A stretch of DNA of 64,000 nucleotides from Bdellovibrionota bacterium. Lineage in GTDB: Bacteria > Bdellovibrionota_C > UBA2361 > OMII01. The position numbers and the translations under genes were made by a program. Of the stretch, positions 1 to 64,000 are shown one piece after another (positions within the stretch are counted from its first letter, which is position 1; each line of letters begins with the position of its first letter). The stretch spans positions 28,094 through 92,093 of the forward strand of contig JBILFA010000001.1 in assembly GCA_044351795.1 (NCBI GenBank), written 5' to 3'. The notes under the pieces were generated by a model, which saw only the letters and a list, made by a program, of their open reading frames with translations, was not told the origin of the DNA and did not search any database.

Positions 1-12
1 GAGAATGGTCCA

Positions 13-735
13 ATGCGAGGTCATACGTCGATGATGTTTGAGCGAATCGTCGGCTCGGACAATCGCAAATCCCTCTCGCAGAAAGTAGTACTCGATGTAG
101 GAGTGGGGGCTGGCCGGTTTGCGGACGTGGTGGTCAGAGCCGGAGGAAAGGTAATTGGGATTGACTTGAGCAGCGCCGTAGAGGTGGCGCGTAAGAATCT
201 CCCTAATGAAGAAAATTGCCTAATCTGTCAGGCTGATGCCCTTAATCTTCCAATTCGTAGCGAGGCTGTGGATGCGGCATACAGTATAGGGGTGCTTCAT
301 CATACGCCGAGCCCGTTTAGCGGACTTTCAGAGATGTTTCGCGCAGTAAAACGCGGCGGATGGTGCGCTCTAGCCGTATATCAAAAGGGTGGGTACTACG
401 ATTCGCTGCGTGTGAAAGTGTGGCGAACCATATTTCGAGGGCTCGCTCGCTTTACTAAACAAGATATTGCTCCCTACGCCTACGCCCATTTCGTGGCTCG
501 GTATCTCTACCGGCCCTCCTTCGTGCCCGTACTGGGTCATACAATTCGAGGCATCTTTCCTTCCGTTCGCTTACCTGATGAACGTTGGAGGATTCTAGAT
601 ACGTTCGACAGTGTGACCCCAGCGTACCAGTCTGCTCATACTGGTGCAGAAGTACGTTCGTGGTTCGAACAGATAGGCGCTAATAAGATTTATCAGTCTG
701 ATTGGGGCTCCAGCACATGGCGCGGCGTGAAATGA
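13..735 (+). CDS. class I SAM-dependent methyltransferase
   Basis: Glycine-rich SAM-binding motif VLDVGVGAGRF, then acidic residue GIDLS; typical MTase type 11 fold. Start at window edge may be approximate. Confidence 0.65.
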   Translation: MRGHTSMMFERIVGSDNRKSLSQKVVLDVGVGAGRFADVVVRAGGKVIGIDLSSAVEVARKNLPNEENCLICQADALNLPIRSEAVDAAYSIGVLHHTPSPFSGLSEMFRAVKRGGWCALAVYQKGGYYDSLRVKVWRTIFRGLARFTKQDIAPYAYAHFVARYLYRPSFVPVLGHTIRGIFPSVRLPDERWRILDTFDSVTPAYQSAHTGAEVRSWFEQIGANKIYQSDWGSSTWRGVK

Positions 736-744
736 GGTCAGGGC

Positions 745-1698
745 ATGACTAGGCCCCTATGCTCGGTCGTTATGAGTGTCCGGGACGAATCCCCTGACTT
801 CCTTAGATGCAGTGTTCGATCGATATTAGAGCAATCATTCCGAGAGTTTGAGTTCATCCTTATTGACGATGGTTCCTCTAGTCCTGCTTGTCTGGAGGGC
901 CTTGACGAGATAGGTGGATGGGATAACCGGCTCGTTACTTATCGACGAGAGAAGAGCGGACTGTCGGAATCATTGAACTTTGCCGTTTCTAAAGCTCAGG
1001 GGCAGATAATAGTCCGGCAAGATTCCGATGATTGGTCTAGCCCTGATCGAGTGGTGGAGTTGATCAATCATTTCAATACCCATCCTGAGCTGGTGTTAGT
1101 TGGATCATTTTGGAGGGCCTACAATTCCCGTACCCAACCGTTATGGGATGTAAAGCTACCCGTCTCCTACCTGGATATTGTCCGATCGCTCCCGCACTGT
1201 AATCCCTTCTGCCATGGTTCAGTCGCGTTTCGGCGAGAGGCTTTCATGAGATTGGGAGGATATCGTGCCCAGTGTGTACGCTCTCAAGACTATGACCTTT
1301 TTTGGAGGATGACGGAAATTGGTCAAGCAGAAAACCTGTCAAGATACTTATATCATCGGCGCTATAGTTCTCATTCAGTGACTTGCCGAGATAGCGAGGG
1401 ACAATTGATCGCTACTCGGGCCATCCGAACGCTGGCTCGGATGCGCGCGGAGCAAGGCTCGGAAAATATCCGTGAGGCCTTCAAGCAGGCAGCGGCGTCG
1501 GTGACTGATAAGGATCGAGTCTACTGCGCCCTGACGAAGGCTGATATGCTGCTACTTGCAGGTCATTCCAACGAAGCCTTGAGCTTGTTTTTTCGTATCT
1601 TTACGAAGAGCTTGTCGCTCCGTGCTTTTGGCAAGCTTGGGCGGGGGCTGATAGTTGCTCTGCTAGGAGGACGTTGGGCCAGATTCTTCTTTTCATGA
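745..1698 (+). CDS. family 2 glycosyltransferase
   Basis: N-terminal GT-A signature VVMSVRD...FILIDDGSS (DxD-like DDG), about 10 nt after the upstream stop (operon). Confidence 0.7.
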   Translation: MTRPLCSVVMSVRDESPDFLRCSVRSILEQSFREFEFILIDDGSSSPACLEGLDEIGGWDNRLVTYRREKSGLSESLNFAVSKAQGQIIVRQDSDDWSSPDRVVELINHFNTHPELVLVGSFWRAYNSRTQPLWDVKLPVSYLDIVRSLPHCNPFCHGSVAFRREAFMRLGGYRAQCVRSQDYDLFWRMTEIGQAENLSRYLYHRRYSSHSVTCRDSEGQLIATRAIRTLARMRAEQGSENIREAFKQAAASVTDKDRVYCALTKADMLLLAGHSNEALSLFFRIFTKSLSLRAFGKLGRGLIVALLGGRWARFFFS

Positions 1699-1869
1699 GT
1701 CCTCCTACTTACTTCGTTCGTAACGGATGAGGGTTAAAGAGACGCTGTTATTATTCCGACTACAGGACTGACTGGGCGAAATAATGAGCATGCGCGATGA
1801 TGCCTATTCCGGATATGCCAACGACCTAGTATGTTCCGTTAAGCTGAAAGTTTTTGAGGAGTCAGACCA

Positions 1870-2802
1870 ATGCGCTTGCGAGGTTATTGTACGATATTGG
1901 TATGTTTGATAGCGTTTTCTATGCCTACACCGCTGCGGGCAGATGCAGTTGCTGACAAGTTTTACAGTAAAATAGCATCCCATTTTGGCCAGCCGTTGAC
2001 GGTAGACACCTATGATAAGGTTCGCCTTGTAGACTGGATGTACCGAAATCTTGAGCAGGATGGGATTTCACTAACCAAGGAAAACCTACCATTTCTGATG
2101 GCTACGGCTCTGAGGAACATGTACCTTAAGGCCTCAAGGAACGCCGCTGAGAGTGGGGTTGAAGTCTTTGATTTCGTGAAATCAAACCCCCAAGAGCCTA
2201 TCTGGGGACACTGCGGCACCAGCTCGGATTTCCTACTAAAAGTTTTCACGATATTTGAGGTTGGCGTAAGACCGATAAGTCTGTTCAATTATGTTCGCGA
2301 TGGTCATGTCGCTATAGAGTTCTTCTCGCAAATTCATGGGAAATTTGTCTACTACGATCCTCTGTATGGGGTGTTCACAGCTTACGACGATGGAACACCG
2401 GCCAGTGTTGACGATTTGCAAGAGCAAGTTTCAGAGTTTGGGTTTGCGTACAGGTCGTGGCTAATTAAGCCAGTGAAAGTGTACGGGCTGTTCTCAAGCG
2501 CCCCCCGTCGCTCAGTTAACTCGACTTACGAGCAGTACGATTCCTTGAACTACTCCTGGGGAATCTTTAGAAGCTATTTGAATCTTGTCGCTGTTAGGAG
2601 AACTGACACGACGTTTCTAAAGCAAGACATTGATCCGCAGAATCCGACCATACGTGGGCGATGGACCGTTTACGACAACTTGGACATAGCCGATGTATCA
2701 CCTCAATGGCGAGCCGCGGTTAGGAGCGAGTTTAAGGCGACTTTCGATGCCGCTTCTCAGGGTAGGTATCATCTCAATTTTCTAAGAGGCGTACGAAAGT
2801 AA
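1870..2802 (+). CDS. hypothetical secreted protein
   Basis: N-terminal hydrophobic signal-like segment (CTILVCLIAFSMPTPLRADA); no recognisable catalytic motif. Confidence 0.4.
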   Translation: MRLRGYCTILVCLIAFSMPTPLRADAVADKFYSKIASHFGQPLTVDTYDKVRLVDWMYRNLEQDGISLTKENLPFLMATALRNMYLKASRNAAESGVEVFDFVKSNPQEPIWGHCGTSSDFLLKVFTIFEVGVRPISLFNYVRDGHVAIEFFSQIHGKFVYYDPLYGVFTAYDDGTPASVDDLQEQVSEFGFAYRSWLIKPVKVYGLFSSAPRRSVNSTYEQYDSLNYSWGIFRSYLNLVAVRRTDTTFLKQDIDPQNPTIRGRWTVYDNLDIADVSPQWRAAVRSEFKATFDAASQGRYHLNFLRGVRK

Positions 2803-2862
2803 GCGATTGGACTGCTACGGTGAAACTTCGAGCTAGCAGTGCCAAAGTAGTTTTGCAGATTC

Positions 2863-3423
2863 TCAAATAGTCCTTGATCCCCGCGAGGTTAATTTTCTCG
2901 CGGGTACTCCGACGTATACACCAAATGGAGTTAGATTTTTAGTGACTACCGAACCAGCTCCAATTACCACACCCTTTCCCACTGTGACGCCATCCAGAAT
3001 GCGAACGCCAGCTCCTATCCAGACGTCTGCCCCTATAATTATTCCCTTACATTTAAGGCCTTGATCTTGAATAGGTATTTCCGGCGACTGATAGCAGTGA
3101 TTAGCGGGTATTATTATCGAGTGACAAGCAATCAGAGTGTTATCACCAATATGTAGACCTCCATGGCCATATAGGACCGAATAGGGATTAATCCCTACGC
3201 GATTACCTATGACCACGTTACCACCATACGCTGCGATTATAACGCCCGGCATAATCGTACAATCGCTTCCGATGACAATTCTACCGCCATCGTTCGCGAT
3301 AAGTTGAGCGTTGGGGCAAATACAGGTTCGTTCGCCAATGGTTACGTCACCGACGATCGTCGCGCGCCTACTCGTGTATTTACAGCCGAAACGCCTCAAA
3401 ATTCGAGCGAAACTTGGAATCAC
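2863..3423 (-). CDS. hexapeptide-repeat (LbH) acetyltransferase
   Basis: Repeated [LIV]-G-x-x-x-x hexapeptides (IGERTCI, IGSDCTI, IGNRVGI, IGDNTLI, IGAGVRI), typical of sugar O-acetyltransferases. Confidence 0.7.
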   Translation of the reverse strand: MIPSFARILRRFGCKYTSRRATIVGDVTIGERTCICPNAQLIANDGGRIVIGSDCTIMPGVIIAAYGGNVVIGNRVGINPYSVLYGHGGLHIGDNTLIACHSIIIPANHCYQSPEIPIQDQGLKCKGIIIGADVWIGAGVRILDGVTVGKGVVIGAGSVVTKNLTPFGVYVGVPARKLTSRGSRTI

Positions 3424-3481
3424 GTCCTCCTTAGCCTCCCCAATATAATGACCTGGCGCACGCAGCTACCTCCACACGAGT

Positions 3482-4531
3482 TCACATTAAGGCCTCTAAC
3501 TTGGATGGTTTCCTGAGGATGTAATAAACAGTTTCGGTAACATATTTGTTTATCGGCGAGACACGCAAGAGCCATGGAAATAATCTGGCAAAAGCATCAG
3601 AGGGCCAAATCTCTTCTACTATTAAGCCCGATGACTGCAGCATTTGCTCGAACTCAATGAAGCTGATTTTATTCAACTGAATCTCTTCGCCATCAGAAAG
3701 GCTTTCTATTCGACAACCTGAACGAAAAAATCGTGCTTTTCCAGCTGCCTGATCCTGCGCAAGTTTTTGAGACCAATACCGACATAAGCTGTGCTCGTTC
3801 ACTACCCATGGGGCCCAGGGAAAGTGGATGTAGGGGAATAGGTGGTGACCTCCCTGATTGTGAAAAAAGTTGAATGACAGGACACAAATTCCATCAGGCT
3901 TTAGAACTCGCGCCACTTCCCTCAAAGCAGTAGGAGGGTCGGAGAGATGTTCGAAAACAGTATGAGAAAACACGGTATCCAAAGAACTAGTTTCGACGGG
4001 AATCCCGTAGGCGGACCCGCATATTACTTTCGCCCTTTCCGCAAACGGCTCTAGAATACTTTCAGCAAATGCCGCTTTGTCACGCTGATATTCCAGCGCT
4101 GTTACATGGGTAGCACCAGCTTCAAGCAAAGCACGACTGAATTGTCCAAGCCCTGCCCCAAGATCCAGTATTTTCTTTTCGATTAGCCAATCTCTGCTAT
4201 CCAAAAGATCTTTGTAAGTCGTAAGATCTCCCGGGAATGCTCGAATGTAGTTATCGTAGCTCAAAAAAATTTCATCGTCGTACTCGCGAGGGAAAATAAG
4301 ATTTCCCAAGTCAATCAAGAAACTATCAGCGATTGCCCTACCAAGCACAAACCGAAACGGGATTAAAGCGATCAACTTCAGAGAAAGCCACCTGACGTAC
4401 CGAGACAATCTTGCAAATATTCTTAGACACAACATGACGATGCGACTTGACTCCGCGACTACGAGCAACCTGATGAGACTACAAAAAACTTCCTCTCCAA
4501 CAAAATCTTCCTCTCCGAATACATCTGACAA
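3482..4531 (-). CDS. class I SAM-dependent methyltransferase
   Basis: Motif ILDLGAGLGQFSRALLEAGATHVTALE (MTase motif I) in the C-terminal half. N-terminal extension may be over-called by the ORF finder. Confidence 0.55.
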   Translation of the reverse strand: MSDVFGEEDFVGEEVFCSLIRLLVVAESSRIVMLCLRIFARLSRYVRWLSLKLIALIPFRFVLGRAIADSFLIDLGNLIFPREYDDEIFLSYDNYIRAFPGDLTTYKDLLDSRDWLIEKKILDLGAGLGQFSRALLEAGATHVTALEYQRDKAAFAESILEPFAERAKVICGSAYGIPVETSSLDTVFSHTVFEHLSDPPTALREVARVLKPDGICVLSFNFFHNQGGHHLFPYIHFPWAPWVVNEHSLCRYWSQKLAQDQAAGKARFFRSGCRIESLSDGEEIQLNKISFIEFEQMLQSSGLIVEEIWPSDAFARLFPWLLRVSPINKYVTETVYYILRKPSKLEALM

Positions 4532-4587
4532 CCAGGAAAATATCGATTGTCAAATACTCGCAAGACTACTCACGAAACTTATCCATG

Positions 4588-5925
4588 TCACGGAGTACTG
4601 GATCTAAACTTCCATGAGATGATTATACAAAGAGCAGCTTGTAAGAAAACTGCACTTGTGTACGTCCATACGAGAACCTTTGGCCCTAAAGGCTCGAAAC
4701 AGAGTCCATTGACGAGCATCTGCAGAAGCCAGCCCACTGAGTAGATCCAGCCAATAATATAGCGACCCCCGCTATTTAAAGCAGGAGCTAGAACGGTCCA
4801 GAGTAGTACGGCAGGGATGAGCGAGAGCACGAGAGGCCGCCCGAATTCAACCACCCGAGCGCTAGCTTTAGCATCGAATAATCCGCCACCAAACAACAAG
4901 CTGACCAAATCAGGAAGCCATATCATAATCACTAAAGAAGCAGCCCCACTGAACACAACCGCGAGAACGATATCTGTGCGAAGAGTATGCCATCGTTGAG
5001 CCTCGTTGCCTGCGGCAACGAATCGACTATCTCTTAGAGTATTCCTGAAATTGAGCATCCTGCCGATGACCAGAGACAAAGGTCCGATAAGGGCCAAAGC
5101 GAATGAAATAGAGGCGACTACTTCTACTCCTCCGAGAGTAGCAAACCGTTTCATGTAAATTGAATTCGCAATAGCTACCACAGATGCAATGCTTAATCCT
5201 ATCGAAACTTTCAGAAACTCCCGGAGTTCACTGTTAAATGAGATGTGCATCTGATAGCGAAAGTTAAGATATCGTCGAGCCAGCCAATACTGGACAATCA
5301 TCCCTCCACCACTGGTGATCAAAAGTAGAAGCCCAACTTGAGTCATCTGCGGAACAGACCAACTTACGAAGAGATAGGCAGCTGTGGTGAGCCGTGAGAC
5401 GCATAACGGGACTTCGCCAACGATCGGAACCATATGTGCCGTGAAGAGTGCCCCAAAGAGGGTTCCCAGCCCGAGAGTCAGAGTCAATGGCAGAGTGAGA
5501 ATCAGCAGCTCACGAGTTATCGACTGGCCAGACTCAGTCAAGCCTGGCGCCAACCAGCCGACCAGCAGAGGGAGGAAGAAGTAGGCAGTAACGAGTGCAG
5601 CACACGAACATATGAGCGAGATGTTAATAAGTGAGTTGGCTAAGTCTGACTCGTCCCTATTGCCTTTCAAACTAAGTCGAGCGAGTTGCGCTGCTAGTAT
5701 TCCGTGGAGAAAGGTAAAACCGCTGATATTCATAACATAGAAAGGGACCGAAAAGGCGATGTCGAAAGCGCTAGCTGCTTCAGATAACCCATATTTTGTC
5801 CCAATCGCACGTAAAAGCAGGAAGCCGGAGAGGGAATTTAGGACTATCTGAGCAGTATATAGAGATTGCCTCATGATTATTACCTGCTCATTCGCCGGGG
5901 TGGTTGTCTCATAATTACCGCTCAA
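4588..5925 (-). CDS. polysaccharide biosynthesis protein / oligosaccharide flippase (Wzx-like, MOP superfamily)
   Basis: 445 aa with many predicted TM helices, in a glycosyltransferase cluster; pattern typical of Wzx/MATE-like flippases. Confidence 0.6.
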   Translation of the reverse strand: MSGNYETTTPANEQVIIMRQSLYTAQIVLNSLSGFLLLRAIGTKYGLSEAASAFDIAFSVPFYVMNISGFTFLHGILAAQLARLSLKGNRDESDLANSLINISLICSCAALVTAYFFLPLLVGWLAPGLTESGQSITRELLILTLPLTLTLGLGTLFGALFTAHMVPIVGEVPLCVSRLTTAAYLFVSWSVPQMTQVGLLLLITSGGGMIVQYWLARRYLNFRYQMHISFNSELREFLKVSIGLSIASVVAIANSIYMKRFATLGGVEVVASISFALALIGPLSLVIGRMLNFRNTLRDSRFVAAGNEAQRWHTLRTDIVLAVVFSGAASLVIMIWLPDLVSLLFGGGLFDAKASARVVEFGRPLVLSLIPAVLLWTVLAPALNSGGRYIIGWIYSVGWLLQMLVNGLCFEPLGPKVLVWTYTSAVFLQAALCIIISWKFRSSTP

Positions 5926-6134
5926 AGCGCGCCCAAGTCGCGCATTCCAACTACATACCGCTTTTCGTCTTTGAGTTTACAGACTGGAAATTATATACTT
6001 CTTTTTGAGGTGTTCGGTAATCCCGCTGAAGAAGATAAAAATACTTCCTAATTAGCTTAATCTTAAAGACGTTCAGTTTCAGGTGAAGTGACACGGTGGC
6101 ATGTTAGCATCAATGGATATATGCTGGCTGTTGT

Positions 6135-7436
6135 ATGCGAATCTGGCTAATGACTGTTGGGGAACCTGTTCCAACGGATGGGAAAAATCCCCGCTATTTG
6201 CGAACCGGCTTATTGGCGCGGCGGCTTGTACACGAGGGGCACAACGTAACTTGGTGGTCTTCGACATTTAATCATGTCACAAAGACGCACCGCTTCAACG
6301 AAGAAGCTACCGTGGACTTGACTCCCACTTATCGGCTGATTCTTCTGCACGGTCGCTCCTACCCTCGAAACATATCTTTTAGTCGCATCAGGAACCATAG
6401 AGAGACCGCACATGCCTTCAAAAAACGTGCGAACGAGGAAATACCCCCTGACGTGATTTTGTGCTCATTCCCAACCATCGAATTGAGTGAAGAAGCAACA
6501 GCATACGGGAAGAAACAAGCAGTTCCCGTGTTCTTGGATGTTAGAGATCTGTGGCCTGATATTCTGCTTGATATTATCCCTCGTCCGCTGCGGTCGCTAG
6601 CGAGGATTCCACTGTGGTCTCTTTTCGGCTCGACTCGACGTGCCTTTCGCGATTGTGCCGGTATCATTGGCATCTCCAATTCATATCTTGAATTCGGTCT
6701 TAGATATGCTCATCGGACCAAACAATCCTCTGACTGGGTAATTCCCTTGGGGTATGAGCCCCCACTAATAACGTCCGCAGACGCTCAATGTGGAGCGATT
6801 AGGTTGGGAGCGATGGGTATCGACTGCTCTCGGCCTATAGTGTGGTTTATCGGAAGTTTCGGTCGAACTTATGATCTTTCAACGGTAATCGCGACTGCCA
6901 AGATGTTTAAGCAGGGGGATACCAATTCTCCGCTTTTTGTCCTGAGTGGAGAGGGGGATTGCGGGGAAGCCTGGAGACGTGAGGCCGCAGGGGTTGACAA
7001 TGTCATATTCACGGGATGGATCGATGGCGTTGAACTGCACTGGCTGCGAAATCGAGCCACAATCGGTTTAGCTGCGTATGCTAGATCTGCACCTCAAAGC
7101 CTTCCCAATAAAATTTTTGAGTACCTATCGGCAGGGATTCCTGTGCTGTCGAGCCTTGAGGGGGAAGCAAAAGTCCTACTAGCATCTCAAGAACTCGGCT
7201 TGAGCTATCGCGCTGGAGATCCGGAGGACCTGCATGACAAATTGTTGGTCTACTTGAGGGACGGGGATAAAAGGCGTGAAGCGTCCCTTAATTGCGTTCG
7301 TATATTTGATGAGTGCTTTTCATCCGAGATAGTTTATGGTCAGTTCACTGAGTGCCTACAGTCTGCTTGCTGTAGGAATACCGAGAGCCTTCAAGACCCT
7401 AAACCAGCCTCGATTGATTCACTTTTCAAAAGATAG
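6135..7436 (+). CDS. family 4 glycosyltransferase (GT-B, Glycos_transf_1)
   Basis: C-terminal GT1/GT4 domain pattern (FTGWIDGVELHWLRNRATIGLAAY...IFEYLSAGIPVLSS, EX7E-like). Confidence 0.7.
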   Translation: MRIWLMTVGEPVPTDGKNPRYLRTGLLARRLVHEGHNVTWWSSTFNHVTKTHRFNEEATVDLTPTYRLILLHGRSYPRNISFSRIRNHRETAHAFKKRANEEIPPDVILCSFPTIELSEEATAYGKKQAVPVFLDVRDLWPDILLDIIPRPLRSLARIPLWSLFGSTRRAFRDCAGIIGISNSYLEFGLRYAHRTKQSSDWVIPLGYEPPLITSADAQCGAIRLGAMGIDCSRPIVWFIGSFGRTYDLSTVIATAKMFKQGDTNSPLFVLSGEGDCGEAWRREAAGVDNVIFTGWIDGVELHWLRNRATIGLAAYARSAPQSLPNKIFEYLSAGIPVLSSLEGEAKVLLASQELGLSYRAGDPEDLHDKLLVYLRDGDKRREASLNCVRIFDECFSSEIVYGQFTECLQSACCRNTESLQDPKPASIDSLFKR

Positions 7437-7617
7437 GAAGTAACTAGGCAGCACCAATCGGAACGGAGCGGGGGAACAATTTCGCCTCGACACAGCGGAG
7501 CTGGTCGGTCTTGACAAAACCCCGAACGAATGGTCCCCTGCTCTAAGGGCTGCTCATATTGATTTTCAAGTCTCGGACAGGCCCCTAGGCCTGTGAACAT
7601 CAATAACGACCTCACCC

Positions 7618-8727
7618 ATGAAAAGAAAACTTGCACTAAATTTGATTTTAAGGCGATACACACTGCTTCTACCGCTGTGTGGAGTCTTAGTAGCTTTGCT
7701 CATTTTTGAAACCTCCCTGAGGCTTCTCCTACCCGTCTCCTTTCATGAATGGATGGAATGGATCCCTGATGGCCATATCCAAGGTAGAGGCAAGCCTGAT
7801 TCATCATTTAAGACCGAGCATGGAAGCATAGTCTCTATCAATGCCCTCGGCTTTCGGGGACCAATGCCGACTCTTCTCCCGCAACAGGGGATATGTCGGA
7901 TAATTGTTTTGGGCGGTTCCGCTGCCTTTAGCTATCATGCACGCGGTGAAGAGCGAACTTGGGCCAAGGTTCTTGAGCAGAAACTCCAACGCGCAGAGGG
8001 GCCTCGAGTCGAAGTTGTTAATCTCGCCCTTCCCGGTTTCAATACCCGAACTCAATTAATCAATTACCTAATCCTTGCGAGGCGATTGAAGCCTCATGCT
8101 GTGGTTGTTTATGAGACATGGAACGATTTAAAGGCTTTGCGTGAGTTGGAGTCAGATCCTTTTTTCGGATCGACCGCTACTGTCGCAGACCATAACAAGC
8201 CGCTATGGCAAGTATTGGCTAGACACAGCCAGATTGCGTTACGTGTCCGAAATCTCTTGCTCACGATGCAACGTCGAAAGCGGGAAAATGTGTACACTTC
8301 ATTGGAGAAGGTCGGGCAGCGGGCGCATACGCCAATCATGCAAATAGCTCTCGATTCATTTTGGCAAAGCCGGAGGGATTTTATCTCTCTTCTGACAGAA
8401 GATGGTGTGCGCCCGATCTTTGTTTCTCAAGCAAATCTTGCTCATGGAGAAACCATACAGGACGCTTCGATGAGAGAGAGGATTGACAATGACTTAGTCG
8501 GGATGACCCTTCCTGTTTTGGTAGCTACGCTTGAAGGGTTGAGCCAAGAGGGTCGTCAATTATGCTCATTGGGTGGCTGCTTGTTCATCGATGCATACGG
8601 CTCGATGCCCCCGACATTGGAAAACTTCGAGGATCATGTTCATCTCACGGACAAAGGGGAAGATGTCCTGGGTACACTGATTGCTCAGCAAGCCGCCGAT
8701 GACATCCATCGGGCATGCCAAGACTGA
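7618..8727 (+). CDS. SGNH/GDSL hydrolase-family protein with N-terminal membrane anchor
   Basis: N-terminal TM helix; block I IVLGGSAAFSY (GDS-like Ser), block III ALPGFNT, block V DHVHLTDKG (DxxH). Possible polysaccharide O-acetyl esterase/transferase. Confidence 0.55.
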   Translation: MKRKLALNLILRRYTLLLPLCGVLVALLIFETSLRLLLPVSFHEWMEWIPDGHIQGRGKPDSSFKTEHGSIVSINALGFRGPMPTLLPQQGICRIIVLGGSAAFSYHARGEERTWAKVLEQKLQRAEGPRVEVVNLALPGFNTRTQLINYLILARRLKPHAVVVYETWNDLKALRELESDPFFGSTATVADHNKPLWQVLARHSQIALRVRNLLLTMQRRKRENVYTSLEKVGQRAHTPIMQIALDSFWQSRRDFISLLTEDGVRPIFVSQANLAHGETIQDASMRERIDNDLVGMTLPVLVATLEGLSQEGRQLCSLGGCLFIDAYGSMPPTLENFEDHVHLTDKGEDVLGTLIAQQAADDIHRACQD

Positions 8728-10640
8728 AACATCAAGACATCCCAAAGACACAGGGACTGGTCTGATTCCCCAGAAATGTGGCGGTTCCAGAGTGCGAGAA
8801 TGGTGCGCTCATTGAGAAAACCCGTAGACTGTAGGGCTGTGGTAGAGAGTAGCTCTTCAGCCCAGTCGCGTAGGCCGTTACGCAACCAATCCCCGATAGG
8901 CATAGAAAACCCTACCTTCGGCCGTTCGATCATCTCGCGGGGCAGAAACTTGTGGAGAGCGAGCTTGAGCAATCGCTTTGAAGTCTGAGAATCAGCTTTG
9001 TATCGCAACGGTAAGCCCAGGAAAAATTCGACCAGGTGATGGTCCAAATACGGCTCGCGTGCCTCTAGACCAACGGCCATACTGGCGCGATCTACTTTCA
9101 CCAACAAATCATCCGGTAAGTAAGTTTGAAGATCGAAGAGCGTCATAGCCTCTGCGATATTAAAGCGCTCTAGCTCCTCAGAAGGGACTAAAGTACAAGG
9201 GCCTCTCGCTCCAAAATCATCTGCCAAAGGCGATTGGTGCCAATGGTTCATGAGCAGGTGGCAGAAGTTCTGTTTGTTGCGTGCGGCCAAGAGCGGAGCG
9301 AATCGCTCAAGTCGCTCTCCAAGAGATCGTCGCCCACGTCCGACACCACTCGAAAAGGGGAGTAATTTTCTAAAAGTATCCTGAGGTAGTCTTCTCACTG
9401 TTGCAGCCAATGAGGCTCGCAACCAACGGGGCACCATGTGGAAATAGGGCCACAATCTAGCGGCTGTTGCATATCTGGTGTAACCCAAGCAGAGCTCGTC
9501 TCCTCCGTCCCCCGAAAGTGCGACCGTGACATGCTGTCGAGCCAAACGGGAGACGAGAAACGTCGGTATTTGAGACGAGTCTGCAAAAGGCTCATCCCAA
9601 AGCTCAGCGAGGTGGGGCACTACATCGTAAGCATCCCTGTCTGAGATGTAGAGCTCCTCGTGAGATGCTCCAAGATGCCGCGCTATCGCACGAGCGTAAG
9701 GAGCTTCATCGTACATTGGGTTAGCTGAACCAATCGTAAACGTCCGGATTGGAGTTGAAGATACGGTCTGCATCGCTGCGGCTAGGAGGCTCGAATCTAT
9801 ACCGCCAGATAGAAATACGCCTAGGGGAACGTCAGCTATTGTCCTGAGTGAGATCGACTCCTTGAAGAGCTCCATGAAGCGCTCTACCGCCTCAGACTCG
9901 CTACCCTGAAAGGTTTCTGCTTTAGCGCGTTCTGTAGCATGGCGAACCGACCAGTACCTGCGATACCGAGTTTGTTGGCCGTTTTCGGAAAACCAGTCCG
10001 GGGGAGAGGCAAACTCATCATATTGGACCGTGAGTATGCTCCCTGGTAGCAACTTGAACACGTTTTGAAAGATCGAATACGGTGCGGGCACGTTACAATA
10101 ATGGAAAAAATCGGCAACCGAGCGCGGCGAAATCCTCATGGAGGGACGAAAGAGATACCAGAGCGGTCTGAGGGTCGAGGCAAAAGCAAAGCTTCCATCG
10201 CACCAACCGAAATAGAGGGGTTTAACTCCAAGCCGGTCTCGCACCAAATGAAGAGTTCTTTCGACAGTATCCCACAAGCCGAATGCGAACATACCGCGAA
10301 ATGAGTTCACCGCCCGCTCTAAGCCCCATTCTTCTATAGCTGCCAACATCACAGCCGTATCAGATCTCAAGGAAAGTGCAGCTGAATCGAGCTGCTGTGC
10401 GATCGACCTGAAATTGTAAACCTCTCCATTGAACGTGATTACGTAACGCCCGGAAGCCGATATCATGGGTTGATGGCCAGAGGGGCTTAGATCAAGTATG
10501 GCTAGTCGTCTGTGGCCCAACTGCACGCTTGAGTCGCGCCACACGCCTCCTGAGTCCGGCCCACGTGAGCTTATGGTAGACAAAGCTACTTCAAATGAAT
10601 CAGTCTTTAGAGCTCCTGTTATGCCTAGGATTCCGCACAT
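8685..10640 (-). CDS. asnB: asparagine synthase (glutamine-hydrolysing), WbpS/AsnB-like amidotransferase
   Basis: Ntn start MCGILGITG; HRRLAILDLS; SGGIDSS PP-loop motif (LSGGIDSSLLAAA). The ORF finder's earlier ATG (10706) is probably not the real start; MCGILG begins at 10640. Confidence 0.8.
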   Translation of the reverse strand: MCGILGITGALKTDSFEVALSTISSRGPDSGGVWRDSSVQLGHRRLAILDLSPSGHQPMISASGRYVITFNGEVYNFRSIAQQLDSAALSLRSDTAVMLAAIEEWGLERAVNSFRGMFAFGLWDTVERTLHLVRDRLGVKPLYFGWCDGSFAFASTLRPLWYLFRPSMRISPRSVADFFHYCNVPAPYSIFQNVFKLLPGSILTVQYDEFASPPDWFSENGQQTRYRRYWSVRHATERAKAETFQGSESEAVERFMELFKESISLRTIADVPLGVFLSGGIDSSLLAAAMQTVSSTPIRTFTIGSANPMYDEAPYARAIARHLGASHEELYISDRDAYDVVPHLAELWDEPFADSSQIPTFLVSRLARQHVTVALSGDGGDELCLGYTRYATAARLWPYFHMVPRWLRASLAATVRRLPQDTFRKLLPFSSGVGRGRRSLGERLERFAPLLAARNKQNFCHLLMNHWHQSPLADDFGARGPCTLVPSEELERFNIAEAMTLFDLQTYLPDDLLVKVDRASMAVGLEAREPYLDHHLVEFFLGLPLRYKADSQTSKRLLKLALHKFLPREMIERPKVGFSMPIGDWLRNGLRDWAEELLSTTALQSTGFLNERTILALWNRHISGESDQSLCLWDVLMFQSWHARWMSSAAC

Positions 10641-10965
10641 CGATATCATGGTAAGCATATTCCATTGATTGCGCGATACCAAGTTTATAGATTGCTCTCG
10701 CATCAATGCTCGTCGGAAAAATCAGCTTGAAACACAGGATTTCCGCTTCATCAGCTACGCTCACGGGGCGAAGTATTCGCGAGGGGATGCGACCTGGCGG
10801 CGACAGACCGCCCCTAGAGTCCCCGACTCCACCTAAACAGCTTTTACCTTCAAATGCCAACCTCTGATTAATTGCGAAGTTGGAAGGTAACTCGCAGATT
10901 ACCCACGAGGCGTTACGGAATCTAAAAGACTGAAAGGCCCTATTCCCTGAAGTTCCTGCTTTATC

Positions 10966-11300
10966 GGGAGCTTTTCGCTTGGGTTTGCTGATGGATCTAT
11001 CGGGACGATTCACTACTTTGCGAACGGGAGTCGTAAGGTGCCTAAGGAGCGCTTTGAGGTGTTCTCCGACGGGCGTACTGCGGTGATTGAGAATTTTCGG
11101 GGTGTGCGGAGTTTTGGGTTTGCGGGATTAAAGAGCAAGCGCTTGTGGTCACAGCAGAAGGGGCATGCGGAGTGTGTGGGGAGGATGTTGTGATCCCTTC
11201 TTGGGAGGAGATCCGGAATGTTACGCGGGCTACTGTGTTGGCTCGGGAGGCTGTGCGGAGTGGGGTTGCGTTTCGGGTGTAGGAAGGCGGCTGTGTCGGT
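10966..11300 (+). repeat. repeat copy A1: 3'-terminal fragment of a Gfo/Idh/MocA-type oxidoreductase gene, with an internal 25-nt deletion, plus trailing hairpin
   Basis: Encodes FSLGFADGSIGTIHYFANGSRKVPKERFEVFSDGRTAVIENFRGVRSFG...GVAFRV*; near-identical to copies at 18480–18840 and 23045–23216. Lacks 'atgcgtttctgcgggcggtgcgtgg' relative to other copies. Confidence 0.8.
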
Positions 11301-11412
11301 CGCCGGGCGTTTGCAGCATCGACATACGTATGTTTTGGAACGATGTGGTTGTTCGCGAAGATGGTGCAGGTCGTAGCTCGAGTGCCCGGCGACCGGGGGA
11401 GGACGAAGGTCC

Positions 11413-12570
11413 CTACCCTTCTCCAAACAGATCGAGATACTCCCGATACAGAAACTGTCGATTCCTCGATTGTCCCGTGATCTCGCTGAGAATACCGACC
11501 TCGACGAGTTTAGCGACCAAGTCGTTTGCCGCAGGATAGGTAGTGCCGGTAAGGGTCTGCACGTGCTTCACGCTGAGGACTGGCTTCTCATACAAATGTT
11601 CTAGGATGCGGAAACCATTCGCCGCCGCACGTCCTAATCGCTCAGTGATCGCTGCTCGGTGGCTCTCGCGCAGAACTATGATGCGTCTCGCAGTTTCAGT
11701 GGCTTCGCCGCTAACCTCGGTGACCCCTGTCAGAAAGAACGCGAGCCACTCCTCCCACTCGCCGCGATCGCGAACGGCTTGCAATCGTTCGTAGTACTCG
11801 GAACGATGCCGCTTGAAGAAATGCGAGAGGTACAGAACGGGTTTGGTGAGAATCTCCTGTTCGCACAGAAGAAAGGTGATGAGCAGGCGCCCGACTCGGC
11901 CGTTTCCGTCCAGGAACGGGTGAATCGTTTCGAACTGCGCGTGCGCGAGTCCTATCTTGACCAGAAGGGGCAGCTCGTCTGCGGTATGAATGAATGTCTC
12001 CAGGGCTCCCAACAGAGCAGGAACTTCATGAGGGGGTGGAGGTACAAACGATGCCTCTCTCAGCGTGCATCCACTGGAACCAATCCAGTTTTGGCTCGCT
12101 CGAAGCTCGCCGGGGGTCAGACGCGATCCCCGAACTCCTTTCAACAGTCGGGCATGAATCTCTCGAATGAGCCGTACTGACACCGGTAGCTCAGAAAGAC
12201 GAGCTACCCCGTGATTCATGGCGTCAAAGTAGTTGATTACTTCATCCACATCACGCGGAAGGTCAGCTGATAGAACTTTTGCCTCTGCTGCGAGAAGATC
12301 CTGCAGGGAGCTCTGCGTACCTTCGATTTGGCTCGAGAGTACTGCCTCCTTTCGAACGTACATGTAGACGAATAGGTCTGGGTTCGGCAGGGTCTGAATC
12401 GAGCCATCCAGGCGGCCCAGTGCTCGGTCAGCTTGGGAGAGAAGAGCTTGGAGTTTTCCAGTTACGTGAACAGGAGGATTCGGGGGTAACTTGGTAGGCA
12501 TGAATGCTCGGTAACCCGTTGGTTGGGTTACGTATTGTCCCGCCCTGCTGGTACTGTACTCAGTGTCCAT
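11413..12570 (-). CDS. Fic/DOC family protein (putative AMPylator / toxin)
   Basis: Canonical Fic motif HPFLDGNGRVGR present (IHPFLDGNGRVGRLLITFLL); size about 385 aa. Confidence 0.85.
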   Translation of the reverse strand: MDTEYSTSRAGQYVTQPTGYRAFMPTKLPPNPPVHVTGKLQALLSQADRALGRLDGSIQTLPNPDLFVYMYVRKEAVLSSQIEGTQSSLQDLLAAEAKVLSADLPRDVDEVINYFDAMNHGVARLSELPVSVRLIREIHARLLKGVRGSRLTPGELRASQNWIGSSGCTLREASFVPPPPHEVPALLGALETFIHTADELPLLVKIGLAHAQFETIHPFLDGNGRVGRLLITFLLCEQEILTKPVLYLSHFFKRHRSEYYERLQAVRDRGEWEEWLAFFLTGVTEVSGEATETARRIIVLRESHRAAITERLGRAAANGFRILEHLYEKPVLSVKHVQTLTGTTYPAANDLVAKLVEVGILSEITGQSRNRQFLYREYLDLFGEG

Positions 12571-12684
12571 CTTTGCCTATAGCTCCGAGCCTTTAACGAC
12601 GGAGTCGGATGCCCGTTTTATTATCGCCAGACTTTAATATAGGAGGGTTTTCTATCCTTAAGCAAGGCAGGCTTTACTAAGCGA

Positions 12685-13135
12685 GGCGCTTTGAGGTGTA
12701 TTCCGACGGGCGTACTGCGGTGATTGAGAATTTTCGGGGTGTGCGGAGTTTTGGCTTCAAAGGATTGAAGAGCAAGCACTTGTGGTCGCAGCAGAAGGGG
12801 CATGCGGAGTGTGTGGATGCGTTTCTGCGGGCGGTGCGTGGGGAGGATGTTGTGATCCCTTCTTGGGAGGAGATCCGGAATGTTACGCGGGCTACTGTGT
12901 TGGCTCGGGAGGCTGTGCGGAGTGGGGTTTCGTTTCGGGTTGAATAGGGTTTTGAGGGTTCCGGCTTAAGGCGACCGACACGGTCGCCCTCCCAATGTGA
13001 TTCGGGATTGGTTGGGGGCTGGCGCGATCGGCGAGACCCGGTTCCGGCTTGAGGCGACCGGGACGGTCGCGGTCCATGCGGATTCGGGGATGGTTGAGGT
13101 CTCTGGCGCGGACGGCGGCACACCGTCCCTCCTAA
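12685..13135 (+). repeat. repeat copy S1: oxidoreductase 3'-fragment (…GVSFRVE*) plus hairpin module H1/H1'/H2
   Basis: Protein fragment EVYSDGRTAVIENFRGVRSFGFKGLKSKHLWSQQKGHAECVDAFLRAVRGEDVVIPSWEEIRNVTRATVLAREAVRSGVSFRVE. Followed by ggcgaccgacacggtcgcc (12970–12988), ggcgaccgggacggtcgc (13053–13070) and gcgcggacggcggcacaccgtcc (about 13107–13128). Confidence 0.85.
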
Positions 13136-13229
13136 GGGCACGTGGAGCGGTTGATGTTGGTGTTCACGACTACGGCTGGGACCTCGCGGCGGAAGGTCCG
13201 TGGGGTCCATCGATTTATCTTCATACTAC

Positions 13230-14147
13230 TCACAGTGAGAGGACCTTCTTCAGGTTCTCGAGCTGCCGCGCGTGCTTGCCGGGTTCCATCCTTGCGATAT
13301 TTTGAAGTTTCCACTGAATTCCAGGGAGCTGATCAATACCTGTAATGGGAATCAGATCCCATTGAGGTGCTCCAGCTTTGACGGAAACAAGAAACCTGCG
13401 CTCGTTGTCGCTCAAGTCAACTCTCAGCTTTTGAACAACCTCTGCTCGGGTGGCTTCGAGGCTTTCGTACGACACCGAGATTCGACTCATACCGACGAAC
13501 TCGCTCTGGAATATGGTGCGCATATCCAGATAGCTCGGATCGAGTAATTCGTGCATCGGCCTGCTGTGGCTTGCCAAATACAGTACGAATGCCTGCCGTA
13601 TCTGGGTTGTTATACCTTCATTTTCGAGAAGGAGCTTTGCATCGAAGAGATCTCTTGGATGTTGCCTATCGAGAACTGCACACAGTTTCCCGCCGAAGAC
13701 ATCTCCGAAGGACAGTGTGGTAACTTCCGCATATGCTGAAAATCGGGTTTGAGCTGATTCACAAAGCTCTCGTATCTCACACGGAAAAACACTTCCACGC
13801 AGTACGAAATTCGGCTCGATTTTGATGACCGCACCATTGGCCGAGAGAACGAGGCTTCCTATCGTTTTATCGAGTGGCCCTCATGCTTTTTGAACTTTAC
13901 TGTAAGGTACCGCTGCGCATATTCGGTCGGCGAGAGAAGAGAGCGCACGGCTGATACCCTCGATTGTACGCTCGCGACTCTCCAATGGAAGATACGTTAC
14001 ATCGATATCCACAGAGAGACGCGGCATTTCTCGCATGAAGAGGTTTATTGCGGTGCCGCCTTTGAGGGCAAAAACCTTCTGCTCAGCTACCAATGGCAAC
14101 ACTTGTAGTAGCAGCTCAACTTGACGCGAGTACCGCTCGTTGCTCAT
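13230..14147 (-). pseudogene. AbiEii/AbiGii-family nucleotidyltransferase toxin, disrupted by an in-frame TGA and a probable pair of frameshifts
   Basis: N-terminus KGGTAINLFMREMPRLSVDIDVTY (NTase GS…DxD motif). In-frame TGA at 13881–13883 followed by protein-like continuation GPLDKTIGSLVLSANGAVIKIEPNFVLRG. Conserved …FGDVFGGKL / AVLDRQHPRDLFDAKLLL segments lie in two frames around the A5 run at 13736–13740 and the site at about 13680. Confidence 0.6.
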
Positions 14148-14920
14148 CGGGATCCCTCATCAAAAAGGTCCGCTGGCAGTGTGAGGCGATATTTAGGGTG
14201 GAGTTTTCCGCTTTTCACTAATGTTCTATCGCCGCTGCCAAGGTCGATCTTGTCCAGATTCAATTTCTTTACCCACGGGAGTTTTAGCTCCTCGGCTAGG
14301 AGGAGAAAGAGGCGCTTTACCTTGATCGATGAGCAGCTTTCGAGAAGCTGCTGGACAAGCTTCGGACGTAGCGTCAGCAGTCCCGTCATGAGAAGGCGTG
14401 CTTCCGATAGGCTCTGATTCTTTGGCGCTGCGTGGAGCGTCTCCAGCATCGCACGTTCCCGTGAGGATACTTGGATTGAAAAGCTGCCGACGGTTTGTGA
14501 GGAGAGGCCAATGTCGTGAGGGAGTAGGTTCGTCGTCGCAAGCGTTATCGGGACACCCCAGTCGTGACGAGAGAACCAGCTGGGCAGGCGCGTTCCGGGA
14601 TCGGCGAAAAGTGCTACGTCCTCGCTGTCGAACTTGATAAAATGCGCAGCACCGTGATACGCCAAAGCGCTCTTACCCCCGAGATGAACAGGAAGCCTCG
14701 ATTGCTGCTGAAGGGCGAACAGACCGCCGCGCCAGTCAACCACATCACCAGCCTTTGCGAATGCTCCCCGACCGATGCCCACGAGCCACCCAGAGGTCCG
14801 ATAGTGATGAAGCAATACGTCGCTATAGCCGCGTTTCTTCAGAGTGGCGCTGGTAAAGACTGTCCCGCTGGGCCAGCTTAGTAAGAGCTGCTGTATTTTG
14901 CTTCGTTTTTCTGAAACCAT
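14144..14920 (-). CDS. AbiEi-family antitoxin (type IV TA), wHTH N-terminus
   Basis: 258 aa; 4-nt overlap with the abiEii start (ATGA); N-terminal region typical of AbiEi transcriptional-regulator antitoxins. Upstream AT-rich promoter carries a perfect palindrome. Confidence 0.6.
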   Translation of the reverse strand: MVSEKRSKIQQLLLSWPSGTVFTSATLKKRGYSDVLLHHYRTSGWLVGIGRGAFAKAGDVVDWRGGLFALQQQSRLPVHLGGKSALAYHGAAHFIKFDSEDVALFADPGTRLPSWFSRHDWGVPITLATTNLLPHDIGLSSQTVGSFSIQVSSRERAMLETLHAAPKNQSLSEARLLMTGLLTLRPKLVQQLLESCSSIKVKRLFLLLAEELKLPWVKKLNLDKIDLGSGDRTLVKSGKLHPKYRLTLPADLFDEGSR

Positions 14921-14971
14921 ACTTAATAAAGTAGCATATTTTCGTAGGACTACACTGTGATTTTATATTCA

Positions 14972-14994
14972 TTGCTTAAATTGAGCTTAAGCAA
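14972..14994. promoter_or_regulatory. candidate operator palindrome TTGCTTAA-N7-TTAAGCAA in the AT-rich abiEi upstream region
   Basis: Perfect 8-bp inverted repeat read directly in an unusually AT-rich about 200-bp stretch (14921–15120), 50–75 bp upstream of the abiEi start; AbiEi antitoxins are known to autoregulate via inverted repeats. Confidence 0.4.
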
Positions 14995-15189
14995 TATGTA
15001 TACATCTACTGCAACTGCCACTAATACTAAGCTAATCTAAGTAGTTACAATATATATGGCGATCGCTTATAGCTTTTCGAGCTAGGAATGCTAGGCGGGC
15101 TCATGTGCCGGGGCGCTACGAGTCTAACTACGAGAAGAAGGGGCTCGATTATCCGATCGGTTTCGTGCGCTGGACGGAGCAGCGCAATT

Positions 15190-15600
15190 TCGAAGCTGTG
15201 CTTTTGAGATGCATTCCGACGGGCGCACTGCGGTGATTGAGAATTTTCGGGGTGTGCGGAGTTTTGGGTTCAAAGAATTGAAGAGCAAGCGCTTGTGGTC
15301 GCAGCAGAAGGGGCATGCGGAGTGTGTGGAGGCGTTTCTGCGGGCGGTGCGTGGGGAGGATGTTGTTATTCCTTCGTGGGAGGAGATCCGGAATGTTACG
15401 CGGGCTACTGTGCTTGCTCGGGAGGCTTTGCGGAGTGGGGTTTCGTTTCGGGTTGAATAGGGTTTTGGGGGTTCCGGCCGAAGGCGACCGGGACGGTCGC
15501 GGTCCATGGGGTCGGATTCCGTCATAGCTGATGTCGAGGATCCAGGCGAACGGCGACCGACACGGTCGCCCTCCCAATGTGATTCGGGATTGGTTGGGGC
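15190..15600 (+). repeat. repeat copy S2: oxidoreductase 3'-fragment (…GVSFRVE*) plus hairpins H1' (15483–15500) and H1 (15552–15570)
   Basis: Near-identical to S1/S3/S4. Hairpin order H1'-H1 is reversed relative to S1. Confidence 0.85.
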
Positions 15601-15685
15601 CGCTGAGCTTAGCATGTGCAAGATGGGGGATATGGCTATCTATCACCCGATTGCTTAATTACAAAATCGGCGGTAATCTGTAACT

Positions 15686-16852
15686 ATGATCGACAGAGTA
15701 GTTAAGATACCGAAGAAAGGGCACTTTTTTCTCTTCGGCCCGCGCCAAACTGGGAAGAGTTCACTCGTAAGGGTAGCTTTTGAAGCACATGAGACACTCT
15801 CTATTAATTTGCTGCTCAGTCAGGAATATCGGCGACTGAAGCTAGACCCCGGGCTGATCGCGAGCGATGTTGGCGGCCGTGGGCCTGAGGTGCGTTACGT
15901 CGTCATCGACGAAGTACAGCGGGTTCCCGAGCTGCTCGATGAGATACACCACCTGATCGAATCGCCGAATGCACCTTACTTTGTGTTGACGGGCTCCAGC
16001 GCCAGAAAGCTCAAGCGTGCGAAGGCAAACCTCTTGGGTGGAAGAGCGAGCACTATCGAACTCTTCCCTCTAACCTATAAAGAACTCGGGGATCGTTTCT
16101 TCCTTGATCGAGCACTAGCATGGGGAACTCTTCCAAAACTGTACCTCGAGAACGACGAAGAGGAGCGCGCTACCTTTCTGCGCTCGTACGTCGACAACTA
16201 TCTCAAGGAGGAGATTCAAGCCGAAGCTGCGGTGCGAAACCTCTCGACGTTCCTGCGCTTCCTACCGCTTGCTGCCGAGTCAAATGGACAGGAGCTGAAC
16301 TTCTCGAAGATCGCGCGCGTGTGTCTGTCGAACCACAACACGATTAAATCTTACTATCAGATCCTGGAAGATACTCTCATCGGAAGATTTCTACTTCCTC
16401 TAGCAGGCTCGACACGACAACAGCTGTCGAAGAGACCAAAGTTTTATCTTTTCGATACGGGGATCATTCGAGCAATTCTAGGGCGCGAGCGTGCCCAACT
16501 ACACCCAGGCACGTACGAGTTTGGCGCACTCTTCGAGTCCTGGATCATCAACGAGGTGTGGCGGATAAATAGCTACTACAAAAAGAACCTACAGACATTT
16601 TTTTATCGTACCGACGCCGGTGCCGAGGTCGATCTGATCATCATCGATCCCCACCGCGCGAGGTACGCGATAGAGATCAAGAGCGCGAGCGACGTCGCAC
16701 CCGCGGATCTTGGAGCGGGCTTTGAGTCCTTAAGCGCTCACGGAGAGCTAGCGAAGCGTATCTGCGTAACAACGGGACCACGACCTTATTCGTCACAGGG
16801 AGTCGATTTTATGCCGTGGCGCGATTTTTTCGAGTGGCTCGTAGCCGTGTGA
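15686..16852 (+). CDS. AAA+ ATPase with C-terminal DUF4143-like domain
   Basis: Walker A GPRQTGKSSL, Walker B VVIDEVQ; architecture typical of the widespread ATP-binding protein (DUF4143) family. Confidence 0.75.
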   Translation: MIDRVVKIPKKGHFFLFGPRQTGKSSLVRVAFEAHETLSINLLLSQEYRRLKLDPGLIASDVGGRGPEVRYVVIDEVQRVPELLDEIHHLIESPNAPYFVLTGSSARKLKRAKANLLGGRASTIELFPLTYKELGDRFFLDRALAWGTLPKLYLENDEEERATFLRSYVDNYLKEEIQAEAAVRNLSTFLRFLPLAAESNGQELNFSKIARVCLSNHNTIKSYYQILEDTLIGRFLLPLAGSTRQQLSKRPKFYLFDTGIIRAILGRERAQLHPGTYEFGALFESWIINEVWRINSYYKKNLQTFFYRTDAGAEVDLIIIDPHRARYAIEIKSASDVAPADLGAGFESLSAHGELAKRICVTTGPRPYSSQGVDFMPWRDFFEWLVAV

Positions 16853-16904
16853 CGGTGGTTACTTAGACTCTGCAAGGCAAAGACATCGGCAGGAATTCCT
16901 ATTG

Positions 16905-17085
16905 AGAACGTGTCGGGTGGGGGCGTTTTGGGGTGGCGGTTATCGTGGGGTCGGACGTGTGGCGACCGGGACGGTCGCGGTCCGTGGGGATGTAATTCCG
17001 TAATGGCTGATGTCGATGATGCACGCGAACGGCGACCGACACGGTCGCCCCTCCCAATGTTACATGTATCTGGAATGGTTATTAC
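16905..17085 (+). repeat. hairpin-only repeat unit (no coding fragment): H1' 16961–16978 and H1 17031–17049
   Basis: …gtggcgaccgggacggtcgcggtccgtgggg…gaacggcgaccgacacggtcgcccctcccaatg; same module as downstream of the S-copies. Confidence 0.75.
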
Positions 17086-17141
17086 GTTGCCATTCTAGGC
17101 ATTTAATAGTGCTATACATTATCATTAACTTCTCCTAGAAT

Positions 17142-17651
17142 GTGTTTATGGACATTATCCGAGCGATTGTAACGCAAGTCGACGAAGAGCTTTCTCGCCT
17201 CACTGACGCGCGTCGCTCAGAGGATCTGCCAGGGCTCAAGCCGCTTGAAATCAAAGTTTTAGGGCAGATGTCCTTGCTAATGGATCCGGTCGGGCAATCG
17301 CTTAATCCTGCGGCGACTCGAGATATCGACGCTCTGTTGATGGGGGATCTCCTAGCGATAAATATATTCAGAGCCGTAATAAAATCGCACAGCCTTGTGT
17401 TTGACGAGCTCAGTAAAGAAATTTGGCTACCCGAGACTGCTGTGTTTATCCCGTACCATTCATCTGCGCACCTGATTGTTTCCTATGTGGATTCGATCTC
17501 GGCGTTAACGAGCAAAGCGATAAAGGCGAAAGAGAAGAATCGATATCTGATACGAAGAGGGCTAGAGGTTTTTGGAAAGCCACTCGAGGAAGCTATCGTT
17601 CGGTACGGCGGAGATATCAACTACTTCGTAGTCGGCAAGCTGGGGCTGTAA
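17142..17651 (+). CDS. hypothetical protein (possible minimal nucleotidyltransferase-like; uncertain)
   Basis: 169 aa. Weak GQMS…(17 aa)…RDIDAL resembles an NTase Gly-Ser…DxD pattern but is unconvincing. First gene of a 2-gene operon. Confidence 0.4.
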   Translation: MFMDIIRAIVTQVDEELSRLTDARRSEDLPGLKPLEIKVLGQMSLLMDPVGQSLNPAATRDIDALLMGDLLAINIFRAVIKSHSLVFDELSKEIWLPETAVFIPYHSSAHLIVSYVDSISALTSKAIKAKEKNRYLIRRGLEVFGKPLEEAIVRYGGDINYFVVGKLGL

Positions 17652-17652
17652 T

Positions 17653-18159
17653 ATGGCCAAACGAGCACCAAAGATCTCACAGAGTCTGGAGCGCAGAGTA
17701 TTTGGCTTTTTTGTTGCCAAAGGGCTTCTTATCGCACCTCACATAGCGCCGAAGAGCTCTGTGAAGCTGCGAATCGCCGATGTTGTGAATGTTGGGCTTC
17801 ATGTTGAGCCCCGAATTATCGAGGTGCTGCCGGCAGCGCTGCTCCACTTTCCGCGCTCTTTCATCGGATATGAGGATATGCCGGAAAAGTTGAGAGAGGC
17901 GCTCGACTGTATTCGCTCTGGACGGGAGTCAGGGCCCTCTCTCGCAGGTATTCCGTACAAAGCGATACTTCGCTGGGCAAACGAACCTCTGCCTGATAAG
18001 CGAACACGGCCCGAGAGAGACCGCCGTATAACAAAGGCCTTTAGGCTGAAGCGGGCTGCTCTCGAGAAGCTGAAAACTGATGCCTCTTCGGCAGGATTAA
18101 CGGAGACTCGGTACCTGGAGGAGCTTCTACTCGGCGGGGAATTTCAGGGCGAGAATTAA
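17653..18159 (+). CDS. hypothetical protein, basic; second gene of coupled pair
   Basis: 168 aa; start ATG 1 nt after the upstream TAA (translational coupling); no recognisable motif. Confidence 0.4.
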   Translation: MAKRAPKISQSLERRVFGFFVAKGLLIAPHIAPKSSVKLRIADVVNVGLHVEPRIIEVLPAALLHFPRSFIGYEDMPEKLREALDCIRSGRESGPSLAGIPYKAILRWANEPLPDKRTRPERDRRITKAFRLKRAALEKLKTDASSAGLTETRYLEELLLGGEFQGEN

Positions 18160-18177
18160 AGCCTTCTAGAGAGGTAC

Positions 18178-18289
18178 GAGGGCAAAAACGTTCTGCTCAG
18201 CTACCAATGACAGCACTTGTAGTAGCAGCTCAACTTGACGCGAGTACCGCTCGTTACTCATCGGGATCCCTTATCAAAAGGTTCGCTGG
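18178..18289 (+). repeat. partial duplicate of the abiEi/abiEii junction (copy of about 14070–14175)
   Basis: ggcaaaaacgttctgctcagctaccaatgacagcacttgtagtagcagctcaacttgacgcgagtaccgctcgtt(a/g)ctcatcgggatccct… matches 14070–14170 with a few mismatches, fused directly to repeat A2. Confidence 0.75.
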
Positions 18290-18870
18290 TGGAGCTGGAT
18301 GGGCCAGTCTCGATGGTAATGACGGTCACTGCTGGGCGGCTTCCGGCGAATAGTTGGATCATGGATGAGGCTGAAGGTGGTGGGCGAGTTATTAGTGAGG
18401 TGTGCCACTTTATCGATCTGATGGTGGCTGTGTCGGGATCTTTGGTTAGTTCGATCTCGGGGTTGGGATTACGGGAGAGTGGACGGGAGTTGCAATCGGC
18501 GAGCTTTTCGCTTGGGTTTTCAGATGGATCTATCGGGACGATTCACTACTTTGCGAATGGAAGTCGCAAGGTGCCTAAGGAGCGCTTTGAGGTGTTCTCG
18601 GATGGGCGTACTGCGGTGATTGAGAATTTTCGGGCTGTGCAGAGTTTTGGGTTCAAGGGCTTAAAGAGCAAGCGCTTGTGGTCGCAGCAGAAGGGGCATG
18701 CGGTGTGTATGGATGCGTTTCTGCGGGCGGTGCGGGGGGAGGATGTTGTTATTCCTTCGTGGGAGGAGATCCGGAATGTTACGCGGGCTACTGTGCTTGC
18801 TCGGGAGGCTTTGCGGAGTGGGGTGGCGTTTCGGGTGTAGGAAGGCGGCTGTATCGGTCGCCGTTCGTTC
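18290..18870 (+). repeat. repeat copy A2 (longest): about 180-aa C-terminal portion of the Gfo/Idh/MocA-type oxidoreductase (…GVAFRV*) plus trailing hairpin
   Basis: VELDGPVSMVMTVTAGRLP…DEAEGGGRVISEVCHFIDLM…FSLGFSDGSIGTIHYFANGSRKVPKERFEVFSDGRTAVIENF…EEIRNVTRATVLAREALRSGVAFRV*; followed by gaaggcggctgtatcggtcgcc. Confidence 0.8.
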
Positions 18871-18902
18871 GACCCCACCCCTGCGCCATCTTCGCAGTTG
18901 CA

Positions 18903-18950
18903 GTCGGCTAGCTTTTCGCTTGGGTTTGCTGATGGATCTATCGAGGCTCT
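18903..18950 (+). repeat. mini-fragment of the same oxidoreductase repeat (…LQSASFSLGFADGSI…)
   Basis: agttgcagtcggctagcttttcgcttgggtttgctgatggatctatcga matches 18507–18552 and 10966–11000. Confidence 0.6.
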
Positions 18951-19016
18951 TCCCCCTGCCGGATCACCGAGGAATTGCATTGACGCTGACGCCGTCCGGC
19001 TATACCATGGATAACT

Positions 19017-20231
19017 ATGGATTGGCCAAGTATATGGATACAAAGAGATTTTGAAGGTCTCTTAGAGTCTGCCTCGTCTCTGGGGCCCTTCTCGGTGCTG
19101 CTCCTACTTGGCCCGAGACAGGTAGGGAAAAGCTCGCTTCTCAACCGGTGCACGCCACTCGGCACCCAGAAAGTGAATCTCGATGATTTGGACGTCCGCA
19201 CTCGAGCGAATCAAGATCCTGCGTTGTTCGGCCGGGAGCTGGAGGTTCCGCTCCTCATCGATGAAATACAGTATGCGCCTGCTCTGTTGAGTCAGGTCAA
19301 AATACTTGCTGACCGCTTCCCGCGAGAGCTCAAGATCTTTCTCACTGGCTCGCAGAGTTTCGAGGTGATGCCTGGTGTCCGCGAAAGCCTCGCGGGTCGG
19401 GTTGCGATTCTCAATCTTTTCGGACTCTCGCTATCCGAGAAGGGGCTATCTGACGAGACTTCGCCCATCGAGTTTTTCAAGGAGTTTTTCATCGGAACAT
19501 TTCCAGCACTCCGTACCAGTGAGAATCCTGTCTGGACGCGCTACATGAGCAGTTACGTGCAGACCTACGTTCAAAGAGATGTCGGTGAACTGCTGGGTAT
19601 CCAAAAGCGCAGAGAGTTCGAACTCTTCTTGAAAGCGTGCGCACTGCGGACTGGCCAGCTGATTAACTATGAAGAATTGGCGCGGGATTCGTCAGTATCG
19701 GCAGCCACTGCTAAAGAATGGCTATCGATCTTGGAAGACAGCTTCCTTATTCGGCTCGTGCATCCTCATTTCAACAATCGCACCAAACGATTGATAAAGA
19801 CACCGAAGCTTTACTTCCTGGACACTGGCCTGTGTGCCTATCTCGCAGGATGGCGTGATAGTGAGCAGATTCGTGTCGGGCCGTGGGCTGGAGCGTTTTT
19901 TGAGACTGCAGTTTTCGGTGAGCTAGTCAGATACTTTTCGCACCGGGGCCTCGATTATCAGATTCACTTCTGGCGAGACAAGGACGGTAATGAAGTTGAC
20001 TTTCTAGTAGAAACGGGGGGAAGAATCTACCCAATCGAGGTCAAGCTCGGCACCCCTAATCCACGCGATCTTTGCTCTCTCGAGAGACTACAAGTTCCGG
20101 GTATCGAAGACGGTACTGTCGTCTCTATGGCTATGAGGGCAGCTGAAGGTGGGAGGAGAGCGCATGTCAAGGATCGATGGGTAGCGGCTGGTGTCAGAAT
20201 CGATAGAGTATTCGGACGTGCTGCAGTCTGA
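19017..20231 (+). CDS. AAA+ ATPase with DUF4143-like domain (paralogue of 15686–16852)
   Basis: Walker A GPRQVGKSSLL, Walker B LLIDEIQ; same architecture as 15686–16852. Confidence 0.75.
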   Translation: MDWPSIWIQRDFEGLLESASSLGPFSVLLLLGPRQVGKSSLLNRCTPLGTQKVNLDDLDVRTRANQDPALFGRELEVPLLIDEIQYAPALLSQVKILADRFPRELKIFLTGSQSFEVMPGVRESLAGRVAILNLFGLSLSEKGLSDETSPIEFFKEFFIGTFPALRTSENPVWTRYMSSYVQTYVQRDVGELLGIQKRREFELFLKACALRTGQLINYEELARDSSVSAATAKEWLSILEDSFLIRLVHPHFNNRTKRLIKTPKLYFLDTGLCAYLAGWRDSEQIRVGPWAGAFFETAVFGELVRYFSHRGLDYQIHFWRDKDGNEVDFLVETGGRIYPIEVKLGTPNPRDLCSLERLQVPGIEDGTVVSMAMRAAEGGRRAHVKDRWVAAGVRIDRVFGRAAV

Positions 20232-20257
20232 GGCTGTGGTGGCTTCATAGCGTTCTC

Positions 20258-20600
20258 TGACGGGCGCACTGCGGTGATTGAAAATTTTCGGGGTGTGCGG
20301 AGTTTTGGGTTTAGGTGTGTGAAGAGCACACGGCTGTGGTCGCAGCGAAGGGGCATGCGGAGTGTATCGATGCGTTTCTGCCGGCGGTGCGGGGGGAGGA
20401 TGTTGTGATCCTTTCTTGGGAGAAGATCCGGAATGTTACGCGGGCTACTGTGCTTGCTCGGGAGGCTGTGCGGAGTGGGGTTTCGTTTCGGGTTGAGTAG
20501 GGTTTTGGGGGTTCCGGCTTTAGGCGACCGGGACGGTCGCGGTCCATGGGGTTGTGATTCCGTAATAGCTTATGTCGATGATGCAGGCGCACGGCGGGGG
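20258..20600 (+). repeat. repeat copy S3: oxidoreductase 3'-fragment (…GVSFRVE*) plus H1' (20523–20540) and a degenerate second hairpin
   Basis: Starts 27 nt after the ATPase stop. Several substitutions (e.g. …VVAAKGHAECIDAFLPAVRGEDVVILSWEKIRNV…) suggest an older or decaying copy. Confidence 0.8.
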
Positions 20601-20671
20601 AATACATTCGAGTGGATTCGTTCATCAAAAGACGACAACATGTAATTAGCTGTTTATTTAATGATGCTTGT

Positions 20672-20965
20672 ATGATCGACTTAAACGACATTCACTCTCT
20701 CTCTGATTTTCAGCGGAACGCTAAGGACCACATCGAGCGCTTGAAGAAAACCGGAAAGCCTGAGGTCTTAACCGTCAACGGGAGGGCAGAAGTAATTGTC
20801 CAAGACGCCCAATCGTACCAAGCGCTCATAGAAACGATCGAGCGTCTCGAAACCCTCGCTGGTCTCCGACTTGGGCTTCAGGAGGTCGAGCAAGGCAAGA
20901 CCGCATCGGCTCAAGATGTCTTTACTCGCATGCGCACTAAGCACAAGATTCCCAAGCGCGCATGA
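20672..20965 (+). CDS. Phd/YefM-family type II antitoxin
   Basis: MIDLNDIHSLSDFQRNAKDHIERLKKTGKPEVLTVNGRAEVIVQDAQSYQALIETIE… matches the Phd/YefM fold pattern. Start probably at the internal ATG 20672 rather than 20612. Stop overlaps the next ORF's ATG (ATGA). Confidence 0.7.
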   Translation: MIDLNDIHSLSDFQRNAKDHIERLKKTGKPEVLTVNGRAEVIVQDAQSYQALIETIERLETLAGLRLGLQEVEQGKTASAQDVFTRMRTKHKIPKRA

Positions 20966-21066
20966 TCTTCAAAGTACAGATTACCCAGCAGGCCGAAGCC
21001 GAATTAAATGAAGCCTACGAATGGATCGCCAACCAGTCGCTAGAACAGGCAGTGGTCTGGTTCAAG
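20962..21066 (+). pseudogene. RelE/ParE-family toxin, N-terminal about 35 aa only; truncated by insertion of repeat copy S4
   Basis: MIFKVQITQQAEAELNEAYEWIANQSLEQAVVWF is a typical ParE N-terminus. Reading frame then runs directly into the repeat (KGLKSKRLWSQQKGH…GVSFRVE*). Confidence 0.65.
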
Positions 21067-21320
21067 GGTTTAAAGAGCAAGCGCTTGTGGTCGCAGCAGA
21101 AGGGGCATGCGGAGTGTATGGATGCGTTTCTGCGGGCTGTGCGGGGGGAGGACGTTGTTATTCCTTCGTGGGAGGAGACCCGGAATGTTACGCGGGCTAC
21201 TGTGTTGGTTCGCGAGGCTGTGCGGAGTGGGGTTTCGTTTCGGGTTGAGTAGGGTTTTGGGGGTTCCGGCCTTAGGCGATCGGGACGGTCGCCGTCCGTA
21301 GGGATGTTATTCCGTAATGG
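21064..21320 (+). repeat. repeat copy S4 (short, begins at …KGLKSKRLWSQQ) plus hairpin ggcgatcgggacggtcgcc (21275–21292)
   Basis: Direct sequence identity to the other S copies; 5' boundary lies inside the parE coding sequence. Confidence 0.8.
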
Positions 21321-21371
21321 CTGAGGTCTATGAGGTACGCGCACGGGAAACGTGAGGATTGCTCTGGCGAT

Positions 21372-22652
21372 TTACTCTGTAGCATGAGCCACTCTAAATG
21401 CCGGGGCCATTCGGGCTTGCTCACTCTTGCCGATCTTTATCCCCTTTGCCTCAATCGGCCATGCTTTGACTGCCTTTATGACTCGGTTGATTGTCGCCTT
21501 GGCTTGTTTCGCATTCAACCGAAAGAAAGGTGCAACCTCTAACGCGAGGTCCAGTGACTGTGCGTTGTCGGTCTCGGATATATTAAGTAGTAGTCCATCT
21601 CCTAGGGGATTTGGGTTTACGTCGTACATGGGAGAGAGCGCCCACCCTTGCGGAGTAAGGAGGAATCCGTGATTACGCAGATGATCGTCTACGTTGGAAA
21701 CACATATCGAGAAAACGATTCGAGTCCACAGCTCATGCAGGTCTCTTTGAGGGCAAGCTCCGCTTCGAACAATAAGCTCTGCAAGCTCTAGATAGCTTGC
21801 GCCATCTGAACCGCTGTCGCCATCATTTCGCTGAAGAAGGGTCATGGCAGAAGCAAAATGAATTCTCGAGCGCCGAGCACCTCGATCAAATCGCTGCGTA
21901 AGAAAGGTATGGTGATCAGAGGCCAGCGTCCTCAAGCGCACGTTTGCCACATCTAGCCCGGCTTTTTTAGCAAGGGTGTGAGCCAGGTACTCCCATGCTC
22001 CGACATCATAGGTGTCACCTTTGCTGGGAAATTTCGCAATCCACAGAGCACCTTTAGGATCAATCACACTTGCCTTGGGTCTCGCACCTCCAAGAGAAGC
22101 CCCTGGAGCCATGAGCATAGAGAGCCATTTCTTGTAGCCAGGCTTGGTTTCAGCTCCGCTTTTCTCTAGCTGTAGGCTTGCGTGCTCTAGCTCGCGAAGC
22201 GATGTCCAGGGTGGTGCTGCGTAGGCATGATCGTCATCGAGGAAGGGGCCATCGGCGCTTGTCTTGAATCGTAAGCCTCCCATGCGGTGACCATCGTAGA
22301 CCCCCAGGAGGTAGTCAGACTCTCGAAGTGGCACAACTGCCCTACCCTCCTCTCGAGCTCGTTGGGCTTCCCGGCGGTCCATGAGTACTCGGCCCCATCG
22401 GTCCGGGCTGGAATCCAGGAAGAGGTTGAAGCTACCTGCTCCTTCTGGGGCGTATTGAACTCCGGTATAGAGAGCAAGCGAGGGATCCAGGTTTTGAGCG
22501 TTCGGAGATTGCAACCACTCCTTGTCGTACTCAAATGCAAAGATCTCTCTACCCCTTCCAGGAGAGGCGTACAGAGTACCGAGCCTCTGCGGGTTCTCCA
22601 TACCGATCCAGTCGGCCCACACCTCGATGCGCTTTCTCTCTCCCTTTCGCAT
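21372..22652 (-). CDS. hipA: HipA-family serine/threonine kinase toxin
   Basis: About 426 aa; HipA N-terminal coupling domain plus C-terminal kinase-like region (GGARPKASV…WIAKFPS, DDHLRNHGFLL with catalytic D-x-H-x-x-N). Confidence 0.85.
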   Translation of the reverse strand: MRKGERKRIEVWADWIGMENPQRLGTLYASPGRGREIFAFEYDKEWLQSPNAQNLDPSLALYTGVQYAPEGAGSFNLFLDSSPDRWGRVLMDRREAQRAREEGRAVVPLRESDYLLGVYDGHRMGGLRFKTSADGPFLDDDHAYAAPPWTSLRELEHASLQLEKSGAETKPGYKKWLSMLMAPGASLGGARPKASVIDPKGALWIAKFPSKGDTYDVGAWEYLAHTLAKKAGLDVANVRLRTLASDHHTFLTQRFDRGARRSRIHFASAMTLLQRNDGDSGSDGASYLELAELIVRSGACPQRDLHELWTRIVFSICVSNVDDHLRNHGFLLTPQGWALSPMYDVNPNPLGDGLLLNISETDNAQSLDLALEVAPFFRLNAKQAKATINRVIKAVKAWPIEAKGIKIGKSEQARMAPAFRVAHATE

Positions 22653-22660
22653 GGTGTGCT

Positions 22661-22981
22661 CTACGTGCGCCTCATTTTGGGCGCACGCTCCTTTGGTTTG
22701 AGCTCAGAGTCTTGCAGCTTTCGCCCCAACACATCATCCCTTCCCAAGTGAGCAAGGTCCTCCTGGAGCCCCAAGGCGGCAAGAACATTGACGTAGGCAC
22801 CCATGGCTACGCTCCCATCGCCACGCTCGATGGAGCGTAGGGTCGGAAGAGATATGTCCGCTCGCTCCGCTACGATTTGGCTTGAGAAGCGCCGTCGTAG
22901 CCTAGCTAGCCTTAGGTTCTCTCCCACTTGGCGTAGAAGGCGCTGTGCCGAGGGTAGAATGACAGGTGTACGCTTGGCCAT
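22661..22981 (-). CDS. hipB: XRE-family HTH regulator (HipB-like antitoxin)
   Basis: Cro/C1-type HTH (LRLARLRRRFSSQIVAERADISLPTLRSIERGD) immediately upstream of hipA, 9-nt spacer. Real start probably MAKRT (22981). Confidence 0.7.
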   Translation of the reverse strand: MAKRTPVILPSAQRLLRQVGENLRLARLRRRFSSQIVAERADISLPTLRSIERGDGSVAMGAYVNVLAALGLQEDLAHLGRDDVLGRKLQDSELKPKERAPKMRRT

Positions 22982-23044
22982 AACAGCAAATATAATTACC
23001 AATAAAATGCTTTATTGCAACTTTATTTTCACCTATTTTAAGAG

Positions 23045-23400
23045 CACGTGCGTGTGGTCGCAGCAAAAGGGGCATGCGGAGTGTATCGATGCGTTTCTGC
23101 GGGCGGTGCGGGGAGAGGATGTTGTGCTCCCTTCGTGGGAGGAGATCCGGAATGTTACGCGGGCTACTGTGTTGGCTCGGGAGGCTGTTCGCAGTGGGGT
23201 TGCGTTTCGGGTGTAGGAAGGCGGCTGTGTCGGTCGCCGTTTGTTGGACCCCACCTCTGAGCCACCTTCGCAATCGACATGATCGTCAAATGCAGGCGTA
23301 TGTCGATGGTGCCAACGCACGGCGACCGACAGGGTCGCCCTCCCCGGGGATTCGGGGAGGGTTGAAGGCTCTGGCGCGGACGGCAGCACGCCGTCCCTCC
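23045..23400 (+). repeat. repeat copy A3: oxidoreductase 3'-fragment (…GVAFRV*) plus H1 (23320–23338), a GGGGAGGG-type stem (23337–23364) and H2 (23373–23396)
   Basis: …WSQQKGHAECIDAFLRAVRGEDVVLPSWEEIRNVTRATVLAREAVRSGVAFRV*; ggcgaccgacagggtcgcc; ccctccccggggattcggggaggg; gcgcggacggcagcacgccgtccc. Confidence 0.8.
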
Positions 23401-23422
23401 TGGGCCATCGGCGTTTGCGATT

Positions 23423-24110
23423 TCAGCGAGCTAATGAACAAAACGTCTGAATTTGAGCAAATATCTTTTCTGCTCTCACCCGTTCGGACCGATGTAGGCA
23501 TCCATACACTGCATCTATGAAATCCTGGTCTTGCAATAGGACGCTGAATTGATTGCGAAGGAACCCTCTCACTTCCCTATCGGCCGTTACCAGCTTATCG
23601 ACGAAATTACTACAGCCGTCGATTACCAATACTATATCTTCAATATCGCTGGAGCCGCGGTAATCGTTCTGGCCCCGCGAATGAAAGGCCTCAAGCTTGG
23701 TCGCGATGAAACATGCAAGAGATAGTATCTTTATCTTGGTACCGGAGGGCAGCGAATACTCCTGACACTCTTGATATCCCTTGTCATACCATCTGTTCGA
23801 AAAACCAAGTATGTCTTCCGCCAAGGGCATGACATCAACGGTTATGTTTTTATAAATCCATCGGCAGATCGGGGCTCCAACCCTGGAATCATTTGCAAAG
23901 CCTTTTCGTCACAGCTCATAGGAGAGTTCGTCGAACTGCTTTTTGGATCCTACTTCCACGATGCAATCGACATCCTCAGTAGGGCGAGATTCAGGAGCTC
24001 CCTTACTATCGATATACAAGGAGGCAGTGGCTCCACCTACGAAAACAGCCTGACTCAACAGTTACCCGAGGCCTGCTGCTACTATCTCTAATCTTTCAAT
24101 ATTGGTGTTC
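23423..24110 (-). pseudogene. minimal nucleotidyltransferase (AbiEii/MNT-like), apparently frameshifted
   Basis: One frame gives LSQAVFVGGATASLYIDSKGAPESRPTEDVDCIVEV (GG…S…DxD NTase motif) ending in a stop just before the 135-aa ORF 23423–23830 in another frame. No single open frame spans the gene. Confidence 0.4.
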
Positions 24111-24127
24111 ATGCGATTGGGACACAG

Positions 24128-24690
24128 TCACGCTACACCGCCAAGCTCAACTCCGAACCTCTTTTCGAGTTCTCGCTTGGCAATCTTCTGCTCACGGACC
24201 CTACCTATACGTAGGGCATCGACTAATGAGAGAAGCTCGTGCAATTCTCTATCCTTGGACGCCGCGAATGGCGCGCTCGAATAGAGGGGCGTTACCGAGT
24301 GCCCCCTGATATCTCCATCAGGGAATGGCCACACGTACTGATCTTCCTTTGCGCTCACGATACCCTTTGAAAGTGGTAGTGCGGAATGAGCAGTCGCTAT
24401 ACCTCGAACCACCGGACCAAGCTCGACGGGAAAAACATACTTCAATCCATACACAAGAAATTCCAAGGCATTCCGCTTAAGCACCGCTTTCTTATCAGAG
24501 CTCAGTAGTTGGGATCTGACGAGCCGCTCGAGCCCATGCGAAATCTCTGAGGGGCTTACCCCTACATCTACCGCTAGATCAATCACTCTGGGGGTAGCCT
24601 CCAAGGTGAGTATCTTGAGCAGTATCAGGATATCTTGTGGTTTTAACGGTGAGGTTCTTCGCATAAGAGATCTTGCCTCCTCCATAACTA
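24128..24690 (-). CDS. HTH-domain protein (AbiEi-like / transcriptional-regulator antitoxin candidate)
   Basis: Putative wHTH region ILILLKILTLEATPRVIDLAVDVGVSPSEISHGLERL. 3' end 17 nt from the NTase gene. Annotated 5' end (24736) overlaps a perfect palindrome, so the real start is probably downstream (about 24650–24690). Confidence 0.45.
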
Positions 24691-24704
24691 TCATACTATG
24701 CATT

Positions 24705-24731
24705 TTGTGATTTGCAAATTGCAAATCACAA
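24705..24731. promoter_or_regulatory. perfect 27-bp palindrome TTGTGATTTGCAA-A-TTGCAAATCACAA at the 5' end of the HTH gene (candidate operator)
   Basis: Read directly: ttgtgatttgcaaattgcaaatcacaa, symmetric about AATT. Confidence 0.5.
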
Positions 24732-24837
24732 CACAAATAGTTTTAATAATTTACCCCCATCTCAGGCGACACGGGCGCTGTTACCGGATCGTATGAGGGG
24801 TAAATTGCCATGTCTTGAGATGCCCCATTGCGCCGGC

Positions 24838-24919
24838 TCACTTTTCGCTTGGGTTTGCGGATGGGTCGATTGGGAACATTCACTACTTTGCCAACGGTAG
24901 TCGTAAGGTGCCTAAGGAA
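24838..24919 (+). repeat. 3'-truncated fragment of the oxidoreductase repeat (FSLGFADGSIGNIHYFANGSRKVPKE|), interrupted by the REP/RAYT unit
   Basis: cttttcgcttgggtttgcggatgggtcgattgggaacattcactactttgccaacggtagtcgtaaggtgcctaaggaa then diverges. Confidence 0.65.
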
Positions 24920-25012
24920 GCGAGGCAAAACCCCTCCCTGCTGCGAAAGCGGATCTTGGGTTGCTCTTCAATTTTCACGACGGTGAAAAATCCTCAATGT
25001 ATCGCAGCGGGC

Positions 25013-25035
25013 AAAGTCGTGACAGTCACGACTTT
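25013..25035. repeat. REP-like hairpin AAAGTCGTGA-cag-TCACGACTTT (left flank of RAYT gene)
   Basis: Perfect 10-bp inverted repeat; related to the GGGAAAGTCGTG…CACGACTTTCCC hairpins at 25743–25771 and 26141–26168. Confidence 0.75.
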
Positions 25036-25703
25036 ACCACTTTTGGCCGACCCATTTTAGGAGGGTGAGCCATTACCCCATATTCTCTCTCCAAAGAATC
25101 GAGAAAGTCCGTCGTACCCGTGGGCAGGTCGCGGAATGTACATCTCCTCAGTTGAGCTACATCCTCAGGATTCTCGCTGACAGCCAGCCATGATTCCCAA
25201 TCCGTCTTGCTCCGGAGTCTTTCGGCGTAGGGGCCCTCGGTCGAAATGAGCGGGTCAGCGCTGCCTGCGCAGTGAGCACGAGCGCTCGACCATGCATAAT
25301 CGGTTGCCTGCCGCACCATATGGGCCTTGACTGGATTCTGCAGAATATAGCGGACGGCAGTCCAAAAGAATCGGTCGTCAACGGGACTGGAGTAAAACCG
25401 AGCTTGCCAGAGGTGTCCGGTCCAGCCACCCCTGGCGTTAATGTACTCTGCGTACCGCTTGTGCGAGGTTTGGAATGTCCACTGCAGAGAATCCTTTTCC
25501 AATGGTACCACGAGGTGGTGCACATGATTTGTCATCAGCGCATAAGTCAAGACTTGGGCGCCGTGCCGGGCTGCGCTCTGAGCCAAAAGGTTTAGGTAAA
25601 CCTCCCTATCCCCATCACAGAAGAATACATCCTGCCTGCGCCCCCCGCGTTGGGTCACATGGTGTGGAATGTTTGGAATTACGATTCGACCGCGTCTTGC
25701 CAT
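25026..25703 (-). mobile_element. IS200-like Y1 (HUH) transposase, REP-associated (RAYT-like) / TnpA_IS200 family
   Basis: HxH motif (TNHVHHLVVP) and catalytic Tyr region (WTGHLWQARFYSSPV); about 225 aa. Flanked by matching palindromic hairpins. ORF-finder start at 25763 lies inside the hairpin; MARRGRIV at 25703 is the likely start. Confidence 0.8.
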
Positions 25704-25771
25704 GCTGCTAATTCGGCATCCAAGGGCAGAAGTTGCGTAAAGTGGGAAAGTCGTGGCTGTCACGACTTTCC
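25697..25771. repeat. REP unit copy 1 (direct repeat containing hairpin GGGAAAGTCGTG-gctg-TCACGACTTTCCC)
   Basis: …gctgctaattcggcatccaagggcagaagttgcgtaaagtgggaaagtcgtggctgtcacgactttccc; duplicated at 26096–26168 with 5 mismatches. Confidence 0.8.
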
Positions 25772-26095
25772 CGCCAAGCTGTACTCGCTCGAGAGAGTAT
25801 TTGGAGGGGGGTTAAGAAGCGTCTGCGAAGCGGACATACAGCTGCGGTTCCCGGCTAGTTTGGAGATGCTATCAAGTTACCGGTAGGTTATGCGGCTGGG
25901 AGTAGTTCAAGTCGCGTACTCTTCGGATATAGTATTCCGTTTGGGATTGATGGGGTGTTCAGGGCGGCGGGGGTTGCGGGCGCAACTGCTCGGCTGTGTC
26001 AAAGGTCTCCTTAGGCGCTAGATCTGCCCGGATACGATCGAAATGGACGGTTTTGGACGATTTCTGCTCTGTCGAAGCAGGGGGGGGCGCCTTGC

Positions 26096-26168
26096 TTCCC
26101 GCTGCTAATTCGGCATCCAAAAGCAGAAGTTGCGGAATGTGGGAAAGTCGTGGCTGTCACGACTTTCC
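26096..26168. repeat. REP unit copy 2 (orphan, no adjacent transposase)
   Basis: cgctgctaattcggcatccaaaagcagaagttgcggaatgtgggaaagtcgtggctgtcacgactttcc. Confidence 0.8.
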
Positions 26169-26245
26169 TTATGTCACACCTTTGGAGACTCCTGCATAAC
26201 CGAAAAAGATACATTCAGCCCGTTAAACAGGAGGCGTAAGGAAAT

Positions 26246-27007
26246 ATGGGACCAGTTACTCAAGGAAATCGTGAGCAACAGAGCTCAGGGACAGTTGCAG
26301 CAGTAAATAGCTTGAACGATGCCACCACACCTTCTATCGACCGCCGTGGTTTTGGGATAAGACTCGCAGCTGCAGCGCTAACTGCCTTGGTCGGGACAAC
26401 CGTTCCAACCTCCGCTAAAGCTCAGGAACCAGAGCCAGCCCCGGGGACAACCCCAGAGAAAGCCCCCGAGACAGAGGCTAAGAAGGAACCGAGACCCGGC
26501 ATCGATTCTCCTCTCGATATGGCAACTGTGACCGTGCCGGACCATGTCTATGACGAGGAAGCCGTTCGGAAACCGATTGAGAAGGCGGGCCTTGGTCTCT
26601 TTTCTGCCCCTTCAGCAGGATCAGCGCTTCAGGTGGCCGCACTCGCGGTAGAGAAGGTTGGTAGGGAGAATATTCCAGAAGGTCATGTGATGATGATCTC
26701 TGTGACCGGCGCTAAAGGAGAGCGAGAGTTCGTCATCGATCCTGCGAAGGTGCCGAGGAGCGATTTCGATCAGAGAGACTACGACGAGGCTATTAGAGGG
26801 CCCAATAGGGATGCTGATCTGGCCGATTTCGTTGAATCTCTTTCGAGAGGGCGCCTTGGTATAGAACTCTCGGTCAGTGGCAAGCGGCTAGGAGATGACC
26901 CCTCGGTCACCTTCGAGTTCGTAAAGAGGGGCTACGGCACACCCGCTACTCTATCTGTGCAGTTTATCGACCCTGCAACGATTAGGGCAGCCGGTCCTAC
27001 GGAGTAA
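26246..27007 (+). CDS. hypothetical secreted protein with Tat-type signal peptide
   Basis: Twin-arginine motif DRRGFGIRLAAAALTALVG…AKA; Pro/Glu-rich linker; no catalytic motif recognised. Confidence 0.5.
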   Translation: MGPVTQGNREQQSSGTVAAVNSLNDATTPSIDRRGFGIRLAAAALTALVGTTVPTSAKAQEPEPAPGTTPEKAPETEAKKEPRPGIDSPLDMATVTVPDHVYDEEAVRKPIEKAGLGLFSAPSAGSALQVAALAVEKVGRENIPEGHVMMISVTGAKGEREFVIDPAKVPRSDFDQRDYDEAIRGPNRDADLADFVESLSRGRLGIELSVSGKRLGDDPSVTFEFVKRGYGTPATLSVQFIDPATIRAAGPTE

Positions 27008-27333
27008 CTAGTACCCCCCTAGCACCTCGGCCGCAAAGTTCTGCGCCTGTCGGCAGCGTCGTTGCGGTCGAGGTACTAGGAATTTCTGTAGTAGCACTCG
27101 GGCTCAGAGCCGCTCAAACCGGCTGGCCGGAGCGCGCATCTGCGTGTGCAGCTCCTGCATCTCACTTAGGGAACGATCCCCGTTGGCCTGTACCTGTGCC
27201 GCGGGGGTGCTCCCGTTTACTCACAGGTTCGTAACGCGCTAATTGTACTTGCATTTTGATTCCACTCACGAATACTGATGTAGAGGGCCCCGTTTAGCCT
27301 TGTATCAACCGGAATAGAGCCGAGCGAGCCGAG

Positions 27334-28314
27334 ATGACCGGAGAGTCCGCGACCGCGCCGATAGGATCAGACGAGATCGATTTCATAAACTACCTCAATG
27401 TGGCGCTCATGCTCGTGGCGCTCATCCTCGCTGCGTACATGCCGTTTGAGGTCTTCATATTCGCGTACGCTGTGCTCGGGCCGTTGCATTACCTGACGGA
27501 GATCTCGTGGCTTCATGACCGACAGTACTTTGCTTCGGGAAGGTATGATTGGCTCGTTCTTATCCTGCCGATACTTCCACTCTTAGCGGGATTCATTTCT
27601 CCCCACCCTGGGATAGCCTCAGTGGATATCATGCTTCTAGCGGGTAGCTTCGGTGCTGCCGCGGGGATGGCCTTCTGTCGCGACTGGAGGGGTAAGATCA
27701 CTTTGGCTCTCATTGGTCTCGCAGTAGGTTGGCTCGGGAGATCATTTGGGGTGATCACAACCTTGATAGGTGGACTTCTCCCTACCATCATTCACGTGTA
27801 CATCTTCACCGGTCTTTTTATCGTCTACGGCGCGCTCAAGAGCAGGCGCGTTAGTGGCGGTATTTCAGCGGTCGTGTACTTGGCGGCACCTCTTCTATGC
27901 CTGTATGTGTTCACGACGCCCGACAGCTATCAAGCCAGCCGGTACGCTCTCGAAGCATCACGGCCCTTTCACTGGTTGTGCCACTACTTGAATAGATCCT
28001 TGAGTCTGTCGCTTGATAGCTCCGATCTCGAGGTTGCGATGCGGTTCCTAGCGTTTGCATATACCTATCACTATCTCAACTGGTTTTCGAAAACGCGCGT
28101 TATCAATTGGCACAATATCTCACGGAGACGTCTAACGCTCATATTCGGTATCTACATTCTAGCAGTTAGTGCGTACGCGATTAGTTATGAGCTCGGGTTT
28201 GTTGTGCTGTTGGCGTTGAGCGCAGGACATGTGTACCTAGAGTTTCCACTGAATTTCAGGTCAGCGCTGGGGATAGTATCAGAGTTGAGGTCGATCGCTC
28301 GAAACGGCCGGTGA
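27334..28314 (+). CDS. hypothetical integral membrane protein
   Basis: 326 aa, multiple hydrophobic helices. Confidence 0.5.
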   Translation: MTGESATAPIGSDEIDFINYLNVALMLVALILAAYMPFEVFIFAYAVLGPLHYLTEISWLHDRQYFASGRYDWLVLILPILPLLAGFISPHPGIASVDIMLLAGSFGAAAGMAFCRDWRGKITLALIGLAVGWLGRSFGVITTLIGGLLPTIIHVYIFTGLFIVYGALKSRRVSGGISAVVYLAAPLLCLYVFTTPDSYQASRYALEASRPFHWLCHYLNRSLSLSLDSSDLEVAMRFLAFAYTYHYLNWFSKTRVINWHNISRRRLTLIFGIYILAVSAYAISYELGFVVLLALSAGHVYLEFPLNFRSALGIVSELRSIARNGR

Positions 28315-28446
28315 AAGATCGCAAAGGTCGTGCCTGACAGGAGATTGCTCTTGATGGCAAACATACCCAGGCTTCAGTTACCGAAGTACAAGCATAGAGC
28401 TTACGCGTTGTCGTAGGGATAACTACAGGTCGGTATTTTTTTCGAT

Positions 28447-28854
28447 ATGTTAGTACGTGATACTCAATACGGTCGTTTCACCGTTGTTTTTCACAACGCG
28501 GAACCCTCTGATGCTGTACAGGCGCGTGCGGAGCAGCTGCTAGACAAGTTGCTTCGTTTCCAGCCGAACATCATTCGGGGCACTCTGACTATTGAGGGGC
28601 GGCACAGACACCATCACCAAGGGAACCTCTTCCACGTTTCTCTTCTTTTGCATGTGCCTGGAAGGGAGATCGTCGTTAGCCGCGATCCGGAGCTCAACCA
28701 TGCTCACGAAGATGTGTATGTAGCGCTGCGCGATGCCTGCGATGCAGCGCGCAGGCAATTAGAGGCGCTCGATCAGGTCTCCGGCAAGGGAGCACGGCAC
28801 GAGGCCCATCGATCCGGGAGACGAGATAAGGGCGATGGAAGCTTGGCCGGTTGA
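28447..28854 (+). CDS. HPF/RaiA(YfiA)-family ribosome-associated protein (putative)
   Basis: Beta-alpha-beta-beta-beta-alpha pattern with the characteristic core …FHVSLLLHVPGREIVVSRDPELNHAHEDVYVALRDACDAARRQLEAL. Confidence 0.45.
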   Translation: MLVRDTQYGRFTVVFHNAEPSDAVQARAEQLLDKLLRFQPNIIRGTLTIEGRHRHHHQGNLFHVSLLLHVPGREIVVSRDPELNHAHEDVYVALRDACDAARRQLEALDQVSGKGARHEAHRSGRRDKGDGSLAG

Positions 28855-28919
28855 GGTCGGCCCGCTCGTTGGCGGATGTAGACAGGAAGGCGTGACCCCT
28901 TCTACTTCAGGGAAGCAAG

Positions 28920-29281
28920 CTACCGCCCCGCTTCTGCCTCTATCTCTTGAACAAATCGAGCGACATCATCGAGTTCCTCAAGGATGGTTTCAACCTTCTT
29001 GGTTCCGACTGATCCTGTTACCTGAAAGCCGACCTCTGCTCGCTCCACATAGAGGCAGGCGCATTTTCGTGCCTGGCAATCAAGGTACCACGAGTTACGG
29101 AGCGCCGCTCGGCTCGACTTTGTCACGAGCAGAAAGCCCCTCGAGCGCGCTATCTGGAGTCTTTCGATCTCATCCTGTCGCAGCCGATGTCGGATCTGGC
29201 GACTTCCAACCCGGCCGCGCGAGGGACGTCCTCGAATGAGCCTCGCTACGTCGTCTTTTGATGCTTCTTTTCTCTTACTCA
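28920..29281 (-). CDS. small basic hypothetical protein, translationally coupled to the photolyase gene
   Basis: ATG overlaps the photolyase stop (…catgagtaagag: cat gag taa / atg agt aag). Protein MSKRKEASKDDVARLIRGRPSRGRVGSRQIRHRLRQDEIERLQ…, Arg-rich, about 120 aa. Confidence 0.4.
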
Positions 29282-30846
29282 TGCGATCCCTCAGGGGGCG
29301 AAAAGAGCGCCAGTTGGTTAGTATGACCTTTCTTGGTGGAACGTCTGGATGCAGGAGATGTGCGGCCGCGGCGAGCACGGCTGCCGTGTTTGCGTAACGT
29401 ATCATTCACTGAGCTCTTCGTTTCAGCGCGTCTGCGAAATGCGGTCAAGGTCTCACGAGCCGTACGCACGGCGAGTTGGTGTTCGGCAATTCTGGCTGGA
29501 TACGAGTCTCCGGGCTCGAATCCGTACTCGCGCTGTTCGATAGGGGTGAGCTTCCACGGCTCATGGACGATTCTTCCCGGTACGAGTCGCAGCTCAGGCA
29601 CCCATTGTCGCACGAAATCTCCACTGGGGTCGTGATCATAGCCCTGCTTCACCGGATCGTAGATCCGGATAGCGTTGATTCCGGTGGTGCCTGACTGCAT
29701 CTGAATCTGGGGATAGTGGATCCCGGGCTCGTAATCGAGGAACTGCTGTGCGAGGAAATCCGCAAAGAGTCGCCAGTCGAGGAAGAGATCGTAGGCTGCA
29801 AAGCTTACCAACATGGCGCGCATACGAAAGTTGAGCCAGCCCGTTGCTCGTAGGTACCGCATGCACGCGTCGACAAAGGGGTAGCCGGTCTGACCCTTGC
29901 ACCACGCGAGTAGGTACTGCTCGTTGCCGATGCGGTCGCGCATGGCATCAAGCGATCGTATGAAGCACTGATGCTCGATCTCCGGCTCACTTTCGAGCTT
30001 CTGAATGAAGTGGCAATGCCAGTGCAGTCGCGCGTCGAAGGCTCGTAGAGAGCGGAGCCAGGCGCCGCGCTCCTGTGCAGGAAGCGATCGCACCTCTTGC
30101 TGTCGTCGTCGCGTTTCGGCGACGACGGTTCGCATCGAGACGTTCCCCCACGCAAGGTACGGGCTTAGCCGAGAGCCGTGATGAGCTGCCGACACCGGAC
30201 TCGAGATTCCTCCCGAGTACCCTTCCCCGCGAAGGTAAATGAACGACCGTAGACATTGCTGCGCTGCGCATTCTCCTGGAAGCTGGTGTAGTGATGAGGG
30301 CGAAAAATCCGAGGGAGCATCCGGGATAGAGCCCGGCTCGATATGTACAGGCGACAGCTTCTCAGGACGCCCTTTAGTCGCCTGACACATGAAGGATTCC
30401 CAGAGCTCACTCCATCTGTCCCTGCTAGCCAATCGGCGGATGACACCGAACTGCCTACACTCATTCCACGTGATGCCGTGCGTGCGACACCACTTCAGTA
30501 CTTCGAGATCTCTAGCGTAGGTCGCTCCATTGCCCGTTTCCTCGTGTGACCACAGAACAAACGATCCGTATCGAATGCGGATATCTTCGAGCACTTCGCA
30601 TATCTTTCCCGACCGAACTACCAGCGGCTGCCCGAGTGACGCGAGCTCCGCGCGGAGTTCGCGCACCGATTCGGTGACCCACCAGCAGTGTCGGGCGCTC
30701 ATGTCCGTTGACTCCCATACGTCGGGCTCAAAGACATAGAGCGGTAGTACCGGCCCACTAGCGGCAGCCAGCGTCAGAGGCTCATGGTCAGCTACACGCA
30801 GGTCACGTTTGAACCATACTACCTGCACTGTTTCGTGATGCTTCAC
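29275..30846 (-). CDS. phr: cryptochrome/photolyase-family FAD-binding protein (deoxyribodipyrimidine photolyase-like)
   Basis: N-terminal VVWFKRDLRVADHEPL (photolyase alpha/beta domain). C-terminal FAD-binding block TGYPFVDACMRYLRATGWLNFRMRAMLVSFA…; basic C-terminal tail. Confidence 0.85.
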   Translation of the reverse strand: MKHHETVQVVWFKRDLRVADHEPLTLAAASGPVLPLYVFEPDVWESTDMSARHCWWVTESVRELRAELASLGQPLVVRSGKICEVLEDIRIRYGSFVLWSHEETGNGATYARDLEVLKWCRTHGITWNECRQFGVIRRLASRDRWSELWESFMCQATKGRPEKLSPVHIEPGSIPDAPSDFSPSSLHQLPGECAAQQCLRSFIYLRGEGYSGGISSPVSAAHHGSRLSPYLAWGNVSMRTVVAETRRRQQEVRSLPAQERGAWLRSLRAFDARLHWHCHFIQKLESEPEIEHQCFIRSLDAMRDRIGNEQYLLAWCKGQTGYPFVDACMRYLRATGWLNFRMRAMLVSFAAYDLFLDWRLFADFLAQQFLDYEPGIHYPQIQMQSGTTGINAIRIYDPVKQGYDHDPSGDFVRQWVPELRLVPGRIVHEPWKLTPIEQREYGFEPGDSYPARIAEHQLAVRTARETLTAFRRRAETKSSVNDTLRKHGSRARRGRTSPASRRSTKKGHTNQLALFSPPEGSHE

Positions 30847-30939
30847 GGGTATCGCGCTGCTCCAGGGTCGAGGAAGATCTACCTTTAACAGGCTGCGGAA
30901 AAATGCTCTTCTGCTGCGAAGCCATTTTTCCGCAGCCTG

Positions 30940-31653
30940 TTAGTCTGCACACTCCACTTGAAGCTCATTCGTTAGAGCATTCGAGCCGAGCGCAAGAATA
31001 GTATCCACCGATACTTCAAGCAGGCTCATGACGGCGAGGTCAGGAATCGCAACGGTGCTCTGCACATTAATTCCGATTGCGGGCATCCCTGCTGATTTTA
31101 TCCCCTCAATTCCAACCTCGGCATCTTCGATACCGACACACTCCTCGGGTCGCAGGCCAAGCCCCTCGGCACCTCGGAGAAATATCTCCGGATCCGGCTT
31201 GCCGTTCACGAGGGTACTGGGATCGACTATAAAATCAAAGCTATCCGCAATCCCGAGGCGCGAAAGTACCTCCGGCGCATTTTTGCTCGCGGATACCAGA
31301 GCTATCTTCAATCCGTGCTCCCTAAGTTCTTGGAGTAGCTCTCGCGCATTAGGTAAGAGGTCTTTTTCGGACATCGTTTTCAAAAGTGTAAGGTAGAATC
31401 CGTTCTTCCGATCAGCGAGCTCAGCTTTTCTGCCCTCGTCGACCTGCACTGCTCCGATCTTCAAGATGAGTTCGAGGGAATCCATGCGGCTAACCCCTTT
31501 CAAGCGCTCGTTTGCAGCCCGATCAAAGGGTATCTCCAGCTCGTCGGCCAACTGCTTCCAAGCCAAGAAATGGTACTCTGCCGTGTCGGTCAACACACCG
31601 TCGAGGTCAAATAGGACTGCCTTGATTTTGGAAGGGACAGATTTGGTACTCAT
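30940..31653 (-). CDS. pgmB: beta-phosphoglucomutase (HAD-IA)
   Basis: HAD motif I AVLFDLDGVLTDTAEYH; motif IV GIEDAEVGIEGIKSAGM; adjacent to a GH65 phosphorylase. Start probably MSTKSV (31653) rather than 31701. Confidence 0.8.
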   Translation of the reverse strand: MSTKSVPSKIKAVLFDLDGVLTDTAEYHFLAWKQLADELEIPFDRAANERLKGVSRMDSLELILKIGAVQVDEGRKAELADRKNGFYLTLLKTMSEKDLLPNARELLQELREHGLKIALVSASKNAPEVLSRLGIADSFDFIVDPSTLVNGKPDPEIFLRGAEGLGLRPEECVGIEDAEVGIEGIKSAGMPAIGINVQSTVAIPDLAVMSLLEVSVDTILALGSNALTNELQVECAD

Positions 31654-31865
31654 TAGCTCTCCAGAGTCGTTAATTGATGACATCGCTCTCTTAGTGAACA
31701 CTATTTTGAGGCGGGTTAGAAGGGCATGGGTGGATGTCGTGTGGTGTTATCTGCGTAAGCGCCTGAGAAAAAAGCAAAAACAATAGCTTACGACCGACTG
31801 CTGCCCTGCTCTCAAGAAAGTGGTCGTGGTGTAAAAATATATGCTATTGTTGCCCTGCCTTCGGT

Positions 31866-32831
31866 TTGGGATTGCGTCTCGGTCGGCACTTTTTGAGTTT
31901 CCCTTTAAGACATAATACAGGAGGTCCAATTATGATGTGGTCTCGCTCTCATTCCCCCGGCCCCCAGAACCGGCTTACGCAGTACTTCGAACAGCTCGAT
32001 CGAGCTACGCCGGCCTTCGAGCAACTGAATCTGCGCTCGAGTTCCAAAGAGTCTAGCACTAATTCAGTTACCAACCTGACTAAGAGGTTCGCCTCCGATG
32101 GGCATTTCGATTCAATAGGTGAGTTGGCAGATCTCATCGTAGACCGGGAAGAGTACGATACCGGGAGGGCTCTACTTCACCAAGCAGGCTGTGCTTTGGC
32201 TTCCGTACTCTCAGAGGATAGTACCGTTCTGTTCTTGAAGCAGGTGGCCGATTGGAAAGAGAACGCGAGGCAGATTCTTGTTGCTGAGATGATTGAGGCT
32301 CGGCAGCTTGAGCCGATAACTCATCGCCCTATAGCTGAAGAGTTGATTAAGCTTGTGTGTGCACATCCGCTGACACGGGTAGCGGGGGCAGCCGGTGCTT
32401 GGCTCGGTGCCAGCGCCACACCGGACGATGGTGGTGGAGAGATTGCCCAGGCAGCTATCCGAGAGTCAGCTAATCGTCTTCACACGGCTATTACAGCAAT
32501 GTGGGATCCTGCTACTCACCTAGCAACTCGGGTCCGCACTAACAGTGTGCATCCGTGCGTTACGCTCGCTCGCATCGTTGTTGAGAATTGCTCAGAACCG
32601 CGTACGAGCGATATTTACCGCTGCCTGATGATTACCCAACGTCCGTGTTCGCCGGGAATACTACTGCTGGGTGCGTTGACTCAGAGCATCGATAAAGTGC
32701 TCTGTCGTGAGCGGTTTAGTGAATCCCAGTTGGAAGCGACCAAGAAGTTACTCAACGACCCAGGAATCGGTCCGATACTCGAGCGGCAGTTCGGATCTAA
32801 CCACTACGCTCCGCCTGAGTCCGGCGTTTAA
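31866..32831 (+). CDS. hypothetical protein
   Basis: 321 aa, no recognisable motif; followed by a strong terminator hairpin. Confidence 0.4.
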   Translation: MGLRLGRHFLSFPLRHNTGGPIMMWSRSHSPGPQNRLTQYFEQLDRATPAFEQLNLRSSSKESSTNSVTNLTKRFASDGHFDSIGELADLIVDREEYDTGRALLHQAGCALASVLSEDSTVLFLKQVADWKENARQILVAEMIEARQLEPITHRPIAEELIKLVCAHPLTRVAGAAGAWLGASATPDDGGGEIAQAAIRESANRLHTAITAMWDPATHLATRVRTNSVHPCVTLARIVVENCSEPRTSDIYRCLMITQRPCSPGILLLGALTQSIDKVLCRERFSESQLEATKKLLNDPGIGPILERQFGSNHYAPPESGV

Positions 32832-32833
32832 AC

Positions 32834-32863
32834 CAGTCAGGCTACCTGTGGGTAGCCTGACTG
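32834..32863. terminator. bidirectional stem-loop terminator between convergent genes (CAGTCAGGCTACC-tgtg-GGTAGCCTGACTG)
   Basis: Perfect 13-bp stem, 4-nt loop, directly after the TAA of 31866–32831 and about 30 nt beyond the GH65 gene stop. Confidence 0.6.
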
Positions 32864-32894
32864 CCTTTGGGTAGCCCGAAGTTATTTTCTCAAA

Positions 32895-35153
32895 TCATCG
32901 TGGGTGGACGATCTCCTGGCCGCTGCGCAGTTGCATGCGCTTGCCGTAGAGCTCGACTTCCATCTCCGGCCCCTCCCGATGCACGAGTCTCACCTCAGAT
33001 TCATCGATGCTGACTGCTATCTTGGTACCGTGCCAGGTAAACGGGAAAGATATCTTACTGAGCTGTTTCGGTAAGGTCGGAGCGATGGTGAAAATCGGGC
33101 TCTCCAGTGCGGGACGGATCCCACCAAAACCAAACACGATGTTCATCCAATTCGCTGCTGCACCTGCAATATGAATCCCTTCAGCAGGTCCACTACGGGT
33201 AAAGTCGATGTCGACCGTGCAGCTCTCCTTCCAAAGCTCCCAGGCATGATCAGTCATTCCAAGCCGACAGGCCAAGATACTGTGAATACCCGCAGAGAGG
33301 GAGGAGTCGTGAGTCGTGTACGGCAGGTAGTAGTCCCATGCCTGCCGAACCTCTGCATCATCGAAATCCTTACCGAACATGAACATCATCATGAGCACAT
33401 CGGCCTGCTTGAGATTCTTTGAACGGTAAAGCCGCTCTTGGGATACTTGAGACGCATAGGTTTTCGAGCGGTTTTTCCAGCGCAGGTCGAAGTTCGGTTC
33501 CGCCAAGCGCTCGAATCCCTCGTTCTGTAAGATGAGTCCATCAGCTCTGCGAAGAATCGGCAGAGTTTCGGATAGCAGCTTGAATTGTCTTATTTCCTCG
33601 GGAGAAGCTCCGGCTTCCGCGCCAACCTCAGCTGCCAAGGCCAAGGCATACTTCACCACCTTGTTCGTGTAGGCATTGTTGTGCGTAATGGGTCCGTATT
33701 CATCGGGACCCATCACACCGAGCAGTGCCGGTTGCCCATCAAGCATATCGATTCGAGCCGCCCAGTAGCGCGCGCTTTCAACGAGAACCCGAGCACGTCC
33801 GCCCGAAAGGTAGTCGCTATCGTCAGTTGCCGCTGCGATGTGTGAGAACGCATACGCTATATCGGCGGTGACGTGGATTTCGTGATCGCGATACTGCCAC
33901 ACAGCGCACGATTCAATTCCACTCCTATCGGACTCCCACGCAAACCTTGCACCCGGATATCCGTAGCTCGCGGCGTTTTGTTTCGCTGCCTCCAAAGTTC
34001 GCACGCGAAATTCCATCAACTGCTTGGCGCGCTCGGGCTCGGTGTAAAGAAAGAACGGCACCAGATAGACTTCCGTATCCCAGAAGAAACGTCCAAAGTA
34101 ACCCTCACCGGCGTAGCCCTTCGCGTCGATGGCTACCCGCTCATCACGTGGGTGGCTTCTCAGCAGATGATACAGGGATGTTCTAAGGGCCAGCTGAGAT
34201 TCCTCATCACCCTCAACGACGATGTCGCATCCATCCCATCGTCTCTGCCATTCGAGCGCATGCTCCGAGAAAAGATCCTTATAGCCTACTGCTATTGCAT
34301 CATTGAGCTCTGCCGTAAGGTCTCGAGAGGGTGTGTCTTGAGATGTTCCAACGACCGTGAACTTGAGAAACTCCAGACGCTCACTTCCAGATGCGGAGTG
34401 CGTCAGCGTGTGGCTTATATAGCCGTCATCGAGGTTTCTCAGAGCACGAGATCCCTTTCCGGAGATCTCCGACAGCATTTGAACGCGATCCCCGGTATCA
34501 GTCTCGATCTGACACTCGAGTCGTGTTGCCCCTACTGGGCTGCACTGACTCTCACGGAAGTGATTGTAACCGTTCGTCCGAACATTAGAATCGATCGCGC
34601 TCTCTACGGCTATCGTGCAAGCAGTTGAGGGTTCCAAGACCAATCGTTGAACACACAGACCGGGACGAGCGGCGCTCACGAATCGTTGGAAGCTAACGGC
34701 GACTGTTCCGTTGTCGGTGTGCCACAGCAACGAGCGTGAAAGGGTCGCAGTTCTCATGTCGAGGCAGCGTCGATAGTCGCTATACTTCGACGTGGTCATA
34801 TCGAGGCGCTTGCCATCGACGACCGGCACCAAAAGGGCGAAGAAAGGAAGGTTTATCAGCTCGCTGTTCAGAAGCCGGTGATGCCCGTACAGGCCGGGAA
34901 CAAAGGTGCCCCATCGGGCTTTGAAATCGACGAACTCTTCGGAGGTAACATTCGCAGGCATGCGAGTGTAGGTGACATCTTGAAGTGCATCAGCTATGTG
35001 TTCTTCGAGCGAGCCGCGTATGTGCAGATAGCCGCTGCCGAGTGTGAACAGCCCTTCGAACTTCCGATTGTTATCGGAATCGAAAACCGTCTCAACGACC
35101 CTCCAACCTTCCTCAAGACGTATCGGATTCATTGTGCCCTCCCAAGAAGTCAT
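32895..35153 (-). CDS. GH65 glycoside hydrolase / disaccharide phosphorylase (maltose/trehalose/kojibiose/glucosylglycerol phosphorylase family)
   Basis: 752 aa; N-terminal GLFTLGSGYLHIRGSLEE (GH65 N-domain signature); size and adjacent beta-PGM typical of GH65 phosphorylases. Confidence 0.85.
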   Translation of the reverse strand: MTSWEGTMNPIRLEEGWRVVETVFDSDNNRKFEGLFTLGSGYLHIRGSLEEHIADALQDVTYTRMPANVTSEEFVDFKARWGTFVPGLYGHHRLLNSELINLPFFALLVPVVDGKRLDMTTSKYSDYRRCLDMRTATLSRSLLWHTDNGTVAVSFQRFVSAARPGLCVQRLVLEPSTACTIAVESAIDSNVRTNGYNHFRESQCSPVGATRLECQIETDTGDRVQMLSEISGKGSRALRNLDDGYISHTLTHSASGSERLEFLKFTVVGTSQDTPSRDLTAELNDAIAVGYKDLFSEHALEWQRRWDGCDIVVEGDEESQLALRTSLYHLLRSHPRDERVAIDAKGYAGEGYFGRFFWDTEVYLVPFFLYTEPERAKQLMEFRVRTLEAAKQNAASYGYPGARFAWESDRSGIESCAVWQYRDHEIHVTADIAYAFSHIAAATDDSDYLSGGRARVLVESARYWAARIDMLDGQPALLGVMGPDEYGPITHNNAYTNKVVKYALALAAEVGAEAGASPEEIRQFKLLSETLPILRRADGLILQNEGFERLAEPNFDLRWKNRSKTYASQVSQERLYRSKNLKQADVLMMMFMFGKDFDDAEVRQAWDYYLPYTTHDSSLSAGIHSILACRLGMTDHAWELWKESCTVDIDFTRSGPAEGIHIAGAAANWMNIVFGFGGIRPALESPIFTIAPTLPKQLSKISFPFTWHGTKIAVSIDESEVRLVHREGPEMEVELYGKRMQLRSGQEIVHPR

Positions 35154-35203
35154 GCTCCGCCTTCCCTTACCATACTGGAATGAGGGTTGGTAGAGAATCT
35201 GTC

Positions 35204-36268
35204 CTAAAGGGCCCTGCCAACCCCTTCGACAACTCCCGCCAGATCGTAAAAGCCGCGAAGATAAATGGTTCCTGGGGCGACCCTGGCCGAGCGCTCATCG
35301 TTCCCTCCGTGAGGGAGGTCGAGAAGAAAGGCCTGATTCGCGCCAGGGCGTTCAGAGATATAGCGAAATGCAGGGATGTCGTTCTCGCCATCGCCAAAAA
35401 ACAGGAACTTGAAGTGATCTTCTGTCCGCCCCGACAAAGTCGAAATGATGCGCGAAATCGATGACATTCCGTCGAATTTCGTAACTCCCCCACCTAAATC
35501 CGCCGTCCAGAGCGGTGAGCCATCCATAGGTTCGGTGACAAGACAGAGAACTCCGGCGTCATGAGCCTTGGCCTGTAGTGCGCGAACAAAGCGCTCCCCT
35601 GAACCATCACTCCCTTCGAGCACTTTGACGTACGCGCTCCCCCACCGGACACACGCCTCATTAGTGCGTTCCGGAGATGAGTGCTTCGACATTTCGAACA
35701 ATCTTTGAAAATGCTCGGGTTGTGTGTTGTCAGAGACGCTACTGCTCCACTGTTCCGACGCGATACCGCACTCAGTGCACGCGGGCATTACGACCGCCTC
35801 GCGAAGACGATCTACCGAGACGCGTGCAAGGTTAACTACTGTTAATCCCGACTGAGAACGGTCTATCTTGAAGCCCGCATCTTCGAGTTTGCGCTCGAAT
35901 CGGTCCGGGAGCTTATCACAAAACACCACCGCTCCGTTCTCAGCGGCGGATACGCCGAAAAGGTCTCGACCATCGCTTGCACGAAACCCTAGGTTGAGGA
36001 TCCGACGAACCTCGAGCAGCGATCGCGAGGTACACAATCCTCCTATACGTTCGGGCTGACTCAAGAGTGGGCTGAGTGTTTCGCTACCGTGAGTTGCAAT
36101 GTGAGTGAAATGATCTTCGTCATTGGGAAAGCGGGGCGTCAAGGTGCCGTCGAAATCGCACGTGATGACGGTCGGTTGCACAGCACTTCTCGAGAGGTTT
36201 TCAAGCCACTGCTCGAGACGTGATCCATTACTAACTGAGGGCGATAGCATGCTCTTTGTTTGCCTCAA
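35204..36268 (-). CDS. HAD-IIB family sugar-phosphate phosphatase (SPP/T6PP/GGPP-like)
   Basis: HAD motif I VITCDFDGTLT; motif IV FLFFGDGENDIPAF; about 354 aa. Confidence 0.6.
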   Translation of the reverse strand: MRQTKSMLSPSVSNGSRLEQWLENLSRSAVQPTVITCDFDGTLTPRFPNDEDHFTHIATHGSETLSPLLSQPERIGGLCTSRSLLEVRRILNLGFRASDGRDLFGVSAAENGAVVFCDKLPDRFERKLEDAGFKIDRSQSGLTVVNLARVSVDRLREAVVMPACTECGIASEQWSSSVSDNTQPEHFQRLFEMSKHSSPERTNEACVRWGSAYVKVLEGSDGSGERFVRALQAKAHDAGVLCLVTEPMDGSPLWTADLGGGVTKFDGMSSISRIISTLSGRTEDHFKFLFFGDGENDIPAFRYISERPGANQAFLLDLPHGGNDERSARVAPGTIYLRGFYDLAGVVEGVGRAL

Positions 36269-36717
36269 AAGCGCTGATTATTACATTGCACGTCCAGAGT
36301 AGTGAGGACTACGGCACTAGTCAAAACTCTAGGTAACGTGTGACGTTTTACCCTCTCGTGTATGATATGTCATGCTATGAAATCCGACTAGAAAGCAGAG
36401 TGCTTCTTGTCAGTTGACAAAGAAGCAGGCCAGCGATACTTGTGGGGTCTTCGTTAACTCTTTGTTGAGTTGCTGGATACTTAAGTTACTGCAGCAGCTG
36501 TAGCTTCTAGGGTGTTACTGTACTTTGGGTTCTTGCCCGTTTGCTACAGAGACTTGTTCGGCAACGCTCGCTTGTCCCACTTTTCCGGGACGCATAATCG
36601 TAAATTCATTGTAAGGACCGTGGCGTTAGCACCCTTTTGGCTGATTGCTGATGCCGCAAGCGTTTCTTGCTCGATAATAGTCTACGACACGTAAGTAGCT
36701 CAAAGCACGGGGGATCC
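36269..36717. promoter_or_regulatory. divergent intergenic region (about 400 bp) between the HAD-IIB phosphatase and GT4 genes
   Basis: Long non-coding spacer between divergently oriented genes, relatively AT-rich; presumed shared promoter/regulatory region; no specific motif identified. Confidence 0.3.
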
Positions 36718-38202
36718 ATGTCTTCAGTATTCACAAACGGGGCTTTCACGCCTCCAGGACTTCGACAAGAACCGGTTGTCATCAACTCTCACATGTTTCA
36801 GGACTCCTTCGGAGCCCTCCCAGGGCGAACTAACGGTGTGGGTGGTTCTGCAACGGTGCATGCGCGGCAGGCTTTGGAGCTGGGAGATAAAGGGGTCATG
36901 GTGGCCCCGGCGGGCGATCCTGCACTTACTCTGAAGGATATCACCCTTCCCGCTGCAGCTTACGGTTTTCACGGAGAGTCCAAAGAACGCCACGACGACT
37001 GGTATGAACCTGGCAACAAGGCGTTCTTGGTCGAGCAGGTCTTGGGAACAATAACCGGACGCAATGACATTATCTATGCGCATATGCCGATCAGCGGACA
37101 GGTAGCGCTGGAGCACGTACAACAGCACAACAACCCGCTGGTATACCTCGGACACGCATGGGAGATTATTTCGGCAACTTTCTTTCCGTCACGGGATCTT
37201 AAGGTAGAGCGCCTACTAAGCGAGTATGCGATCATCTCGCACCTTGCAAAAAAAGGTGGTGGGATCATCGTGACCAACTCTAAATGGGAAGCAGACACGA
37301 TTGCGGAGGCGTACTCACAACCCCCGACGGAGCGTCACCTCAGAGAATTCATGCTGCGCTGCACAGGCGCGGAATTGACCGCGCAGCAGGAACGTCAAAT
37401 AAGCATTGCGTGCGGGTGCGCTGGCAGGAACTTCCAGGCTTTGGGGGCGCTGCCGTCCAAGGACCAGATCCGAGGCCTGTGTGTTCCGAATCCGATCGGA
37501 GTGGACACGAATGACTTTAACCCCACGCGGCGCGCGCACCTACGGCAGCTGAGGCGCATCGAGCTTTTGAAAAATCTCAATATCGACGGTGATGCCGTAG
37601 TTATCGGGAGTGTAGGTCGCATCCATCCCCAAAAGGACCCGATGGAGAGCATTAGGGTTTTTCACAAGGCCTACGATATTCTCGGCTCCAATAGGCCTAA
37701 AATGCACCTTCTCCTCGCGGGCCCGGGCGAGGTGAACCAAACAACGGGAGAACCCAAGGGTTACTTCAAAGACGTTGAGGAGTATCTACAGACTAAACAT
37801 GGTGAGATTCGCCACCTTGTTCATATCCCAGGTAGGCAAGAGTGTCCGGTGACGATCAACTCACTCTTGGATGTTCGGCTCGATACCGCAGAATTCGAGA
37901 CTTGGGGTCTCTCCCTGCAGGAAGCCCTTGCCATGGGAGTGCCATCGGTCGCGCGAAGCAACCCGGTCTACACTGAGCTGTACAAGGGCACCGGCATGGT
38001 TGTCGAAGAGTCTACCGAGGGTTTGGCAACGTCTCTCGCCAAACTTGCAATATCCGCGGACGACCGAGAGAGTTACGGTCAGACATGCGAAAAGATTGGC
38101 AGCCGCTATGATTGGACTGACTCCGTGGAGAAGTTGGGCAAGAACGTGCTGAGTAAGTTGGGCGTGGATTTGAATCTGCGGTCCGGCTCGAGGAACAATT
38201 AG
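36667..38202 (+). CDS. family 4 glycosyltransferase (sucrose-phosphate-synthase / glucosylglycerol-phosphate-synthase-like GT-B)
   Basis: GT-B Glycos_transf_1 C-terminal pattern (…IGSVGRIHPQKDPMESIRVF…LLLAGPG…EAMAMGVPSVAR). Real start may be the second ATG (36718). Confidence 0.65.
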   Translation: MLDNSLRHVSSSKHGGSMSSVFTNGAFTPPGLRQEPVVINSHMFQDSFGALPGRTNGVGGSATVHARQALELGDKGVMVAPAGDPALTLKDITLPAAAYGFHGESKERHDDWYEPGNKAFLVEQVLGTITGRNDIIYAHMPISGQVALEHVQQHNNPLVYLGHAWEIISATFFPSRDLKVERLLSEYAIISHLAKKGGGIIVTNSKWEADTIAEAYSQPPTERHLREFMLRCTGAELTAQQERQISIACGCAGRNFQALGALPSKDQIRGLCVPNPIGVDTNDFNPTRRAHLRQLRRIELLKNLNIDGDAVVIGSVGRIHPQKDPMESIRVFHKAYDILGSNRPKMHLLLAGPGEVNQTTGEPKGYFKDVEEYLQTKHGEIRHLVHIPGRQECPVTINSLLDVRLDTAEFETWGLSLQEALAMGVPSVARSNPVYTELYKGTGMVVEESTEGLATSLAKLAISADDRESYGQTCEKIGSRYDWTDSVEKLGKNVLSKLGVDLNLRSGSRNN

Positions 38203-38313
38203 GCGCTTTTGCTCGGGGAGCACGCTACCGTAGAGGGGCGCTTGATAAGCGCGGCATTCGACGATGTAGGTATCTGCTCGAAAGAGAACACCTTCAAGAG
38301 GCATTCATGAAGC

Positions 38314-38351
38314 GAGCGGCATGGTCCATGCCGCTCCTGCTTCCTTTTTTC
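38314..38351 (+). terminator. rho-independent terminator (GAGCGGCAT-ggtcc-ATGCCGCTC followed by CTTCCTTTTTTC)
   Basis: 9-bp perfect GC-rich stem plus T-run, about 110 nt downstream of the GT4 stop. Confidence 0.55.
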
Positions 38352-38449
38352 ATGACCCACCGACTTCTCTGTCGATGAGCCTTTTGTAATTGTGAGGACT
38401 ACTTGCTTGCCCTATTTTACGGGGCTAAGCTCCTCTTTCTCACAGTTGA

Positions 38450-40729
38450 GTGCCACCTACCATGCTATTCTATTTCCTGATCTTTGCGGCATTTCTCTTT
38501 GCTATCGTTCTTTGTACACATGGAGTCGTCAGAGCCGCGCTTAAGGTGGGTCGTGGAATCGATATTCCGACCGTTACCTTGTCATTAGTGCTTGGAATCC
38601 CCCTGTTTCTCCTCTCCTTTTCACTGGTGGCTCGTGTCATTGCTCCCTACCAGTTTGCTTTACCACTAACGCTGTTGCTTCTCTTTGGGGCGGGGTGTTG
38701 CGCTAATCGTGGTTCGAATAAGCCGGTGTGGTGCCTCGGTTGGTCGGACCGCGTGTGCTTGAGTTTCTTTGGAATGCTCGCTCTTTCGAGCTATCTCTTG
38801 AGAACGTATTGGCCTGCGATTCACTGGGAAAATTCGGTGGTACGGATCGGTGTGGAGCGGATGTTTAACCTTTCACTCCAGCAATCGTTCCTTCACGCAA
38901 GGGGCTGGCCGGTCGAGAACCTGTGGTTGTACGGGGAGCCGCTTGATTACCATGTGCTGTTGCGTGCCCTGCCTGGGCTTACGAGTTGGATTGTCCGCGC
39001 TGTGACGGGAGACGCTATGTCGGGGGGGGTGATCTACCTTCTCACAGATGCGCTCTATCTTTCACTCGCTCCAACTGCTTTGCTCGCATGTGCTCTCATT
39101 ACGGTACCGCTGGTCTATCCGCAGGTTGCGAGGGTCAAGGTTGCGCTGCTGTCGGGGCTCTTCGCACTGCTGGCGTTTCTGACCCCTAATGGAACTGCGC
39201 TCGCAAAGTCGCTTCGTTTTTTCTTTTTCGGGACGGGCTCCGACGATTTTTGGCGGCTTCAGCATGCAGTAGTACCAGGCACGGTGAGTTATTTCCCCTT
39301 CGGGCTTCTCCTGAGTGGAGAGAGTCATTCCTATGCACAGGCTCCTTTTCTGAGCGTTTGCTGGTTAGGGCTCACCATCGTGTACGTCGCTGGGACCAAG
39401 AATTTCACTCTGACAACTATCCTAGCCGCGCTTGGAGCCATGATTACGCAGAGCCACCCAGCCACGGCGATGGTGTGCGCGCTCGTGTCGCTTCCACTGT
39501 TTACGTGGGATGCCGTGTGGCCTTTTTGGAGGAGAGAGGAGCGTCCGTGGCGTAATGGCGCGCATTCGCTCTTGCTAGGATTCCTGGCGGGGATACTACT
39601 CATTCCGATGTATCTGGAACACCTGCCGCCCGAGATGAAATGGGTATTCGTTAGTACCTCGGTTGTCAGCTCGGTTTGGCCGTTCATAAAGGTGCACCTC
39701 TTTGCAACTCTTTGCCTGCTCATGGCAGCAGTAGCCCTTGTAGCGAGTGCGCATAGCTCACAGGGCGAGCGCCTGCGGGCTAGAGGTCTCGTGTGGCTTT
39801 CAAGCATCATGCTGTGCGCCATCTCCTTATATCAGCGGCCGATTATCGCGCTCTCAATAGTGTACGCGGGGCTCGTTGTTCTCCTGCTTGGAGCCAAGCG
39901 TCCCGTGCCCGTTCTTGTGTTGCTGGGCGCATTTCTGGTTTGGATCTTTCCGGAAGTTGCGGTAACCGACTGGGTCTATGACAACCGCACTGATTGGATT
40001 CGTTTTAATACGGCGATGCGGTTGTGGCTCGAATCTACGTACCTCTTCCCTCTGGCTGCTCTTCTTCTCGTTACGCCGGAATTCGCGGCTATGCTGGAGA
40101 AGCCTCGGGTGCGGCTGGTAGTGGCCAGCGGAGTTTTTTCATTGCTTGGCTGTGTGCTCATCTCTCTGTATGCCTTCACCACGGCGCGTATGGACCGCGC
40201 TCCCGAGCGTCCATCAGTTGATGGGTACACCTTCTTACGGGATGAGCGCCCGAGGGACTTCGAATTGATCAACTACCTCAACCAACTTCCGGGAACCGTT
40301 GTAATTGGGGAGGCGTGCGGGGACGGTTCTCATCCGCTGTTGCCGTACCATTACGGATCACCGGGGCGTATCGCAGCGTTTTCCGGTAGGCCGTCACTGT
40401 GTGGATGGGCGAGGCACACCTGGATGTTTCAACGGCGCTTACGACGTGCAAATGTAGCAAATGAGACGATTTGGCAGTCGTTTCTCTCCACTGGGGAGAG
40501 TCTCAAGATCCTCTACACAACTACAAGCGCTACTGAATCCGAGAATGAGGCTGCGCTACGCGCACTTCGCTATCTTAGGCAACGGGGAGTAACACACCTG
40601 GTTGTTGGAGAGCTCGAGAGAGCGGTGTTCCCGACTGCGGAGCCGCAGAGCATCGCGCGGGCGATTGGAGGGCGAGTTATCTTTAACCCCGCTCCGGGAA
40701 TCGGAGTGGTTGAATTGCCGGGAGTGTGA
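38450..40729 (+). CDS. large polytopic membrane protein (GT-C-like / YfhO-like candidate glycosyltransferase)
   Basis: 759 aa, many TM helices in N-terminal two-thirds plus a soluble C-terminal domain; function inferred only from architecture and context. Confidence 0.45.
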   Translation: MPPTMLFYFLIFAAFLFAIVLCTHGVVRAALKVGRGIDIPTVTLSLVLGIPLFLLSFSLVARVIAPYQFALPLTLLLLFGAGCCANRGSNKPVWCLGWSDRVCLSFFGMLALSSYLLRTYWPAIHWENSVVRIGVERMFNLSLQQSFLHARGWPVENLWLYGEPLDYHVLLRALPGLTSWIVRAVTGDAMSGGVIYLLTDALYLSLAPTALLACALITVPLVYPQVARVKVALLSGLFALLAFLTPNGTALAKSLRFFFFGTGSDDFWRLQHAVVPGTVSYFPFGLLLSGESHSYAQAPFLSVCWLGLTIVYVAGTKNFTLTTILAALGAMITQSHPATAMVCALVSLPLFTWDAVWPFWRREERPWRNGAHSLLLGFLAGILLIPMYLEHLPPEMKWVFVSTSVVSSVWPFIKVHLFATLCLLMAAVALVASAHSSQGERLRARGLVWLSSIMLCAISLYQRPIIALSIVYAGLVVLLLGAKRPVPVLVLLGAFLVWIFPEVAVTDWVYDNRTDWIRFNTAMRLWLESTYLFPLAALLLVTPEFAAMLEKPRVRLVVASGVFSLLGCVLISLYAFTTARMDRAPERPSVDGYTFLRDERPRDFELINYLNQLPGTVVIGEACGDGSHPLLPYHYGSPGRIAAFSGRPSLCGWARHTWMFQRRLRRANVANETIWQSFLSTGESLKILYTTTSATESENEAALRALRYLRQRGVTHLVVGELERAVFPTAEPQSIARAIGGRVIFNPAPGIGVVELPGV

Positions 40730-40833
40730 GCGAGGGCTTACCTCAGACTGATTGGTAACTCCCACCGGATGACGCACGGCGGAAAGATGGTCCTGTATCG
40801 TTGATAACGAGTCGTAGGAGACAGAACGACTTT

Positions 40834-43002
40834 TCATCTCTTTGGAGAGAAAAAGTTAGAAGCAACACTGGCCACCCTCTTTGGTGCTCTGGGGAAGATG
40901 AAAGGCAAAAGCAAACACAGGAAAAAGAGAAGTGATCTTAGTCGCAACGGCCGGTACTGAAGATCCAACCGATGTTCTCCTTTGGGTATCTCCACACCGA
41001 TAAAACCGGGTGTGACTCTCAGTGTCTTGTGCCTCTTCCCATCAACGAGAAGCTCCCAACGCGGGTGATATCCGATCTTGAAGACGACGAGTGCTGCTTC
41101 GTCGAGAGACACGACTGCTTGAACTGACTCCTGTGTCCAGCGCGACTCATTGATTCGTCCTTGCACCGGCTGCGAGCTGCTATCGAGCGGCAAAAAGTGC
41201 TGAGAGCTGAAGAGCAGACCTGGCTTAGCGCCGGAGGGGTGCGAGACTATCTCACCGTATGCTCCGCGAGCTGCTACGCCGAGAGAGACCCAGCGTGTCA
41301 TGAAGCGAGCAGCATCCGCCTTACTGCCCCAGCCTTCGAACTCAAGGTGCGCAAGTGTCACTGGACTTGCTGCGGCGTACTCGTAGAGCACAAACTGCTT
41401 GTAGCTTTTACGCAAAGCCAAGAACTCCGGGGGCGTCCATGAAGGGGGCGCTATCACGTAACGGACGCCGAACAGGTCGTATCGATCGCGCTTGAGAGGA
41501 TCGAATTCAAACATCACATCGCCCGCCAATCCGAATGGATGAAAGAGCATCCCCAACGCCGGTTGCCCTGCTACCATTACTCGGTGATAGATGGGCGTTA
41601 CACCGGCTACCTTGGTAGTGTTAGCCCAATCCCGCGCCATCCCCGCATACACCCATCCGCGCGGGGATTGTCGCAGCAATGAAAGAAGGTCGTTTAGGTC
41701 CTGCTCCTCCTGGTCCGCATAACGGATACCTGCGATCCATGAATGCCGCAGCTTGAAGGTTTCCGCCCGCTCGGCCAGGGCCGGATACAGAATAACTACA
41801 CTCAGAATGACGGCGACAAGACGGGAGGGTATCTGCCGAAATATCTCGGCGAAAGCGCGCGCCGCCATACAGATCCCAAAGATGTGCACCCCGACGATGA
41901 AACGATGCATGTGCATCGAACTCAATCCCGGCAGCGATCCGAACAACCATCCCCACACCTCGTATCCGGAAAGAAGCGATAACCAGACACCGAAGCAGGA
42001 CAGAATCACCGCCGCGTAGAAGCGCTGCTCGCTGTGCGCGGAACGGAATAGGTCGAGCACGAGCAGAACAGCCCCGAGGAGCAGCATGACCGAAAGAACA
42101 GGCAAACGCCCCTGATCGAAGAGTGTCCCGTCTATGAGGTGCGTATAGGTCCACTTGATTCCGTGCGAGGCAAATTTCCAACTCGGCTCGAGCACACTCT
42201 GGTGGATGATAGCGGTGTCGGGGATGAGCGTTACGAGCTGATAGGAGATGACCAACCCACATCCAACAACGAATAGTAGGAGCCTTGTAAAAACAATTTT
42301 CTTGGGTGACTGCGTAAAAAGCAGCATGGCTGCCGCCGTGACGGTGGTGAATCCGATCAAGTGAACTGAGAGAAGATGCGACCCGCACCCTAGAAACACG
42401 AGCAAAAGCGCCGTCGGAAGGTGCCGTCCTGTTCGAAGGTAGTCGATAATGTACCCGATCGCCGGTGCCACGAACACCAATGCCCACAACTGGCTGATGA
42501 TACCGTGCGTGCCCCAACTATAGTTCTGCATCCCCATGCCATACCCACCAACCTCTGCCACGAGAACAGAGAGGGCCCCTGCAAAGGCCGAGGGCACAGG
42601 AGCGCATCCGAGTTTCCGCGCCAGGGTATAGAACGACCAGGGAAGTAGCGCCGCTAAGGCGATAGTAAAAGCGGCGAGGATCGTCGGCAGAGAAACGGCC
42701 TCAAACAATGCTCGATACACCGCATACATAGTGAGGTGTGGAAGGCTCTGGTACGATCGCACAAGCGCGTGTCCGAACGGACTACCGTCAAAGATGAAGT
42801 CAAAGGCACTTCCCCCGGATTGCACAGCATCATGCATCTGCTGGATTATCGCGAGGTGAAAGGAGATATCACTGAACTGGTTCGGTCCCGCCGCCAACTC
42901 CGGCAGAAACGCCCAGAGGAGCGCAAGGCTAGACACCTTGAGCAGGCCGAAAGCTAGATACCGCTCCTGCTTATTCCCAACGTATTCATCGGATTTCATC
43001 AA
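40834..43002 (-). CDS. large polytopic membrane protein (GT-C-like / YfhO-like candidate glycosyltransferase)
   Basis: 722 aa, same architecture as 38450–40729; convergent with it. Confidence 0.45.
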   Translation of the reverse strand: MMKSDEYVGNKQERYLAFGLLKVSSLALLWAFLPELAAGPNQFSDISFHLAIIQQMHDAVQSGGSAFDFIFDGSPFGHALVRSYQSLPHLTMYAVYRALFEAVSLPTILAAFTIALAALLPWSFYTLARKLGCAPVPSAFAGALSVLVAEVGGYGMGMQNYSWGTHGIISQLWALVFVAPAIGYIIDYLRTGRHLPTALLLVFLGCGSHLLSVHLIGFTTVTAAAMLLFTQSPKKIVFTRLLLFVVGCGLVISYQLVTLIPDTAIIHQSVLEPSWKFASHGIKWTYTHLIDGTLFDQGRLPVLSVMLLLGAVLLVLDLFRSAHSEQRFYAAVILSCFGVWLSLLSGYEVWGWLFGSLPGLSSMHMHRFIVGVHIFGICMAARAFAEIFRQIPSRLVAVILSVVILYPALAERAETFKLRHSWIAGIRYADQEEQDLNDLLSLLRQSPRGWVYAGMARDWANTTKVAGVTPIYHRVMVAGQPALGMLFHPFGLAGDVMFEFDPLKRDRYDLFGVRYVIAPPSWTPPEFLALRKSYKQFVLYEYAAASPVTLAHLEFEGWGSKADAARFMTRWVSLGVAARGAYGEIVSHPSGAKPGLLFSSQHFLPLDSSSQPVQGRINESRWTQESVQAVVSLDEAALVVFKIGYHPRWELLVDGKRHKTLRVTPGFIGVEIPKGEHRLDLQYRPLRLRSLLFFLCLLLPFIFPRAPKRVASVASNFFSPKR

Positions 43003-43169
43003 GTGCTCGCTGTGGTGCGACGTGCGGAAAGTTTTTTACCAACGCACGTCCTCTCGCCGCGCTGAGGCTGTTCTGTTAGGCGACCTCTACGCTGCAAACA
43101 GTCTACATGCTACAGTTCGTCGCCTGCAACCAAACGGTCGGCACCTGAAGACACGTAGTGGACTAGGCA

Positions 43170-43685
43170 CTAGTTGCTCTGCGCTCCCATCTTCCGAATG
43201 AGATCCTCTTGGCGTGCCCTCGCTTTTTCATGGTTCTGGTCAACTCGTAGGAGAAGACGGATCTCTTCGTAGGCACCCCGAAGGTCCCCCTGCTCTTCGA
43301 GTACCAGGCTCTGATTGAAGCGAGCGGCGTGCAGCAGATCTTGCAGCTCTGTAATCGCCACGGCATAAAGCTCCTTCGCCCGGTCTCGATTTCCATCGAG
43401 CTGTTCGACCCAGCCGAGACCAAAAAGCGCTACCGGATCCTTGCCATCCCCTTGCAAGGCCGCGTTGAAATCCTCGCGCGCCTCCTTGCGTTTCTCGGCA
43501 TCGTTAGCACTTGTCGACATGAGGACTATCCCCTGGCGGCCGGGTGACGCTGCCACCGAAGCAGCAAACAATCCCTTCAAACTATCCTGAAATCCCCAGC
43601 CTACCGCCAACACAACGGCGAGTGTTACACCTATAATATTTCGAAAGTTTCCTGTCTCAGACATAATCAAGCATCCTGGAAGCAC
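43170..43685 (-). CDS. tetratricopeptide-repeat protein with N-terminal signal/anchor
   Basis: N-terminal hydrophobic segment; TPR-like helical repeats (…AKELYAVAITELQDLLHAARFNQSLVLEEQGDLRGAYEEI…). Confidence 0.5.
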   Translation of the reverse strand: MLPGCLIMSETGNFRNIIGVTLAVVLAVGWGFQDSLKGLFAASVAASPGRQGIVLMSTSANDAEKRKEAREDFNAALQGDGKDPVALFGLGWVEQLDGNRDRAKELYAVAITELQDLLHAARFNQSLVLEEQGDLRGAYEEIRLLLRVDQNHEKARARQEDLIRKMGAQSN

Positions 43686-44268
43686 TCATATGCCGAAGAG
43701 TTCCCATATAAAGCGAAATCTCGAACGAGTGCAACACAGAGACTTCGGAGGGGAGGAGAGAGCAAATAGGTACCTGTGTAGCCAGTAGCCTCCGCCAAGA
43801 GCAACCTCGATAGACTGTCCATGACCCAGCGCCAGAAGCAATAACAGCAGGGAGAGATTAGGGACAGAAGCTGTGAGACATGGCGATTGGTCTCGAGAAT
43901 GGACGTAGGAGCTCCTACAGTGAGGATATTCACCAACAGGTCCTTGTCATTTTAACTCCCGAAGTTCTGCTCCCTCAGGAGCTGTATCTCTGCTCATCAA
44001 TTAGGTCACTCAGTACAGCAAAACTACCGCGCTTCGCCTGGCTCGGGTCTGAGCTAACAAGTCTTGTTTGGGTGTCGCTGCCCATGTTGTACTTGCAAGT
44101 GCGCTATATAACCGCAATAAAAGCCAACTTCCAGTACTCAATTACGCCATCTGTTGTTGGGGAAGGTCGTCTGCGCAAGGGGCCGATAAAGAATTTATTA
44201 GTGTGGCGGTGAGGTTGCATAAGACCTAAAGTATCAAGACAATGTGCTAGCAGCTTGAGCGGAGTAAC

Positions 44269-45498
44269 ATGAAAAGGGATTGTATCGTCGTGGGTGGTGG
44301 GCTGGTCGGTCTGAGCACTGCCTATCATTTTTTACTCGCACGTCCCGGCTCATCAGTCTGCGTCCTCGAAAAGGAACCGAGAGTTGCGGATCATCAGAGC
44401 ACACGGAACTCGGGTGTCATTCACACCGGAGTTTATTACAAACCAGGGTCCTACAAGGCCCAGCTTTGCATAAAGGGTAGGCTTGCTCTTCTGGAGTTTG
44501 CGGCGCAACACAACATCGAACATGCAATCTGCGGCAAATTAATCGTTGCGACATCCCCCGCAGAAATGGACCAACTGACCGCATTGCATGCCCGGGGGCA
44601 AACGAACCATGTCCGAGTACAGCTCCTCACATCAGAAGAAATGAAAGAGAGGGAACCCTACGTCACGGGACTGGGAGCTATCTGGGTTCCCGACGCTGGA
44701 GTGATTGATTTTAGAGGTCTTGCTGAAGCTCTTGTTGCGCAAATTCGCTCTCGAGGAGGTGAGGTTTTAACTGGTGCCCATGTCATATCTGCTTCACGGG
44801 CGGGAGAGGAGTGGAGCCTCTCCGGGACATTCTCCGACATCAGGTCTTCGTATGTTGTAAACTGTGCGGGCCTTTACTCCGACCGGATTGCACGGGTCTT
44901 CGGAGAACGCCCTCTCGGGCAGATAGTTCCCTTCCGCGGCGAATATTATGTTCTGAAAGAATCGGCCCGGAAGCTTTGTAATAGCTTGATTTACCCCGTA
45001 CCAGACCCGCGCTTTCCCTTTTTGGGCGTTCACTTTACGAGACGATTTGACGGGTCTGTGGAATGTGGGCCAAATGCGGTTCCAGCTTTCACCCGAGAGG
45101 GATATTCTTGGCGAGAGTTTCACTTAACTGATGTCGCCGATATGCTCGGTTTTTCCGGATTCAGGCATCTGGCGCGACGCCATTGGCGGATGGGCGCCGG
45201 TGAAATGTATCGCTCTGTTTTCAAGAGTGCATTCGTGAAAGCCCTTCAGAAGCTCGTACCGGCGGTAACTGCGGAAGACCTCGTTCCAGGCGGTTCTGGA
45301 GTAAGGGCACAGCTTGTTCAGCCCGCGGGTGAATTGGAACAAGACTTCGCATTCTCGGAATCGCCAGGGGCGTTACACGTACTCAATGCACCGTCCCCCG
45401 CCGCCACGAGTTGCCTCGCGATTGGGGAGGAGGTAGTGAAGCGGATTTTAGGCGAAAAAAGGAATGCGCGCGCAGCAGAAGCAGGCAGAGTATTTTAG
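44269..45498 (+). CDS. lhgO: L-2-hydroxyglutarate oxidase-like FAD-dependent oxidoreductase
   Basis: N-terminal DCIVVGGGLVGLSTAY (FAD Rossmann) …NSGVIHTGVYYKPGSYKAQLC…, closely following the LhgO/YgaF pattern. Confidence 0.75.
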   Translation: MKRDCIVVGGGLVGLSTAYHFLLARPGSSVCVLEKEPRVADHQSTRNSGVIHTGVYYKPGSYKAQLCIKGRLALLEFAAQHNIEHAICGKLIVATSPAEMDQLTALHARGQTNHVRVQLLTSEEMKEREPYVTGLGAIWVPDAGVIDFRGLAEALVAQIRSRGGEVLTGAHVISASRAGEEWSLSGTFSDIRSSYVVNCAGLYSDRIARVFGERPLGQIVPFRGEYYVLKESARKLCNSLIYPVPDPRFPFLGVHFTRRFDGSVECGPNAVPAFTREGYSWREFHLTDVADMLGFSGFRHLARRHWRMGAGEMYRSVFKSAFVKALQKLVPAVTAEDLVPGGSGVRAQLVQPAGELEQDFAFSESPGALHVLNAPSPAATSCLAIGEEVVKRILGEKRNARAAEAGRVF

Positions 45499-45727
45499 GC
45501 TCACCGGGGCTGATCGGGAGATCTGACTGATGGCCAAAACAGGTCATCAGGTATCGGATATCGTGGATACTCTGGTCGGAAAATATGAGGTAGAGCGGGA
45601 GGAGTGTCGGCAAAAGGATCCTCGCAGCTTAGGCCGCTGAAGTCACCGGTTTGTCTATTTGCGAATTGATTCGCGATGTGTCACTCCGAGTCCTCTCGTG
45701 ACACTTTCTGGGATTTCACAGAGATCT

Positions 45728-46831
45728 CTAGATCCGCTGTGGTGTACACACCATGTGATAGGTCGCCGTCTCCGGAGTAACGAACGCCCCTGTATCGACA
45801 TCTCTCAACGTGTACCGTGCGGCCACGAGCGCCGAGAGAACCTCGCGCTCATCTTCGCCGTGATACTCGAGCAAGATCATCGGCCGCGTTGTTGCTAGTA
45901 TGCCAGCCATGCCGCGAATGACACCAGTGCCTGCGCCTTCGACGTCGATCTTGACAAGGTCGATGTGTTGTTTTCCGAAGTAGCCATCGAGTGATATTGC
46001 AGCCACGTCCATCGCCGGAGCAGTCTTTACACCACACACGTCGAAGCCTCGTAGATTCCACTCGGCGGACCACTTATTTCGTCCCTCATATAGAGTGACG
46101 CTAGGAGTGGAGCCATCAGTGACAGCATTCCATTCGGCTGTAAGCCAAGAATCTATGCCGAACGTAACGCCATTTAAACGCAGATCCGATACGTTTTGCG
46201 GGTGGGCATCGAAGGCGATCACGCGGCCAGTGTTAGTAACGAGCTGTGCCATGGTGATGGTGTGAGCTCCGACGTGAGAGCCTACATCAACAACTGTCCA
46301 ACCTGGCTTTATCGTTTGAACTAGGAAATCTCTGACCCGTTCTTCGTAGTTTGCAACTGTAGGTCCGAGTGCCTCCATGCGACGGTAAAAAGCGTTCATG
46401 TGCTGGGCAAATTGGTCGAGCCGCCGCTTGCTTTTGCAGACGATCAGGGCGCGAGCATCAGCGTTGCCGAATGAGAATGACGGTGCGCCAGCCGTGCAAT
46501 ATTGTAGCGCGCTGTCAGAATCACAGCGCAACAGGAGCGCCATACCGTCGTCAGCCAACTGCCTCCAAGCTTCGTGCATCCATTCGCCCAACTCAGGCCC
46601 CTCTGAGATGATGCAGCGGTATGATGGTGGTGGAGAGTCCGCGGGCCCCGGCATTACTGGGGTGTCCGATATTACAGATATTCCAGCAGTGTCGATCTTC
46701 CAGGATGCGGTGCGGGGGAACTCGCTGGCCATCGTGCGCGATACATGACCTCGGGTGCGGTCGAGGATTCGAGCATCGCAGCCAACCTGACCGCTCAAGA
46801 CGAGATAGGCTACAAGCTCATGACTCTGCAT
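45728..46831 (-). CDS. FkbM-family methyltransferase
   Basis: VVDVGSHVGAHTITMAQL…GRVIAFDAHPQN (FkbM-domain SAM-binding pattern) in the C-terminal half. Confidence 0.6.
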   Translation of the reverse strand: MQSHELVAYLVLSGQVGCDARILDRTRGHVSRTMASEFPRTASWKIDTAGISVISDTPVMPGPADSPPPSYRCIISEGPELGEWMHEAWRQLADDGMALLLRCDSDSALQYCTAGAPSFSFGNADARALIVCKSKRRLDQFAQHMNAFYRRMEALGPTVANYEERVRDFLVQTIKPGWTVVDVGSHVGAHTITMAQLVTNTGRVIAFDAHPQNVSDLRLNGVTFGIDSWLTAEWNAVTDGSTPSVTLYEGRNKWSAEWNLRGFDVCGVKTAPAMDVAAISLDGYFGKQHIDLVKIDVEGAGTGVIRGMAGILATTRPMILLEYHGEDEREVLSALVAARYTLRDVDTGAFVTPETATYHMVCTPQRI

Positions 46832-46974
46832 AGGGCGCCCTCAGAAGGTGGTTTAACTGACGATTATGATGGAGCGAAGGGGGGCGAAGATTCCGGAATC
46901 ATAGTGCTCGCGAACCGAATCAAAAGAGATACTGGACATCCTACCCGACTTCTCACATCCGAATTTGCACGATT

Positions 46975-48267
46975 ATGAACATGGAACGCGCCATTGAGTA
47001 TCTTAGCAAGGGAGCAGAAGCGCTACAGGCGCGGAGGCATGCCGAGGCCTTGTCGCACTTCCAGGCGGCTGACGCCTACAATCCGAACCTTCTAGACGTC
47101 AAGATTGGCCTGGCGACGACCCTGGCCTACGCACAGCAATTTCGAGAGTCCCTAAGGGTTCTGGAGCCATTTGTCCTACAGCATCCTCCAATTCCTGAAA
47201 TTCGGCTTTTGCAACGTAAGATACTTGCGGCGTGCCCACCTCCTGCATTGCGCATGTGGTCTCTCGACCGGGTTACGACTGCAGCACATTATCTGGAGAC
47301 GCGGCCCTTGCGCGGCTCCGCGCGCGCACTCCCGCTAGGAGGAGGCGAAGTTCCCCAGAGTTCGCTGACCTATTATCTGCTCGATGACATCGCGGTTCTC
47401 GGGACGCGCGCCATGCTCGTGACCCCCGATGGGCGCATTCTTCGCGAATCCACACCGGACGAGAATGTCGAGGCAGCGATATTCCCGGTTGAGATTCGCG
47501 AAGCGAGGCTGGGACGAGAGCGGCTGCGCAAAGGGGAGTTCGTCGCACTCTATGCGGTGTGGTCAGACGGGTTCTATCACTGGGTAATGGAGCAGCTTCC
47601 GCGTGTCCTCATGGCGGAACAGCTCGGGTTTACGGGAACGTACATCGTGCCGCAGGGGGCTCCATTCATCCTAGAATCGCTGCAACTCCTCGGCATTGCA
47701 GATGAGCGCGTCGAGGTCTTCGACGGGGGCGATTGGAGGGCGGAGAGGCTTTGGGTGCTCGAACCGTTTGCGGGCCACACCTTGAGACAGCACCCGGGTG
47801 CCACTGCCCTCCTGCGCGAGGCTTTTCTCGCCCGGTTGCCAGCGGGGGGATCGAGCGGGCCGCAAAGGGTGTATGTATCCCGAAGAGATCCCAATCGTCC
47901 GCGTCGTGTCGTCAACGAGACGGCGCTGGAAGCTCTGCTTGGGCCCTATGGGTTTGTCACCGTAGACTTTGCCACGATGTCGTTCGCTGAACAAATAAGC
48001 GCCGCAGCCTCGGCTACTGCCCTCCTTGGTCCTCATGGAGCTGGCATCATACATTCACTCTTCATGCCGCCGAAATCTTTACTCATTGAGCTCGTGTCGC
48101 CGACGTACATTAATCCTGTGGGCATGATCCCGGCAGGCTTCCTGCGCCACCGCTACCACCTGATTCCGAGCTATCTCAATAATTGCACATACCAGTTCGG
48201 AGAGGACATCGAGGCGTTTCTAATGTTCATTCAGCTTACGCTTGATGTGGAACTCGGAACTCCGTAG
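46975..48267 (+). CDS. TPR-containing DUF563 / GT61-family glycosyltransferase
   Basis: N-terminal TPR-like helices; central YHWVMEQLPRVLMAEQLG and …LLGPHGAGIIHSLFMPP typical of DUF563 (GT61). Confidence 0.55.
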   Translation: MNMERAIEYLSKGAEALQARRHAEALSHFQAADAYNPNLLDVKIGLATTLAYAQQFRESLRVLEPFVLQHPPIPEIRLLQRKILAACPPPALRMWSLDRVTTAAHYLETRPLRGSARALPLGGGEVPQSSLTYYLLDDIAVLGTRAMLVTPDGRILRESTPDENVEAAIFPVEIREARLGRERLRKGEFVALYAVWSDGFYHWVMEQLPRVLMAEQLGFTGTYIVPQGAPFILESLQLLGIADERVEVFDGGDWRAERLWVLEPFAGHTLRQHPGATALLREAFLARLPAGGSSGPQRVYVSRRDPNRPRRVVNETALEALLGPYGFVTVDFATMSFAEQISAAASATALLGPHGAGIIHSLFMPPKSLLIELVSPTYINPVGMIPAGFLRHRYHLIPSYLNNCTYQFGEDIEAFLMFIQLTLDVELGTP

Positions 48268-48879
48268 TCATCGAGCGTCCGGAGAGAATCAAGTGAGCTC
48301 TCGTAATAGGCGTTCTGATGGGCCTCGTCTCGGTGGATAGAGAAGCACCAGATCGTAGCCCTTGATCACTGTTTTATTCTCGGCATCCGGAGCGGCGGCT
48401 AATCAATGGAACAAGAATGTTTGACCGCCGACGCTTGGATCAGGCATCGCTCGTAATGATGAAACGAAAAGTCACAGCTTGATTCATGAGACATGAGACA
48501 GACTCTACGATTCAGATAGCTTACAAATAGGAAATACCCATAGGACCTTTGTAAGATGCACCGACTGTTGCCGCCGCAACATTACAATTCCGAACCTTCA
48601 AAATTCCACTATTCTTTGCCCACTGCCGACCTAGAACACAGTTGGAATGGGACACCCGATATCCATAGACTCATCTAGTCGATAATGGGCCAAGCATGGC
48701 CCGATTAAACACAACACGATGTCAAACAGTGACTCAGTGAATTCCATCAGCGTATCTTTAACATCCTATCTTAAGGCATGGGATTTTTTGTGGAGCGTCG
48801 CCTCACCGATCTGGTAATTAATCAGCCTTGATGGCACTGGCGACTAACGGCGTTAATGTGTTGATGAAAAGGCGTAACT

Positions 48880-49833
48880 ATGACCATCTCCTTCGCCCTT
48901 ATTGGAGCCGCGGGCTTTATTGCTCCTCGACATATGCGTGCTATCAAGGAAACCAACAACAAGTTGGTGGTTGCTTTTGATCCATACGACGGTGTCGGCG
49001 TAATCGACTCTTTTTTTCCTGAAGCTGATTTTTTCACCGAGTTCGAGCGCTTCGACAGGCATGTCGACAAACTCAAGCGCCGTGGCCATCGTATTGACTT
49101 TACCTCGATTTGCTCGCCTAACTACCTTCACGACGCTCATGTCCGCTTCGCACTGAGAAGCGGTAGTGATGCAATCTGCGAGAAACCGTTAGTCCTCAAT
49201 CCCAGGAATATCGAACCTCTTGAACAGATGGAAACGGAGACGGGGCGAAAAATCTTCACAATTCTTCAGCTTCGCCTCCATCCAGCAATCGTAAAATTGA
49301 AGGAGCACGTAGCTTCCTTACCGGATACGAGACGCGTTGATGTCGACCTTACATATATCACCTCAAGAGGTAGGTGGTACGACATATCTTGGAAGGGAGA
49401 TATTGCAAAGTCCGGTGGAGTCGCAACGAATATCGGTATTCACTTCTTCGATATGCTGACGTACGTATTTGGTTCGGTACAGCAGAATACGGTGCACGTC
49501 CTCGAGCCAAGACGGGCGGCTGGATACCTCGAACTCCAAAGAGCTCGGGTTCGTTGGTTTCTATCAATTAACAGCAAGGATCTTCCTGAACAAGCTGCGA
49601 GAGAATCCAAGACTACCTACAGATCACTCACAATGAATGGAGAGGAAGTGGAGTTTTCGGACGGATTTACCGACCTACACACTACCAGCTATCGCGATAT
49701 ACTGGCCGGAGGAGGCTTTGGATTGAAGGACGCCTACCCGTCAATCGACTTAGCGGCCTCTATTCGCAACGCCCATCCCATCGGGCTTAAGGGTGACTAT
49801 CACGATTTTCTCCGCGGAGACCGAAAACCATGA
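48880..49833 (+). CDS. wbpB: UDP-N-acetyl-2-amino-2-deoxy-D-glucuronate 3-dehydrogenase (WbpB-like, Gfo/Idh/MocA)
   Basis: Near-collinear with WbpB: [23 protein letters not shown]…ICSPNYLH…ICEKPLV…[10 protein letters not shown]…[12 protein letters not shown]…SWKGD…[14 protein letters not shown]…[13 protein letters not shown]…[22 protein letters not shown]. Confidence 0.85.
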
Positions 49834-50405
49834 AGGAGTTTTATGCACATCCCACCGCAGTGATTGACGCTGGGGCCTTCATTGGAGAAGGATCGAAGGT
49901 ATGGCACTTCTGCCACATCTCCACGGGAGCTCGCCTTGGTGAGCGTTGCATACTCGGCCAAAATGTATTCATCGACTCAGGGGTATCGATTGGCACCGGA
50001 TGCAAGATTCAAAACAACGTATCTATATACAAAGGCGTGGCGCTTGAGGACTTCGTATTTTGCGGCCCGTCATGCGTATTTACTAATGTGGTAACACCAC
50101 GTGCCGGCGTCGAGCGTAAGAGCGAGTTTGCCCCAACCGTTGTTAAAAGAGGCGCAACAATAGGCGCTAATGCCACAGTAGTGTGTGGCTGTACGATTGG
50201 TGAGTTTGCCTTGATTGGAGCAGGGTGCGTGGTCACAAAAAATGTACCTCCTCACGCCCTTGTAGTCGGCGTTCCCGCCACAGTAATCGGCTGGGTTTGT
50301 GAGTGTGGTGAAGTACTTTGTAAGAGCGGAGAACTGGGAATGCAAACTTGCAACAGATGCACCAAAACTTATGAGGTATCTTCCTCGGGCATTTCCACTC
50401 GCTGA
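49830..50405 (+). CDS. wbpD: UDP-2-acetamido-3-amino-2,3-dideoxy-glucuronate N-acetyltransferase (WbpD-like, LbH)
   Basis: [61 protein letters not shown]…[11 protein letters not shown] follows the WbpD pattern; 4-nt overlap with wbpB. Confidence 0.85.
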
Positions 50406-50412
50406 CGGTAGC

Positions 50413-51609
50413 TTAATCCCTCCCACCGCCAAAGCTACGAACCGCCTCGATTACCCGGGAAAGCTCCTCCTCCGTCAAAAGAGGCTCTATTGGGAGGCTT
50501 AGCACCTCGTTAGCGGCCTTCTGCGCCTCGAGACACGGGGCCGGAACTAGTGCCCGACCATTGAAAACCCTCATGGAACTCATCGGCACTGGATAATACA
50601 CCATGCTGCCAATGTTGTGCCTCTCAAGATGATCCCGCAATCCATCTCTTAGTCCATCCAGTACCCGAACAGTGTACTGATGGTAGACGTGATGTTCGCC
50701 TGATTCCCCAGGAGTTACTATACCAGGCACGTCTTTTAGGGCTCGGTTGTATGCAGCCGCAACAGCCTGTCGTTTGGCATTCAACATCTCCAGATACGGA
50801 AGCTTCGCCAAAAGAACAGCCGCCTGGATAGTATCGATGCGCGCGTTGTAGCCGATGTGCTGCACATCATACTTATCCTTTCCGCCATGCTTAGTAAGTA
50901 TGCGCACGTAGTGGGCCAAATCCGGATCGTTAGTGGTCACGATCCCGGCATCTCCGAATGCCCCTAAGTTCTTGGATGGGAAAAAGCTAAATGCTGCCAG
51001 ATCTCCCGCCGCTCCACACCGAACCCCTCTCCATGAAGAGCCACACGCTTGAGCCACGTCTTCTATTAGCCGCACACCGTGCCGACTAACGATAGCCCGT
51101 AGCTTGTCCTGGTCTAGAGAACGCCCGTAGAGATGAACCGCTATCACGGCGCGAACCCGACCAGCAGCTGAAGCCAAGTATCGGTCGAGTTTTTCGAGAT
51201 CAATGTTAAACGTGCATGGGTCAATATCTATGAATACAGGGGTGGCGCGCGACCGCAGAATAGTGTCACCAGTCGCGGTGAATGAGAAGGCTGTCGTTAC
51301 TACCTCATCCTTCTCGCTCCAATACTCTTCACCCGAGTCTCGAAGCGCCAAAGCCCGCAGTGCTAAGAGTAACGCCTCGGTACCTGAGGACACTCCGATC
51401 CCGTATTTCGAGCCATTGAATTCACAGAACAGCTTTTCGAAAGCAGCAACCTCCGGTCCCAGGATCCAGGTTTGATGGTTTAAGATTTTGTTTAACGCCT
51501 CGTCTATAGCCTCTTTCATCAAGAGGTATTCACGCTTTAAATCTAAGAGTGGTACGGTAGAGTTGTTTGAAGATCCAGGTTCCATATAGGTTTCGACGCT
51601 CAAAAGCAC
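50413..51609 (-). CDS. wbpE: DegT/DnrJ/EryC1/StrS aminotransferase (WbpE-like)
   Basis: PLP-dependent fold; …ILGPEVAAFEKLFCEFNGSKYGIGVSSGTEALLLAL…FSFFPSKNLGAFGDAGI… (Lys in SKNLG). Confidence 0.8.
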   Translation of the reverse strand: MLLSVETYMEPGSSNNSTVPLLDLKREYLLMKEAIDEALNKILNHQTWILGPEVAAFEKLFCEFNGSKYGIGVSSGTEALLLALRALALRDSGEEYWSEKDEVVTTAFSFTATGDTILRSRATPVFIDIDPCTFNIDLEKLDRYLASAAGRVRAVIAVHLYGRSLDQDKLRAIVSRHGVRLIEDVAQACGSSWRGVRCGAAGDLAAFSFFPSKNLGAFGDAGIVTTNDPDLAHYVRILTKHGGKDKYDVQHIGYNARIDTIQAAVLLAKLPYLEMLNAKRQAVAAAYNRALKDVPGIVTPGESGEHHVYHQYTVRVLDGLRDGLRDHLERHNIGSMVYYPVPMSSMRVFNGRALVPAPCLEAQKAANEVLSLPIEPLLTEEELSRVIEAVRSFGGGRD

Positions 51610-51700
51610 TCTACAGACTCAAGCGAAGCAGTCTTATCTGCGCCAGCATCCTATATTTGATAAGTTACTCGGAGATAGGTCAACCACAAAGCCGATCGGT

Positions 51701-53044
51701 ATGATGCCATTAGATACGCCGGATAACATACACGACGTAGTTCGGCTACTCCAAGAGGGCCGGCACTCGGACTGCCTGTTGCTCATCGAGCAGCTTCATC
51801 AAAAAGGCATCCACACCTCAGGTTTATCTTATATTGCCGCAGTATGTTTCATTTACCAAGGTCGATACCATCGTTGCTTGGACGAACTCTCGAAAGAGTG
51901 CTCGCGGCCCGGTCATCCACTCGAAGCAGCTCAACTCTTGGCCGAGATCATGGAGGATACCAGACGGAATCCAACTATGTCTCAAGATCTCTTACCTGGT
52001 CGTTACATTGTCTCCGGTCTCCCTCCAGGCAACACGGGCTCCGGCCGATTCTTCTCGAGCCTACTGCCCGTTGGGACCAAGGCTGGCTACGTAGGTCTAT
52101 ACCCTCGGCCTGACACCACTTTTAACCGAGCCGAGAAGATCCGGCTATGCTCGATCCGAGACTCCGATGTTTTGGTTTTACATCCTCAAACCCTAGGATA
52201 CGAAACCATGCGCTCGCTATTCGAAGCTGGGAACCGCGTCAGCATGTATGTATTAGACAACAGCTTCTTCTGTATGCGTTCCTATAATCATCGACCCGAT
52301 CAGCCTGGAGAGTGTCTCGACTGCCTAGGGAATGTTCGAAAGTGCCACTCGAGCTGTCAGCCGTTTCCGATGCCCCTCAACCGAACGGAGAACCTAGAGT
52401 TTCTTGAGTGGCTCCAAAGTGTAGCTCACCAGATCCCTTTTTTTTGTCAGACTAAGCATCAAGCCGAATTACTTACTCGCCATTTCGGCGCTCACATTCA
52501 GTACCAGGTCATCGGTATGCGCACCGAGGAATATGGCAGCAAAAACGGGATCAAACGCTTTGATATAGTTTTCCACGGTGAGGCTTTAGAGGCTAAGGGA
52601 ATCAGGTATGCACTCTACTTGGCGCGGGAGCTATCTGAGTTTTCAGTATTGGTTCCATCGGCACACGAAGATGTGAAACGAACATGCCCCGATGTGGAGA
52701 TTCCGCCGAATACGACTTGCTGTGCCTATCGATGGGATACCGGACTGCAAGATTTCGTAAAATTATGTAGTCTAGTGCTGTGCCCGAGCCAGTGGTCGGC
52801 GCCTGTGGAAGGCTCCCTAATGAAATCTCTATACTACAACGGTAACGTCGGGGTGATGGAAACCCAATTTGCATTTGAAAGAGAGCTGCCGTCAGACCTA
52901 GCTCTGCGAATGAGTCCTGATCCTAAAGTGGCTGCGACGCAAGTGCGTGAGTTTCTTTCGACTGGTAGATGCGATAGAGAAAAAGCGCGCCAGTGGGTAG
53001 AGCAGTATAACAGTCGCGTCCAACTCGAACGGATCTTTGCATAA
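51701..53044 (+). CDS. hypothetical protein, Cys-rich; possible GT-B-like glycosyltransferase
   Basis: 447 aa; CLDCLGNVRKCHSSC cluster; C-terminal region vaguely GT1-like (VLCPSQWSAPVEGSLMKSL). Weak. Confidence 0.35.
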   Translation: MMPLDTPDNIHDVVRLLQEGRHSDCLLLIEQLHQKGIHTSGLSYIAAVCFIYQGRYHRCLDELSKECSRPGHPLEAAQLLAEIMEDTRRNPTMSQDLLPGRYIVSGLPPGNTGSGRFFSSLLPVGTKAGYVGLYPRPDTTFNRAEKIRLCSIRDSDVLVLHPQTLGYETMRSLFEAGNRVSMYVLDNSFFCMRSYNHRPDQPGECLDCLGNVRKCHSSCQPFPMPLNRTENLEFLEWLQSVAHQIPFFCQTKHQAELLTRHFGAHIQYQVIGMRTEEYGSKNGIKRFDIVFHGEALEAKGIRYALYLARELSEFSVLVPSAHEDVKRTCPDVEIPPNTTCCAYRWDTGLQDFVKLCSLVLCPSQWSAPVEGSLMKSLYYNGNVGVMETQFAFERELPSDLALRMSPDPKVAATQVREFLSTGRCDREKARQWVEQYNSRVQLERIFA

Positions 53045-53947
53045 ATGACCACCCCCAGGAAGGTACTCATAATCGGGGCAAACGGATTCTTGGGGAGCCA
53101 TCTAGCAGCAGACCTGTCTCATTCGTTCGAAGTTATATGTTCGGTTCGACATGGATCAGATTGCTCACGCCTGGAGCCATTTCTTAACCGTGTCAAAGTA
53201 ATAAAATCCGAGCCCCATGACACCGCAGATGTCGTAAGGAGTACAGCTCCTTACGCCGTTATAAATGCGGCGGTATGCTACGGAGGCTCGAGTAAATTAC
53301 CTGAGGTACTACGTACTAATGTTCTCCTTCCACTCGAGCTTGTGCAGGCACTCTCGGAGAGCGAAGGCACTGTGTTCGTCCACATTGATACATTCTTCAC
53401 AAGGAGCTCAGGCTACGAATACCTGCCTGCTTACCAAATGTCGAAACGGCATGCGGTGCAATGGATAGCGGGATATGCCAAGGAGCTAAAGATTATCAAT
53501 GCTAGGCTTGAACATATGTACGGGGCAGGAGACGCACCATCGAAGGCAATACCAACTCTCCTATCAGCAATCGCTTCAAACCAACCTAGACTAATGCTCA
53601 GCCTGGGGGAACAGCGCCGTGACTTTATTCATATCGACGATGTTACTTCGGCACTCCGCACGCTCCTCCTCAATGTAGACGTCCTACCTCAAGAGCTCAT
53701 GCATGTTGATGTCGGTTCGGGAAAAGCCGTGACGCTGAAAGAGATGCTACTCCTTGCTAAGGAGCTCTCCGGAAGTAGCACTGAGCTGTGTTTTGGAGCC
53801 CTCCCCTACCGAACCGGAGAGCCGATGGAGTCGAAAGCAGATCCCCACGTGCTTGAATCACTCGGCTGGCGACCCTCTACCACCCTTCGCGAAGGCTTAG
53901 CCCGTCTCTTAGGGCACATTAAAGGTCAAAATCGTGGGGAGATGTGA
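53045..53947 (+). CDS. NAD-dependent epimerase/dehydratase (extended SDR)
   Basis: KVLIIGANGFLGSHLAADL (GxxGxxG Rossmann); about 300 aa; start codon abuts the upstream stop. Confidence 0.7.
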   Translation: MTTPRKVLIIGANGFLGSHLAADLSHSFEVICSVRHGSDCSRLEPFLNRVKVIKSEPHDTADVVRSTAPYAVINAAVCYGGSSKLPEVLRTNVLLPLELVQALSESEGTVFVHIDTFFTRSSGYEYLPAYQMSKRHAVQWIAGYAKELKIINARLEHMYGAGDAPSKAIPTLLSAIASNQPRLMLSLGEQRRDFIHIDDVTSALRTLLLNVDVLPQELMHVDVGSGKAVTLKEMLLLAKELSGSSTELCFGALPYRTGEPMESKADPHVLESLGWRPSTTLREGLARLLGHIKGQNRGEM

Positions 53948-54218
53948 TAACAAGCATCCCTCCGGGATTCGGAAGCATCTGTCTTTAGTGATGTGGATCA
54001 AAATAGATCAGCCAGGAGAAGCAGAATTTCACTTAATATTGGATTTTCACTGAAGGGATAGCCTAGAAGAAGTCGCTCTGATACATAAAAGATCCCTAGT
54101 CTTTAGTAGATATTGAAGTTCGCCCTAGTGCCCGACTTCGCGATAGCTGGGGTCTTACCGAGTTTCCCTAAAAGAGCGGGCTGTCCCACACGGATATTAG
54201 TGAGTCTATAAAGTTTTT

Positions 54219-55052
54219 ATGATGCCAAAGGTTTGCATTCTTGCCGGTGGGCTAGGAACAAGACTCTCCGAAGAGACCGTAGTTAAGCCTAAGCCGATGG
54301 TCGAGATCGGAGGACATCCGGTCTTGTGGCACATAATGAAGCTATACTCAACGCACGGCTTTAACGACTTCGTTGTCGCTCTTGGATATAAGGGCGAATA
54401 TATCAAGGATTACTTCGTACAGTATGCAACTCGCGCTTCAGACCTATCGGTGGACCTCGCGACAGGCGCGGTAAAGGCATCAAATTCTCGGGCTGAGCCT
54501 TGGAGAGTAGATCTTGTGGAGACAGGACTTGAGACCCATACCGGCGGCCGGGTAAAGCGGTTATGCGAACATGTTGGCGATGGCATCTTTATGATGACGT
54601 ACGGCGACGGAGTTGCGGATGTAGACCTCACAAAGCTTCTTGCGTTTCACCGGTCCCATGGCAAGCTAGCTACGGTCACTGCCGTAATCCCTCCAGCTCG
54701 CTTTGGAGCACTTTCGTTTCAAGGGGATTGCGTTGAGTGCTTCCAGGAGAAACCTATCGGCGGCGATGGATGGATAAACGGCGGATTTTTCGTGCTCGAT
54801 GCACGCGTGGTAAAATACATCGACTGTGACGACGTTCCTTTTGAGCAGGATCCACTGCGCAGGCTAGCTCGTGACGGACAACTCATGGGTTACAAGCATT
54901 CAGGATTCTGGCACTGCATGGATACCCTGCGGGATGTGCGAACATTGAACGATATGTGGATGAATGGAGCAGCCCCTTGGGACGTGTGGAGCAAAATAGT
55001 GCCGGATGAACAAGGGACTACCAATGAAACCTCAATTCTGGCACAACCGTAA
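54219..55052 (+). CDS. rfbF: glucose-1-phosphate cytidylyltransferase
   Basis: CILAGGLGTRLSEETVVKPKPMVEIGGHPVLWHIMKLYSTHGFNDFVVALGYKGEYIKDYF… matches RfbF/DdhA. Confidence 0.85.
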   Translation: MMPKVCILAGGLGTRLSEETVVKPKPMVEIGGHPVLWHIMKLYSTHGFNDFVVALGYKGEYIKDYFVQYATRASDLSVDLATGAVKASNSRAEPWRVDLVETGLETHTGGRVKRLCEHVGDGIFMMTYGDGVADVDLTKLLAFHRSHGKLATVTAVIPPARFGALSFQGDCVECFQEKPIGGDGWINGGFFVLDARVVKYIDCDDVPFEQDPLRRLARDGQLMGYKHSGFWHCMDTLRDVRTLNDMWMNGAAPWDVWSKIVPDEQGTTNETSILAQP

Positions 55053-56097
55053 AGTTTTCATCACAGGGCATACAGGCTTCAAAGGCGGCTGGCTTTCTCT
55101 GTGGCTCGCCAGACACGGAGCGCAAGTTTGCGGATATGGCTTGCCGCCGGATGTTAGTTCACCCTCCTTCTTTAATATCTGCGAGGTCGATAAGCACATT
55201 TCTCGCTCGATTATCGCCGATGTGAGACACCTATGTTCTCTTAAGGAGGCGATCAGAGTTTTTGAGCCGGAGGTAGTTTTTCACCTAGCTGCACAGGCTC
55301 TCGTGCGCGATTCGTACGAAGACCCGGTACTCACTTTCGAAACGAATGTTATGGGTACCGTTCATGTCCTCGAAGCGATAAGGACTACTCCGTCGGTAAA
55401 GGCGGTCATTAATGTTACGACGGATAAGTGCTACGGCAATCAAGAGTGGGTTTGGGGATACAGAGAAATCGATCCTCTTGGCGGTAACGACCCTTATAGC
55501 TCGTCTAAAGCCTGCTCTGAGCTTGTAACCAACTCGTATCGCAAATCATTCTTGTCAAATCACACGCTAGTAGCGTCGGCAAGAGCTGGTAATGTTATTG
55601 GGGGAGGCGACTGGAGTAAGGATCGGTTGATTCCCGATATCGTGCGAGCTGCAGATTCGGGGAGGCCTCTCGTAATACGTAATCCTCTTTCGGTGAGGCC
55701 GTGGCAGCATGTCCTCGACCCTCTTTCAGCCTACATTTCCCTAGCGGAGGGACTCATCTTCGGCAAGACCGAGCTTGCTGATGCCTGGAATTTCGGCCCT
55801 TCCGCTCTCGTCGTGCGACCAGTCAGTTGGATTGTTGAGCACTTTTCCGGGCACTATGGGGTACCAGTCAAGTGGGAGACGTGCCAAGCAGACCAACCTA
55901 GCGAAACATCGGTTCTCAAGTTAGATTCGTCAAAGGCACGCATGATTCTCGGATGGAACCCACGATTTTCTATCGACGAAGCACTCCAATGGACGGCTTC
56001 GTGGTACGAAACCTATCGAAAGCAGCCCTCGAAAATCGGCGAATTCACGAGACAACAGCTTGCTGACTACGAAAGCCGATCGCCTACGGAGACTTGA
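55006..56097 (+). CDS. rfbG: CDP-glucose 4,6-dehydratase
   Basis: [29 protein letters not shown]…; SDR dehydratase; follows rfbF with overlap. Confidence 0.85.
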
Positions 56098-57692
56098 ACA
56101 TGACTCTTACTTCCGGAACGCTTGTCGAGGTGCCGGTGACACCTCAATCGCAAAGTTCACTTGGCGTAGTTGTCTCTGAGCTTGACCGGGAAGAAGTAGA
56201 GTGCATCCTACTTTCGAAGTCTCCGATCAGTGAGTTCTCTGTGCGGATATTTTCCGGGGGCTCGGATTGCTGCATGTACGCCGATCTGCGGCATGTGCTG
56301 GTACGAAAAGAGTCTGAGCTCATTGAAAGCTCCTCCACTATCTCTGAAGGGGATTTCGATAATCTGTTGCGACAGCTTGTTAGAACCGGTGTAGAACGCT
56401 ACTACCGCGCAACTCACAAGAAAAAAACTCAGTCAGCATTCGCCGAAGGGGCAAGAGTTCCGTATGCCGGCCGAGTCTTTGATCATTCCGAAATGCTCAT
56501 GCTTACTGAAGCATCGCTCGATTTTTGGCTGACTTCCGGAAGATTTTCAGACACTTTCGAACGCGAATTTGCTAGTAGGTTAGGGGTGAGATTCGCAGCG
56601 CTGGTAAACTCCGGATCCTCCGCGAATTTACTGGCCTTCAGCTCACTGACGTCTGAGCTTCTCGGAGAAGACCGGATTAGAGCAGGTGATGAGGTAATCA
56701 CCGTCGCTGCCGGCTTTCCAACTACTGTAAGCCCGATTTTTCAGACCGGCTGCACGCCGGTGTTCGTCGATGTCACAGTCGATGACGGAACATACAACAT
56801 TGACACAGAGGCACTCGAAGCTGCGATTACAGATCGTACCAGAGCAGTCATGGTGGCGCACACGCTCGGAAACCCCATAAACCTGGACGTTGTGGGCGCA
56901 CTGTGTGAAAAGCACGATCTTTGGCTCGTCGAAGACAATTGTGATGCGCTAGGATCCCGCTACCGCAATAAACTGACAGGAACCTTCGGGGACATAGCCA
57001 CCAGCAGCTTCTATCCTCCCCACCACCTTACCATGGGAGAAGGGGGTGCGGTGTATTCGAACAACGTGCGTTTGCGAAAGATCGTCGAATCGCTCCGCGA
57101 TTGGGGGCGTGATTGCTGGTGTCCAGCCGGAAAAGACAATACGTGCGGCAAACGTTTCTGCCACCAGCTTGGCACCCTGCCTAAGGGATACGACCACAAA
57201 TACATATACCGTCATTTCGGTTACAATTTAAAAGCAACTGACCTGCAGGCCGCCATCGGGTGCGCGCAGCTAGATAAACTCGATTCGTTCGTTGAGGCTC
57301 GCCGCCGGAACTGGCAAGAACTCCGAGATGGGCTCGCGAACCTTCAGGATTTCTTCGTCCTTCCGGAACCAACTCCTCACTCAGCGCCGAGCTGGTTCGG
57401 CTTCCTATTGACGGTCCGAGACGACGCCCCATTTACCCGAAATGCTCTGGTAGAACATCTTGAACTAAAGAATATTCAGACCAGAATGCTCTTCGCCGGC
57501 AACCTGCTCCGCCATCCTCTCTTCGATGAGCTGCGGTCGCGAGGCGGCGGATACCGCGTGGTCGGTGACCTTCGTAATTCTGATCGAATACTGGAAAAGA
57601 CATTTTGGGTTGGAGTATATCCAGGACTCAAACCCGGAATGACGGACTACATGATTCAAACTATTAGGGATTTCGCTCTACAATCACGTTGA
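56094..57692 (+). CDS. rfbH: CDP-6-deoxy-D-xylo-4-hexulose-3-dehydrase (E1)-like PLP/PMP enzyme (RfbH/DdhC family), with about 90-aa N-terminal extension
   Basis: …[30 protein letters not shown]…[12 protein letters not shown]…[15 protein letters not shown]… DegT-fold. Extra N-terminal segment relative to typical RfbH. Confidence 0.75.
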
Positions 57693-57760
57693 ACCCAATA
57701 CTCACGCCGCTGAATCTTAATCCCGAGGGTCGTTGCACCTAGACCCTGGGAGGATCGGGC

Positions 57761-60211
57761 ATGTGCGGCATTACGGGAATTTATTCGTTCAAAGGACCAG
57801 TCTCTCAAGAGGCTGTGGAGAGGTTTACTGATGCCCTCGAACATCGCGGCCCTGATGGTCGCGGTATACACATAGACGGTGAAGTCGGACTCGGACATCG
57901 ACGTCTTGCGATCCTAGACCTCTCAGACGCGGGCAAGTGCCCCATGCGCTACGTAACTCCATCTGGTCGCGAGCTGTACATTACATTCAACGGCGAGATT
58001 TACAATTTTCTCGAGATTCGACGCGAACTAATTACAAAGGGCTATCGATTCATTAGCAACACCGACACCGAAGTTATAATCGCTGCCTATGCTGAATGGG
58101 GAGAAAAATGCCTCTCTCGTTTCAATGGAATGTGGGCATTCGCTATATTTGACCCTTTATCGCGTGAACTTTTCTTGAGTCGCGATAGGTTCGGCGTAAA
58201 GCCTCTCTATCTTCATACCTCGTCGAAACTCGTAGCCTTTGCGTCGGAGATCAAGGCGTTCCTCTCGATACCGGAGATGACACTTACATTCAATGAAAAT
58301 ATCGTCCGGCCTCTATGGGAACGCTACCGATATGACGGGAGGACACCGGACACTGCCGCTAGTGAGATAATCTCCATTCCTGCCGGACACAATGTTCGGA
58401 TTAGCAAGGATGGTCGAGTCGATCTTAAGCAGTGGTGGGATACTTCCGCCGTTCTCCCGATAGTACCCGACTCTTACGAGGAGCAGATTGAGCTATTTCG
58501 CGAATTATTCCTCGACGCAGTACGCATTCGAATGCGAAGCGATGTTCCGGTGGCTACATGCTTGAGCGGTGGGATCGACTCTAGTGCAGTTGCGGTGGCG
58601 ATGCATTATTTGAAGACCAGCGGCACTGACTGCGGAGAGCGAAGCGCTGTAGACTGGCAAAATTCCTTCGTGGCGACGTTTCCCGGCACATTTCTGGATG
58701 AGCAGAAATACGCACAGGTTGTTATTAAGCGCATTGGCGCTACGCCACACTATCTTCCGATAGGCTCTGATTGTGCTCTGCCCTTCATCGTCGAGAATGT
58801 GTGGTGCCTCGATGAACCTACGGCCGGCTTAGCCACCTCGGTGTGGATGCTCTACAGGTTGATGCGCGAACGTCAGATAGTAGTATCGCTCGATGGCCAC
58901 GGCGGTGATGAGTTATTGGGCGGCTATGCGTGGTACATGAACGCGCCCCATGCACTACTCAATCGAACTTTGTACTCTGATTTCCATTATGACTTACTGC
59001 CTACAATCCTAAGAAACTACGACCGTTGCTCTATGGCCCACGGCATTGAAGTTCGGATGCCGCTCATGGACTACCGACTCGTAGCGCTTGCCCACGCGTT
59101 ACCGGCATCTGCTAAGCTGGGTGGCGGCTTCACCAAGCGCATTCTTCGGGATGCTACAAGAGATCTACTTCCAGAGCAGATCCGGACTCGTCAGGGGAAA
59201 ATAGGCTTTAACTCACCACTAATAGAGTGGCTCAATGGCGATTTGGTTCATCTACTAGAGAAGGTTTTCAACCATGATGCCTTCTTGTCTCTTCCTCATT
59301 TCGATACAAAGCAGATTCGAGAAGAAATTCTGACTCGCTGCCGCGCCAAATCCTGGCGACGTGAGGATTGGGATCTAGCTTACAAGGTGACAGTCCTACT
59401 AAACCTTAGCGTCTGGAGAATGCTCTTCATCGAACGATGTGGAACCTCACTCGAAGACTGGCTACCTCGAGCGACAGGCGTGGTAAGTGAACATCGTCGA
59501 GAATATGAGTGTCGCGAAGTCTCGGATTTTCAGAGTGCAGAGCTAGACGTCGTCTGCCTGGTTAAACCGGGGCGCCCCTCTCCCGATTGGGTCGGTGTGA
59601 TGACGGCATTAGCGGATGCTCAAGCGAATAAGCCGCTAGAGTGTGGCGTGAGACTGCACTTTGACCCCTGGCCGGAAACTCCCGGAGCGCTGATGAAAAA
59701 TAGGTGCGGGGGTCCGGACGAGTATGTTCGAAACCGCGCACGGCAGGAGATATTCGTGGTTTTAGACCCAGCCGATCCGCTACCTGAAAGCTGTGACCGA
59801 ATCATCGCTCTCCGAGGCCTCAATCTAACTATGCACTGCGCGAGTGACTCATTCAGCACCGCCACAGAGCTTATCGACAAGCTCCTGAAGTTAATAACTA
59901 ACGAACCTTCTAAGGATAAGGAGCAGTCGCCGCCAGCACAAAGGACAGTTCCTGCTGCGTCTGTGAATGTGCTGGTGTCACAGGCGCTCGACGCACTGAA
60001 AAACCGCGACATTAACGGGGCCCAGGTTCTTATAGACGAAGCTCTTGAGTTCAATATCTCTGTGCGGGATCTCTACTTTGTTAAGGGATTGATATGCCTT
60101 GAGCTGCGACAAATAACTGAAGCTAAGGCTGCGCTGAGTGCTGAGTTGGCGGCATACCCGGAGCGTACTGACGTCCAAGTAGTTTTAAGTGAGATATTAC
60201 CGCAACTATAA
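57761..60211 (+). CDS. asnB: asparagine synthase (glutamine-hydrolysing)-like amidotransferase with about 200-aa C-terminal extension ending in a TPR-like motif
   Basis: MCGITGIYSF, HRRLAILDLS, CLSGGIDSSAV. C-terminal about 200 aa beyond the usual AsnB end, with a TPR-like helix pair (…AQVLIDEALEFNISVRDLYFVKGLICLELRQITEAKAALSAELAAYPERTD). Confidence 0.8.
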   Translation: MCGITGIYSFKGPVSQEAVERFTDALEHRGPDGRGIHIDGEVGLGHRRLAILDLSDAGKCPMRYVTPSGRELYITFNGEIYNFLEIRRELITKGYRFISNTDTEVIIAAYAEWGEKCLSRFNGMWAFAIFDPLSRELFLSRDRFGVKPLYLHTSSKLVAFASEIKAFLSIPEMTLTFNENIVRPLWERYRYDGRTPDTAASEIISIPAGHNVRISKDGRVDLKQWWDTSAVLPIVPDSYEEQIELFRELFLDAVRIRMRSDVPVATCLSGGIDSSAVAVAMHYLKTSGTDCGERSAVDWQNSFVATFPGTFLDEQKYAQVVIKRIGATPHYLPIGSDCALPFIVENVWCLDEPTAGLATSVWMLYRLMRERQIVVSLDGHGGDELLGGYAWYMNAPHALLNRTLYSDFHYDLLPTILRNYDRCSMAHGIEVRMPLMDYRLVALAHALPASAKLGGGFTKRILRDATRDLLPEQIRTRQGKIGFNSPLIEWLNGDLVHLLEKVFNHDAFLSLPHFDTKQIREEILTRCRAKSWRREDWDLAYKVTVLLNLSVWRMLFIERCGTSLEDWLPRATGVVSEHRREYECREVSDFQSAELDVVCLVKPGRPSPDWVGVMTALADAQANKPLECGVRLHFDPWPETPGALMKNRCGGPDEYVRNRARQEIFVVLDPADPLPESCDRIIALRGLNLTMHCASDSFSTATELIDKLLKLITNEPSKDKEQSPPAQRTVPAASVNVLVSQALDALKNRDINGAQVLIDEALEFNISVRDLYFVKGLICLELRQITEAKAALSAELAAYPERTDVQVVLSEILPQL

Positions 60212-60371
60212 CCCGGACTGAAGCCTGAGAATGCCCCTATGACGACATCAAATCCATCGGTGGACGAGGTGAATTTCGACGGAGGCCGCACTCTTGCTGA
60301 TTAGGTTTCGGAGACTCCTCAGGTTCACTGCGCATCTACAATATCAAACCTTCTAGCGGGCAGGTGCTCTC

Positions 60372-61838
60372 ATGCGATTTCTTCAGTTCTTCAATATCTA
60401 TGATACATGTCTGCAAGAGATGGCCAGACAGGATCAGCTATTACACTCTAGACCCTTCGAAGAGCAGATGCACCGTATGTGGCAGTTTGGGTTTAGTTCG
60501 GGCTATCTGTTTGCGCCATATATGAAGGATCTCGGATACGAGACTAACTTCATTGTTCCAAATTGCCGATCATCACAACTAAAGTGGGCGGAGGAGCACG
60601 GTATAAAACTACAGCACCCTCATCATTGGATGTATGAAGTAGCTTGGCACCAAGTTAACTTCTATCGTCCGGATATCATATTCTTTACCGAGCCGCTCGA
60701 TTTGGATAGCCGGTTCGTAAGAATGTTGGCTCATAAACCCAAAATGGTTCTAGGCTGGCGCGCGTCAATAATCCCTCCGGGTACTGATTGGTCTGAGTTT
60801 GATATTATCCTGAGCAACCTCAGCGCTCTGCGCCAGGTCGCTCTCCGTCTCGGAGCAAAGACCGCTGCCCATTTTTGGCCGGGATTCGAGCGCCGGTTGG
60901 CGGAAGCTGTTCAACACGAAGAAATAAAGCACGACGTTGTCTTCTGCGGGCAATGGTCGAAAGGACACGAGAAAAGAAACAAACTCGTCGCAGAACTCTC
61001 GGAAAAGGATGAGGCTGGAGAGCTCGGATTCTCGCTAGGCGTCTTCGCCAGCGGGAACCTATCGGATATGCCCCCCAACGTACGCTCCCGCGCCCTAGGC
61101 GCACGATTCGGTGTCGATTACTACCGCACCATCCGATCTGCGCATGTAGCCCTTGACGCGCGCGGAACTGAGCTCGTTGTTCCAGACCCCATCACGGGTA
61201 AGTCGCTGGATCTTTTCCGCGGTGAAACGGGAACAAATAGAATGCTTGAGGTCACTGGAGTGGGAACCGCGCTCATGGCGGAGCACTACGATGTCTTAAC
61301 GAAGTATTTTGAGATTGGAACAGAAATAGAAACCTTCAGGTCACTGGATGAGCTTATTGAGAAATGCCGCTATTTAAAAGATCACCCGCGAGAGCGTGAC
61401 GAAATGGCCCGTAGAGGACACGGGCGGTGTATGCGAGATCACTCAATGGAGGTCCGCGTGCGAGAACTCGATGAACTCATGAAGCGGTACATGAATCGGG
61501 GCCGACTCTCGTCTGGTAGACAAAGTGAACAGAGTTCGGCTATAGCCGCAGCAGAACGCTACATTGCGACTGGTCAGTGCGAACAGGCGCTAGACATCTT
61601 AACTCCTTTTACTGAGGATGTGCAGATTACGAGGGGGCTGTTTTTAACGAGAGGAAAGGCACTACTTGCTCTCGGTCGGCTTAAAGAAGCTAGTAACAGT
61701 TTAGAGCGCGAAGTACTCGTTTACCCGGACAACAACGAGGCCCGCACCCTACTTGAGCAAAACGAGCGGCAACTTACGTTTCACGTTTCGCCCCCGGCAT
61801 TCTCCTCGCAGGATATCATTCGAAGCCTCGTTGATTAG
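60372..61838 (+). CDS. CgeB-like / DUF3880-type glycosyltransferase with C-terminal TPR-like segment (putative)
   Basis: C-terminal GT-B-like region (…ELIEKCRYLKDHPRERDEMARRGHGRCMRDHSMEVRVRELDELM) typical of the CgeB family; low certainty. Confidence 0.45.
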   Translation: MRFLQFFNIYDTCLQEMARQDQLLHSRPFEEQMHRMWQFGFSSGYLFAPYMKDLGYETNFIVPNCRSSQLKWAEEHGIKLQHPHHWMYEVAWHQVNFYRPDIIFFTEPLDLDSRFVRMLAHKPKMVLGWRASIIPPGTDWSEFDIILSNLSALRQVALRLGAKTAAHFWPGFERRLAEAVQHEEIKHDVVFCGQWSKGHEKRNKLVAELSEKDEAGELGFSLGVFASGNLSDMPPNVRSRALGARFGVDYYRTIRSAHVALDARGTELVVPDPITGKSLDLFRGETGTNRMLEVTGVGTALMAEHYDVLTKYFEIGTEIETFRSLDELIEKCRYLKDHPRERDEMARRGHGRCMRDHSMEVRVRELDELMKRYMNRGRLSSGRQSEQSSAIAAAERYIATGQCEQALDILTPFTEDVQITRGLFLTRGKALLALGRLKEASNSLEREVLVYPDNNEARTLLEQNERQLTFHVSPPAFSSQDIIRSLVD

Positions 61839-62547
61839 GAAAATGTGTGCTGACCGTGCAAGTACCTACCCTCGCAAATGCACGCTAAACACTGTCGATT
61901 CCTGTCATGTCCATGGATCGCAGCCTCTGCAAGCGTCGATCGGTAGAATAACTTTTTGGCTAACTGGCGCAGAGGCGCGTGAAAAACGCGGAGAAGACAG
62001 ATAAAGATTGCGGAAGGTCAGCCGATAGGACCTTGGCCTCTGCGGCGAGAGGATCTGATAGATCCCTATCAAGGTGCCTGCTCCTCATTTTTTGAAAGCG
62101 GTGTATGTAGGTAGTGGCGACTACGTGAGCCCTGCGAATCAAGTAATCACCGCTACCGGGATTAGTGCTTAGTGTCCGCCCTAAGAGACAGGTATTTTTT
62201 TCCAATTCATCGGTAGGAGGCTGACGGCGGTATCCTCTGAGGGCACGTTTACTCTAGCGAGTACACCTGGGAGCCACTCTCAAGGATTCACTTTATGTTC
62301 GGGTCGTGATCCGGCAGCCCCCTGCAGCACGACGTAAGCACCGTGAATCGCTCCCTCCTGAAGGTCGCACCTTGGAAAGCGAGGGGCAAGTCCTACTGGT
62401 AGGGAGAACGTGGGCGGTTTTGTCTGGCTTGCATAGGCTCCTCCTCTACTTTCTCGCACTGTAAAGAGCCGGATAGCGACACTGCGTTGCTTGACGAGCG
62501 TCACGGCCCAGGTGAGTCATGCGCGCTAGCGTTCTCGGTAGATTAGA

Positions 62548-63909
62548 TTGCGGATGCGTGGGAGATATGCGGTGACTATTTGGAAAGATGTCGATCTCAT
62601 CACACGCTCTATCGGTGACACACCGCATTCTGTGGACACCATCTATCAGTACCTCCAGCCTCTGGTTCGCGATGCTCGCGTTGTGATGTTTGGGGAGGCA
62701 ACTCACGGTACTGAGGAATTCTATGCAGTTCGGGCAGAGCTGACCAAAAGGTTGATTGAAGAGCACGGCTTTAATCTCATCGGTATCGAGGCCGACTGGC
62801 CTGAAGCCTATGCGATCAATCGCTTCGTGCGGGGACGTGATGGAGAGATCTCTGCCAATCCCGCTCTGCAACTGTTTACTAGATTCCCGACTTGGATGTG
62901 GGCTAATACGGCGGTGCGCTCGTTTGTTGAGTGGCTCCGAGGGTACAATGATGAGCGGTCCGAGAATAGACGTGTCGGAATGTACGGGTTGGATCTATAT
63001 AGCCTTTTCAGCTCGGTGGATTCAGTGTTGGGGTATCTCGAGGTCGTTGACCCGAATGCGGTACGTACAGCTCGAGAGCGATACTCGTGCTTCAAGCACT
63101 ACACCAGCGATGCTCAAGGTTACGGTTTCGCCGCGAGCCTTGGATTGACACCTGGTTGCGAGGATCGCGCCGTTGAACAACTCAAGGAATTGCGGGCGCG
63201 AAGGTGGGAGTATCTTCAATCAGACGGACTTCTTGCTGAGGATGCACAATTTAGCGCCGAACAGAATGCGTTGATCGTCGTAAATGCCGCAGCATACTAC
63301 CACGCCATGTTCAGGCAGCCTCACACGACGTGGAATCTCCGTGACACTCACATGTTCGATACGCTGGACGCACTCATGCAGCACCAAGAGCAGCTCGGTC
63401 AGTACACACGGGCGGTGGTCTGGGAACACAACTCTCATATCGGAGATTCGCGCGCGACTGAGTTTGCACAGCGCGGGCAGCTCAATATTGGACAACTGGC
63501 GAGGCAGAAGTTCGGAAGTGCTTGTTGCCTGATAGGCTTCACCACCTACGAAGGCACCGTGATGGCGGCACCCGAATGGGGAGCCCCTGGAGAGGTTAAA
63601 ACCGTCAGAGAGGCTCTGCAGGGAAGTTTCGAAGACCTGCTGCACAGGGTTGGATCCGAGCAGTTCATCCTTCCTGTGCGAGGGAACAGTGTTCTGTCGA
63701 CGATGCTTGCACGGCCGCGTCTGGAGCGAGCGATAGGAGTCGTATACCACCCGCACTCCGAGCGCTACAGTCACTACTTTAACGCCCGACTAAGCGAGCA
63801 GTTCGACGCTGTCATACACATCGATGCCACTCATGCAGTTACTCCGATCACCGTTAAGTCAGAACCTCTTCTCGATGAGCCGCCGGAAACCTTTCCGAGC
63901 GGCGTGTAG
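62548..63909 (+). CDS. erythromycin-esterase (Ere)-family protein
   Basis: N-terminal VVMFGEATHGTEEFYAVRAELTKRLIEEHGFNLIGIEADWPEA, characteristic of the erythromycin esterase family. Confidence 0.7.
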   Translation: MRMRGRYAVTIWKDVDLITRSIGDTPHSVDTIYQYLQPLVRDARVVMFGEATHGTEEFYAVRAELTKRLIEEHGFNLIGIEADWPEAYAINRFVRGRDGEISANPALQLFTRFPTWMWANTAVRSFVEWLRGYNDERSENRRVGMYGLDLYSLFSSVDSVLGYLEVVDPNAVRTARERYSCFKHYTSDAQGYGFAASLGLTPGCEDRAVEQLKELRARRWEYLQSDGLLAEDAQFSAEQNALIVVNAAAYYHAMFRQPHTTWNLRDTHMFDTLDALMQHQEQLGQYTRAVVWEHNSHIGDSRATEFAQRGQLNIGQLARQKFGSACCLIGFTTYEGTVMAAPEWGAPGEVKTVREALQGSFEDLLHRVGSEQFILPVRGNSVLSTMLARPRLERAIGVVYHPHSERYSHYFNARLSEQFDAVIHIDATHAVTPITVKSEPLLDEPPETFPSGV

Positions 63910-64000
63910 TCAGGTGAAGAGTGCACAGTGGTTTTGTTCACAGTCTGAGGTCGTGTGACGATCAGCGGGCTTGACAGTAGAAGGATCGAGACATGTATCA

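Follow-up and report, generated by a model that had tools for sequence, protein, structure and literature searches.

Truncated 3' ends of an oxidoreductase gene in a defence and toxin–antitoxin island: probable scars of homology-anchored displacement

The window analysed here, a 64-kb stretch of DNA from a Bdellovibrionota bacterium, holds a 14-kb anti-phage and toxin–antitoxin island that is punctuated by 3' pieces of a bi-domain Gfo/Idh/MocA oxidoreductase gene (ox). We mapped the ox-derived pieces by BLASTN and TBLASTN against the intact 752-aa parent gene (L001/L081 8324-10582) and number them in parent nucleotides, with the stop codon at 2257-2259. The array reads as follows:

10963-11283, +: c1, leftmost ox copy, parent ~1913-end, 25-bp internal deletion at a GTGG repeat; the asnB start is 257 bp away
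11286-11304: c1 flank hairpin, type-A
11413-12570, −: Fic/SoFic defence protein, 385 aa (SoFic E=1e-122)
12674-12947, +: c2, ox copy, parent 1991-end, with the 9-mer AAGCGAGGC at its left junction
12948-13140: c2 hairpin flank
13230-14920, −: AbiEii (13230-14147) and AbiEi (14144-14920)
15107-15460, +: c4, ox copy; 15107-15202 is parent 978-1073, joined directly to 15203-15460, parent 2005-end
15483 and 15552: c4 flank hairpins
15686-16852, +: ATPase 1, AAA_14/DUF4143, PDC-S01 candidate defence gene
16909-17050, +: remnant, the last ~14 nt of ox and two flank hairpins, nothing else kept
17142-18159, +: two-gene operon, 169 and 168 aa, no known family
18178-18289, no strand assigned: AbiE scrap, not ox, just upstream of c5 and fused to it; a 93% duplicate of 14064-14176 (AbiEii start, that is its 5' end, and AbiEi end)
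18290-18840, +: c5, longest ox copy, parent ~1716-end, GFO_IDH_MocA_C3 match
18841-18895: c5 flank, type-A
18896-18943, +: c6, 48-bp internal ox scrap, parent 1907-1952, without the 3' end
19017-20231, +: ATPase 2, AAA_14/DUF4143, PDC-S01
20252-20500, +: c7, ox copy, parent 2014-end, 1-nt frameshift; begins ~20 nt past the ATPase 2 stop codon
20612-21058, +: Phd antitoxin (20612-20965) and the first 33 ParE codons (20962-21058)
21059-21252, +: c8, ox copy, parent 2066-end, fused in frame to the truncated ParE
21372-23002, −: HipA (21372-22652) and HipB-like HTH (22661-23002)
23037-23216, +: c9, ox copy, parent 2080-end
23217-23401: c9 flank, type-A and further hairpins
23423-24736, −: PDC-M21, two-gene candidate defence system (B 23423-23830, A 24128-24736)
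24834-24919, +: c10, internal ox piece, parent 1908-2001, terminating in AAGCGAGGC
25010-25772, −: RAYT-like Y1 transposase unit (gene 25026-25763) with its own REP hairpins

Seven ox copies keep the 3' end, three pieces are internal fragments and one remnant retains the hairpin flank only; copies and fragments all lie on the + strand, in a single orientation. The first-pass annotation had counted at least nine copies of the 3' end. The repeats are real, but only seven reach that end: the copy placed at 18903 was wrongly said to share it, being the internal scrap c6, and the last one, at 24838, had correctly been set apart as falling short of it. The cargo identities given there are upheld for Fic, AbiE, the two ATPases (both AAA_14/DUF4143), Phd–ParE (with ParE truncated) and HipBA, and, as it stated, no intact ox gene was found in the window. 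The mid-gene piece at 15107-15202 and the remnant at 16909-17050 had been overlooked.

Independent samples carry several of the junctions at 100% identity, and the array is therefore not an assembly artefact, a possibility that had been raised. L160 (Logan SRR27426722) is identical to window 18914-20377, with ATPase 2 itself at 100%, and L161 (JGI 3300042906), which also has the Phd and truncated ParE arrangement, is identical to 20315-22904; a 10.3-kb JGI contig keeps the gene order from c4 to c10. Related genomes differ in how far the array is developed. L001 has an intact ox gene with the same hairpin flank and zero extra copies. L081 has the intact 752-aa gene, some of the window's cargo modules in another order and one truncated copy (intact ox, ATPase 1, a deleted RAYT, ATPase 2, ox copy from nt 1937, two-gene operon, RAYT), and L162 has at least five ox copies. 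Modules of the window are 88% to 97% identical to those of L081 and L162: 88% at the nucleotide level for ATPase 1, which in both lies after the ox gene (c4 is colinear with the intact gene and ATPase 1 of L081), 92% for the two-gene operon and 96-97% for ATPase 2. The two ATPases share only 31% identity with each other. The Fic/SoFic gene is ~99% identical to that of L163, parts of PDC-M21 are found again in L162 and L163, and the AbiE module is intact in L162; AbiEii of the window has one in-frame stop, at codon 89. The L163 orthologue of c10 shares its left flank but runs on to the ox 3' end.

That copies begin at varied internal positions had been noticed before, and across the four genomes compared we count at least 14 different 5' boundaries. 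The AbiE-to-ox junction exists in three states, with ox from 978 (window c4), from 1551 (L162) and from ~1716-1727 (window c5), in the last of which AbiE is down to a 110-bp scrap. After ATPase 2, ox starts at 2014 in the window, versus 164 bp and then ox from 1937 in L081. Internal ox deletions lie at direct repeats of 3–6 bp (GCT in c4, where ~930 bp are missing; GTGG in c1; TGCGGA in L163), and P0029 has a further internal deletion. These orthologous junction states and deletions at short repeats show that the variable 5' ends have arisen largely by deletion. Cargo is cut only at the side abutting the next ox copy (ParE at 33 aa, the AbiE scrap, the truncated PDC-M21A of L162), and no case of a cut at the flank-to-cargo side was found; such asymmetry is what joining by homology at one end and illegitimately at the other would be expected to leave. 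Breakpoints are spread unevenly: three fall at nt 1907-1913, each with a different left flank, and about seven at 1972-2017. A hot spot or site preference is therefore possible. The 9-mer AAGCGAGGC common to the c10 and c2 junctions could reflect a staggered-cut insertion instead of a microhomology crossover.

The common stop codon and hairpin module described earlier exists only in part, as two stop and flank types occur in the window: c1, c5 and c9 end in ...GTG TAG followed by GAAGGCGGCTGTGTCGGTCGCC, and c2, c4, c7 and c8 in ...GTT GAA/GAG TAG followed by the hairpin GGCGACCGGGACGGTCGC. Relatives have further types, which brings the ox 3' flanks to at least four kinds. The hairpin motif has 25 matches versus 0.66 expected, every one within 11286-23339, and in the c7 and c8 flanks the cut coincides exactly with the second hairpin's edge. 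Since the hairpin already stands behind the single intact gene of L001, it is a native flank of ox. Folding of the flanks gives individual short hairpins whose z-scores are weak (about −1.6), and Rfam gave no match to them.

Variable sites number 16, 13 and 33 of 59 each at codon positions 1, 2 and 3, and pN/pS, estimated from only 59 codons and non-independent pairs, is 0.30 when pooled and below 1 between window copies too, so that differences are mostly synonymous. Together with the at least four kinds of 3' flank, this indicates that the copies stem from different functional alleles and not from one template. Their tree does not follow orthology and clusters partly by genome. In c1, c2, c4 and c5, two linked sets of variants occur in all four combinations; the copies are mosaics of one another, which points to gene conversion. 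The window and L163 are ~99% identical over Fic and AbiE and strongly diverged over 12745-13140, that is, over the 3' part of c2 and its flank. The proposal that the ox 3' end and flank form a recombination module thus holds in a loose sense, as a homology patch with demonstrable exchanges.

Of the enzymes that the first-pass annotation suggested seeking, an integrase turned up neither among the searched ORFs of the 64-kb window nor in the L162 island gene table (L081 and L163 are annotated only in part), and the 64 kb likewise yielded no reverse transcriptase. A RAYT-like gene is present, as the right edge of the window array and, in L081 and L162, at different module junctions, but its REP differs from the ox hairpins. 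The replicative, template-switching or reverse-transcription-like copying favoured at first, DGR-like systems included, is hardly credible to us. The resemblance to a LINE-like pattern, in which the 3' end is constant and the 5' truncation varies, is only superficial: c6, c10 and the mid-gene piece of c4 lack the 3' end, the flanks are of several types, the junctions show deletion, with truncations traceable to deletions of longer orthologous copies, and reverse transcriptase is missing from the 64 kb. Substitutions are rarest at A (18/182), so there is neither adenine bias nor a DGR signature. It is also very unlikely that the Y1 transposase at 25026-25763 moves hairpin-bounded units with variable lengths of ox by a HUH single-strand (RAYT/REP) route. 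A RAYT-like gene does sit at the island edge, and a REP-RAYT-REP unit lies at three different junctions (window, L081, L162), at each of which it cuts the final codons of a gene. However, its REP, AAAGTCGTGrCwGTCACGACTTT, is found only beside the RAYT gene and is not the GGCGACCG....GGTCGC hairpin behind the ox copies, which in L001 already follows the single intact gene; the 5' boundaries of the copies have no hairpin at all.

A further rival is site-specific insertion. Integrase-less cassettes of a CIME or integron-like kind could have entered an att site in the ox 3' end or flank through a recombinase acting in trans, with originally uniform boundaries blurred later by deletions. Such a recombinase is compatible with the data, which cover only 64 kb of the source genome, and chromosomal integrons typically carry toxin–antitoxin cassettes. 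The two breakpoint clusters, the hairpins behind every copy, with the exact cuts in the c7 and c8 flanks, and the shared 9-mer fit this reading. We nevertheless hold it to be distinctly unlikely: the boundaries, at least 14 of them distinct, have no core sequence in common, cargo genes stand in mixed orientation and are cut short at junctions, the flanks are short separate hairpins without an Rfam match and not one attC-like imperfect hairpin, and an integrase is lacking from the window and the L162 table. The earlier statement that the pattern is unlike simple site-specific tandem integration is borne out by the many boundaries, the missing core and the integrase result. Alternatively, a single block of ox 3' end and cargo might have been amplified by unequal crossing-over, with cargo then replaced and copies diverging in place. 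Two AbiE–ox contexts in the window (c4, c5), the nearly equal left boundaries of c1 and c10, two paralogous ATPases and the partial grouping of copies by genome speak for such an internal origin, which we find unlikely given that pN/pS of ~0.3 between window copies is unexpected for pseudogenes diverging in place, that 3' flanks are of several unrelated types, that cargo modules are mutually unrelated (even the ATPases at 31%) and that module identities to relatives span 88% to 97%. Unequal crossing-over probably contributes, yet it cannot supply new cargo.

The explanation we prefer, and consider probable, is sequential homology-anchored displacement followed by recombination between ox repeats and deletion decay. 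New cargo would come from related strains, already joined to the donor's ox 3' end, and would enter either in linear form or as a circle that had looped out of a different array. Recombination of the RecA type would anchor the incoming DNA in the resident ox gene; its other end would be joined by illegitimate recombination within the 3' region of that gene, or else a circle would integrate by a single crossover. We infer this entry step from its end products, because no two genomes are set apart by a single insertion whose two junctions can both be read. To judge by the layout, the previous ox 3' end, 5'-truncated, and the older cargo would be left further downstream, and displacement at each capture would place all scars in one orientation. 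The ox repeats then recombine, as is seen among the genomes compared, with modules reordered, deleted or duplicated and repeat sequence converted. Non-functional copies meanwhile shrink through deletions at short direct repeats, sometimes into the left-hand cargo, again as the junctions record. The intact ox gene would since have been lost in the window lineage; its absence left of the array means that the displacement model requires this additional loss event.

Several known systems leave comparable arrays. In tandem accretion of ICEs and CIMEs at the 3' end of a protein or tRNA gene, partial copies of the target separate accessory blocks in one orientation, but accretion requires an integrase and yields a constant att core and duplications of one set length; none of these features was found here. 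Chromosomal integron arrays and CALINs likewise hold many short, toxin–antitoxin-rich cassettes with a recurring structured repeat between them, newer ones pushing older ones along; here, in contrast, no intI was found, the repeats, rather than attC sites, are fragments of a gene that differ widely in length, cargo orientation is mixed and cargo genes are truncated at junctions. The comparison with integron arrays was likewise drawn by Kirchberger et al. (2017, PMC5361080) for the T6SS effector–immunity arrays of Vibrio cholerae, which they attribute to sequential displacement, or homology-facilitated illegitimate recombination. [quoted passage not shown] T6SS cargo, however, consists of immunity genes kept against kin, whereas the modules here are diverse anti-phage and toxin–antitoxin systems, and the scars are far more numerous and better preserved (at least seven in 14 kb). 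Orphan arrays of Rhs/CDI systems, formed by C-terminal displacement (Jackson et al. 2009, PMC2935791), share silent fragments decaying through frameshifts and stops, and the cause proposed was homologous recombination with DNA gained by lateral transfer, which may have been circular. Their repeat is a conserved core ahead of a fused variable toxin tip; ours is the end of a sugar oxidoreductase gene, its variable part consists of unlinked, self-contained defence and toxin–antitoxin operons in either orientation, and the anchor gene has been lost in the window. Both studies provide a precedent for the proposed mechanism (PMC2935791 and PMC5361080). On this explanation, which we put forward as the probable one, ox would be the last conserved gene bordering a hypervariable defence and toxin–antitoxin island, and its copies would be scars and homology patches, not products of a dedicated copying enzyme.

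The island between 10.9 and 24.9 kb holds a family of direct repeats, all on the + strand (by a repeat search and by BLAST queried with the longest of them) and 48 to about 550 bp long, that derive from the gene of a bi-domain Gfo/Idh/MocA oxidoreductase (ox). We placed these pieces on the intact 752-aa gene of two related loci, L001 and L081 (8324-10582 in the latter), in whose numbering (parent nt) the stop codon is 2257-2259.

Pieces of ox in the island, positions in parent nt unless stated
c1: ~1913 to the ox stop, with a 25-bp internal deletion
c2: 1991 to the ox stop
c4: 2005 to the ox stop, directly preceded by a mid-gene piece, 978-1073
c5: ~1716 to the ox stop, the longest copy
c6: internal ox only, 1907-1952
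c7: 2014 to the ox stop, with a 1-nt frameshift
c8: 2066 to the ox stop
c9: 2080 to the ox stop
c10: internal ox only, 1908-2001
remnant at window positions 16909-17050: the final ~14 nt of ox and the hairpin flank, nothing more

The first-pass annotation had described nine copies with one 3' end; seven do reach the ox stop, but the rest are fragments, some of which lack the 3' rather than the 5' end. The supposedly common stop codon and hairpin module are in fact of two types in the window, and the relatives have further types of flank. The hairpin GGCGACCG....GGTCGC has 25 matches, all within the island, against 0.66 expected. In the relatives it stands behind ox copies only, including the single intact gene of L001, and so belongs to the native ox flank; its restriction to ox copies in the sequence available led us to reject a genome-wide dispersed REP. 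Two supposed ox pieces were also discarded: 'c3' at 14064-14176 is the 5' end of AbiEii, duplicated upstream of c5, and the upstream extension of c5 is that duplicate. The product of the ORF at 32895-35153 likewise has 752 aa, but it is a GH65 glycoside hydrolase and the ORF is not the missing parent; mapping to the parent places no intact ox gene upstream of the array in the window. A promoter and terminator scan of the island found sites no commoner than in shuffled sequence and none inside ox copies, and an Rfam scan of 9-28 kb returned a single chance miRNA match. The many small 'dehydrogenase' ORFs called in the island are scars, not genes, a point that annotators should heed.

By PADLOC and Pfam, the gene modules between the ox pieces (cargo) are of the defence or toxin–antitoxin kind: SoFic, AbiEi/AbiEii, two PDC-S01 (AAA_14/DUF4143) ATPases, Phd with a truncated ParE, HipBA and a two-gene PDC-M21 system, besides a two-gene operon of no known family. 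The PDC-M21 system had been annotated as an 'HTH–NTase' pair; the pair is there, and its identity is that of a candidate defence system.

Borders and selected cargo of the island
8685-10706, minus strand: asnB, divergent, left border
13230-14147, minus strand: AbiEii toxin gene, 305 codons, full length, with one in-frame stop at codon 89; intact in L162
17142-18159, plus strand: two-gene operon, 169 and 168 aa; a module found in the window, L081 and L162
20962-21252, plus strand: ParE-ox chimera, the first 33 ParE residues fused in frame to ox residues 689-752
23423-24736, minus strand: PDC-M21 pair (PADLOC: A, E=3e-44; B, E=3e-36), candidate two-gene defence system
25026-25763: RAYT-like Y1 transposase gene with its own, different REP hairpins, right border

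The two-gene operon matched no Pfam, NCBIfam or PADLOC family; its homologues (38-70% identity) occur in many metagenomes, and the two genes may form a defence or TA pair not characterised before. The chimeric ORF (96 aa) adjoins an intact Phd antitoxin gene and is identical in an independent sample (L161).

The window as a whole is a large glycan-biosynthesis region, with clusters on both sides of the island (1-10700 and 36000-62000) that carry glycosyltransferases, a MurJ-like flippase, DegT aminotransferases, epimerases and two AsnB-like amidotransferases. The AT skew is strongly negative (-0.26) at 38001-40000, over a 759-aa ORF (38450-40729) with no Pfam match, and the right end of the window holds an erythromycin-esterase-family gene (62548-63909; Pfam E=4e-128). 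At the nucleotide level the left cluster does not resemble what precedes ox in L081 or L001, which suggests that the polysaccharide locus was switched, with a breakpoint at the start of c1.

An assembly artefact, one of the alternatives named for the array, is ruled out. Two independent samples yielded contigs that match window positions 18914-20377 and 20315-22904 at 100% identity, across the c6/ATPase2/c7 and the c7/Phd/ParE'/c8/HipBA junctions, and a 10.3-kb JGI contig reproduces the window's gene order between c4 and c10. Short-read assemblies end at ox repeats, as expected. Moreover, the copies differ from one another by 4-20% and are therefore not collapsed or expanded identical repeats.

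Among 159 loci from many phyla that encode ox homologues, extra partial copies were found only in L081, so the array is lineage-specific; two more related islands with ox copies, L162 and L163, were reached later through protein look-ups.

Layouts of the related loci (ox positions in parent nt, except the intact genes)
L001: intact ox, hairpin flank, decayed AAA_14 ATPase, more polysaccharide genes; no extra copies
L081: intact ox (8324-10582), ATPase1, deleted RAYT, ATPase2, 164 bp, ox from 1937, then the two-gene operon, RAYT and, farther on, a photolyase, which the window has too
L162: AbiE, ox from 1551, ATPase1, deleted RAYT, ATPase2, ox 1943-2013 fused to 2179-2259, Gp49/HTH pair, ox from 1972, 151-aa gene, truncated PDC-M21A gene, ox from 1987, two-gene operon, RAYT, 219-aa gene, old ox copy from 2117
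L163: PDC-M21A, ox 1908-1943 fused to 2046-end, Fic, c2, AbiEii

The comparison of relatives that the first-pass annotation had proposed thus reveals the same modules in differing order and number, always parted by ox remnants of the same orientation, with no extra copy in L001, one in L081 and at least five in L162. Outside ox there is no synteny between L001 and the window. A pre-insertion state, with the two-gene operon directly after ox, was not found; the search with homologues of the operon protein turned up nothing beyond short contigs and distant relatives.

Several lines of evidence bear on where the copies came from. In the 59 codons common to 15 copies, variable sites at codon positions 1, 2 and 3 number 16, 13 and 33, and pN/pS is 0.30 when pooled and 0.17-0.43 between window copies (a short region, compared in non-independent pairs). 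Pseudogenes diverging in place are expected to approach a ratio of 1; values well below this indicate that most of the divergence accrued in functional genes, that is, in different donor alleles. Over this short region the pattern points to ox fragments derived from laterally acquired alleles and not from duplication in place, and the several unrelated 3' flanks agree with different donors. Identity of modules between the window and L081/L162 is mosaic, from 88% (ATPase1) to 97% (ATPase2). L163 matches the window at about 99% identity over Fic and AbiE but is strongly diverged from it at 12745-13140, a stretch made up of the 3' portion of c2 plus the flank behind it. The closest relatives of orthologous copies are not each other, and c1, c2, c4 and c5 present all four combinations of mid-copy variant set and 3'-end type. 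The single extra copy of L081 resembles the first copy of L162 on its left side and the third on its right, a pattern that loop-out between repeats would give. Recombination between ox repeats is shown here directly, as is their erosion by deletion.

The fragments downstream have one orientation, are 5'-truncated to varying extent and are each followed by different genes; their 5' boundaries lie at parent nt 978, 1551, ~1716, 1907-1913, 1937, 1972, 1987, 1991, 2014, 2066, 2080 and 2117. The AbiE-ox junction exists in three states: ox from 978 with a 930-bp internal deletion (c4), ox from 1551 (L162), and ox from about 1716-1727 with AbiE down to 110 bp (c5). After ATPase2, ox starts at 2014 in the window, while L081 and L162 have 164 bp and then ox from about 1937-1943. 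Internal ox deletions fall at the short direct repeats GCT, GTGG and TGCGGA. Much of the variable truncation is therefore deletion of longer copies. Decay of the same kind is seen in a further related sample, where JGI contig P0029 (1,036 bp) carries a long ox pseudogene with a scrambled C-terminus and a deletion inside the gene, between two 'GAL'-coding repeats.

The best-supported reading of the locus is a well-preserved displacement array, built by sequential displacement, in which a metabolic gene is the anchor and defence/TA modules are the cargo. Incoming DNA would bring a donor's ox 3' end with its cargo and be anchored by homology to the resident ox gene; its second end would join illegitimately within the 3' part of that gene, or one crossover would integrate a circle, and the old 3' end with its cargo would be pushed downstream. 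All truncations of cargo genes lie on the side that meets the following ox copy (ParE at 33 aa, the AbiE scrap, PDC-M21A in L162); none was seen on the flank-to-cargo side, an asymmetry that supports one legitimate and one illegitimate end. L081 has the intact gene at the upstream end that such an array implies, together with common cargo and a truncated copy. The same logic has been put forward for the orphan arrays of Rhs/CDI genes (PMC2935791) and for the T6SS effector–immunity arrays of V. cholerae, the latter by homology-facilitated illegitimate recombination without an integrase (PMC5361080).

Other systems account for the array less well. No integrase, reverse transcriptase or other recombinase came up in the 64 kb when about 60 window ORFs (those of ≥110 aa throughout, and shorter ones within the island) were scanned with Pfam, and no tyrosine or serine recombinase beside an att site appears among these ORFs or in the precomputed Pfam table of L162. 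Alignment of all copies and flanks gave no identical core or equal-length duplications bounding the units. With many boundaries, no common core and no integrase in the ORFs searched, ordinary att/integrase accretion is set aside, as the first-pass annotation had done. An integrase acting in trans from outside the 64 kb fits poorly with at least 14 different boundaries, the lack of a core sequence, the truncated cargo and the absence of integrases from the window and the L162 gene table. As for an integron or CALIN, no intI occurs in the window ORFs searched, and attC-like folding of the flanks is weak (short separate hairpins with z-scores about -1.6, not a single imperfect hairpin). The substitution pattern contradicts purely internal amplification, as do the unrelated flanks and cargo; even so, unequal crossing-over probably plays a part. 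The replicative or reverse-transcription-like copying proposed earlier, DGRs included, is rejected: the searched ORFs encode no reverse transcriptase, substitutions are not adenine-biased (18 of 182 fall at consensus A sites), and truncations can be traced to deletions.

A RAYT-like gene lies at the island edge (best NCBIfam match REP_Tyr_transpos, 61 bits, below the 80-bit cut-off). RAYT could be suspected of moving ox units, as the REP–RAYT–REP unit is found at three different junctions in three genomes (window 25010-25772; L081 11954-12463 and 15551-16314; L162 4396-4887 and 11066-11825). In L081 and L162 the unit stands in place of the final codons of ATPase1 and those of the two-gene operon; an internal deletion is present in one copy, and at one insertion the hairpin is partly duplicated. 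The unit is clearly mobile or recombinogenic itself. Its REP, however, occurs only at 25015, 25749 and 26146, and the ox-flank hairpin is a different sequence, which argues against RAYT-driven movement of ox units.

A variant of homology-based exchange deserves mention. The left junction of c2 (12678-12686) and the right junction of c10 (24911-24919) both carry the 9-mer AAGCGAGGC, which the parent gene lacks; a longer GCGAGGCAAAACCCCT recurs in L162 (7910-7925), just 3' of the 151-aa NTase-like gene. The pair looks like the reciprocal junctions of one crossover or of a staggered-cut insertion with circularly permuted order; a single illegitimate crossover or the insertion of a circle may have left it as a reciprocal footprint. 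Three breakpoints, each with its own left flank, are clustered at 1907-1913, and about seven at 1972-2017. Together, these clusters and the 9-mer pair keep alive the idea that excised circles shuttle modules between ox copies. A module between two ox repeats would leave as a circle via host homologous recombination, and the c2/c10 pair could be the footprint of such a circle. That the ox 3' end and hairpin flank form an integrase-free cassette platform, from which modules loop out, transfer and re-insert at any ox copy, we regard as rather unlikely. If true, it would be a RecA-driven functional analogue of the integron for anti-phage and TA modules in a Bdellovibrionota lineage, and ox 3' ends would be maintained because arrays that keep them can go on exchanging modules.

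The accumulation of defence and TA systems without mobility genes at chromosomal hotspots is still poorly understood. With this locus the idea of displacement arrays, developed for polymorphic-toxin genes, is extended to a metabolic gene of the ordinary kind, next to a surface-polysaccharide locus. The array retains a readable scar of each acquisition, with relatives representing earlier stages (no, one or at least five extra copies), and is a natural record of how plain homology-anchored recombination and illegitimate joining can build a defence island.

What the first reader, a model, noticed from the sequence alone, without database searches (positions are those of the whole stretch)
12948..23400. 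Two alternating subfamilies of the repeat with distinct tails and shuffled hairpin modules
Copies fall into an 'A' type (ends …GVAFRV*, followed by gaaggcggctgtRtcggtcgcc; at 11270, 18830, 23210) and an 'S' type (ends …GVSFRVE*, followed by tagggttttgggggttccggc…GGCGACCGGGACGGTCGC…; at 12930, 15450, 20490, 21240). The trailing modules (H1 ggcgaccgacacggtcgcc; H1' ggcgaccgggacggtcgc; H2 gcgcggacggcRgcacRccgtccc; a cccaat/attggg stem) occur in different orders and numbers (S1: H1-H1'-H2; S2: H1'-H1; unit at 16905: H1'-H1 without coding fragment; A3: H1-variant stem-H2). This BIME-like modularity suggests at least two source loci or lineages feeding the same array, and that the hairpins rather than the coding fragment are the active part.
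Basis: seen in the sequence. Interest (0 to 1): 0.55.

Follow-up and report, generated by a model that had tools for sequence, protein, structure and literature searches.

The report
Defence cassettes separated by gene-end repeats
This 14-kb stretch of a Bdellovibrionota genome is a stack of small anti-phage and toxin-antitoxin gene cassettes, each bounded by a leftover copy of the end of one sugar-pathway gene plus its hairpin-rich trailer, so the repeats look like scars showing how a defence hotspot without its own integrase was built and reshuffled.

Summary
The sequence facts are real. Seven + strand copies of the 3' end of a bi-domain GFO/IDH/MocA oxidoreductase gene ("X") lie between 10963 and 23216, each followed by hairpin modules. 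One further unit has the trailer only, and there are two internal X pieces.

"Two alternating subfamilies" does not hold. The A/S mark covers only the last ~13 coding bases plus the leader. Upstream, the fragments are mosaics: A1 is 97% identical to S1 and A2 is 96% identical to S2. Mean identity within types equals identity between types. The order is A S S T A S S A, and there are at least four trailer alleles.

In related Bdellovibrionota MAGs, intact X is followed by the same hairpins, so fragment and hairpins together are simply the native 3' end of one locus.

Between the repeats sit defence or toxin-antitoxin cassettes: SoFic, AbiE, two PDC-S01 ATPases, Phd/ParE, HipBA and PDC-M21. Relatives carry the same cassettes in different orders.

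No integrase is present, and both kinds of junction are ragged.

Best explanation: insertion-duplication (Campbell-type) homologous recombination stacks cassettes downstream of X, followed by gene conversion, shuffling and deletion. I rate it a new variant of island accretion or defence hotspots, of moderate interest.

The parts
10963..11282 (+). X copy A1: 3' end of the oxidoreductase gene from about -345, with a 25-nt internal deletion, ending GVAFRV*. Its trailer (11283-11397) is cut inside an H hairpin.
11398..12685 (-). Fic cassette (gene 11413-12570). PADLOC SoFic, E = 1e-122.
   Evidence: orthologous copy in L272
12686..12947 (+). X copy S1 (from about -278), ending GVSFRVE*.
12948..13135 (+). 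S1 trailer: S leader, H1 (12970-12988), second hairpin (to 13017), a degenerate H2, a repeated leader end, H1' (13053-13070), a second hairpin, and H2 (13106-13129). It reads as two stacked trailer units.
   Evidence: (D6)
13136..15106 (-). AbiE cassette: AbiEii broken into pieces (13230-14147) and AbiEi (14144-14920).
   Evidence: AbiEii is intact in L272
15107..15460 (+). X copy S2. An upstream X piece (15107-15202, matching about -1280 to -1186 of intact X) is joined to -268..stop, so this is an internally deleted long copy.
15461..15613 (+). S2 trailer: S leader, H1' (15483-15500), linker, H1 (15552-15570), second hairpin.
15614..16904 (+). ATPase-1 cassette (DUF4143/AAA_14 gene 15686-16852; PADLOC PDC-S01).
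   Evidence: 93% identical copy directly after intact X in L081
16905..17060 (+). T unit: trailer only (T leader, H1' 16961-16978, linker, H1 17031-17049). It is homologous to the trailer that follows the stop codon of intact X in L081.
17061..18177 (+). Cassette with two unknown ORFs (17142-17651 and 17653-18159).
   Evidence: no family match; 92% identical copy in L081 and copies in L273 and L274, each in a different neighbourhood
18178..18289 (+). Remnant of a second AbiE cassette (93% identical to 14064-14170), abutting X copy A2.
   Evidence: (D8)
18290..18840 (+). X copy A2, the longest in the window (from about -530). Its trailer (18841-18895) is cut at +55.
   Evidence: (GFO_IDH_MocA_C3)
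18896..18952 (+). Internal X piece (about -362 to -305), a deletion scar.
   Evidence: (D7)
18965..20242 (+). ATPase-2 cassette (gene 19017-20231; PDC-S01).
   Evidence: 96% identical copy in L081; absent between the same neighbours in L273, L275 and L276
20243..20596 (+). X copy S3 (from about -256, with a 1-nt deletion, stop at 20498-20500) plus its trailer (S leader, H1' 20523-20540, linker). The trailer ends at the 5' foot of H1 (..GCGCACGGCG|).
20597..21058 (+). Phd/YefM antitoxin plus the 5' part of ParE. ParE is fused by a deletion to X copy S4 (ORF 20962-21252).
   Evidence: ParE is intact in L273 and L275
21059..21334 (+). X copy S4 (from about -200) plus its trailer (H1' variant 21275-21293, linker). 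The trailer ends at the H1 foot (..GCGCACGGG|).
21335..23036 (-). HipA (21372-22652) plus HTH/HipB-like gene (22661-23002) cassette.
23037..23401 (+). X copy A3 (from about -182, stop at 23214-23216) plus a full trailer: degenerate H, linker, H1 (23321-23339), 10-bp second hairpin, H2 (23374-23397).
   Evidence: z = -3.1
23402..24826 (-). PDC-M21B-like gene (23423-23830, truncated) and PDC-M21A-like gene (24128-24736): a candidate defence pair.
   Evidence: in L272 the same gene is followed by a full X copy and then Fic
24827..24919 (+). Internal X piece (from about -345), 3'-truncated. This is the last X-derived segment of the array.
   Evidence: (D5)
25010..25772 (-). RAYT-like Y1 (HUH) transposase element at the right edge of the array. 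It is flanked by its own hairpins (AAGTCGTGNCNGTCACGACTT), which differ from the H modules.
   Evidence: two copies lie inside the L081 array

Best explanation
WHAT IT IS (shown). The region 10963-24919 is a lineage-specific defence and toxin-antitoxin island. It grew in the gap downstream of a polysaccharide-cluster gene, here called X, a 752-aa bi-domain ADH/GFO-IDH-MocA oxidoreductase. Every cassette of one or two genes is bounded by a 5'-truncated copy of the 3' end of X, plus X's native hairpin-rich downstream region. In this genome X itself has lost its 5' part.

HOW IT WAS BUILT (inferred).
1. In different strains, different defence genes landed at various points in the roughly 300-nt trailer between X and the convergent Wzy gene.
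2. DNA segments spanning part of X, the trailer and a cassette then entered related cells, or were looped out of existing arrays. As circles, they integrated by a single homologous crossover in the X 3' region (Campbell-type insertion-duplication).
3. Each such event leaves a continuous copy on the left and a 5'-truncated, 3'-complete copy on the right of the new cassette. Repeated events stack cassettes.
4. The 180-550-nt direct repeats then serve as portable homology for RecA-type recombination. This re-orders, deletes and exchanges cassettes between strains, homogenises neighbouring coding fragments by gene conversion up to the point where the heterologous leaders begin, and erodes copies by deletion.

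The A/S/T marks are allelic trailer variants that survive because conversion tracts cannot cross the non-homologous leaders. The hairpins are a REP-like element family resident in X's 3' region. They multiply in tandem and add homology, and possibly fragility, but they are not a dedicated recombination site.
For: Identity of the repeat:
- It matches Pfam GFO_IDH_MocA_C3.
- Intact X in L001 (8279-10537) and in L081 is followed by H1'-linker-H1, or by the T leader-H1'-linker-H2.

Cassettes are defence or toxin-antitoxin genes:
- SoFic, AbiEi/AbiEii, PDC-S01 twice, PDC-M21A/B, HipA and Phd/ParE.

The same cassettes occur in a different order or are present/absent in relatives:
- L081: X | ATPase-1 | deleted RAYT | ATPase-2 | X fragment | unknown pair | RAYT.
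- L273/L275/L276: unknown pair | X | Phd-ParE, with no ATPase-2.
- L274: ATPase-2 | X | unknown pair.
- L272: PDC-M21A | X | Fic | X | AbiE.

The arrangement is real:
- L271 is 100% identical to the window.
- A 10.3-kb contig from another sample has the same gene order.

No dedicated recombinase was found:
- No integrase or recombinase domain was found among the large ORFs annotated across the window up to ~57.7 kb; the last ~6 kb (three ORFs at 57761-63909) was not scanned.

Junctions are ragged on both sides:
- X copies start at -182, -200, -256, -268, -278, -297, -320, -345, -345, -362, about -500 and -530 or beyond.
- The 14 tail|cassette junctions tabulated fall at 8 or more positions, by inspection.

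Copies are 5'-truncated but 3'-complete, as insertion-duplication predicts.
- One copy retains X sequence from about -1280.
- One duplication extends into the neighbouring AbiE cassette (family D8). The duplicated segment is therefore arbitrary, not a defined site.

Mosaicism and gene conversion:
- A1 is 97% identical to S1 and A2 is 96% identical to S2, differing almost only in the terminal tag.
- The otherwise orthologous Fic-X-AbiE segment (94% identical) carries an S trailer in the window but an L001-type trailer in L272.

Copies were brought in, not made in place:
- Third-codon-position excess among variable sites is 8/7/19 for window copies and 16/15/37 for all copies. My chi-square on these counts gives p of about 0.02 and 0.001.
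- Copies within the genome are as divergent from each other as they are from the orthologues in L001 and L081.
- Several trailer alleles occur in every genome examined.

The phenomenon is lineage-specific:
- None of 155 other X-homologue loci has a second copy.
Against: - No circular intermediate, and no empty-versus-filled pair with both junctions inside homology, has been seen. The window and L273 differ by a replacement with non-homologous ends, so illegitimate events are also needed.
- Three independent cassettes (Phd-ParE, HipBA, and HigBA in L003) start within about 4 nt of the 5' foot of the second H hairpin. This hints at a hairpin-directed step. By my rough estimate, such clustering would arise by chance about 1 time in 10.
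- Left boundaries cluster loosely around -256 to -278 and -320 to -362.
- Natural transformation, or another delivery route, is not established for this lineage.
- How each cassette first landed in the trailer is unexplained.
- Only 64 kb of the source genome could be read, so a recombinase acting in trans cannot be excluded.
Confidence: 0.5

Rival explanations
1. Site-specific tandem accretion. Small integrative elements, mobilised by an integrase encoded elsewhere or since lost (CIME-like), insert into the 3' end of X and carry a replacement 3' end. Each insertion displaces the previous 3' end to the right.
For: - Array architecture of this kind, with repeated pieces of a target-gene end or att site between the modules, is what accretion at gene 3' ends (PMC5704250) and tycheposon arrays with partial tRNAs produce.
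- Third-codon-biased divergence fits element-borne replacement ends that are under selection.
- Truncation points cluster loosely at -256 to -278 and at -320 to -362.
Against: - No integrase gene was found in the annotated ORFs of the window or in any of the six related arrays read, and almost all array sequence is accounted for by cassettes.
- All 12 left boundaries differ, and several are demonstrably secondary deletions.
- One copy reaches about -1280, and one duplication includes AbiE sequence.
- Repeats of 180-550 nt or more are far longer than typical att cores.
- X-trailer sequences are absent from 2.9 million viral contigs.
Confidence: 0.2
2. A hairpin-directed single-strand recombination system. 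The H1'-linker-H1 structure would act like an integron attC site, or like an IS200/IS605-type end. A structure-specific enzyme would capture cassettes at the hairpin foot. Candidates are an IntI-like recombinase elsewhere in the genome, or the RAYT-like Y1 transposase found in the arrays.
For: - Three cassettes begin at the 5' foot of the second H hairpin.
- H1'-linker-H1 can fold into an 8-bp stem, a 3x3 internal loop, a 7-bp stem and a variable terminal part. This geometry resembles attC.
- The stems of the second hairpin differ between copies while pairing is kept: CCCAAT/ATTGG, CCAT/ATGG, CCCTCCCC/GGGGAGGG.
- A RAYT-like gene lies at or inside the arrays in both the window and L081.
Against: - Most junctions are not at the hairpin foot. 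They lie inside the loop of the second hairpin, after it, 9 nt after H2, and 60-110 nt after H2.
- No R-box (GTTRRRY) or other shared motif is visible at cassette ends.
- Cassette orientation is mixed (5 on the + strand, 4 on the - strand), unlike integrons.
- No intI is present.
- The RAYT is flanked by a different hairpin (AAGTCGTGNCNGTCACGACTT) at 25014, 25748 and 26145, and it scores below NCBIfam's cut-off (61 against 80 bits).
- Folding z-scores are mostly weak, from -0.5 to -1.9.
- This model does not explain why the coding fragments are duplicated.
Confidence: 0.12
3. Local tandem duplication of the X 3' region, for example by unequal exchange between hairpin modules, followed by independent insertion of defence genes into each spacer. 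In this model the repeats are made in place and no DNA carrying X arrives from outside.
For: - Copies tend to resemble others in the same genome (L003a/b 96%, L081a/b 94%), and neighbours are most alike.
- Hairpin modules do stack in tandem (the S1 trailer; L164).
Against: - A duplication made in place would copy the resident trailer type. Instead, each genome mixes 2-4 non-homologous leader alleles, and the same alleles recur in other genomes.
- Divergence between copies is biased to the third codon position and is as large as between species-level relatives.
- The same cassettes recur in other genomes at 92-99% identity in other positions.
Confidence: 0.1
4. Metagenome assembly artefact: strain variants chained together through a shared repeat.
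For: The window comes from a metagenome-derived contig. L002 and L003 are contigs of one MAG that break inside the repeat.
Against: - Cassette-to-X(-n) junctions would not exist in single-cassette strains, yet the same junctions are found in independent assemblies from other samples. L271 is 100% identical over 2.6 kb, a 10.3-kb contig has the same gene order, and L272-L277 agree.
- The repeats differ by 3-11%, which is enough for them to be resolved in assembly.
Confidence: 0.03

Closest known systems
Tandem accretion of integrative elements and CIMEs at the 3' end of a gene (ICESt1/CIME at fda and similar; review PMC5704250)
   Same: Successive modules are stacked next to one target gene, and each is bounded by a repeat that contains the end of that gene. 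Modules are decayed and lack mobility genes. Composite structures can be rearranged.
   Different: No integrase or relaxase is present anywhere. The repeats are long (180 to over 1200 nt), ragged at both ends and mosaic, with no fixed core. Modules are single defence or toxin-antitoxin systems of 1-3 kb.
Tycheposon islands of Prochlorococcus (10.1101/2020.12.28.424599)
   Same: Islands grow by repeated insertion at one site. New arrivals push older ones outward, and partial copies of the target gene are scattered through the island.
   Different: Tycheposons carry tyrosine recombinases and target tRNA genes with short partial-tRNA att repeats. Here the target is a protein-coding gene and no recombinase is seen.
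Integron cassette arrays and CALINs
   Same: Array of small, mostly promoter-poor cassettes of one or two genes, rich in toxin-antitoxin genes. Cassettes are separated by a structured palindromic repeat, and their order differs between relatives.
   Different: There is no intI, no R-box or L-box signature, and no fixed crossover point. Cassette orientation is mixed. The separator includes a coding fragment of a neighbouring gene.
REP/BIME elements with RAYT transposases
   Same: Short GC-rich palindromes sit downstream of a stop codon and combine in varying number and order. A near-identical module occurs in tandem elsewhere (L164).
   Different: In about 128 kb of this lineage they are confined to one locus. 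All are in one orientation relative to X. The only RAYT-like gene has different flanking hairpins.
Core defence hotspots without MGE hallmarks (cDHS of P. aeruginosa, PMC10250203)
   Same: A variable set of defence systems lies between conserved chromosomal genes, is not assignable to a known MGE class, and is proposed to move by homologous recombination of the flanks.
   Different: Here the flank homology is copied between every pair of cassettes. This leaves a visible scar for each event and allows single cassettes to be exchanged.

Membership tests
Integron / CALIN | Integron integrase gene (intI) adjacent to the array. Not required for CALINs. | tested here: not met
   No tyrosine-recombinase domain was found in any annotated ORF of the window or in the called genes of related arrays. 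The last ~6 kb of the window and the rest of the genome were not scanned.
Integron / CALIN | attC sites: R''-L''...L'-R' imperfect palindromes with a conserved GTTRRRY R-box, and the cassette boundary within it. | tested here: not met
   By inspection of all trailers, there is no conserved R-box and boundaries fall at 8 or more different positions. Only the overall stem/internal-loop/stem geometry of H1'-linker-H1 resembles attC. No dedicated attC model (HattCI) was available.
Integron / CALIN | Cassettes co-oriented with respect to the array. | tested here: not met
   Orientation is mixed. Fic, AbiE, HipBA and PDC-M21 are on the - strand. The ATPases, the unknown pair and Phd-ParE are on the + strand.
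REP / BIME | Many copies dispersed in intergenic regions across the genome. | tested here: not met
   All hits in the 64-kb window lie in X trailers. The same holds in L001, L002, L003, L081, L272 and L273, about 128 kb in total. The whole genome was not available.
REP / BIME | A cognate RAYT gene flanked by the same REP. | tested here: not met
   The RAYT-like ORF 25026-25763 is flanked by AAGTCGTGNCNGTCACGACTT, not by H modules.
REP / BIME | Mosaic combinations of REP variants and linkers, classically in alternating orientation. | tested here: inconclusive
   Variable combinations of H1, H1', H2 and linkers are confirmed. However, all flanks run in one orientation, and most variants can be derived from one template (H-linker-H-second hairpin-H2) by truncation or stacking.
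Tandem accretion of integrative elements (ICE/IME/CIME) | [quoted passage not shown] | tested here: inconclusive
   Repeats containing the end of X bound each module. However, the left ends are all different (-182 to beyond -530), and no common core can be defined.
Tandem accretion of integrative elements (ICE/IME/CIME) | At least one element or relative with an integrase of matching specificity. | tested here: not met
   None was found in the window, in 7 related loci, or in viral contigs carrying X-trailer sequence (searches gave 0 hits). Complete genomes could not be searched.
IS200/IS605-type or RAYT-mobilised units | Unit bounded by subterminal hairpins, with cleavage at a fixed distance and a conserved target tetra- or pentanucleotide. 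| tested here: not met
   No conserved nucleotides are seen at cassette ends. Hairpins lie on one side of the cassettes only.
Chromosomal defence hotspot exchanged by flank homology (cDHS-like) | A variable defence-gene content at a conserved chromosomal position, without MGE hallmark genes. | tested here: met
   PADLOC and Pfam calls for the cassettes. Position downstream of X in the window and in L001, L003 and L081. No mobility genes apart from an inserted RAYT-like element.

The most novel reading that the evidence does not exclude
The H1'-linker-H1 hairpin pair downstream of X is the attachment site of a still unidentified, trans-acting, structure-specific recombination system. This system would be integron-like but lack IntI, or be HUH/RAYT-driven. 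It would capture single defence cassettes at the hairpin foot, and the coding-fragment duplications would be a by-product.
Probability: 0.1. Interest if true: 0.8.

Novelty: new variant of a known kind. Interest (0 to 1): 0.45.

Why it matters
Many chromosomal defence hotspots carry no integrase or transposase, and how they are assembled is an open question (see the discussion in PMC10250203).

In this array, each insertion seems to have left a scar: a truncated copy of the flanking gene's end with its trailer. The history of gain, loss, reordering and conversion can therefore be read directly and compared between strains.

If the insertion-duplication reading is right, ordinary homologous recombination plus a duplicated flank is enough to give integron-like cassette shuffling. 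It would also provide a searchable signature for finding such hotspots in other genomes: tandem 5'-truncated copies of a core gene's 3' end between defence genes.

Tried and rejected
- Rfam at gathering thresholds and ARAGORN over the whole window found nothing, so the hairpins are not a known RNA family or tRNA/tmRNA fragments.
- The exact-protein look-up of the Asn synthase to identify the source contig found nothing on record. The source lineage was instead identified through the fragment ORFs.
Almost all are chance matches inside coding regions of GC-rich phages. Only L164 and L198 share the flanks as well. Two scans with X-end and linker sequences gave 0 hits, so there is no phage- or plasmid-borne attP-like copy.
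- RNAalifold on the H-second hairpin-H2 modules recovered only the H stem. The MAFFT alignment of the variable second hairpin was too poor to count covariation, so the compensatory changes I list are by eye.
- I tested whether a cassette travels with the trailer type on its left or with the X fragment on its right. Neither association is conserved between the window and L081, so the phase of the mobile unit could not be fixed.
- I tested for a fixed crossover site. This is rejected for the left boundaries. For the trailer side there is only a weak hint (3 of 14 junctions).
- I checked whether duplication of X's 3' end is a general property of this gene family. It is not: 0 of 155 other loci show it.
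- One literature look-up (PMC10121019) did not contain the phrases I searched for and is not used.

Full report
1. WHAT IS IN THE SEQUENCE

The repeat is the 3' end of a protein-coding gene, always on the + strand, always running to the same stop codon and always 5'-truncated.
- blastn and tblastn with the longest copy (18290-18840) find copies at 10963-11282, 12686-12947, 15203-15460, 20243-20500, 21059-21252 and 23037-23216. They also find two internal pieces at 18896-18943 and 24827-24919 (repeat families).
- The longest copy matches Pfam GFO_IDH_MocA_C3.
- There is no intact copy in the 64 kb.
- The hairpin pattern gives 21 matches against 0.09 expected, all between 11287 and 23339.
- There is no Rfam family and no tRNA in the window.

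2. WHAT LIES BETWEEN THE REPEATS

The spacers hold known or candidate defence and toxin-antitoxin systems, one per spacer:
- Fic (PADLOC SoFic, E = 1e-122).
- AbiEii/AbiEi, with AbiEii broken.
- A DUF4143 ATPase (PDC-S01).
- Two unknown ORFs.
- A second PDC-S01 ATPase.
- Phd plus a truncated ParE.
- HipA plus an HTH gene.
- A PDC-M21B/A pair.

Five cassettes are on the + strand and four on the - strand.

The context is polysaccharide biosynthesis. The left flank is a polysaccharide-biosynthesis cluster ending in an asparagine synthase. Further polysaccharide genes lie to the right. The only DNA-processing gene found in the annotated ORFs (up to ~57.7 kb of the window) is a RAYT-like Y1 transposase at 25026-25763. 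It carries its own, different, hairpins at 25014, 25748 and 26145.

3. WHERE THE REPEAT COMES FROM

The closest relatives are Bdellovibrionota MAGs.
- In L001, the intact 752-aa gene "X" (ADH_N + ADH_zinc_N + GFO_IDH_MocA) ends ..GVAFRV*. It is followed after 6 nt by H1', a 52-nt linker and H1. Next come a decayed AAA_14 remnant and the convergent Wzy gene.
- In L081, the intact gene is followed by the "T" leader, H1', the linker and an H2-like hairpin.
- The window's unit at about 16905, "without coding fragment", is homologous to that T trailer. It is therefore a repeat copy truncated beyond the stop codon.

The coding fragment and the hairpins together are the native 3' end of one locus. 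In about 128 kb from this lineage, the modules occur only there and in one orientation.

Duplication of the X end is confined to this lineage. None of 155 other loci with X homologues has a second copy.

4. THE TWO-SUBFAMILY CLAIM

Over the last 174 nt, mean identity is 92.3% for A-A, 92.7% for S-S and 92.3% for A-S.
- A1 differs from its neighbour S1 at one site plus the terminal tag.
- A2 shares the S2 backbone.
- Only the codon GCG/TCG, the ending GTG-TAG versus GTT-GAR-TAG, and the leader are linked to type.
- L003a combines GVAFRV* with an S-like leader. L272b combines GTG-TAG with an L001-type leader.
- The order in the window is A S S T A S S A.
- The A leader is a degenerate H hairpin placed 3 nt after the stop.

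I read this as gene conversion between neighbouring copies. The conversion stops where the non-homologous leaders begin, which leaves the tag as the only stable marker. A direct example supports this. The Fic-X-AbiE segment is 94% identical between the window and L272, yet it carries an S trailer (H1..H1'..H2) in the window and an L001-type trailer (H1'-linker-H1-H2) in L272.

5. THE CASSETTES MOVE

The same cassettes, at 92-99% identity, stand in other orders in relatives.
- L081: X | ATPase-1 | deleted RAYT | ATPase-2 | X fragment | unknown pair | RAYT | ACP/SDR genes.
- L273, L275, L276: unknown pair | AbiE remnant | X | Phd + intact ParE | long X. ATPase-2 and the S3 unit are absent.
- L274: ATPase-2 | X | full trailer | unknown pair.
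- L272: PDC-M21A gene | X | Fic | X | intact AbiE.
- L003: two X copies (96% identical) flank a HigB/HigA-like pair.

The window's own arrangement is reproduced in independent assemblies. L271 is 100% identical over 2.6 kb, and a 10.3-kb contig has the same gene order. This argues against an assembly artefact.

6. THE JUNCTIONS

Aligned to intact X, the left ends of the copies are all different: -182, -200, -256, -268, -278, -297, -320, -345, -345, -362, about -500 and -530 or beyond.

Several are demonstrably secondary deletions:
- ParE is intact and followed by X from about -500 in L273, but fused to X at -200 in the window.
- L273 keeps about 110 nt more of X upstream of the A2 copy than the window does.
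- S2 retains a piece from about -1280 joined to -268.
- A1, S3, L272a and L273 have internal deletions.

One duplication extends into the neighbouring cassette. The AbiE sequence at 14064-14170 is repeated at 18178-18284, directly upstream of A2 (family D8).

On the other side, the trailer-to-cassette junctions fall at many positions:
- inside H1' (A1);
- at +55 of the A trailer (A2);
- at the 5' foot of H1 (S3, S4 and L003a);
- inside the loop of the second hairpin (T, L273 and L274);
- after the second hairpin (S2);
- 9 nt after H2 (L081a);
- 60-110 nt after H2 (S1, L272a/b and L081b).

No motif is shared by cassette ends. The three junctions at the hairpin foot are the only hint of site specificity. 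I estimate roughly a 1 in 10 chance of seeing such a cluster among 14 junctions in a 300-nt trailer, and S3 and S4 may not be independent.

7. WERE THE COPIES MADE IN PLACE OR BROUGHT IN?

- Variable sites fall 8/7/19 by codon position among the window copies, and 16/15/37 among all copies, out of 58 sites per position. My chi-square on these counts gives p of about 0.02 and 0.001. Much of the divergence therefore arose in functional alleles.
- Copies in the window are 89-97% identical to each other, and 87-92% identical to the intact genes of L001 and L081.
- Every genome mixes several non-homologous leader alleles, and these alleles recur in other genomes.

This favours import of X-bearing DNA from other strains over duplication in place.

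8. MECHANISM (INFERENCE)

The observations to explain are:
- copies that are 3'-complete but 5'-truncated;
- arbitrary extent of the duplicated segment;
- ragged junctions on both sides;
- mosaic copies;
- reassortment of cassettes and trailers;
- mixed cassette orientation;
- absence of any recombinase.

All of this is what Campbell-type insertion-duplication by general homologous recombination produces. A circular molecule carrying part of X, the trailer and a cassette recombines once with the resident X end, or with any existing copy. This leaves a continuous copy on the left and a truncated copy on the right. Recombination between direct repeats regenerates circles, deletes or re-orders cassettes, and converts neighbours. 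Each cassette's position in the trailer would date from its first, illegitimate, insertion between X and Wzy in some ancestor.

No step has been observed directly. I give the whole scenario about 0.5. The descriptive part, a defence-cassette array bounded by duplicated X ends at a lineage-specific hotspot, I regard as secure.

9. RIVALS

- Integrase-driven accretion (as in PMC5704250, or tycheposons) gives the same gross architecture and would also explain the codon-position bias. It needs a fixed core and an integrase, and neither was found. X-trailer sequence is absent from viral contigs.
- A hairpin-directed system (integron-like or HUH) is suggested by three things: the three foot junctions; the attC-like alternative fold of H1'-linker-H1 (8-bp stem, 3x3 loop, 7-bp stem); and apparent compensatory changes in the second hairpin. 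Against it are the scattered junctions, the missing R-box, the mixed orientation, the weak folding z-scores (-0.5 to -1.9, and -3.1 for the A3 module), and the different hairpins around the RAYT-like gene.
- Duplication in place and an assembly artefact are unlikely, for the reasons given in sections 5 and 7.

10. ARE THE HAIRPINS AN INDEPENDENT ELEMENT?

Partly.
- Of 111 viral stretches, nearly all are chance matches in coding DNA.
- L164 carries three tandem 73-nt units..GGGTTGAGAGTTGAGGGATCGGACCGGTCCCGGGCGACCGGGACGGTCGCGGTCCCA.., immediately after the stop of a capsid-like gene. L198 carries one copy. These share 23 nt with H1' plus its flank and resemble the S leader.

The H modules therefore belong to a wider REP-like family that can exist and multiply in tandem without X. 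Within this lineage, however, they were seen only at X.

11. COMPARISON AND NOVELTY

The array works like an accretion island or an integron-type cassette array. It sits in the class of chromosomal defence hotspots that lack MGE hallmarks, whose mode of assembly is an acknowledged open question (PMC10250203). It fails the defining tests for an integron, for BIME/REP-RAYT and for integrase-mediated accretion (see the membership table).

I rate it a new variant of a known kind and of moderate interest. It is not a new enzyme system on present evidence, but it is a clear, readable example of how an integrase-less hotspot may grow. It also offers a signature that can be searched for elsewhere.

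Noticed in passing
window 25010-25772 and 26145-26165; L081 11903-12418 and 15486-16330: A RAYT-like Y1 (HUH) transposase element of about 760 bp, bounded by AAGTCGTGNCNGTCACGACTT hairpins, sits at the right edge of the array, with one solo hairpin 380 nt further on. L081 has two copies inside its array (92% protein identity). One copy is internally deleted. The other has partially duplicated ends on both sides.
   Followed up: partly
L164 (IMGVR_UViG_3300019790_000032) 940-1170, - strand; L198 3250-3285: Three tandem 73-nt units sit directly after the stop codon of a capsid-like gene in a viral contig. Each contains GGCGACCGGGACGGTCGCGGTCCCA preceded by GGGTTGAGGG-type repeats. L198 carries one further copy. 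The core and flank match H1' of the window, so the hairpin belongs to a wider REP-like family.
   Followed up: partly
window 14064-14170 and 18178-18284: A 107-nt piece of the AbiEii/AbiEi gene pair is duplicated (93% identity) directly upstream of X copy A2. A second AbiE cassette, or a duplication spanning AbiE plus X, once stood there.
   Followed up: partly
window 20962-21252: A 96-aa ORF fuses the N-terminal part of a ParE toxin to the C-terminal 64 residues of X. Relatives (L273, L275) have an intact 101-aa ParE, so the fusion is a deletion product. This may leave the Phd antitoxin without a working toxin.
   Followed up: yes
window 10707-11282: X itself is inactivated in this genome. 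The leftmost copy starts at about -345 and abuts a 256-nt non-coding stretch next to a divergently oriented asparagine synthase. In relatives, a UDP-GlcNAc 2-epimerase precedes intact X. The upstream polysaccharide cluster therefore seems to have been replaced.
   Followed up: partly
window 12989-13017, 13071-13100, 15571-15599, 23340-23362; L081 14303-14330: The second hairpin after each H module keeps a GATTCGGG-like loop while its stem changes: CCCAAT/ATTGG, CCAT/ATGG, CCCTCCCC/GGGGAGGG. These apparent compensatory changes suggest the structure is maintained. They were judged by eye only.
   Followed up: partly
window 15483-15570 and 16961-17049; L001 10544-10632: H1' and H1 are palindromes of the same sequence. 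The H1'-linker-H1 pair is therefore predicted to fold either as two local hairpins or as one long stem (8 bp, 3x3 internal loop, 7 bp, about 50-nt terminal part). The long-stem geometry is reminiscent of attC sites.
   Followed up: partly
window 15686-16852 and 19017-20231; L001 10943-11422: Three different DUF4143/AAA_14 ATPases (PADLOC candidate system PDC-S01) occupy this hotspot in different genomes. This suggests the protein family is frequent cargo here.
   Followed up: no
window 17142-18159: A conserved pair of overlapping ORFs (169 and 168 aa) behaves as a cassette in four genomes. It has no Pfam, NCBIfam or PADLOC match and could be an undescribed two-gene toxin-antitoxin or defence module.
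   Followed up: no

Follow-up and report, generated by a model that had tools for sequence, protein, structure and literature searches.

What do the two small adjacent genes between the DUF4143 ATPase genes of this Bdellovibrionota contig encode, and do they act together as a toxin–antitoxin module? The pair was analysed within the window, i.e. the whole 64,000-nt stretch of DNA, and the following features (all on the plus strand) were used.

16909-17060, +, left boundary: palindrome-bearing repeat module, ~150 nt, with inverted repeats and members of repeat families D4 and D6
17103-18132, +, mobile cassette: block in common with the related locus L031, running from just upstream of the candidate operator to ORF2 codon 160
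17106-17122, +, candidate operator: palindrome ATAGTG-ctata-CATTAT that overlaps the -35 hexamer, with its centre 34 nt before the ORF1 ATG
17113-17141, +, sigma-70-like promoter: TATACA (17113-17118), 17-nt spacer, TAGAAT (17136-17141)
17148-17651, +, ORF1: predicted nucleotidyltransferase-fold protein, candidate toxin
17649-17655, +, coupling junction TAA-t-ATG, seen in the sequence
17653-18159, +, ORF2: candidate antitoxin/autorepressor with an N-terminal helical domain and a putative C-terminal ribbon-helix-helix
18178-18840, +, right boundary: AbiEi/AbiEii junction fragment (18178-18284) followed by a GFO_IDH_MocA oxidoreductase 3'-end fragment (approximately 18308-18840)

The two ORFs are co-directional and meet at TAA-t-ATG, which was read directly from the sequence and agrees with the coupled, 1-nt-spaced operon proposed in the initial annotation. 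The length of 168 aa given there for ORF2 was retained, while that of ORF1 was corrected from 169 to 167 aa, counted from the ATG at 17148 as the most probable start. The GTG at 17142 was rejected as the ORF1 start because the homologues all begin M-D/K-L-I at the position of ATG 17148; the sigma-70-like -10 box TAGAAT (17136-17141) directly abuts this GTG. Comparison with a 92%-identical relative gave dN/dS values of 0.135 for ORF1 and 0.091 for ORF2, i.e. purifying selection on both, and these values together with the many homologues argue that both ORFs are real genes.

ORF1 was found to have the elements of the Pol-beta-superfamily nucleotidyltransferase fold, namely an alpha/beta core, a glycine-rich motif, a DxD and a third carboxylate, and its structural matches include MenT1, MenT4, TglT and JHP933. 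The motifs are G39-Q40-x-S42, T57-x-D59-x-D61, an acidic residue at position 86, W93-x-P95 and S122-K123-A-x-K126-A-x-E-K130-N. Across the family alignment G39 and Q40 never vary, and conservation reaches 90% or more at T57, D59 and D61; the GS...DxD pattern that had been described as weak is present, as a motif conserved across the family. The family is a small one: approximately 224 representatives of ORF1 (clusters at 50% identity) were recovered among 1.84 billion proteins, mostly from Bdellovibrionota and deltaproteobacteria-like MAGs, in which toxin–antitoxin biology has to our knowledge been little studied. One distant member, P0203, was picked up from the 1.84 billion proteins by the ORF1-family profile at E 6.7e-13 and also matched the Pfam nucleotidyltransferase model PF19502 (DUF6036) with 31.9 bits (E 1.4e-7; gathering score 23.6 bits). 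The DUF6036 model was matched by two of the 45 broader family members, P0203 being one of them, and gave no match to the window ORF1 or to 23 close relatives even at E up to 5. Since P0203 matches both the profile and the model, ORF1 and DUF6036 are homologous by transitivity, and ORF1 is a nucleotidyltransferase-fold protein distantly tied to DUF6036 via one intermediate. A search of the searchable open-access literature returned no mention, function or partner of DUF6036/PF19502.

The N-terminal helical domain of ORF2 spans approximately aa 10-115 (nt 17680-17997) and contains the invariant core E52-P53-R54...V58-L59-P60-x-A62; it gave no Pfam match and no credible fold match in the PDB. At the C-terminus (approximately aa 122-163, nt 18016-18141) a putative ribbon-helix-helix was delineated. 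The window protein matches a NikA-like model below threshold (E 0.025); among 28 ORF2 members seven match the NikA-like model (best 2e-5) and seven match RHH_1. The AF2 model of ORF2 (pLDDT 88.6) was matched by Foldseek to CopG, Arc, NikA and TacA1 at probabilities of 0.47-0.77. A putative DNA-binding ribbon-helix-helix at the ORF2 C-terminus is thus supported by weak to moderate profile and fold matches. The earlier view that ORF2 has no recognisable helix-turn-helix holds, the ribbon-helix-helix having been missed. Scans of ORF1 and ORF2 against Pfam, NCBIfam, PADLOC and PHROGs returned nothing except the sub-threshold NikA-like match on ORF2, and profile searches of the PDB (A1, A2, A3 and P0203) gave chance or ribbon-helix-helix-like matches only. 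The statement that neither protein can be placed in a known family therefore stands for these libraries, and is superseded by the predicted nucleotidyltransferase fold of ORF1 and the ribbon-helix-helix of ORF2. ORF2 homologues form at least 610 clusters, and mean column identity is 51% for ORF2 versus 57% for ORF1, i.e. the two are about equally conserved.

The two genes are inherited together. In 14 of 14 non-redundant loci found through ORF1 the next gene downstream, on the same strand, is an ORF2 homologue, the two proteins lose identity in parallel (from 73/70% to 32/32%), and adjacency is kept down to approximately 32% identity in MAGs of Bdellovibrionota, Pseudomonadota and Desulfobacterales. 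The nucleotidyltransferase gene is upstream of its partner in 15 of 15 loci, with junctions of +1 nt, in one case +9, or overlaps of -4, -8 or -20. P0203 likewise has an ORF2-type partner downstream (4-nt overlap) and a similar promoter and palindrome. This conserved pairing with tight junctions bears out the translational coupling that had been proposed, and small, adjacent, co-directional and co-inherited genes with junctions of +9 to -20 nt are as expected for a generic type II system. Orphan ORF2 genes that keep the promoter and operator but have lost ORF1 were found at two independent loci, L024, which retains the last ~20 codons of ORF1, and L027, which retains none. No ORF1-only locus was found among the 14 (ORF2-only 2/6 versus ORF1-only 0/14; Fisher p ~0.08 by hand calculation), and such asymmetric loss would follow from ORF1 being harmful in the absence of ORF2.

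The pair is mobile as a shufflable cassette of approximately 1 kb. By blastn a block of 1030 nt is 91.8% identical to L031:9956-10985 while both flanks and the cassette order differ, and the C-terminal tails of ORF2 in the two loci diverge after ...EELLL; the suggestion that the pair is cassette-borne is thereby upheld. The initial annotation also had repeat units on either side. The cassette is indeed bounded, but asymmetrically, with only the palindrome module of about 150 nt upstream. That module carries two palindromes, GGCGACCG-nnn-CGGTCGC(C), at 16961-16978 and 17031-17049, of a type that occurs at nine sites, all within 12970-23338 (0 expected by chance), and it matches sequence just 3' of the oxidoreductase stop codon in L031. 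On the right, the copied AbiE junction fragment is repeat D8, 93% identical to 14064-14170, and the oxidoreductase fragment (~600 nt; Pfam GFO_IDH_MocA_C3) is 88% identical to L031:5501-6033 and is the repeat unit ahead of the following cassette. An Rfam search from 10.5 to 26.5 kb gave no match to an RNA family.

The promoter matched at 9 of 12 positions scanned, and its -10 box ends 6 nt before the ORF1 ATG, so that the ORF1 mRNA is probably leaderless. Of 14 loci, 10 have a TAnnnT hexamer that ends 6-7 nt upstream of the ATG (background 0.08 per position). The window, L031, L008, L016, L018 and L028 all have an inverted repeat centred at -34, and the palindrome is also kept at the orphan-ORF2 loci L024 and L027. 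Its sequence changes by clade with the symmetry preserved (ATAGTG..CACTAT versus TTGTA..TACAA), and the half-site tracks the predicted ribbon-helix-helix beta-strand, KAFRL occurring with ATAGTG and K[TSN][FY]R[LF] with TGTA, in what are essentially two clades. The palindrome is thus a candidate operator that fits autoregulation by ORF2. A perfect 9-nt inverted repeat (17091-17099/17134-17142) is not conserved in L031 and was left uninterpreted.

We consider it reasonably probable that the locus is a self-contained, toxin-first nucleotidyltransferase toxin–antitoxin-type module, with ORF1 as the toxin and ORF2 as the antitoxin and repressor. ORF1 would be a small Pol-beta-fold nucleotidyltransferase that is competent for catalysis and belongs to a divergent branch close to DUF6036. 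Left unchecked, it would probably arrest growth by nucleotidylating a cellular macromolecule, the likeliest target by analogy with the MenT/AbiEii toxins being the tRNA 3' end or another RNA. The N-terminal domain of ORF2, which is specific to its family, may bind or otherwise inactivate ORF1, while its ribbon-helix-helix is predicted to dimerise on the palindrome over the -35 box and thereby repress the operon. ORF1 would be translated from the probably leaderless transcript and ORF2 by coupling at TAA-t-ATG, and the module would travel as its ~1-kb cassette, independently of the neighbouring DUF4143 ATPase cassettes. If correct, this would be the first functional assignment for DUF6036 and its unclassified relatives, would add to the nucleotidyltransferase toxins a toxin-first branch beyond DUF1814 with a probably leaderless mRNA, and would define a new antitoxin domain. 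The locus also offers a compact test case, with a 1-kb cassette, a predicted 17-bp operator and clear catalytic-type residues.

In the reverse-order toxin–antitoxin systems hicAB, higBA and mqsRA the toxin gene comes first and the DNA-binding domain of the antitoxin, a ribbon-helix-helix or a helix-turn-helix, is C-terminal. The coupled, toxin-first layout proposed here, with an antitoxin that would be neutralising at its N-terminus and DNA-binding at its C-terminus, matches these systems; it differs in that ORF1 has a nucleotidyltransferase rather than an RNase fold and in that the ORF2 N-domain has no detectable relative. The canonical motif I signature is hG[GS], whereas ORF1 has GQxS. The pair resembles MenAT/AbiE (MenT1-4, AbiEii, DUF1814) as a small two-gene Pol-beta-fold module with N-terminal glycine and DxD motifs, a conserved C-terminal lysine and a mobile island setting (PMC7450476, PMC10435456, PMC11375011); the island itself has an AbiE cassette 3 kb from the pair. 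ORF1 is, however, shorter (167 aa versus 195-300 aa). DUF1814 toxins have four conserved motifs, including a DUF1814-specific motif IV (PMC7450476); ORF1 has motifs resembling I and II and K123, but no motif IV equivalent was seen by eye and the C-terminus has SKAxKAxEKN instead. In MenAT/AbiE the antitoxin gene is upstream and encodes AbiEi/COG5340, COG4861 or MazE-like proteins (PMC7450476), whereas here the gene order is reversed and ORF2 belongs to none of these, combining a novel domain with a ribbon-helix-helix. With PF08843 (AbiEii/DUF1814) there was no match among 24 members searched at E up to 5, nor among 45 at E up to 1. Descent from a diverged AbiE copy was rejected since by hhalign neither family is related to the AbiE genes of the island: the ORF1 family aligned to the window AbiEii N-terminal fragment at a probability of 0.3% and ORF2 to the window AbiEi at 0.1%, with no AbiEi Pfam match.

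Other assignments of the two roles were weighed against this one. ORF1 might be a non-toxic nucleotidylase of small molecules (an aminoglycoside, lincosamide-like or other metabolite) and ORF2 a ligand-responsive ribbon-helix-helix repressor, in an inducible resistance or modification cassette. This is unlikely: ORF1 has no sequence-level relation to the ANT or Lnu families (13% identity and no profile-level match to ANT(2'')-Ia and LnuA, enzymes which have no overlapping ribbon-helix-helix partner gene), and strict co-inheritance of overlapping or 1-nt-spaced genes across unrelated contexts is a pattern more characteristic of toxin–antitoxin systems. L024 and L027 have moreover deleted the enzyme and retained a regulator whose sole remaining target would be its own gene, and tblastn with both proteins found no homologues in 72,556 plasmids, a common home of resistance cassettes. 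The same two loci count against a reversal of roles in the style of type VII HEPN–MNT systems, with ORF1 an antitoxin that nucleotidylates ORF2 and the ORF2 N-domain a toxic effector, for a toxin would hardly be kept alone with its promoter in two lineages. The ribbon-helix-helix of ORF2 is an antitoxin hallmark; its alignment contains no HEPN Rx4-6H (R54 is separated from H65 by 10 residues, and H65 varies within the family), and PF01909 (NTP_transf_2), PF18765 (Polbeta) and HEPN models matched neither family. Such a reversal is accordingly given little credence. It is somewhat easier to entertain, though still quite doubtful, that the N-domain of ORF2 (core EPRxxEVLPAA) is a new antitoxin or sensor domain that controls the nucleotidyltransferase by catalysis or upon a signal, and that the pair is an unrecognised abortive-infection or defence module on the DUF6036 branch, with a substrate that is possibly not tRNA. 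Conservation of ORF2 close to that of ORF1 is unusual for an antitoxin and could reflect an enzymatic or sensory role. Such control might take the form of phage sensing or of self-modification as in MenA/MenT, where antitoxin-triggered self-modification has been described (PMC11375011).

A multi-gene defence system made up of the pair and a DUF4143/AAA_14 ATPase (PADLOC candidate PDC-S01) was considered the least probable reading. As the initial annotation stated, the flanking genes both encode AAA_14/DUF4143 ATPases; at 31% identity to each other they are only distant paralogues. Their matches to PDC-S01 models have E values of 1e-64 to 1e-88, and in five contexts (the window, L031, L006, L019 and L024) the pair or an orphan ORF2 has a DUF4143 ATPase gene at a distance of up to ~5 kb. 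Distance, orientation and order vary, however: the L006 ATPase is 3.7 kb away on the opposite strand, at L019 a gene intervenes, and the recovered stretches of L001, L004, L026, L028 and two other contexts contain no DUF4143. The genomes are also rich in DUF4143 genes, with L020 and L024 each having two within 16 kb. The position between two ATPases, earlier presented as a feature of the pair, is not conserved, L031 having both ATPases upstream; each ATPase occupies a repeat-bounded cassette of its own. Since L031 has another cassette order, an operon functionally linking the pair with the ATPases was rejected, and on sequence grounds the ATPases are regarded as separate cassettes independent of the pair.

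The toxin–antitoxin reading also agrees with part of what had been claimed for the pair as the best new toxin–antitoxin or phage-defence candidate, since its anatomy fits a toxin–antitoxin system. The phage-defence option fared less well: in PADLOC-DB v2 neither ORF1 nor ORF2 had a match at E up to 1 (the flanking ATPases matched PDC-S01), there was no PHROG match, and on viral contigs the pair occurs only once, at a contig edge. The contexts of the pair are unrelated across lineages, and the cassette order differs even from that of the 92%-identical relative. About half of the contexts have no toxin–antitoxin or defence genes, several lying inside polysaccharide biosynthesis clusters. The other half do carry them: Fic, AbiE, Phd and HipBA in the window island, and elsewhere MNT/HEPN; TIR, MazE-PIN and Phd-PIN; or a Schlafen-type ATPase.

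The two genes run in the same direction and are joined by TAA-t-ATG (17649-17655), as the initial annotation had described. Its GTG start for the first gene (17142) was replaced by ATG 17148, because an M-D/K-L-I N-terminus at the latter position was common to every ORF1 homologue and a -10-like hexamer (TAGAAT, 17136-17141) directly adjoined the GTG. The locus was laid out as follows (window positions).

17106-17122, inverted repeat, palindrome ATAGTG-ctata-CATTAT
17113-17118, TATACA, then a 17-nt spacer and TAGAAT; promoter by sequence match
17148-17651, +, ORF1 (candidate toxin), 167 aa, start ATG 17148
17653-18159, +, ORF2 (candidate antitoxin and autorepressor), 168 aa

Both ORFs were judged from their sequences to be genuine genes. 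Against L031, a close homologous locus (92% identical), dN/dS was 0.135 for ORF1 and 0.091 for ORF2, and homologues of both were present in metagenomes and MAGs. Exhaustive profile searching of 1.84 billion representative proteins yielded 224 ORF1 relatives, and profile searching for ORF2 gave at least 610 clusters; all relatives were annotated as "hypothetical". An ORF2 relative lay directly 3' of the ORF1 relative on the same strand in 11 of 11 species-representative genomes encoding the latter (Bdellovibrionota, Pseudomonadota, Desulfobacterales and "Deltaproteobacteria" MAGs), and the same arrangement was seen in the metagenomic contigs inspected. Identities of the two proteins fell together, from 73/70% down to 32/32%. 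Junctions across loci were tight (+1 nt, +9 once, or overlaps of 4, 8 or 20 nt), so translational coupling is read as a conserved trait and no accident of the window.

Structure comparison gave ANT(2'') as the top fold match of ORF1, followed by MenT4, LnuA, TglT and HI0073, with modest yet consistent scores. The "weak GS...DxD" pattern noticed earlier in ORF1 proved to be a real family signature, conserved across 45 members that were 19-45% identical to the window protein. In this sample G39 and Q40 were invariant, L43, T57, D59, D61, W93, P95, S122, K123 and K130 reached 90% conservation or more, and position 86 was occupied by an acidic residue. The window protein kept every residue that did not vary in its 24 nearest relatives. 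That the positions for metal and nucleotide binding are conserved speaks for an active enzyme. A distant family member, P0203, matched the ORF1-family profile (E 6.7e-13) as well as Pfam DUF6036 (PF19502; 31.9 bits, gathering threshold 23.6), described there as a "nucleotidyltransferase of unknown function". Because P0203 matches both, these profiles place the ORF1 family as a divergent branch beside DUF6036, and this transitive link to an uncharacterised family is the sole family tie of the predicted module. No open-access paper mentioning DUF6036 was found, and sequence kinship with AbiEii/MenT (PF08843) was not detectable.

The predicted model of ORF2 was confident (pLDDT 88.6). Its C-terminal ~40 residues (...KAFRLKRAALEKLKTDASSAGLTETRYLEELLL) are assigned to a ribbon-helix-helix fold; the window protein gave a sub-threshold NikA-like match (E 0.025), and among 28 relatives seven gave NikA-like matches (best E 2e-5) and seven RHH_1 matches. 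In the helical N-terminal domain (~105 residues) the core is strongly conserved (K23, E52-P53-R54, V58-L59-P60, A62, W108-A109, D115, R117); no credible match to this domain was found in Pfam or the PDB.

Two conserved features emerged when the upstream regions of homologous loci were aligned. A TAnnnT hexamer ended 6-7 nt 5' of the ORF1 ATG in 10 of 14 loci (background rate 0.08 per position), and CATAAT or CATATT occupied its position in two more. With this hexamer so close to the ATG and no Shine-Dalgarno sequence upstream of ORF1, the mRNA is probably leaderless. The second feature was an inverted repeat centred 34 nt 5' of the ATG and overlapping the -35 hexamer, as one would expect if a dimeric ribbon-helix-helix protein repressed its own expression. 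Its half-site varied by clade with symmetry retained: ATAGTG/CACTAT went with the ribbon-helix-helix beta-strand KAFRL, and TTGTA/TACAA with K[TSN][FY]R[LF], a covariation that is suggestive and spans two clades only. The putative operator is also bracketed by a perfect 9-nt inverted repeat (17091-17099/17134-17142; CATTCTAGG / CCTAGAATG), the second arm of which overlaps the -10 box; as L031 lacks this repeat, it is probably fortuitous or strain-specific.

ORF2 was found without ORF1 at two independent loci.

L024:7900-8516 (with L025), orphan ORF2; promoter, palindrome and ORF2 kept
L027:6850-7534, orphan ORF2; promoter, palindrome and ORF2 kept

At L024/L025 only the last ~20 codons of ORF1 (...EDIIRYGGDPSYFTQQGLEL*) remain between the promoter with its palindrome (AATAGTGCTATACACTAT) and an intact ORF2, the junction being TAA-c-ATG, and at L027 the palindrome and -10 box lie directly 5' of ORF2. 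ORF2-only loci made up 2 of the 6 found through ORF2, and none of the 14 found through ORF1 was ORF1-only. Combined with the DNA-binding domain that ORF2 carries, this asymmetry suggests that ORF1 does the harm and that ORF2 protects and regulates. The gene immediately upstream at L024 is HigA-like (PF21716, dnstrm_HI1420).

In distant lineages the pair occupied unrelated places, including polysaccharide clusters, where it followed a DegT aminotransferase. Single contexts placed it between yajQ and a flagellin gene; close to queF and lolA together with two ATPases, one DUF4143 and one Schlafen-type; adjoining an MNT/HEPN pair; among TIR, transposase, MazE-PIN and Phd-PIN genes; and beside TetR and SnoaL genes. 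Toxin–antitoxin or defence genes were present in about half of the contexts. Five contexts that were otherwise unrelated had DUF4143 genes within a few kb of the pair, but neither distance nor orientation was constant.

L001:378-2815 and L006:6764-8994, pair directly 3' of a DegT/DnrJ/EryC1 aminotransferase in a glycosyltransferase-rich polysaccharide cluster (two Bdellovibrionota MAG lineages)
Window 15686-16852 and 19017-20231; L031:6245-9180; L006:12664-14004; L019:4457-5623; L024:5882-7096 and 15748-16516, AAA_14/DUF4143 ATPases (PADLOC candidate PDC-S01)

Judged by these placements, the pair seems to land preferentially in polysaccharide loci. The recurring ATPases are read as fellow island cargo, though they could have a loose functional link. 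The viral collection gave one match only (L033:1-1040, IMGVR_UViG_3300025173_000081), in which both genes are complete and lie at the extreme end of a predicted viral contig of 36 kb.

The pair is a computationally well-supported candidate module, and nothing in PADLOC matched either ORF. It is rather probably a toxin-first toxin–antitoxin module; its anatomy is observed, and its activity, target and binding and which partner is the toxic one are inferred. Given such a module, ORF1 would very probably be the toxin. A leaderless transcript would start at or near A17148, with the ORF1 nucleotidyltransferase translated from it and ORF2 via coupling. The ORF2 N-domain would neutralise ORF1, and its ribbon-helix-helix, on the palindrome, would repress the promoter; upon ORF2 depletion ORF1 would nucleotidylate a cellular target and growth would stop. 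If MenT and AbiEii are a guide, that target would most likely be tRNA or RNA 3' ends, with a translation block (PMC7450476, PMC10435456), tRNA itself being a tentative choice given such a module. The pair was likened to AbiE and MenAT as nucleotidyltransferase toxin–antitoxin systems, its own activity being predicted, and its layout to the reverse-order type II systems hicAB, higBA and mqsRA. It does not belong to DUF1814, lacking an HMM match and having reversed gene order and another partner.

ORF1 might instead be a non-toxic small-molecule nucleotidyltransferase controlled by ORF2 as a ligand-sensing ribbon-helix-helix repressor, as its top match to ANT(2'') and the sensor-sized domain of ORF2 would suggest; the orphan ORF2 loci, tight coupling and absence from plasmids make this unlikely. 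Roles reversed as in MNT/HEPN, a system to which the pair does not belong, are a good deal less likely still, given the same orphans, the ribbon-helix-helix on ORF2 and the absence of a HEPN motif. Least probable, if anything, is a multi-gene system that includes DUF4143, since the arrangement varies.

Within the window the toxin–antitoxin candidate sits in a ~15 kb island (10.9-25.8 kb) inside a polysaccharide-biosynthesis region (asparagine synthase, GDSL lipase and glycosyltransferase genes among others). The cargo runs Fic; AbiEi and broken AbiEii; DUF4143 ATPase; the pair; second DUF4143 ATPase; Phd and truncated ParE; HipB and HipA. The two ATPases are 31% identical, each in its own cassette. 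What separates the units is the 3' end of a bi-domain ADH/GFO_IDH_MocA oxidoreductase gene, in copies that differ in length.

About 10955-11311, 12605-13130, 15107-15600, 16909-17060, 18308-18960, 20243-20600, 20995-21350, 22962-23400 and 24825-24918, oxidoreductase repeat copies

Each copy is followed by GGCGACCG-nnn-CGGTCGC(C) palindromes (9 sites, all within the island and none elsewhere in the 64 kb; chance expectation 0). No full-length oxidoreductase gene was seen in or beside the window island; L031 has an intact one (718 aa) at the left edge of its island, and after it come ATPase 1, ATPase 2, the pair and a Y1 transposase. Because both ATPases precede the pair in L031, cassette order differs between the two loci, which suggests that cassettes accrete or are shuffled by way of the repeats. 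The common block, 17103-18132, extends from just before the putative operator to ORF2 codon 160, past which the C-terminal tails differ. In both loci the pair is placed after a sugar-type oxidoreductase gene.

The island ends on the right with an IS200-like Y1 transposase (PF01797; 25026-25763, -), with which a 68-nt repeat in two copies (25704-25771, 26101-26168) is associated; the repeat contains a perfect hairpin (GGAAAGTCGTG-gctg-TCACGACTTTCC). L031 has a fragment of the same transposase gene between its two ATPases, and a similar hairpin directly 3' of ORF2; these may constitute a REP/RAYT-like element involved in rearrangements. Several toxin genes of the island have decayed with their antitoxins intact.

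Within 13230-14147, -, split AbiEii; 88-aa N-terminal piece matching PF08843 positions 3-67
20962-21252, +, ParE-like gene after Phd; ~34 codons left, then fused into an oxidoreductase repeat

The separate 115-aa ORF of the split AbiEii gave no match. A copy of the AbiEi/AbiEii junction (107 nt, 93% identical) lies just 3' of ORF2 (18178-18284).
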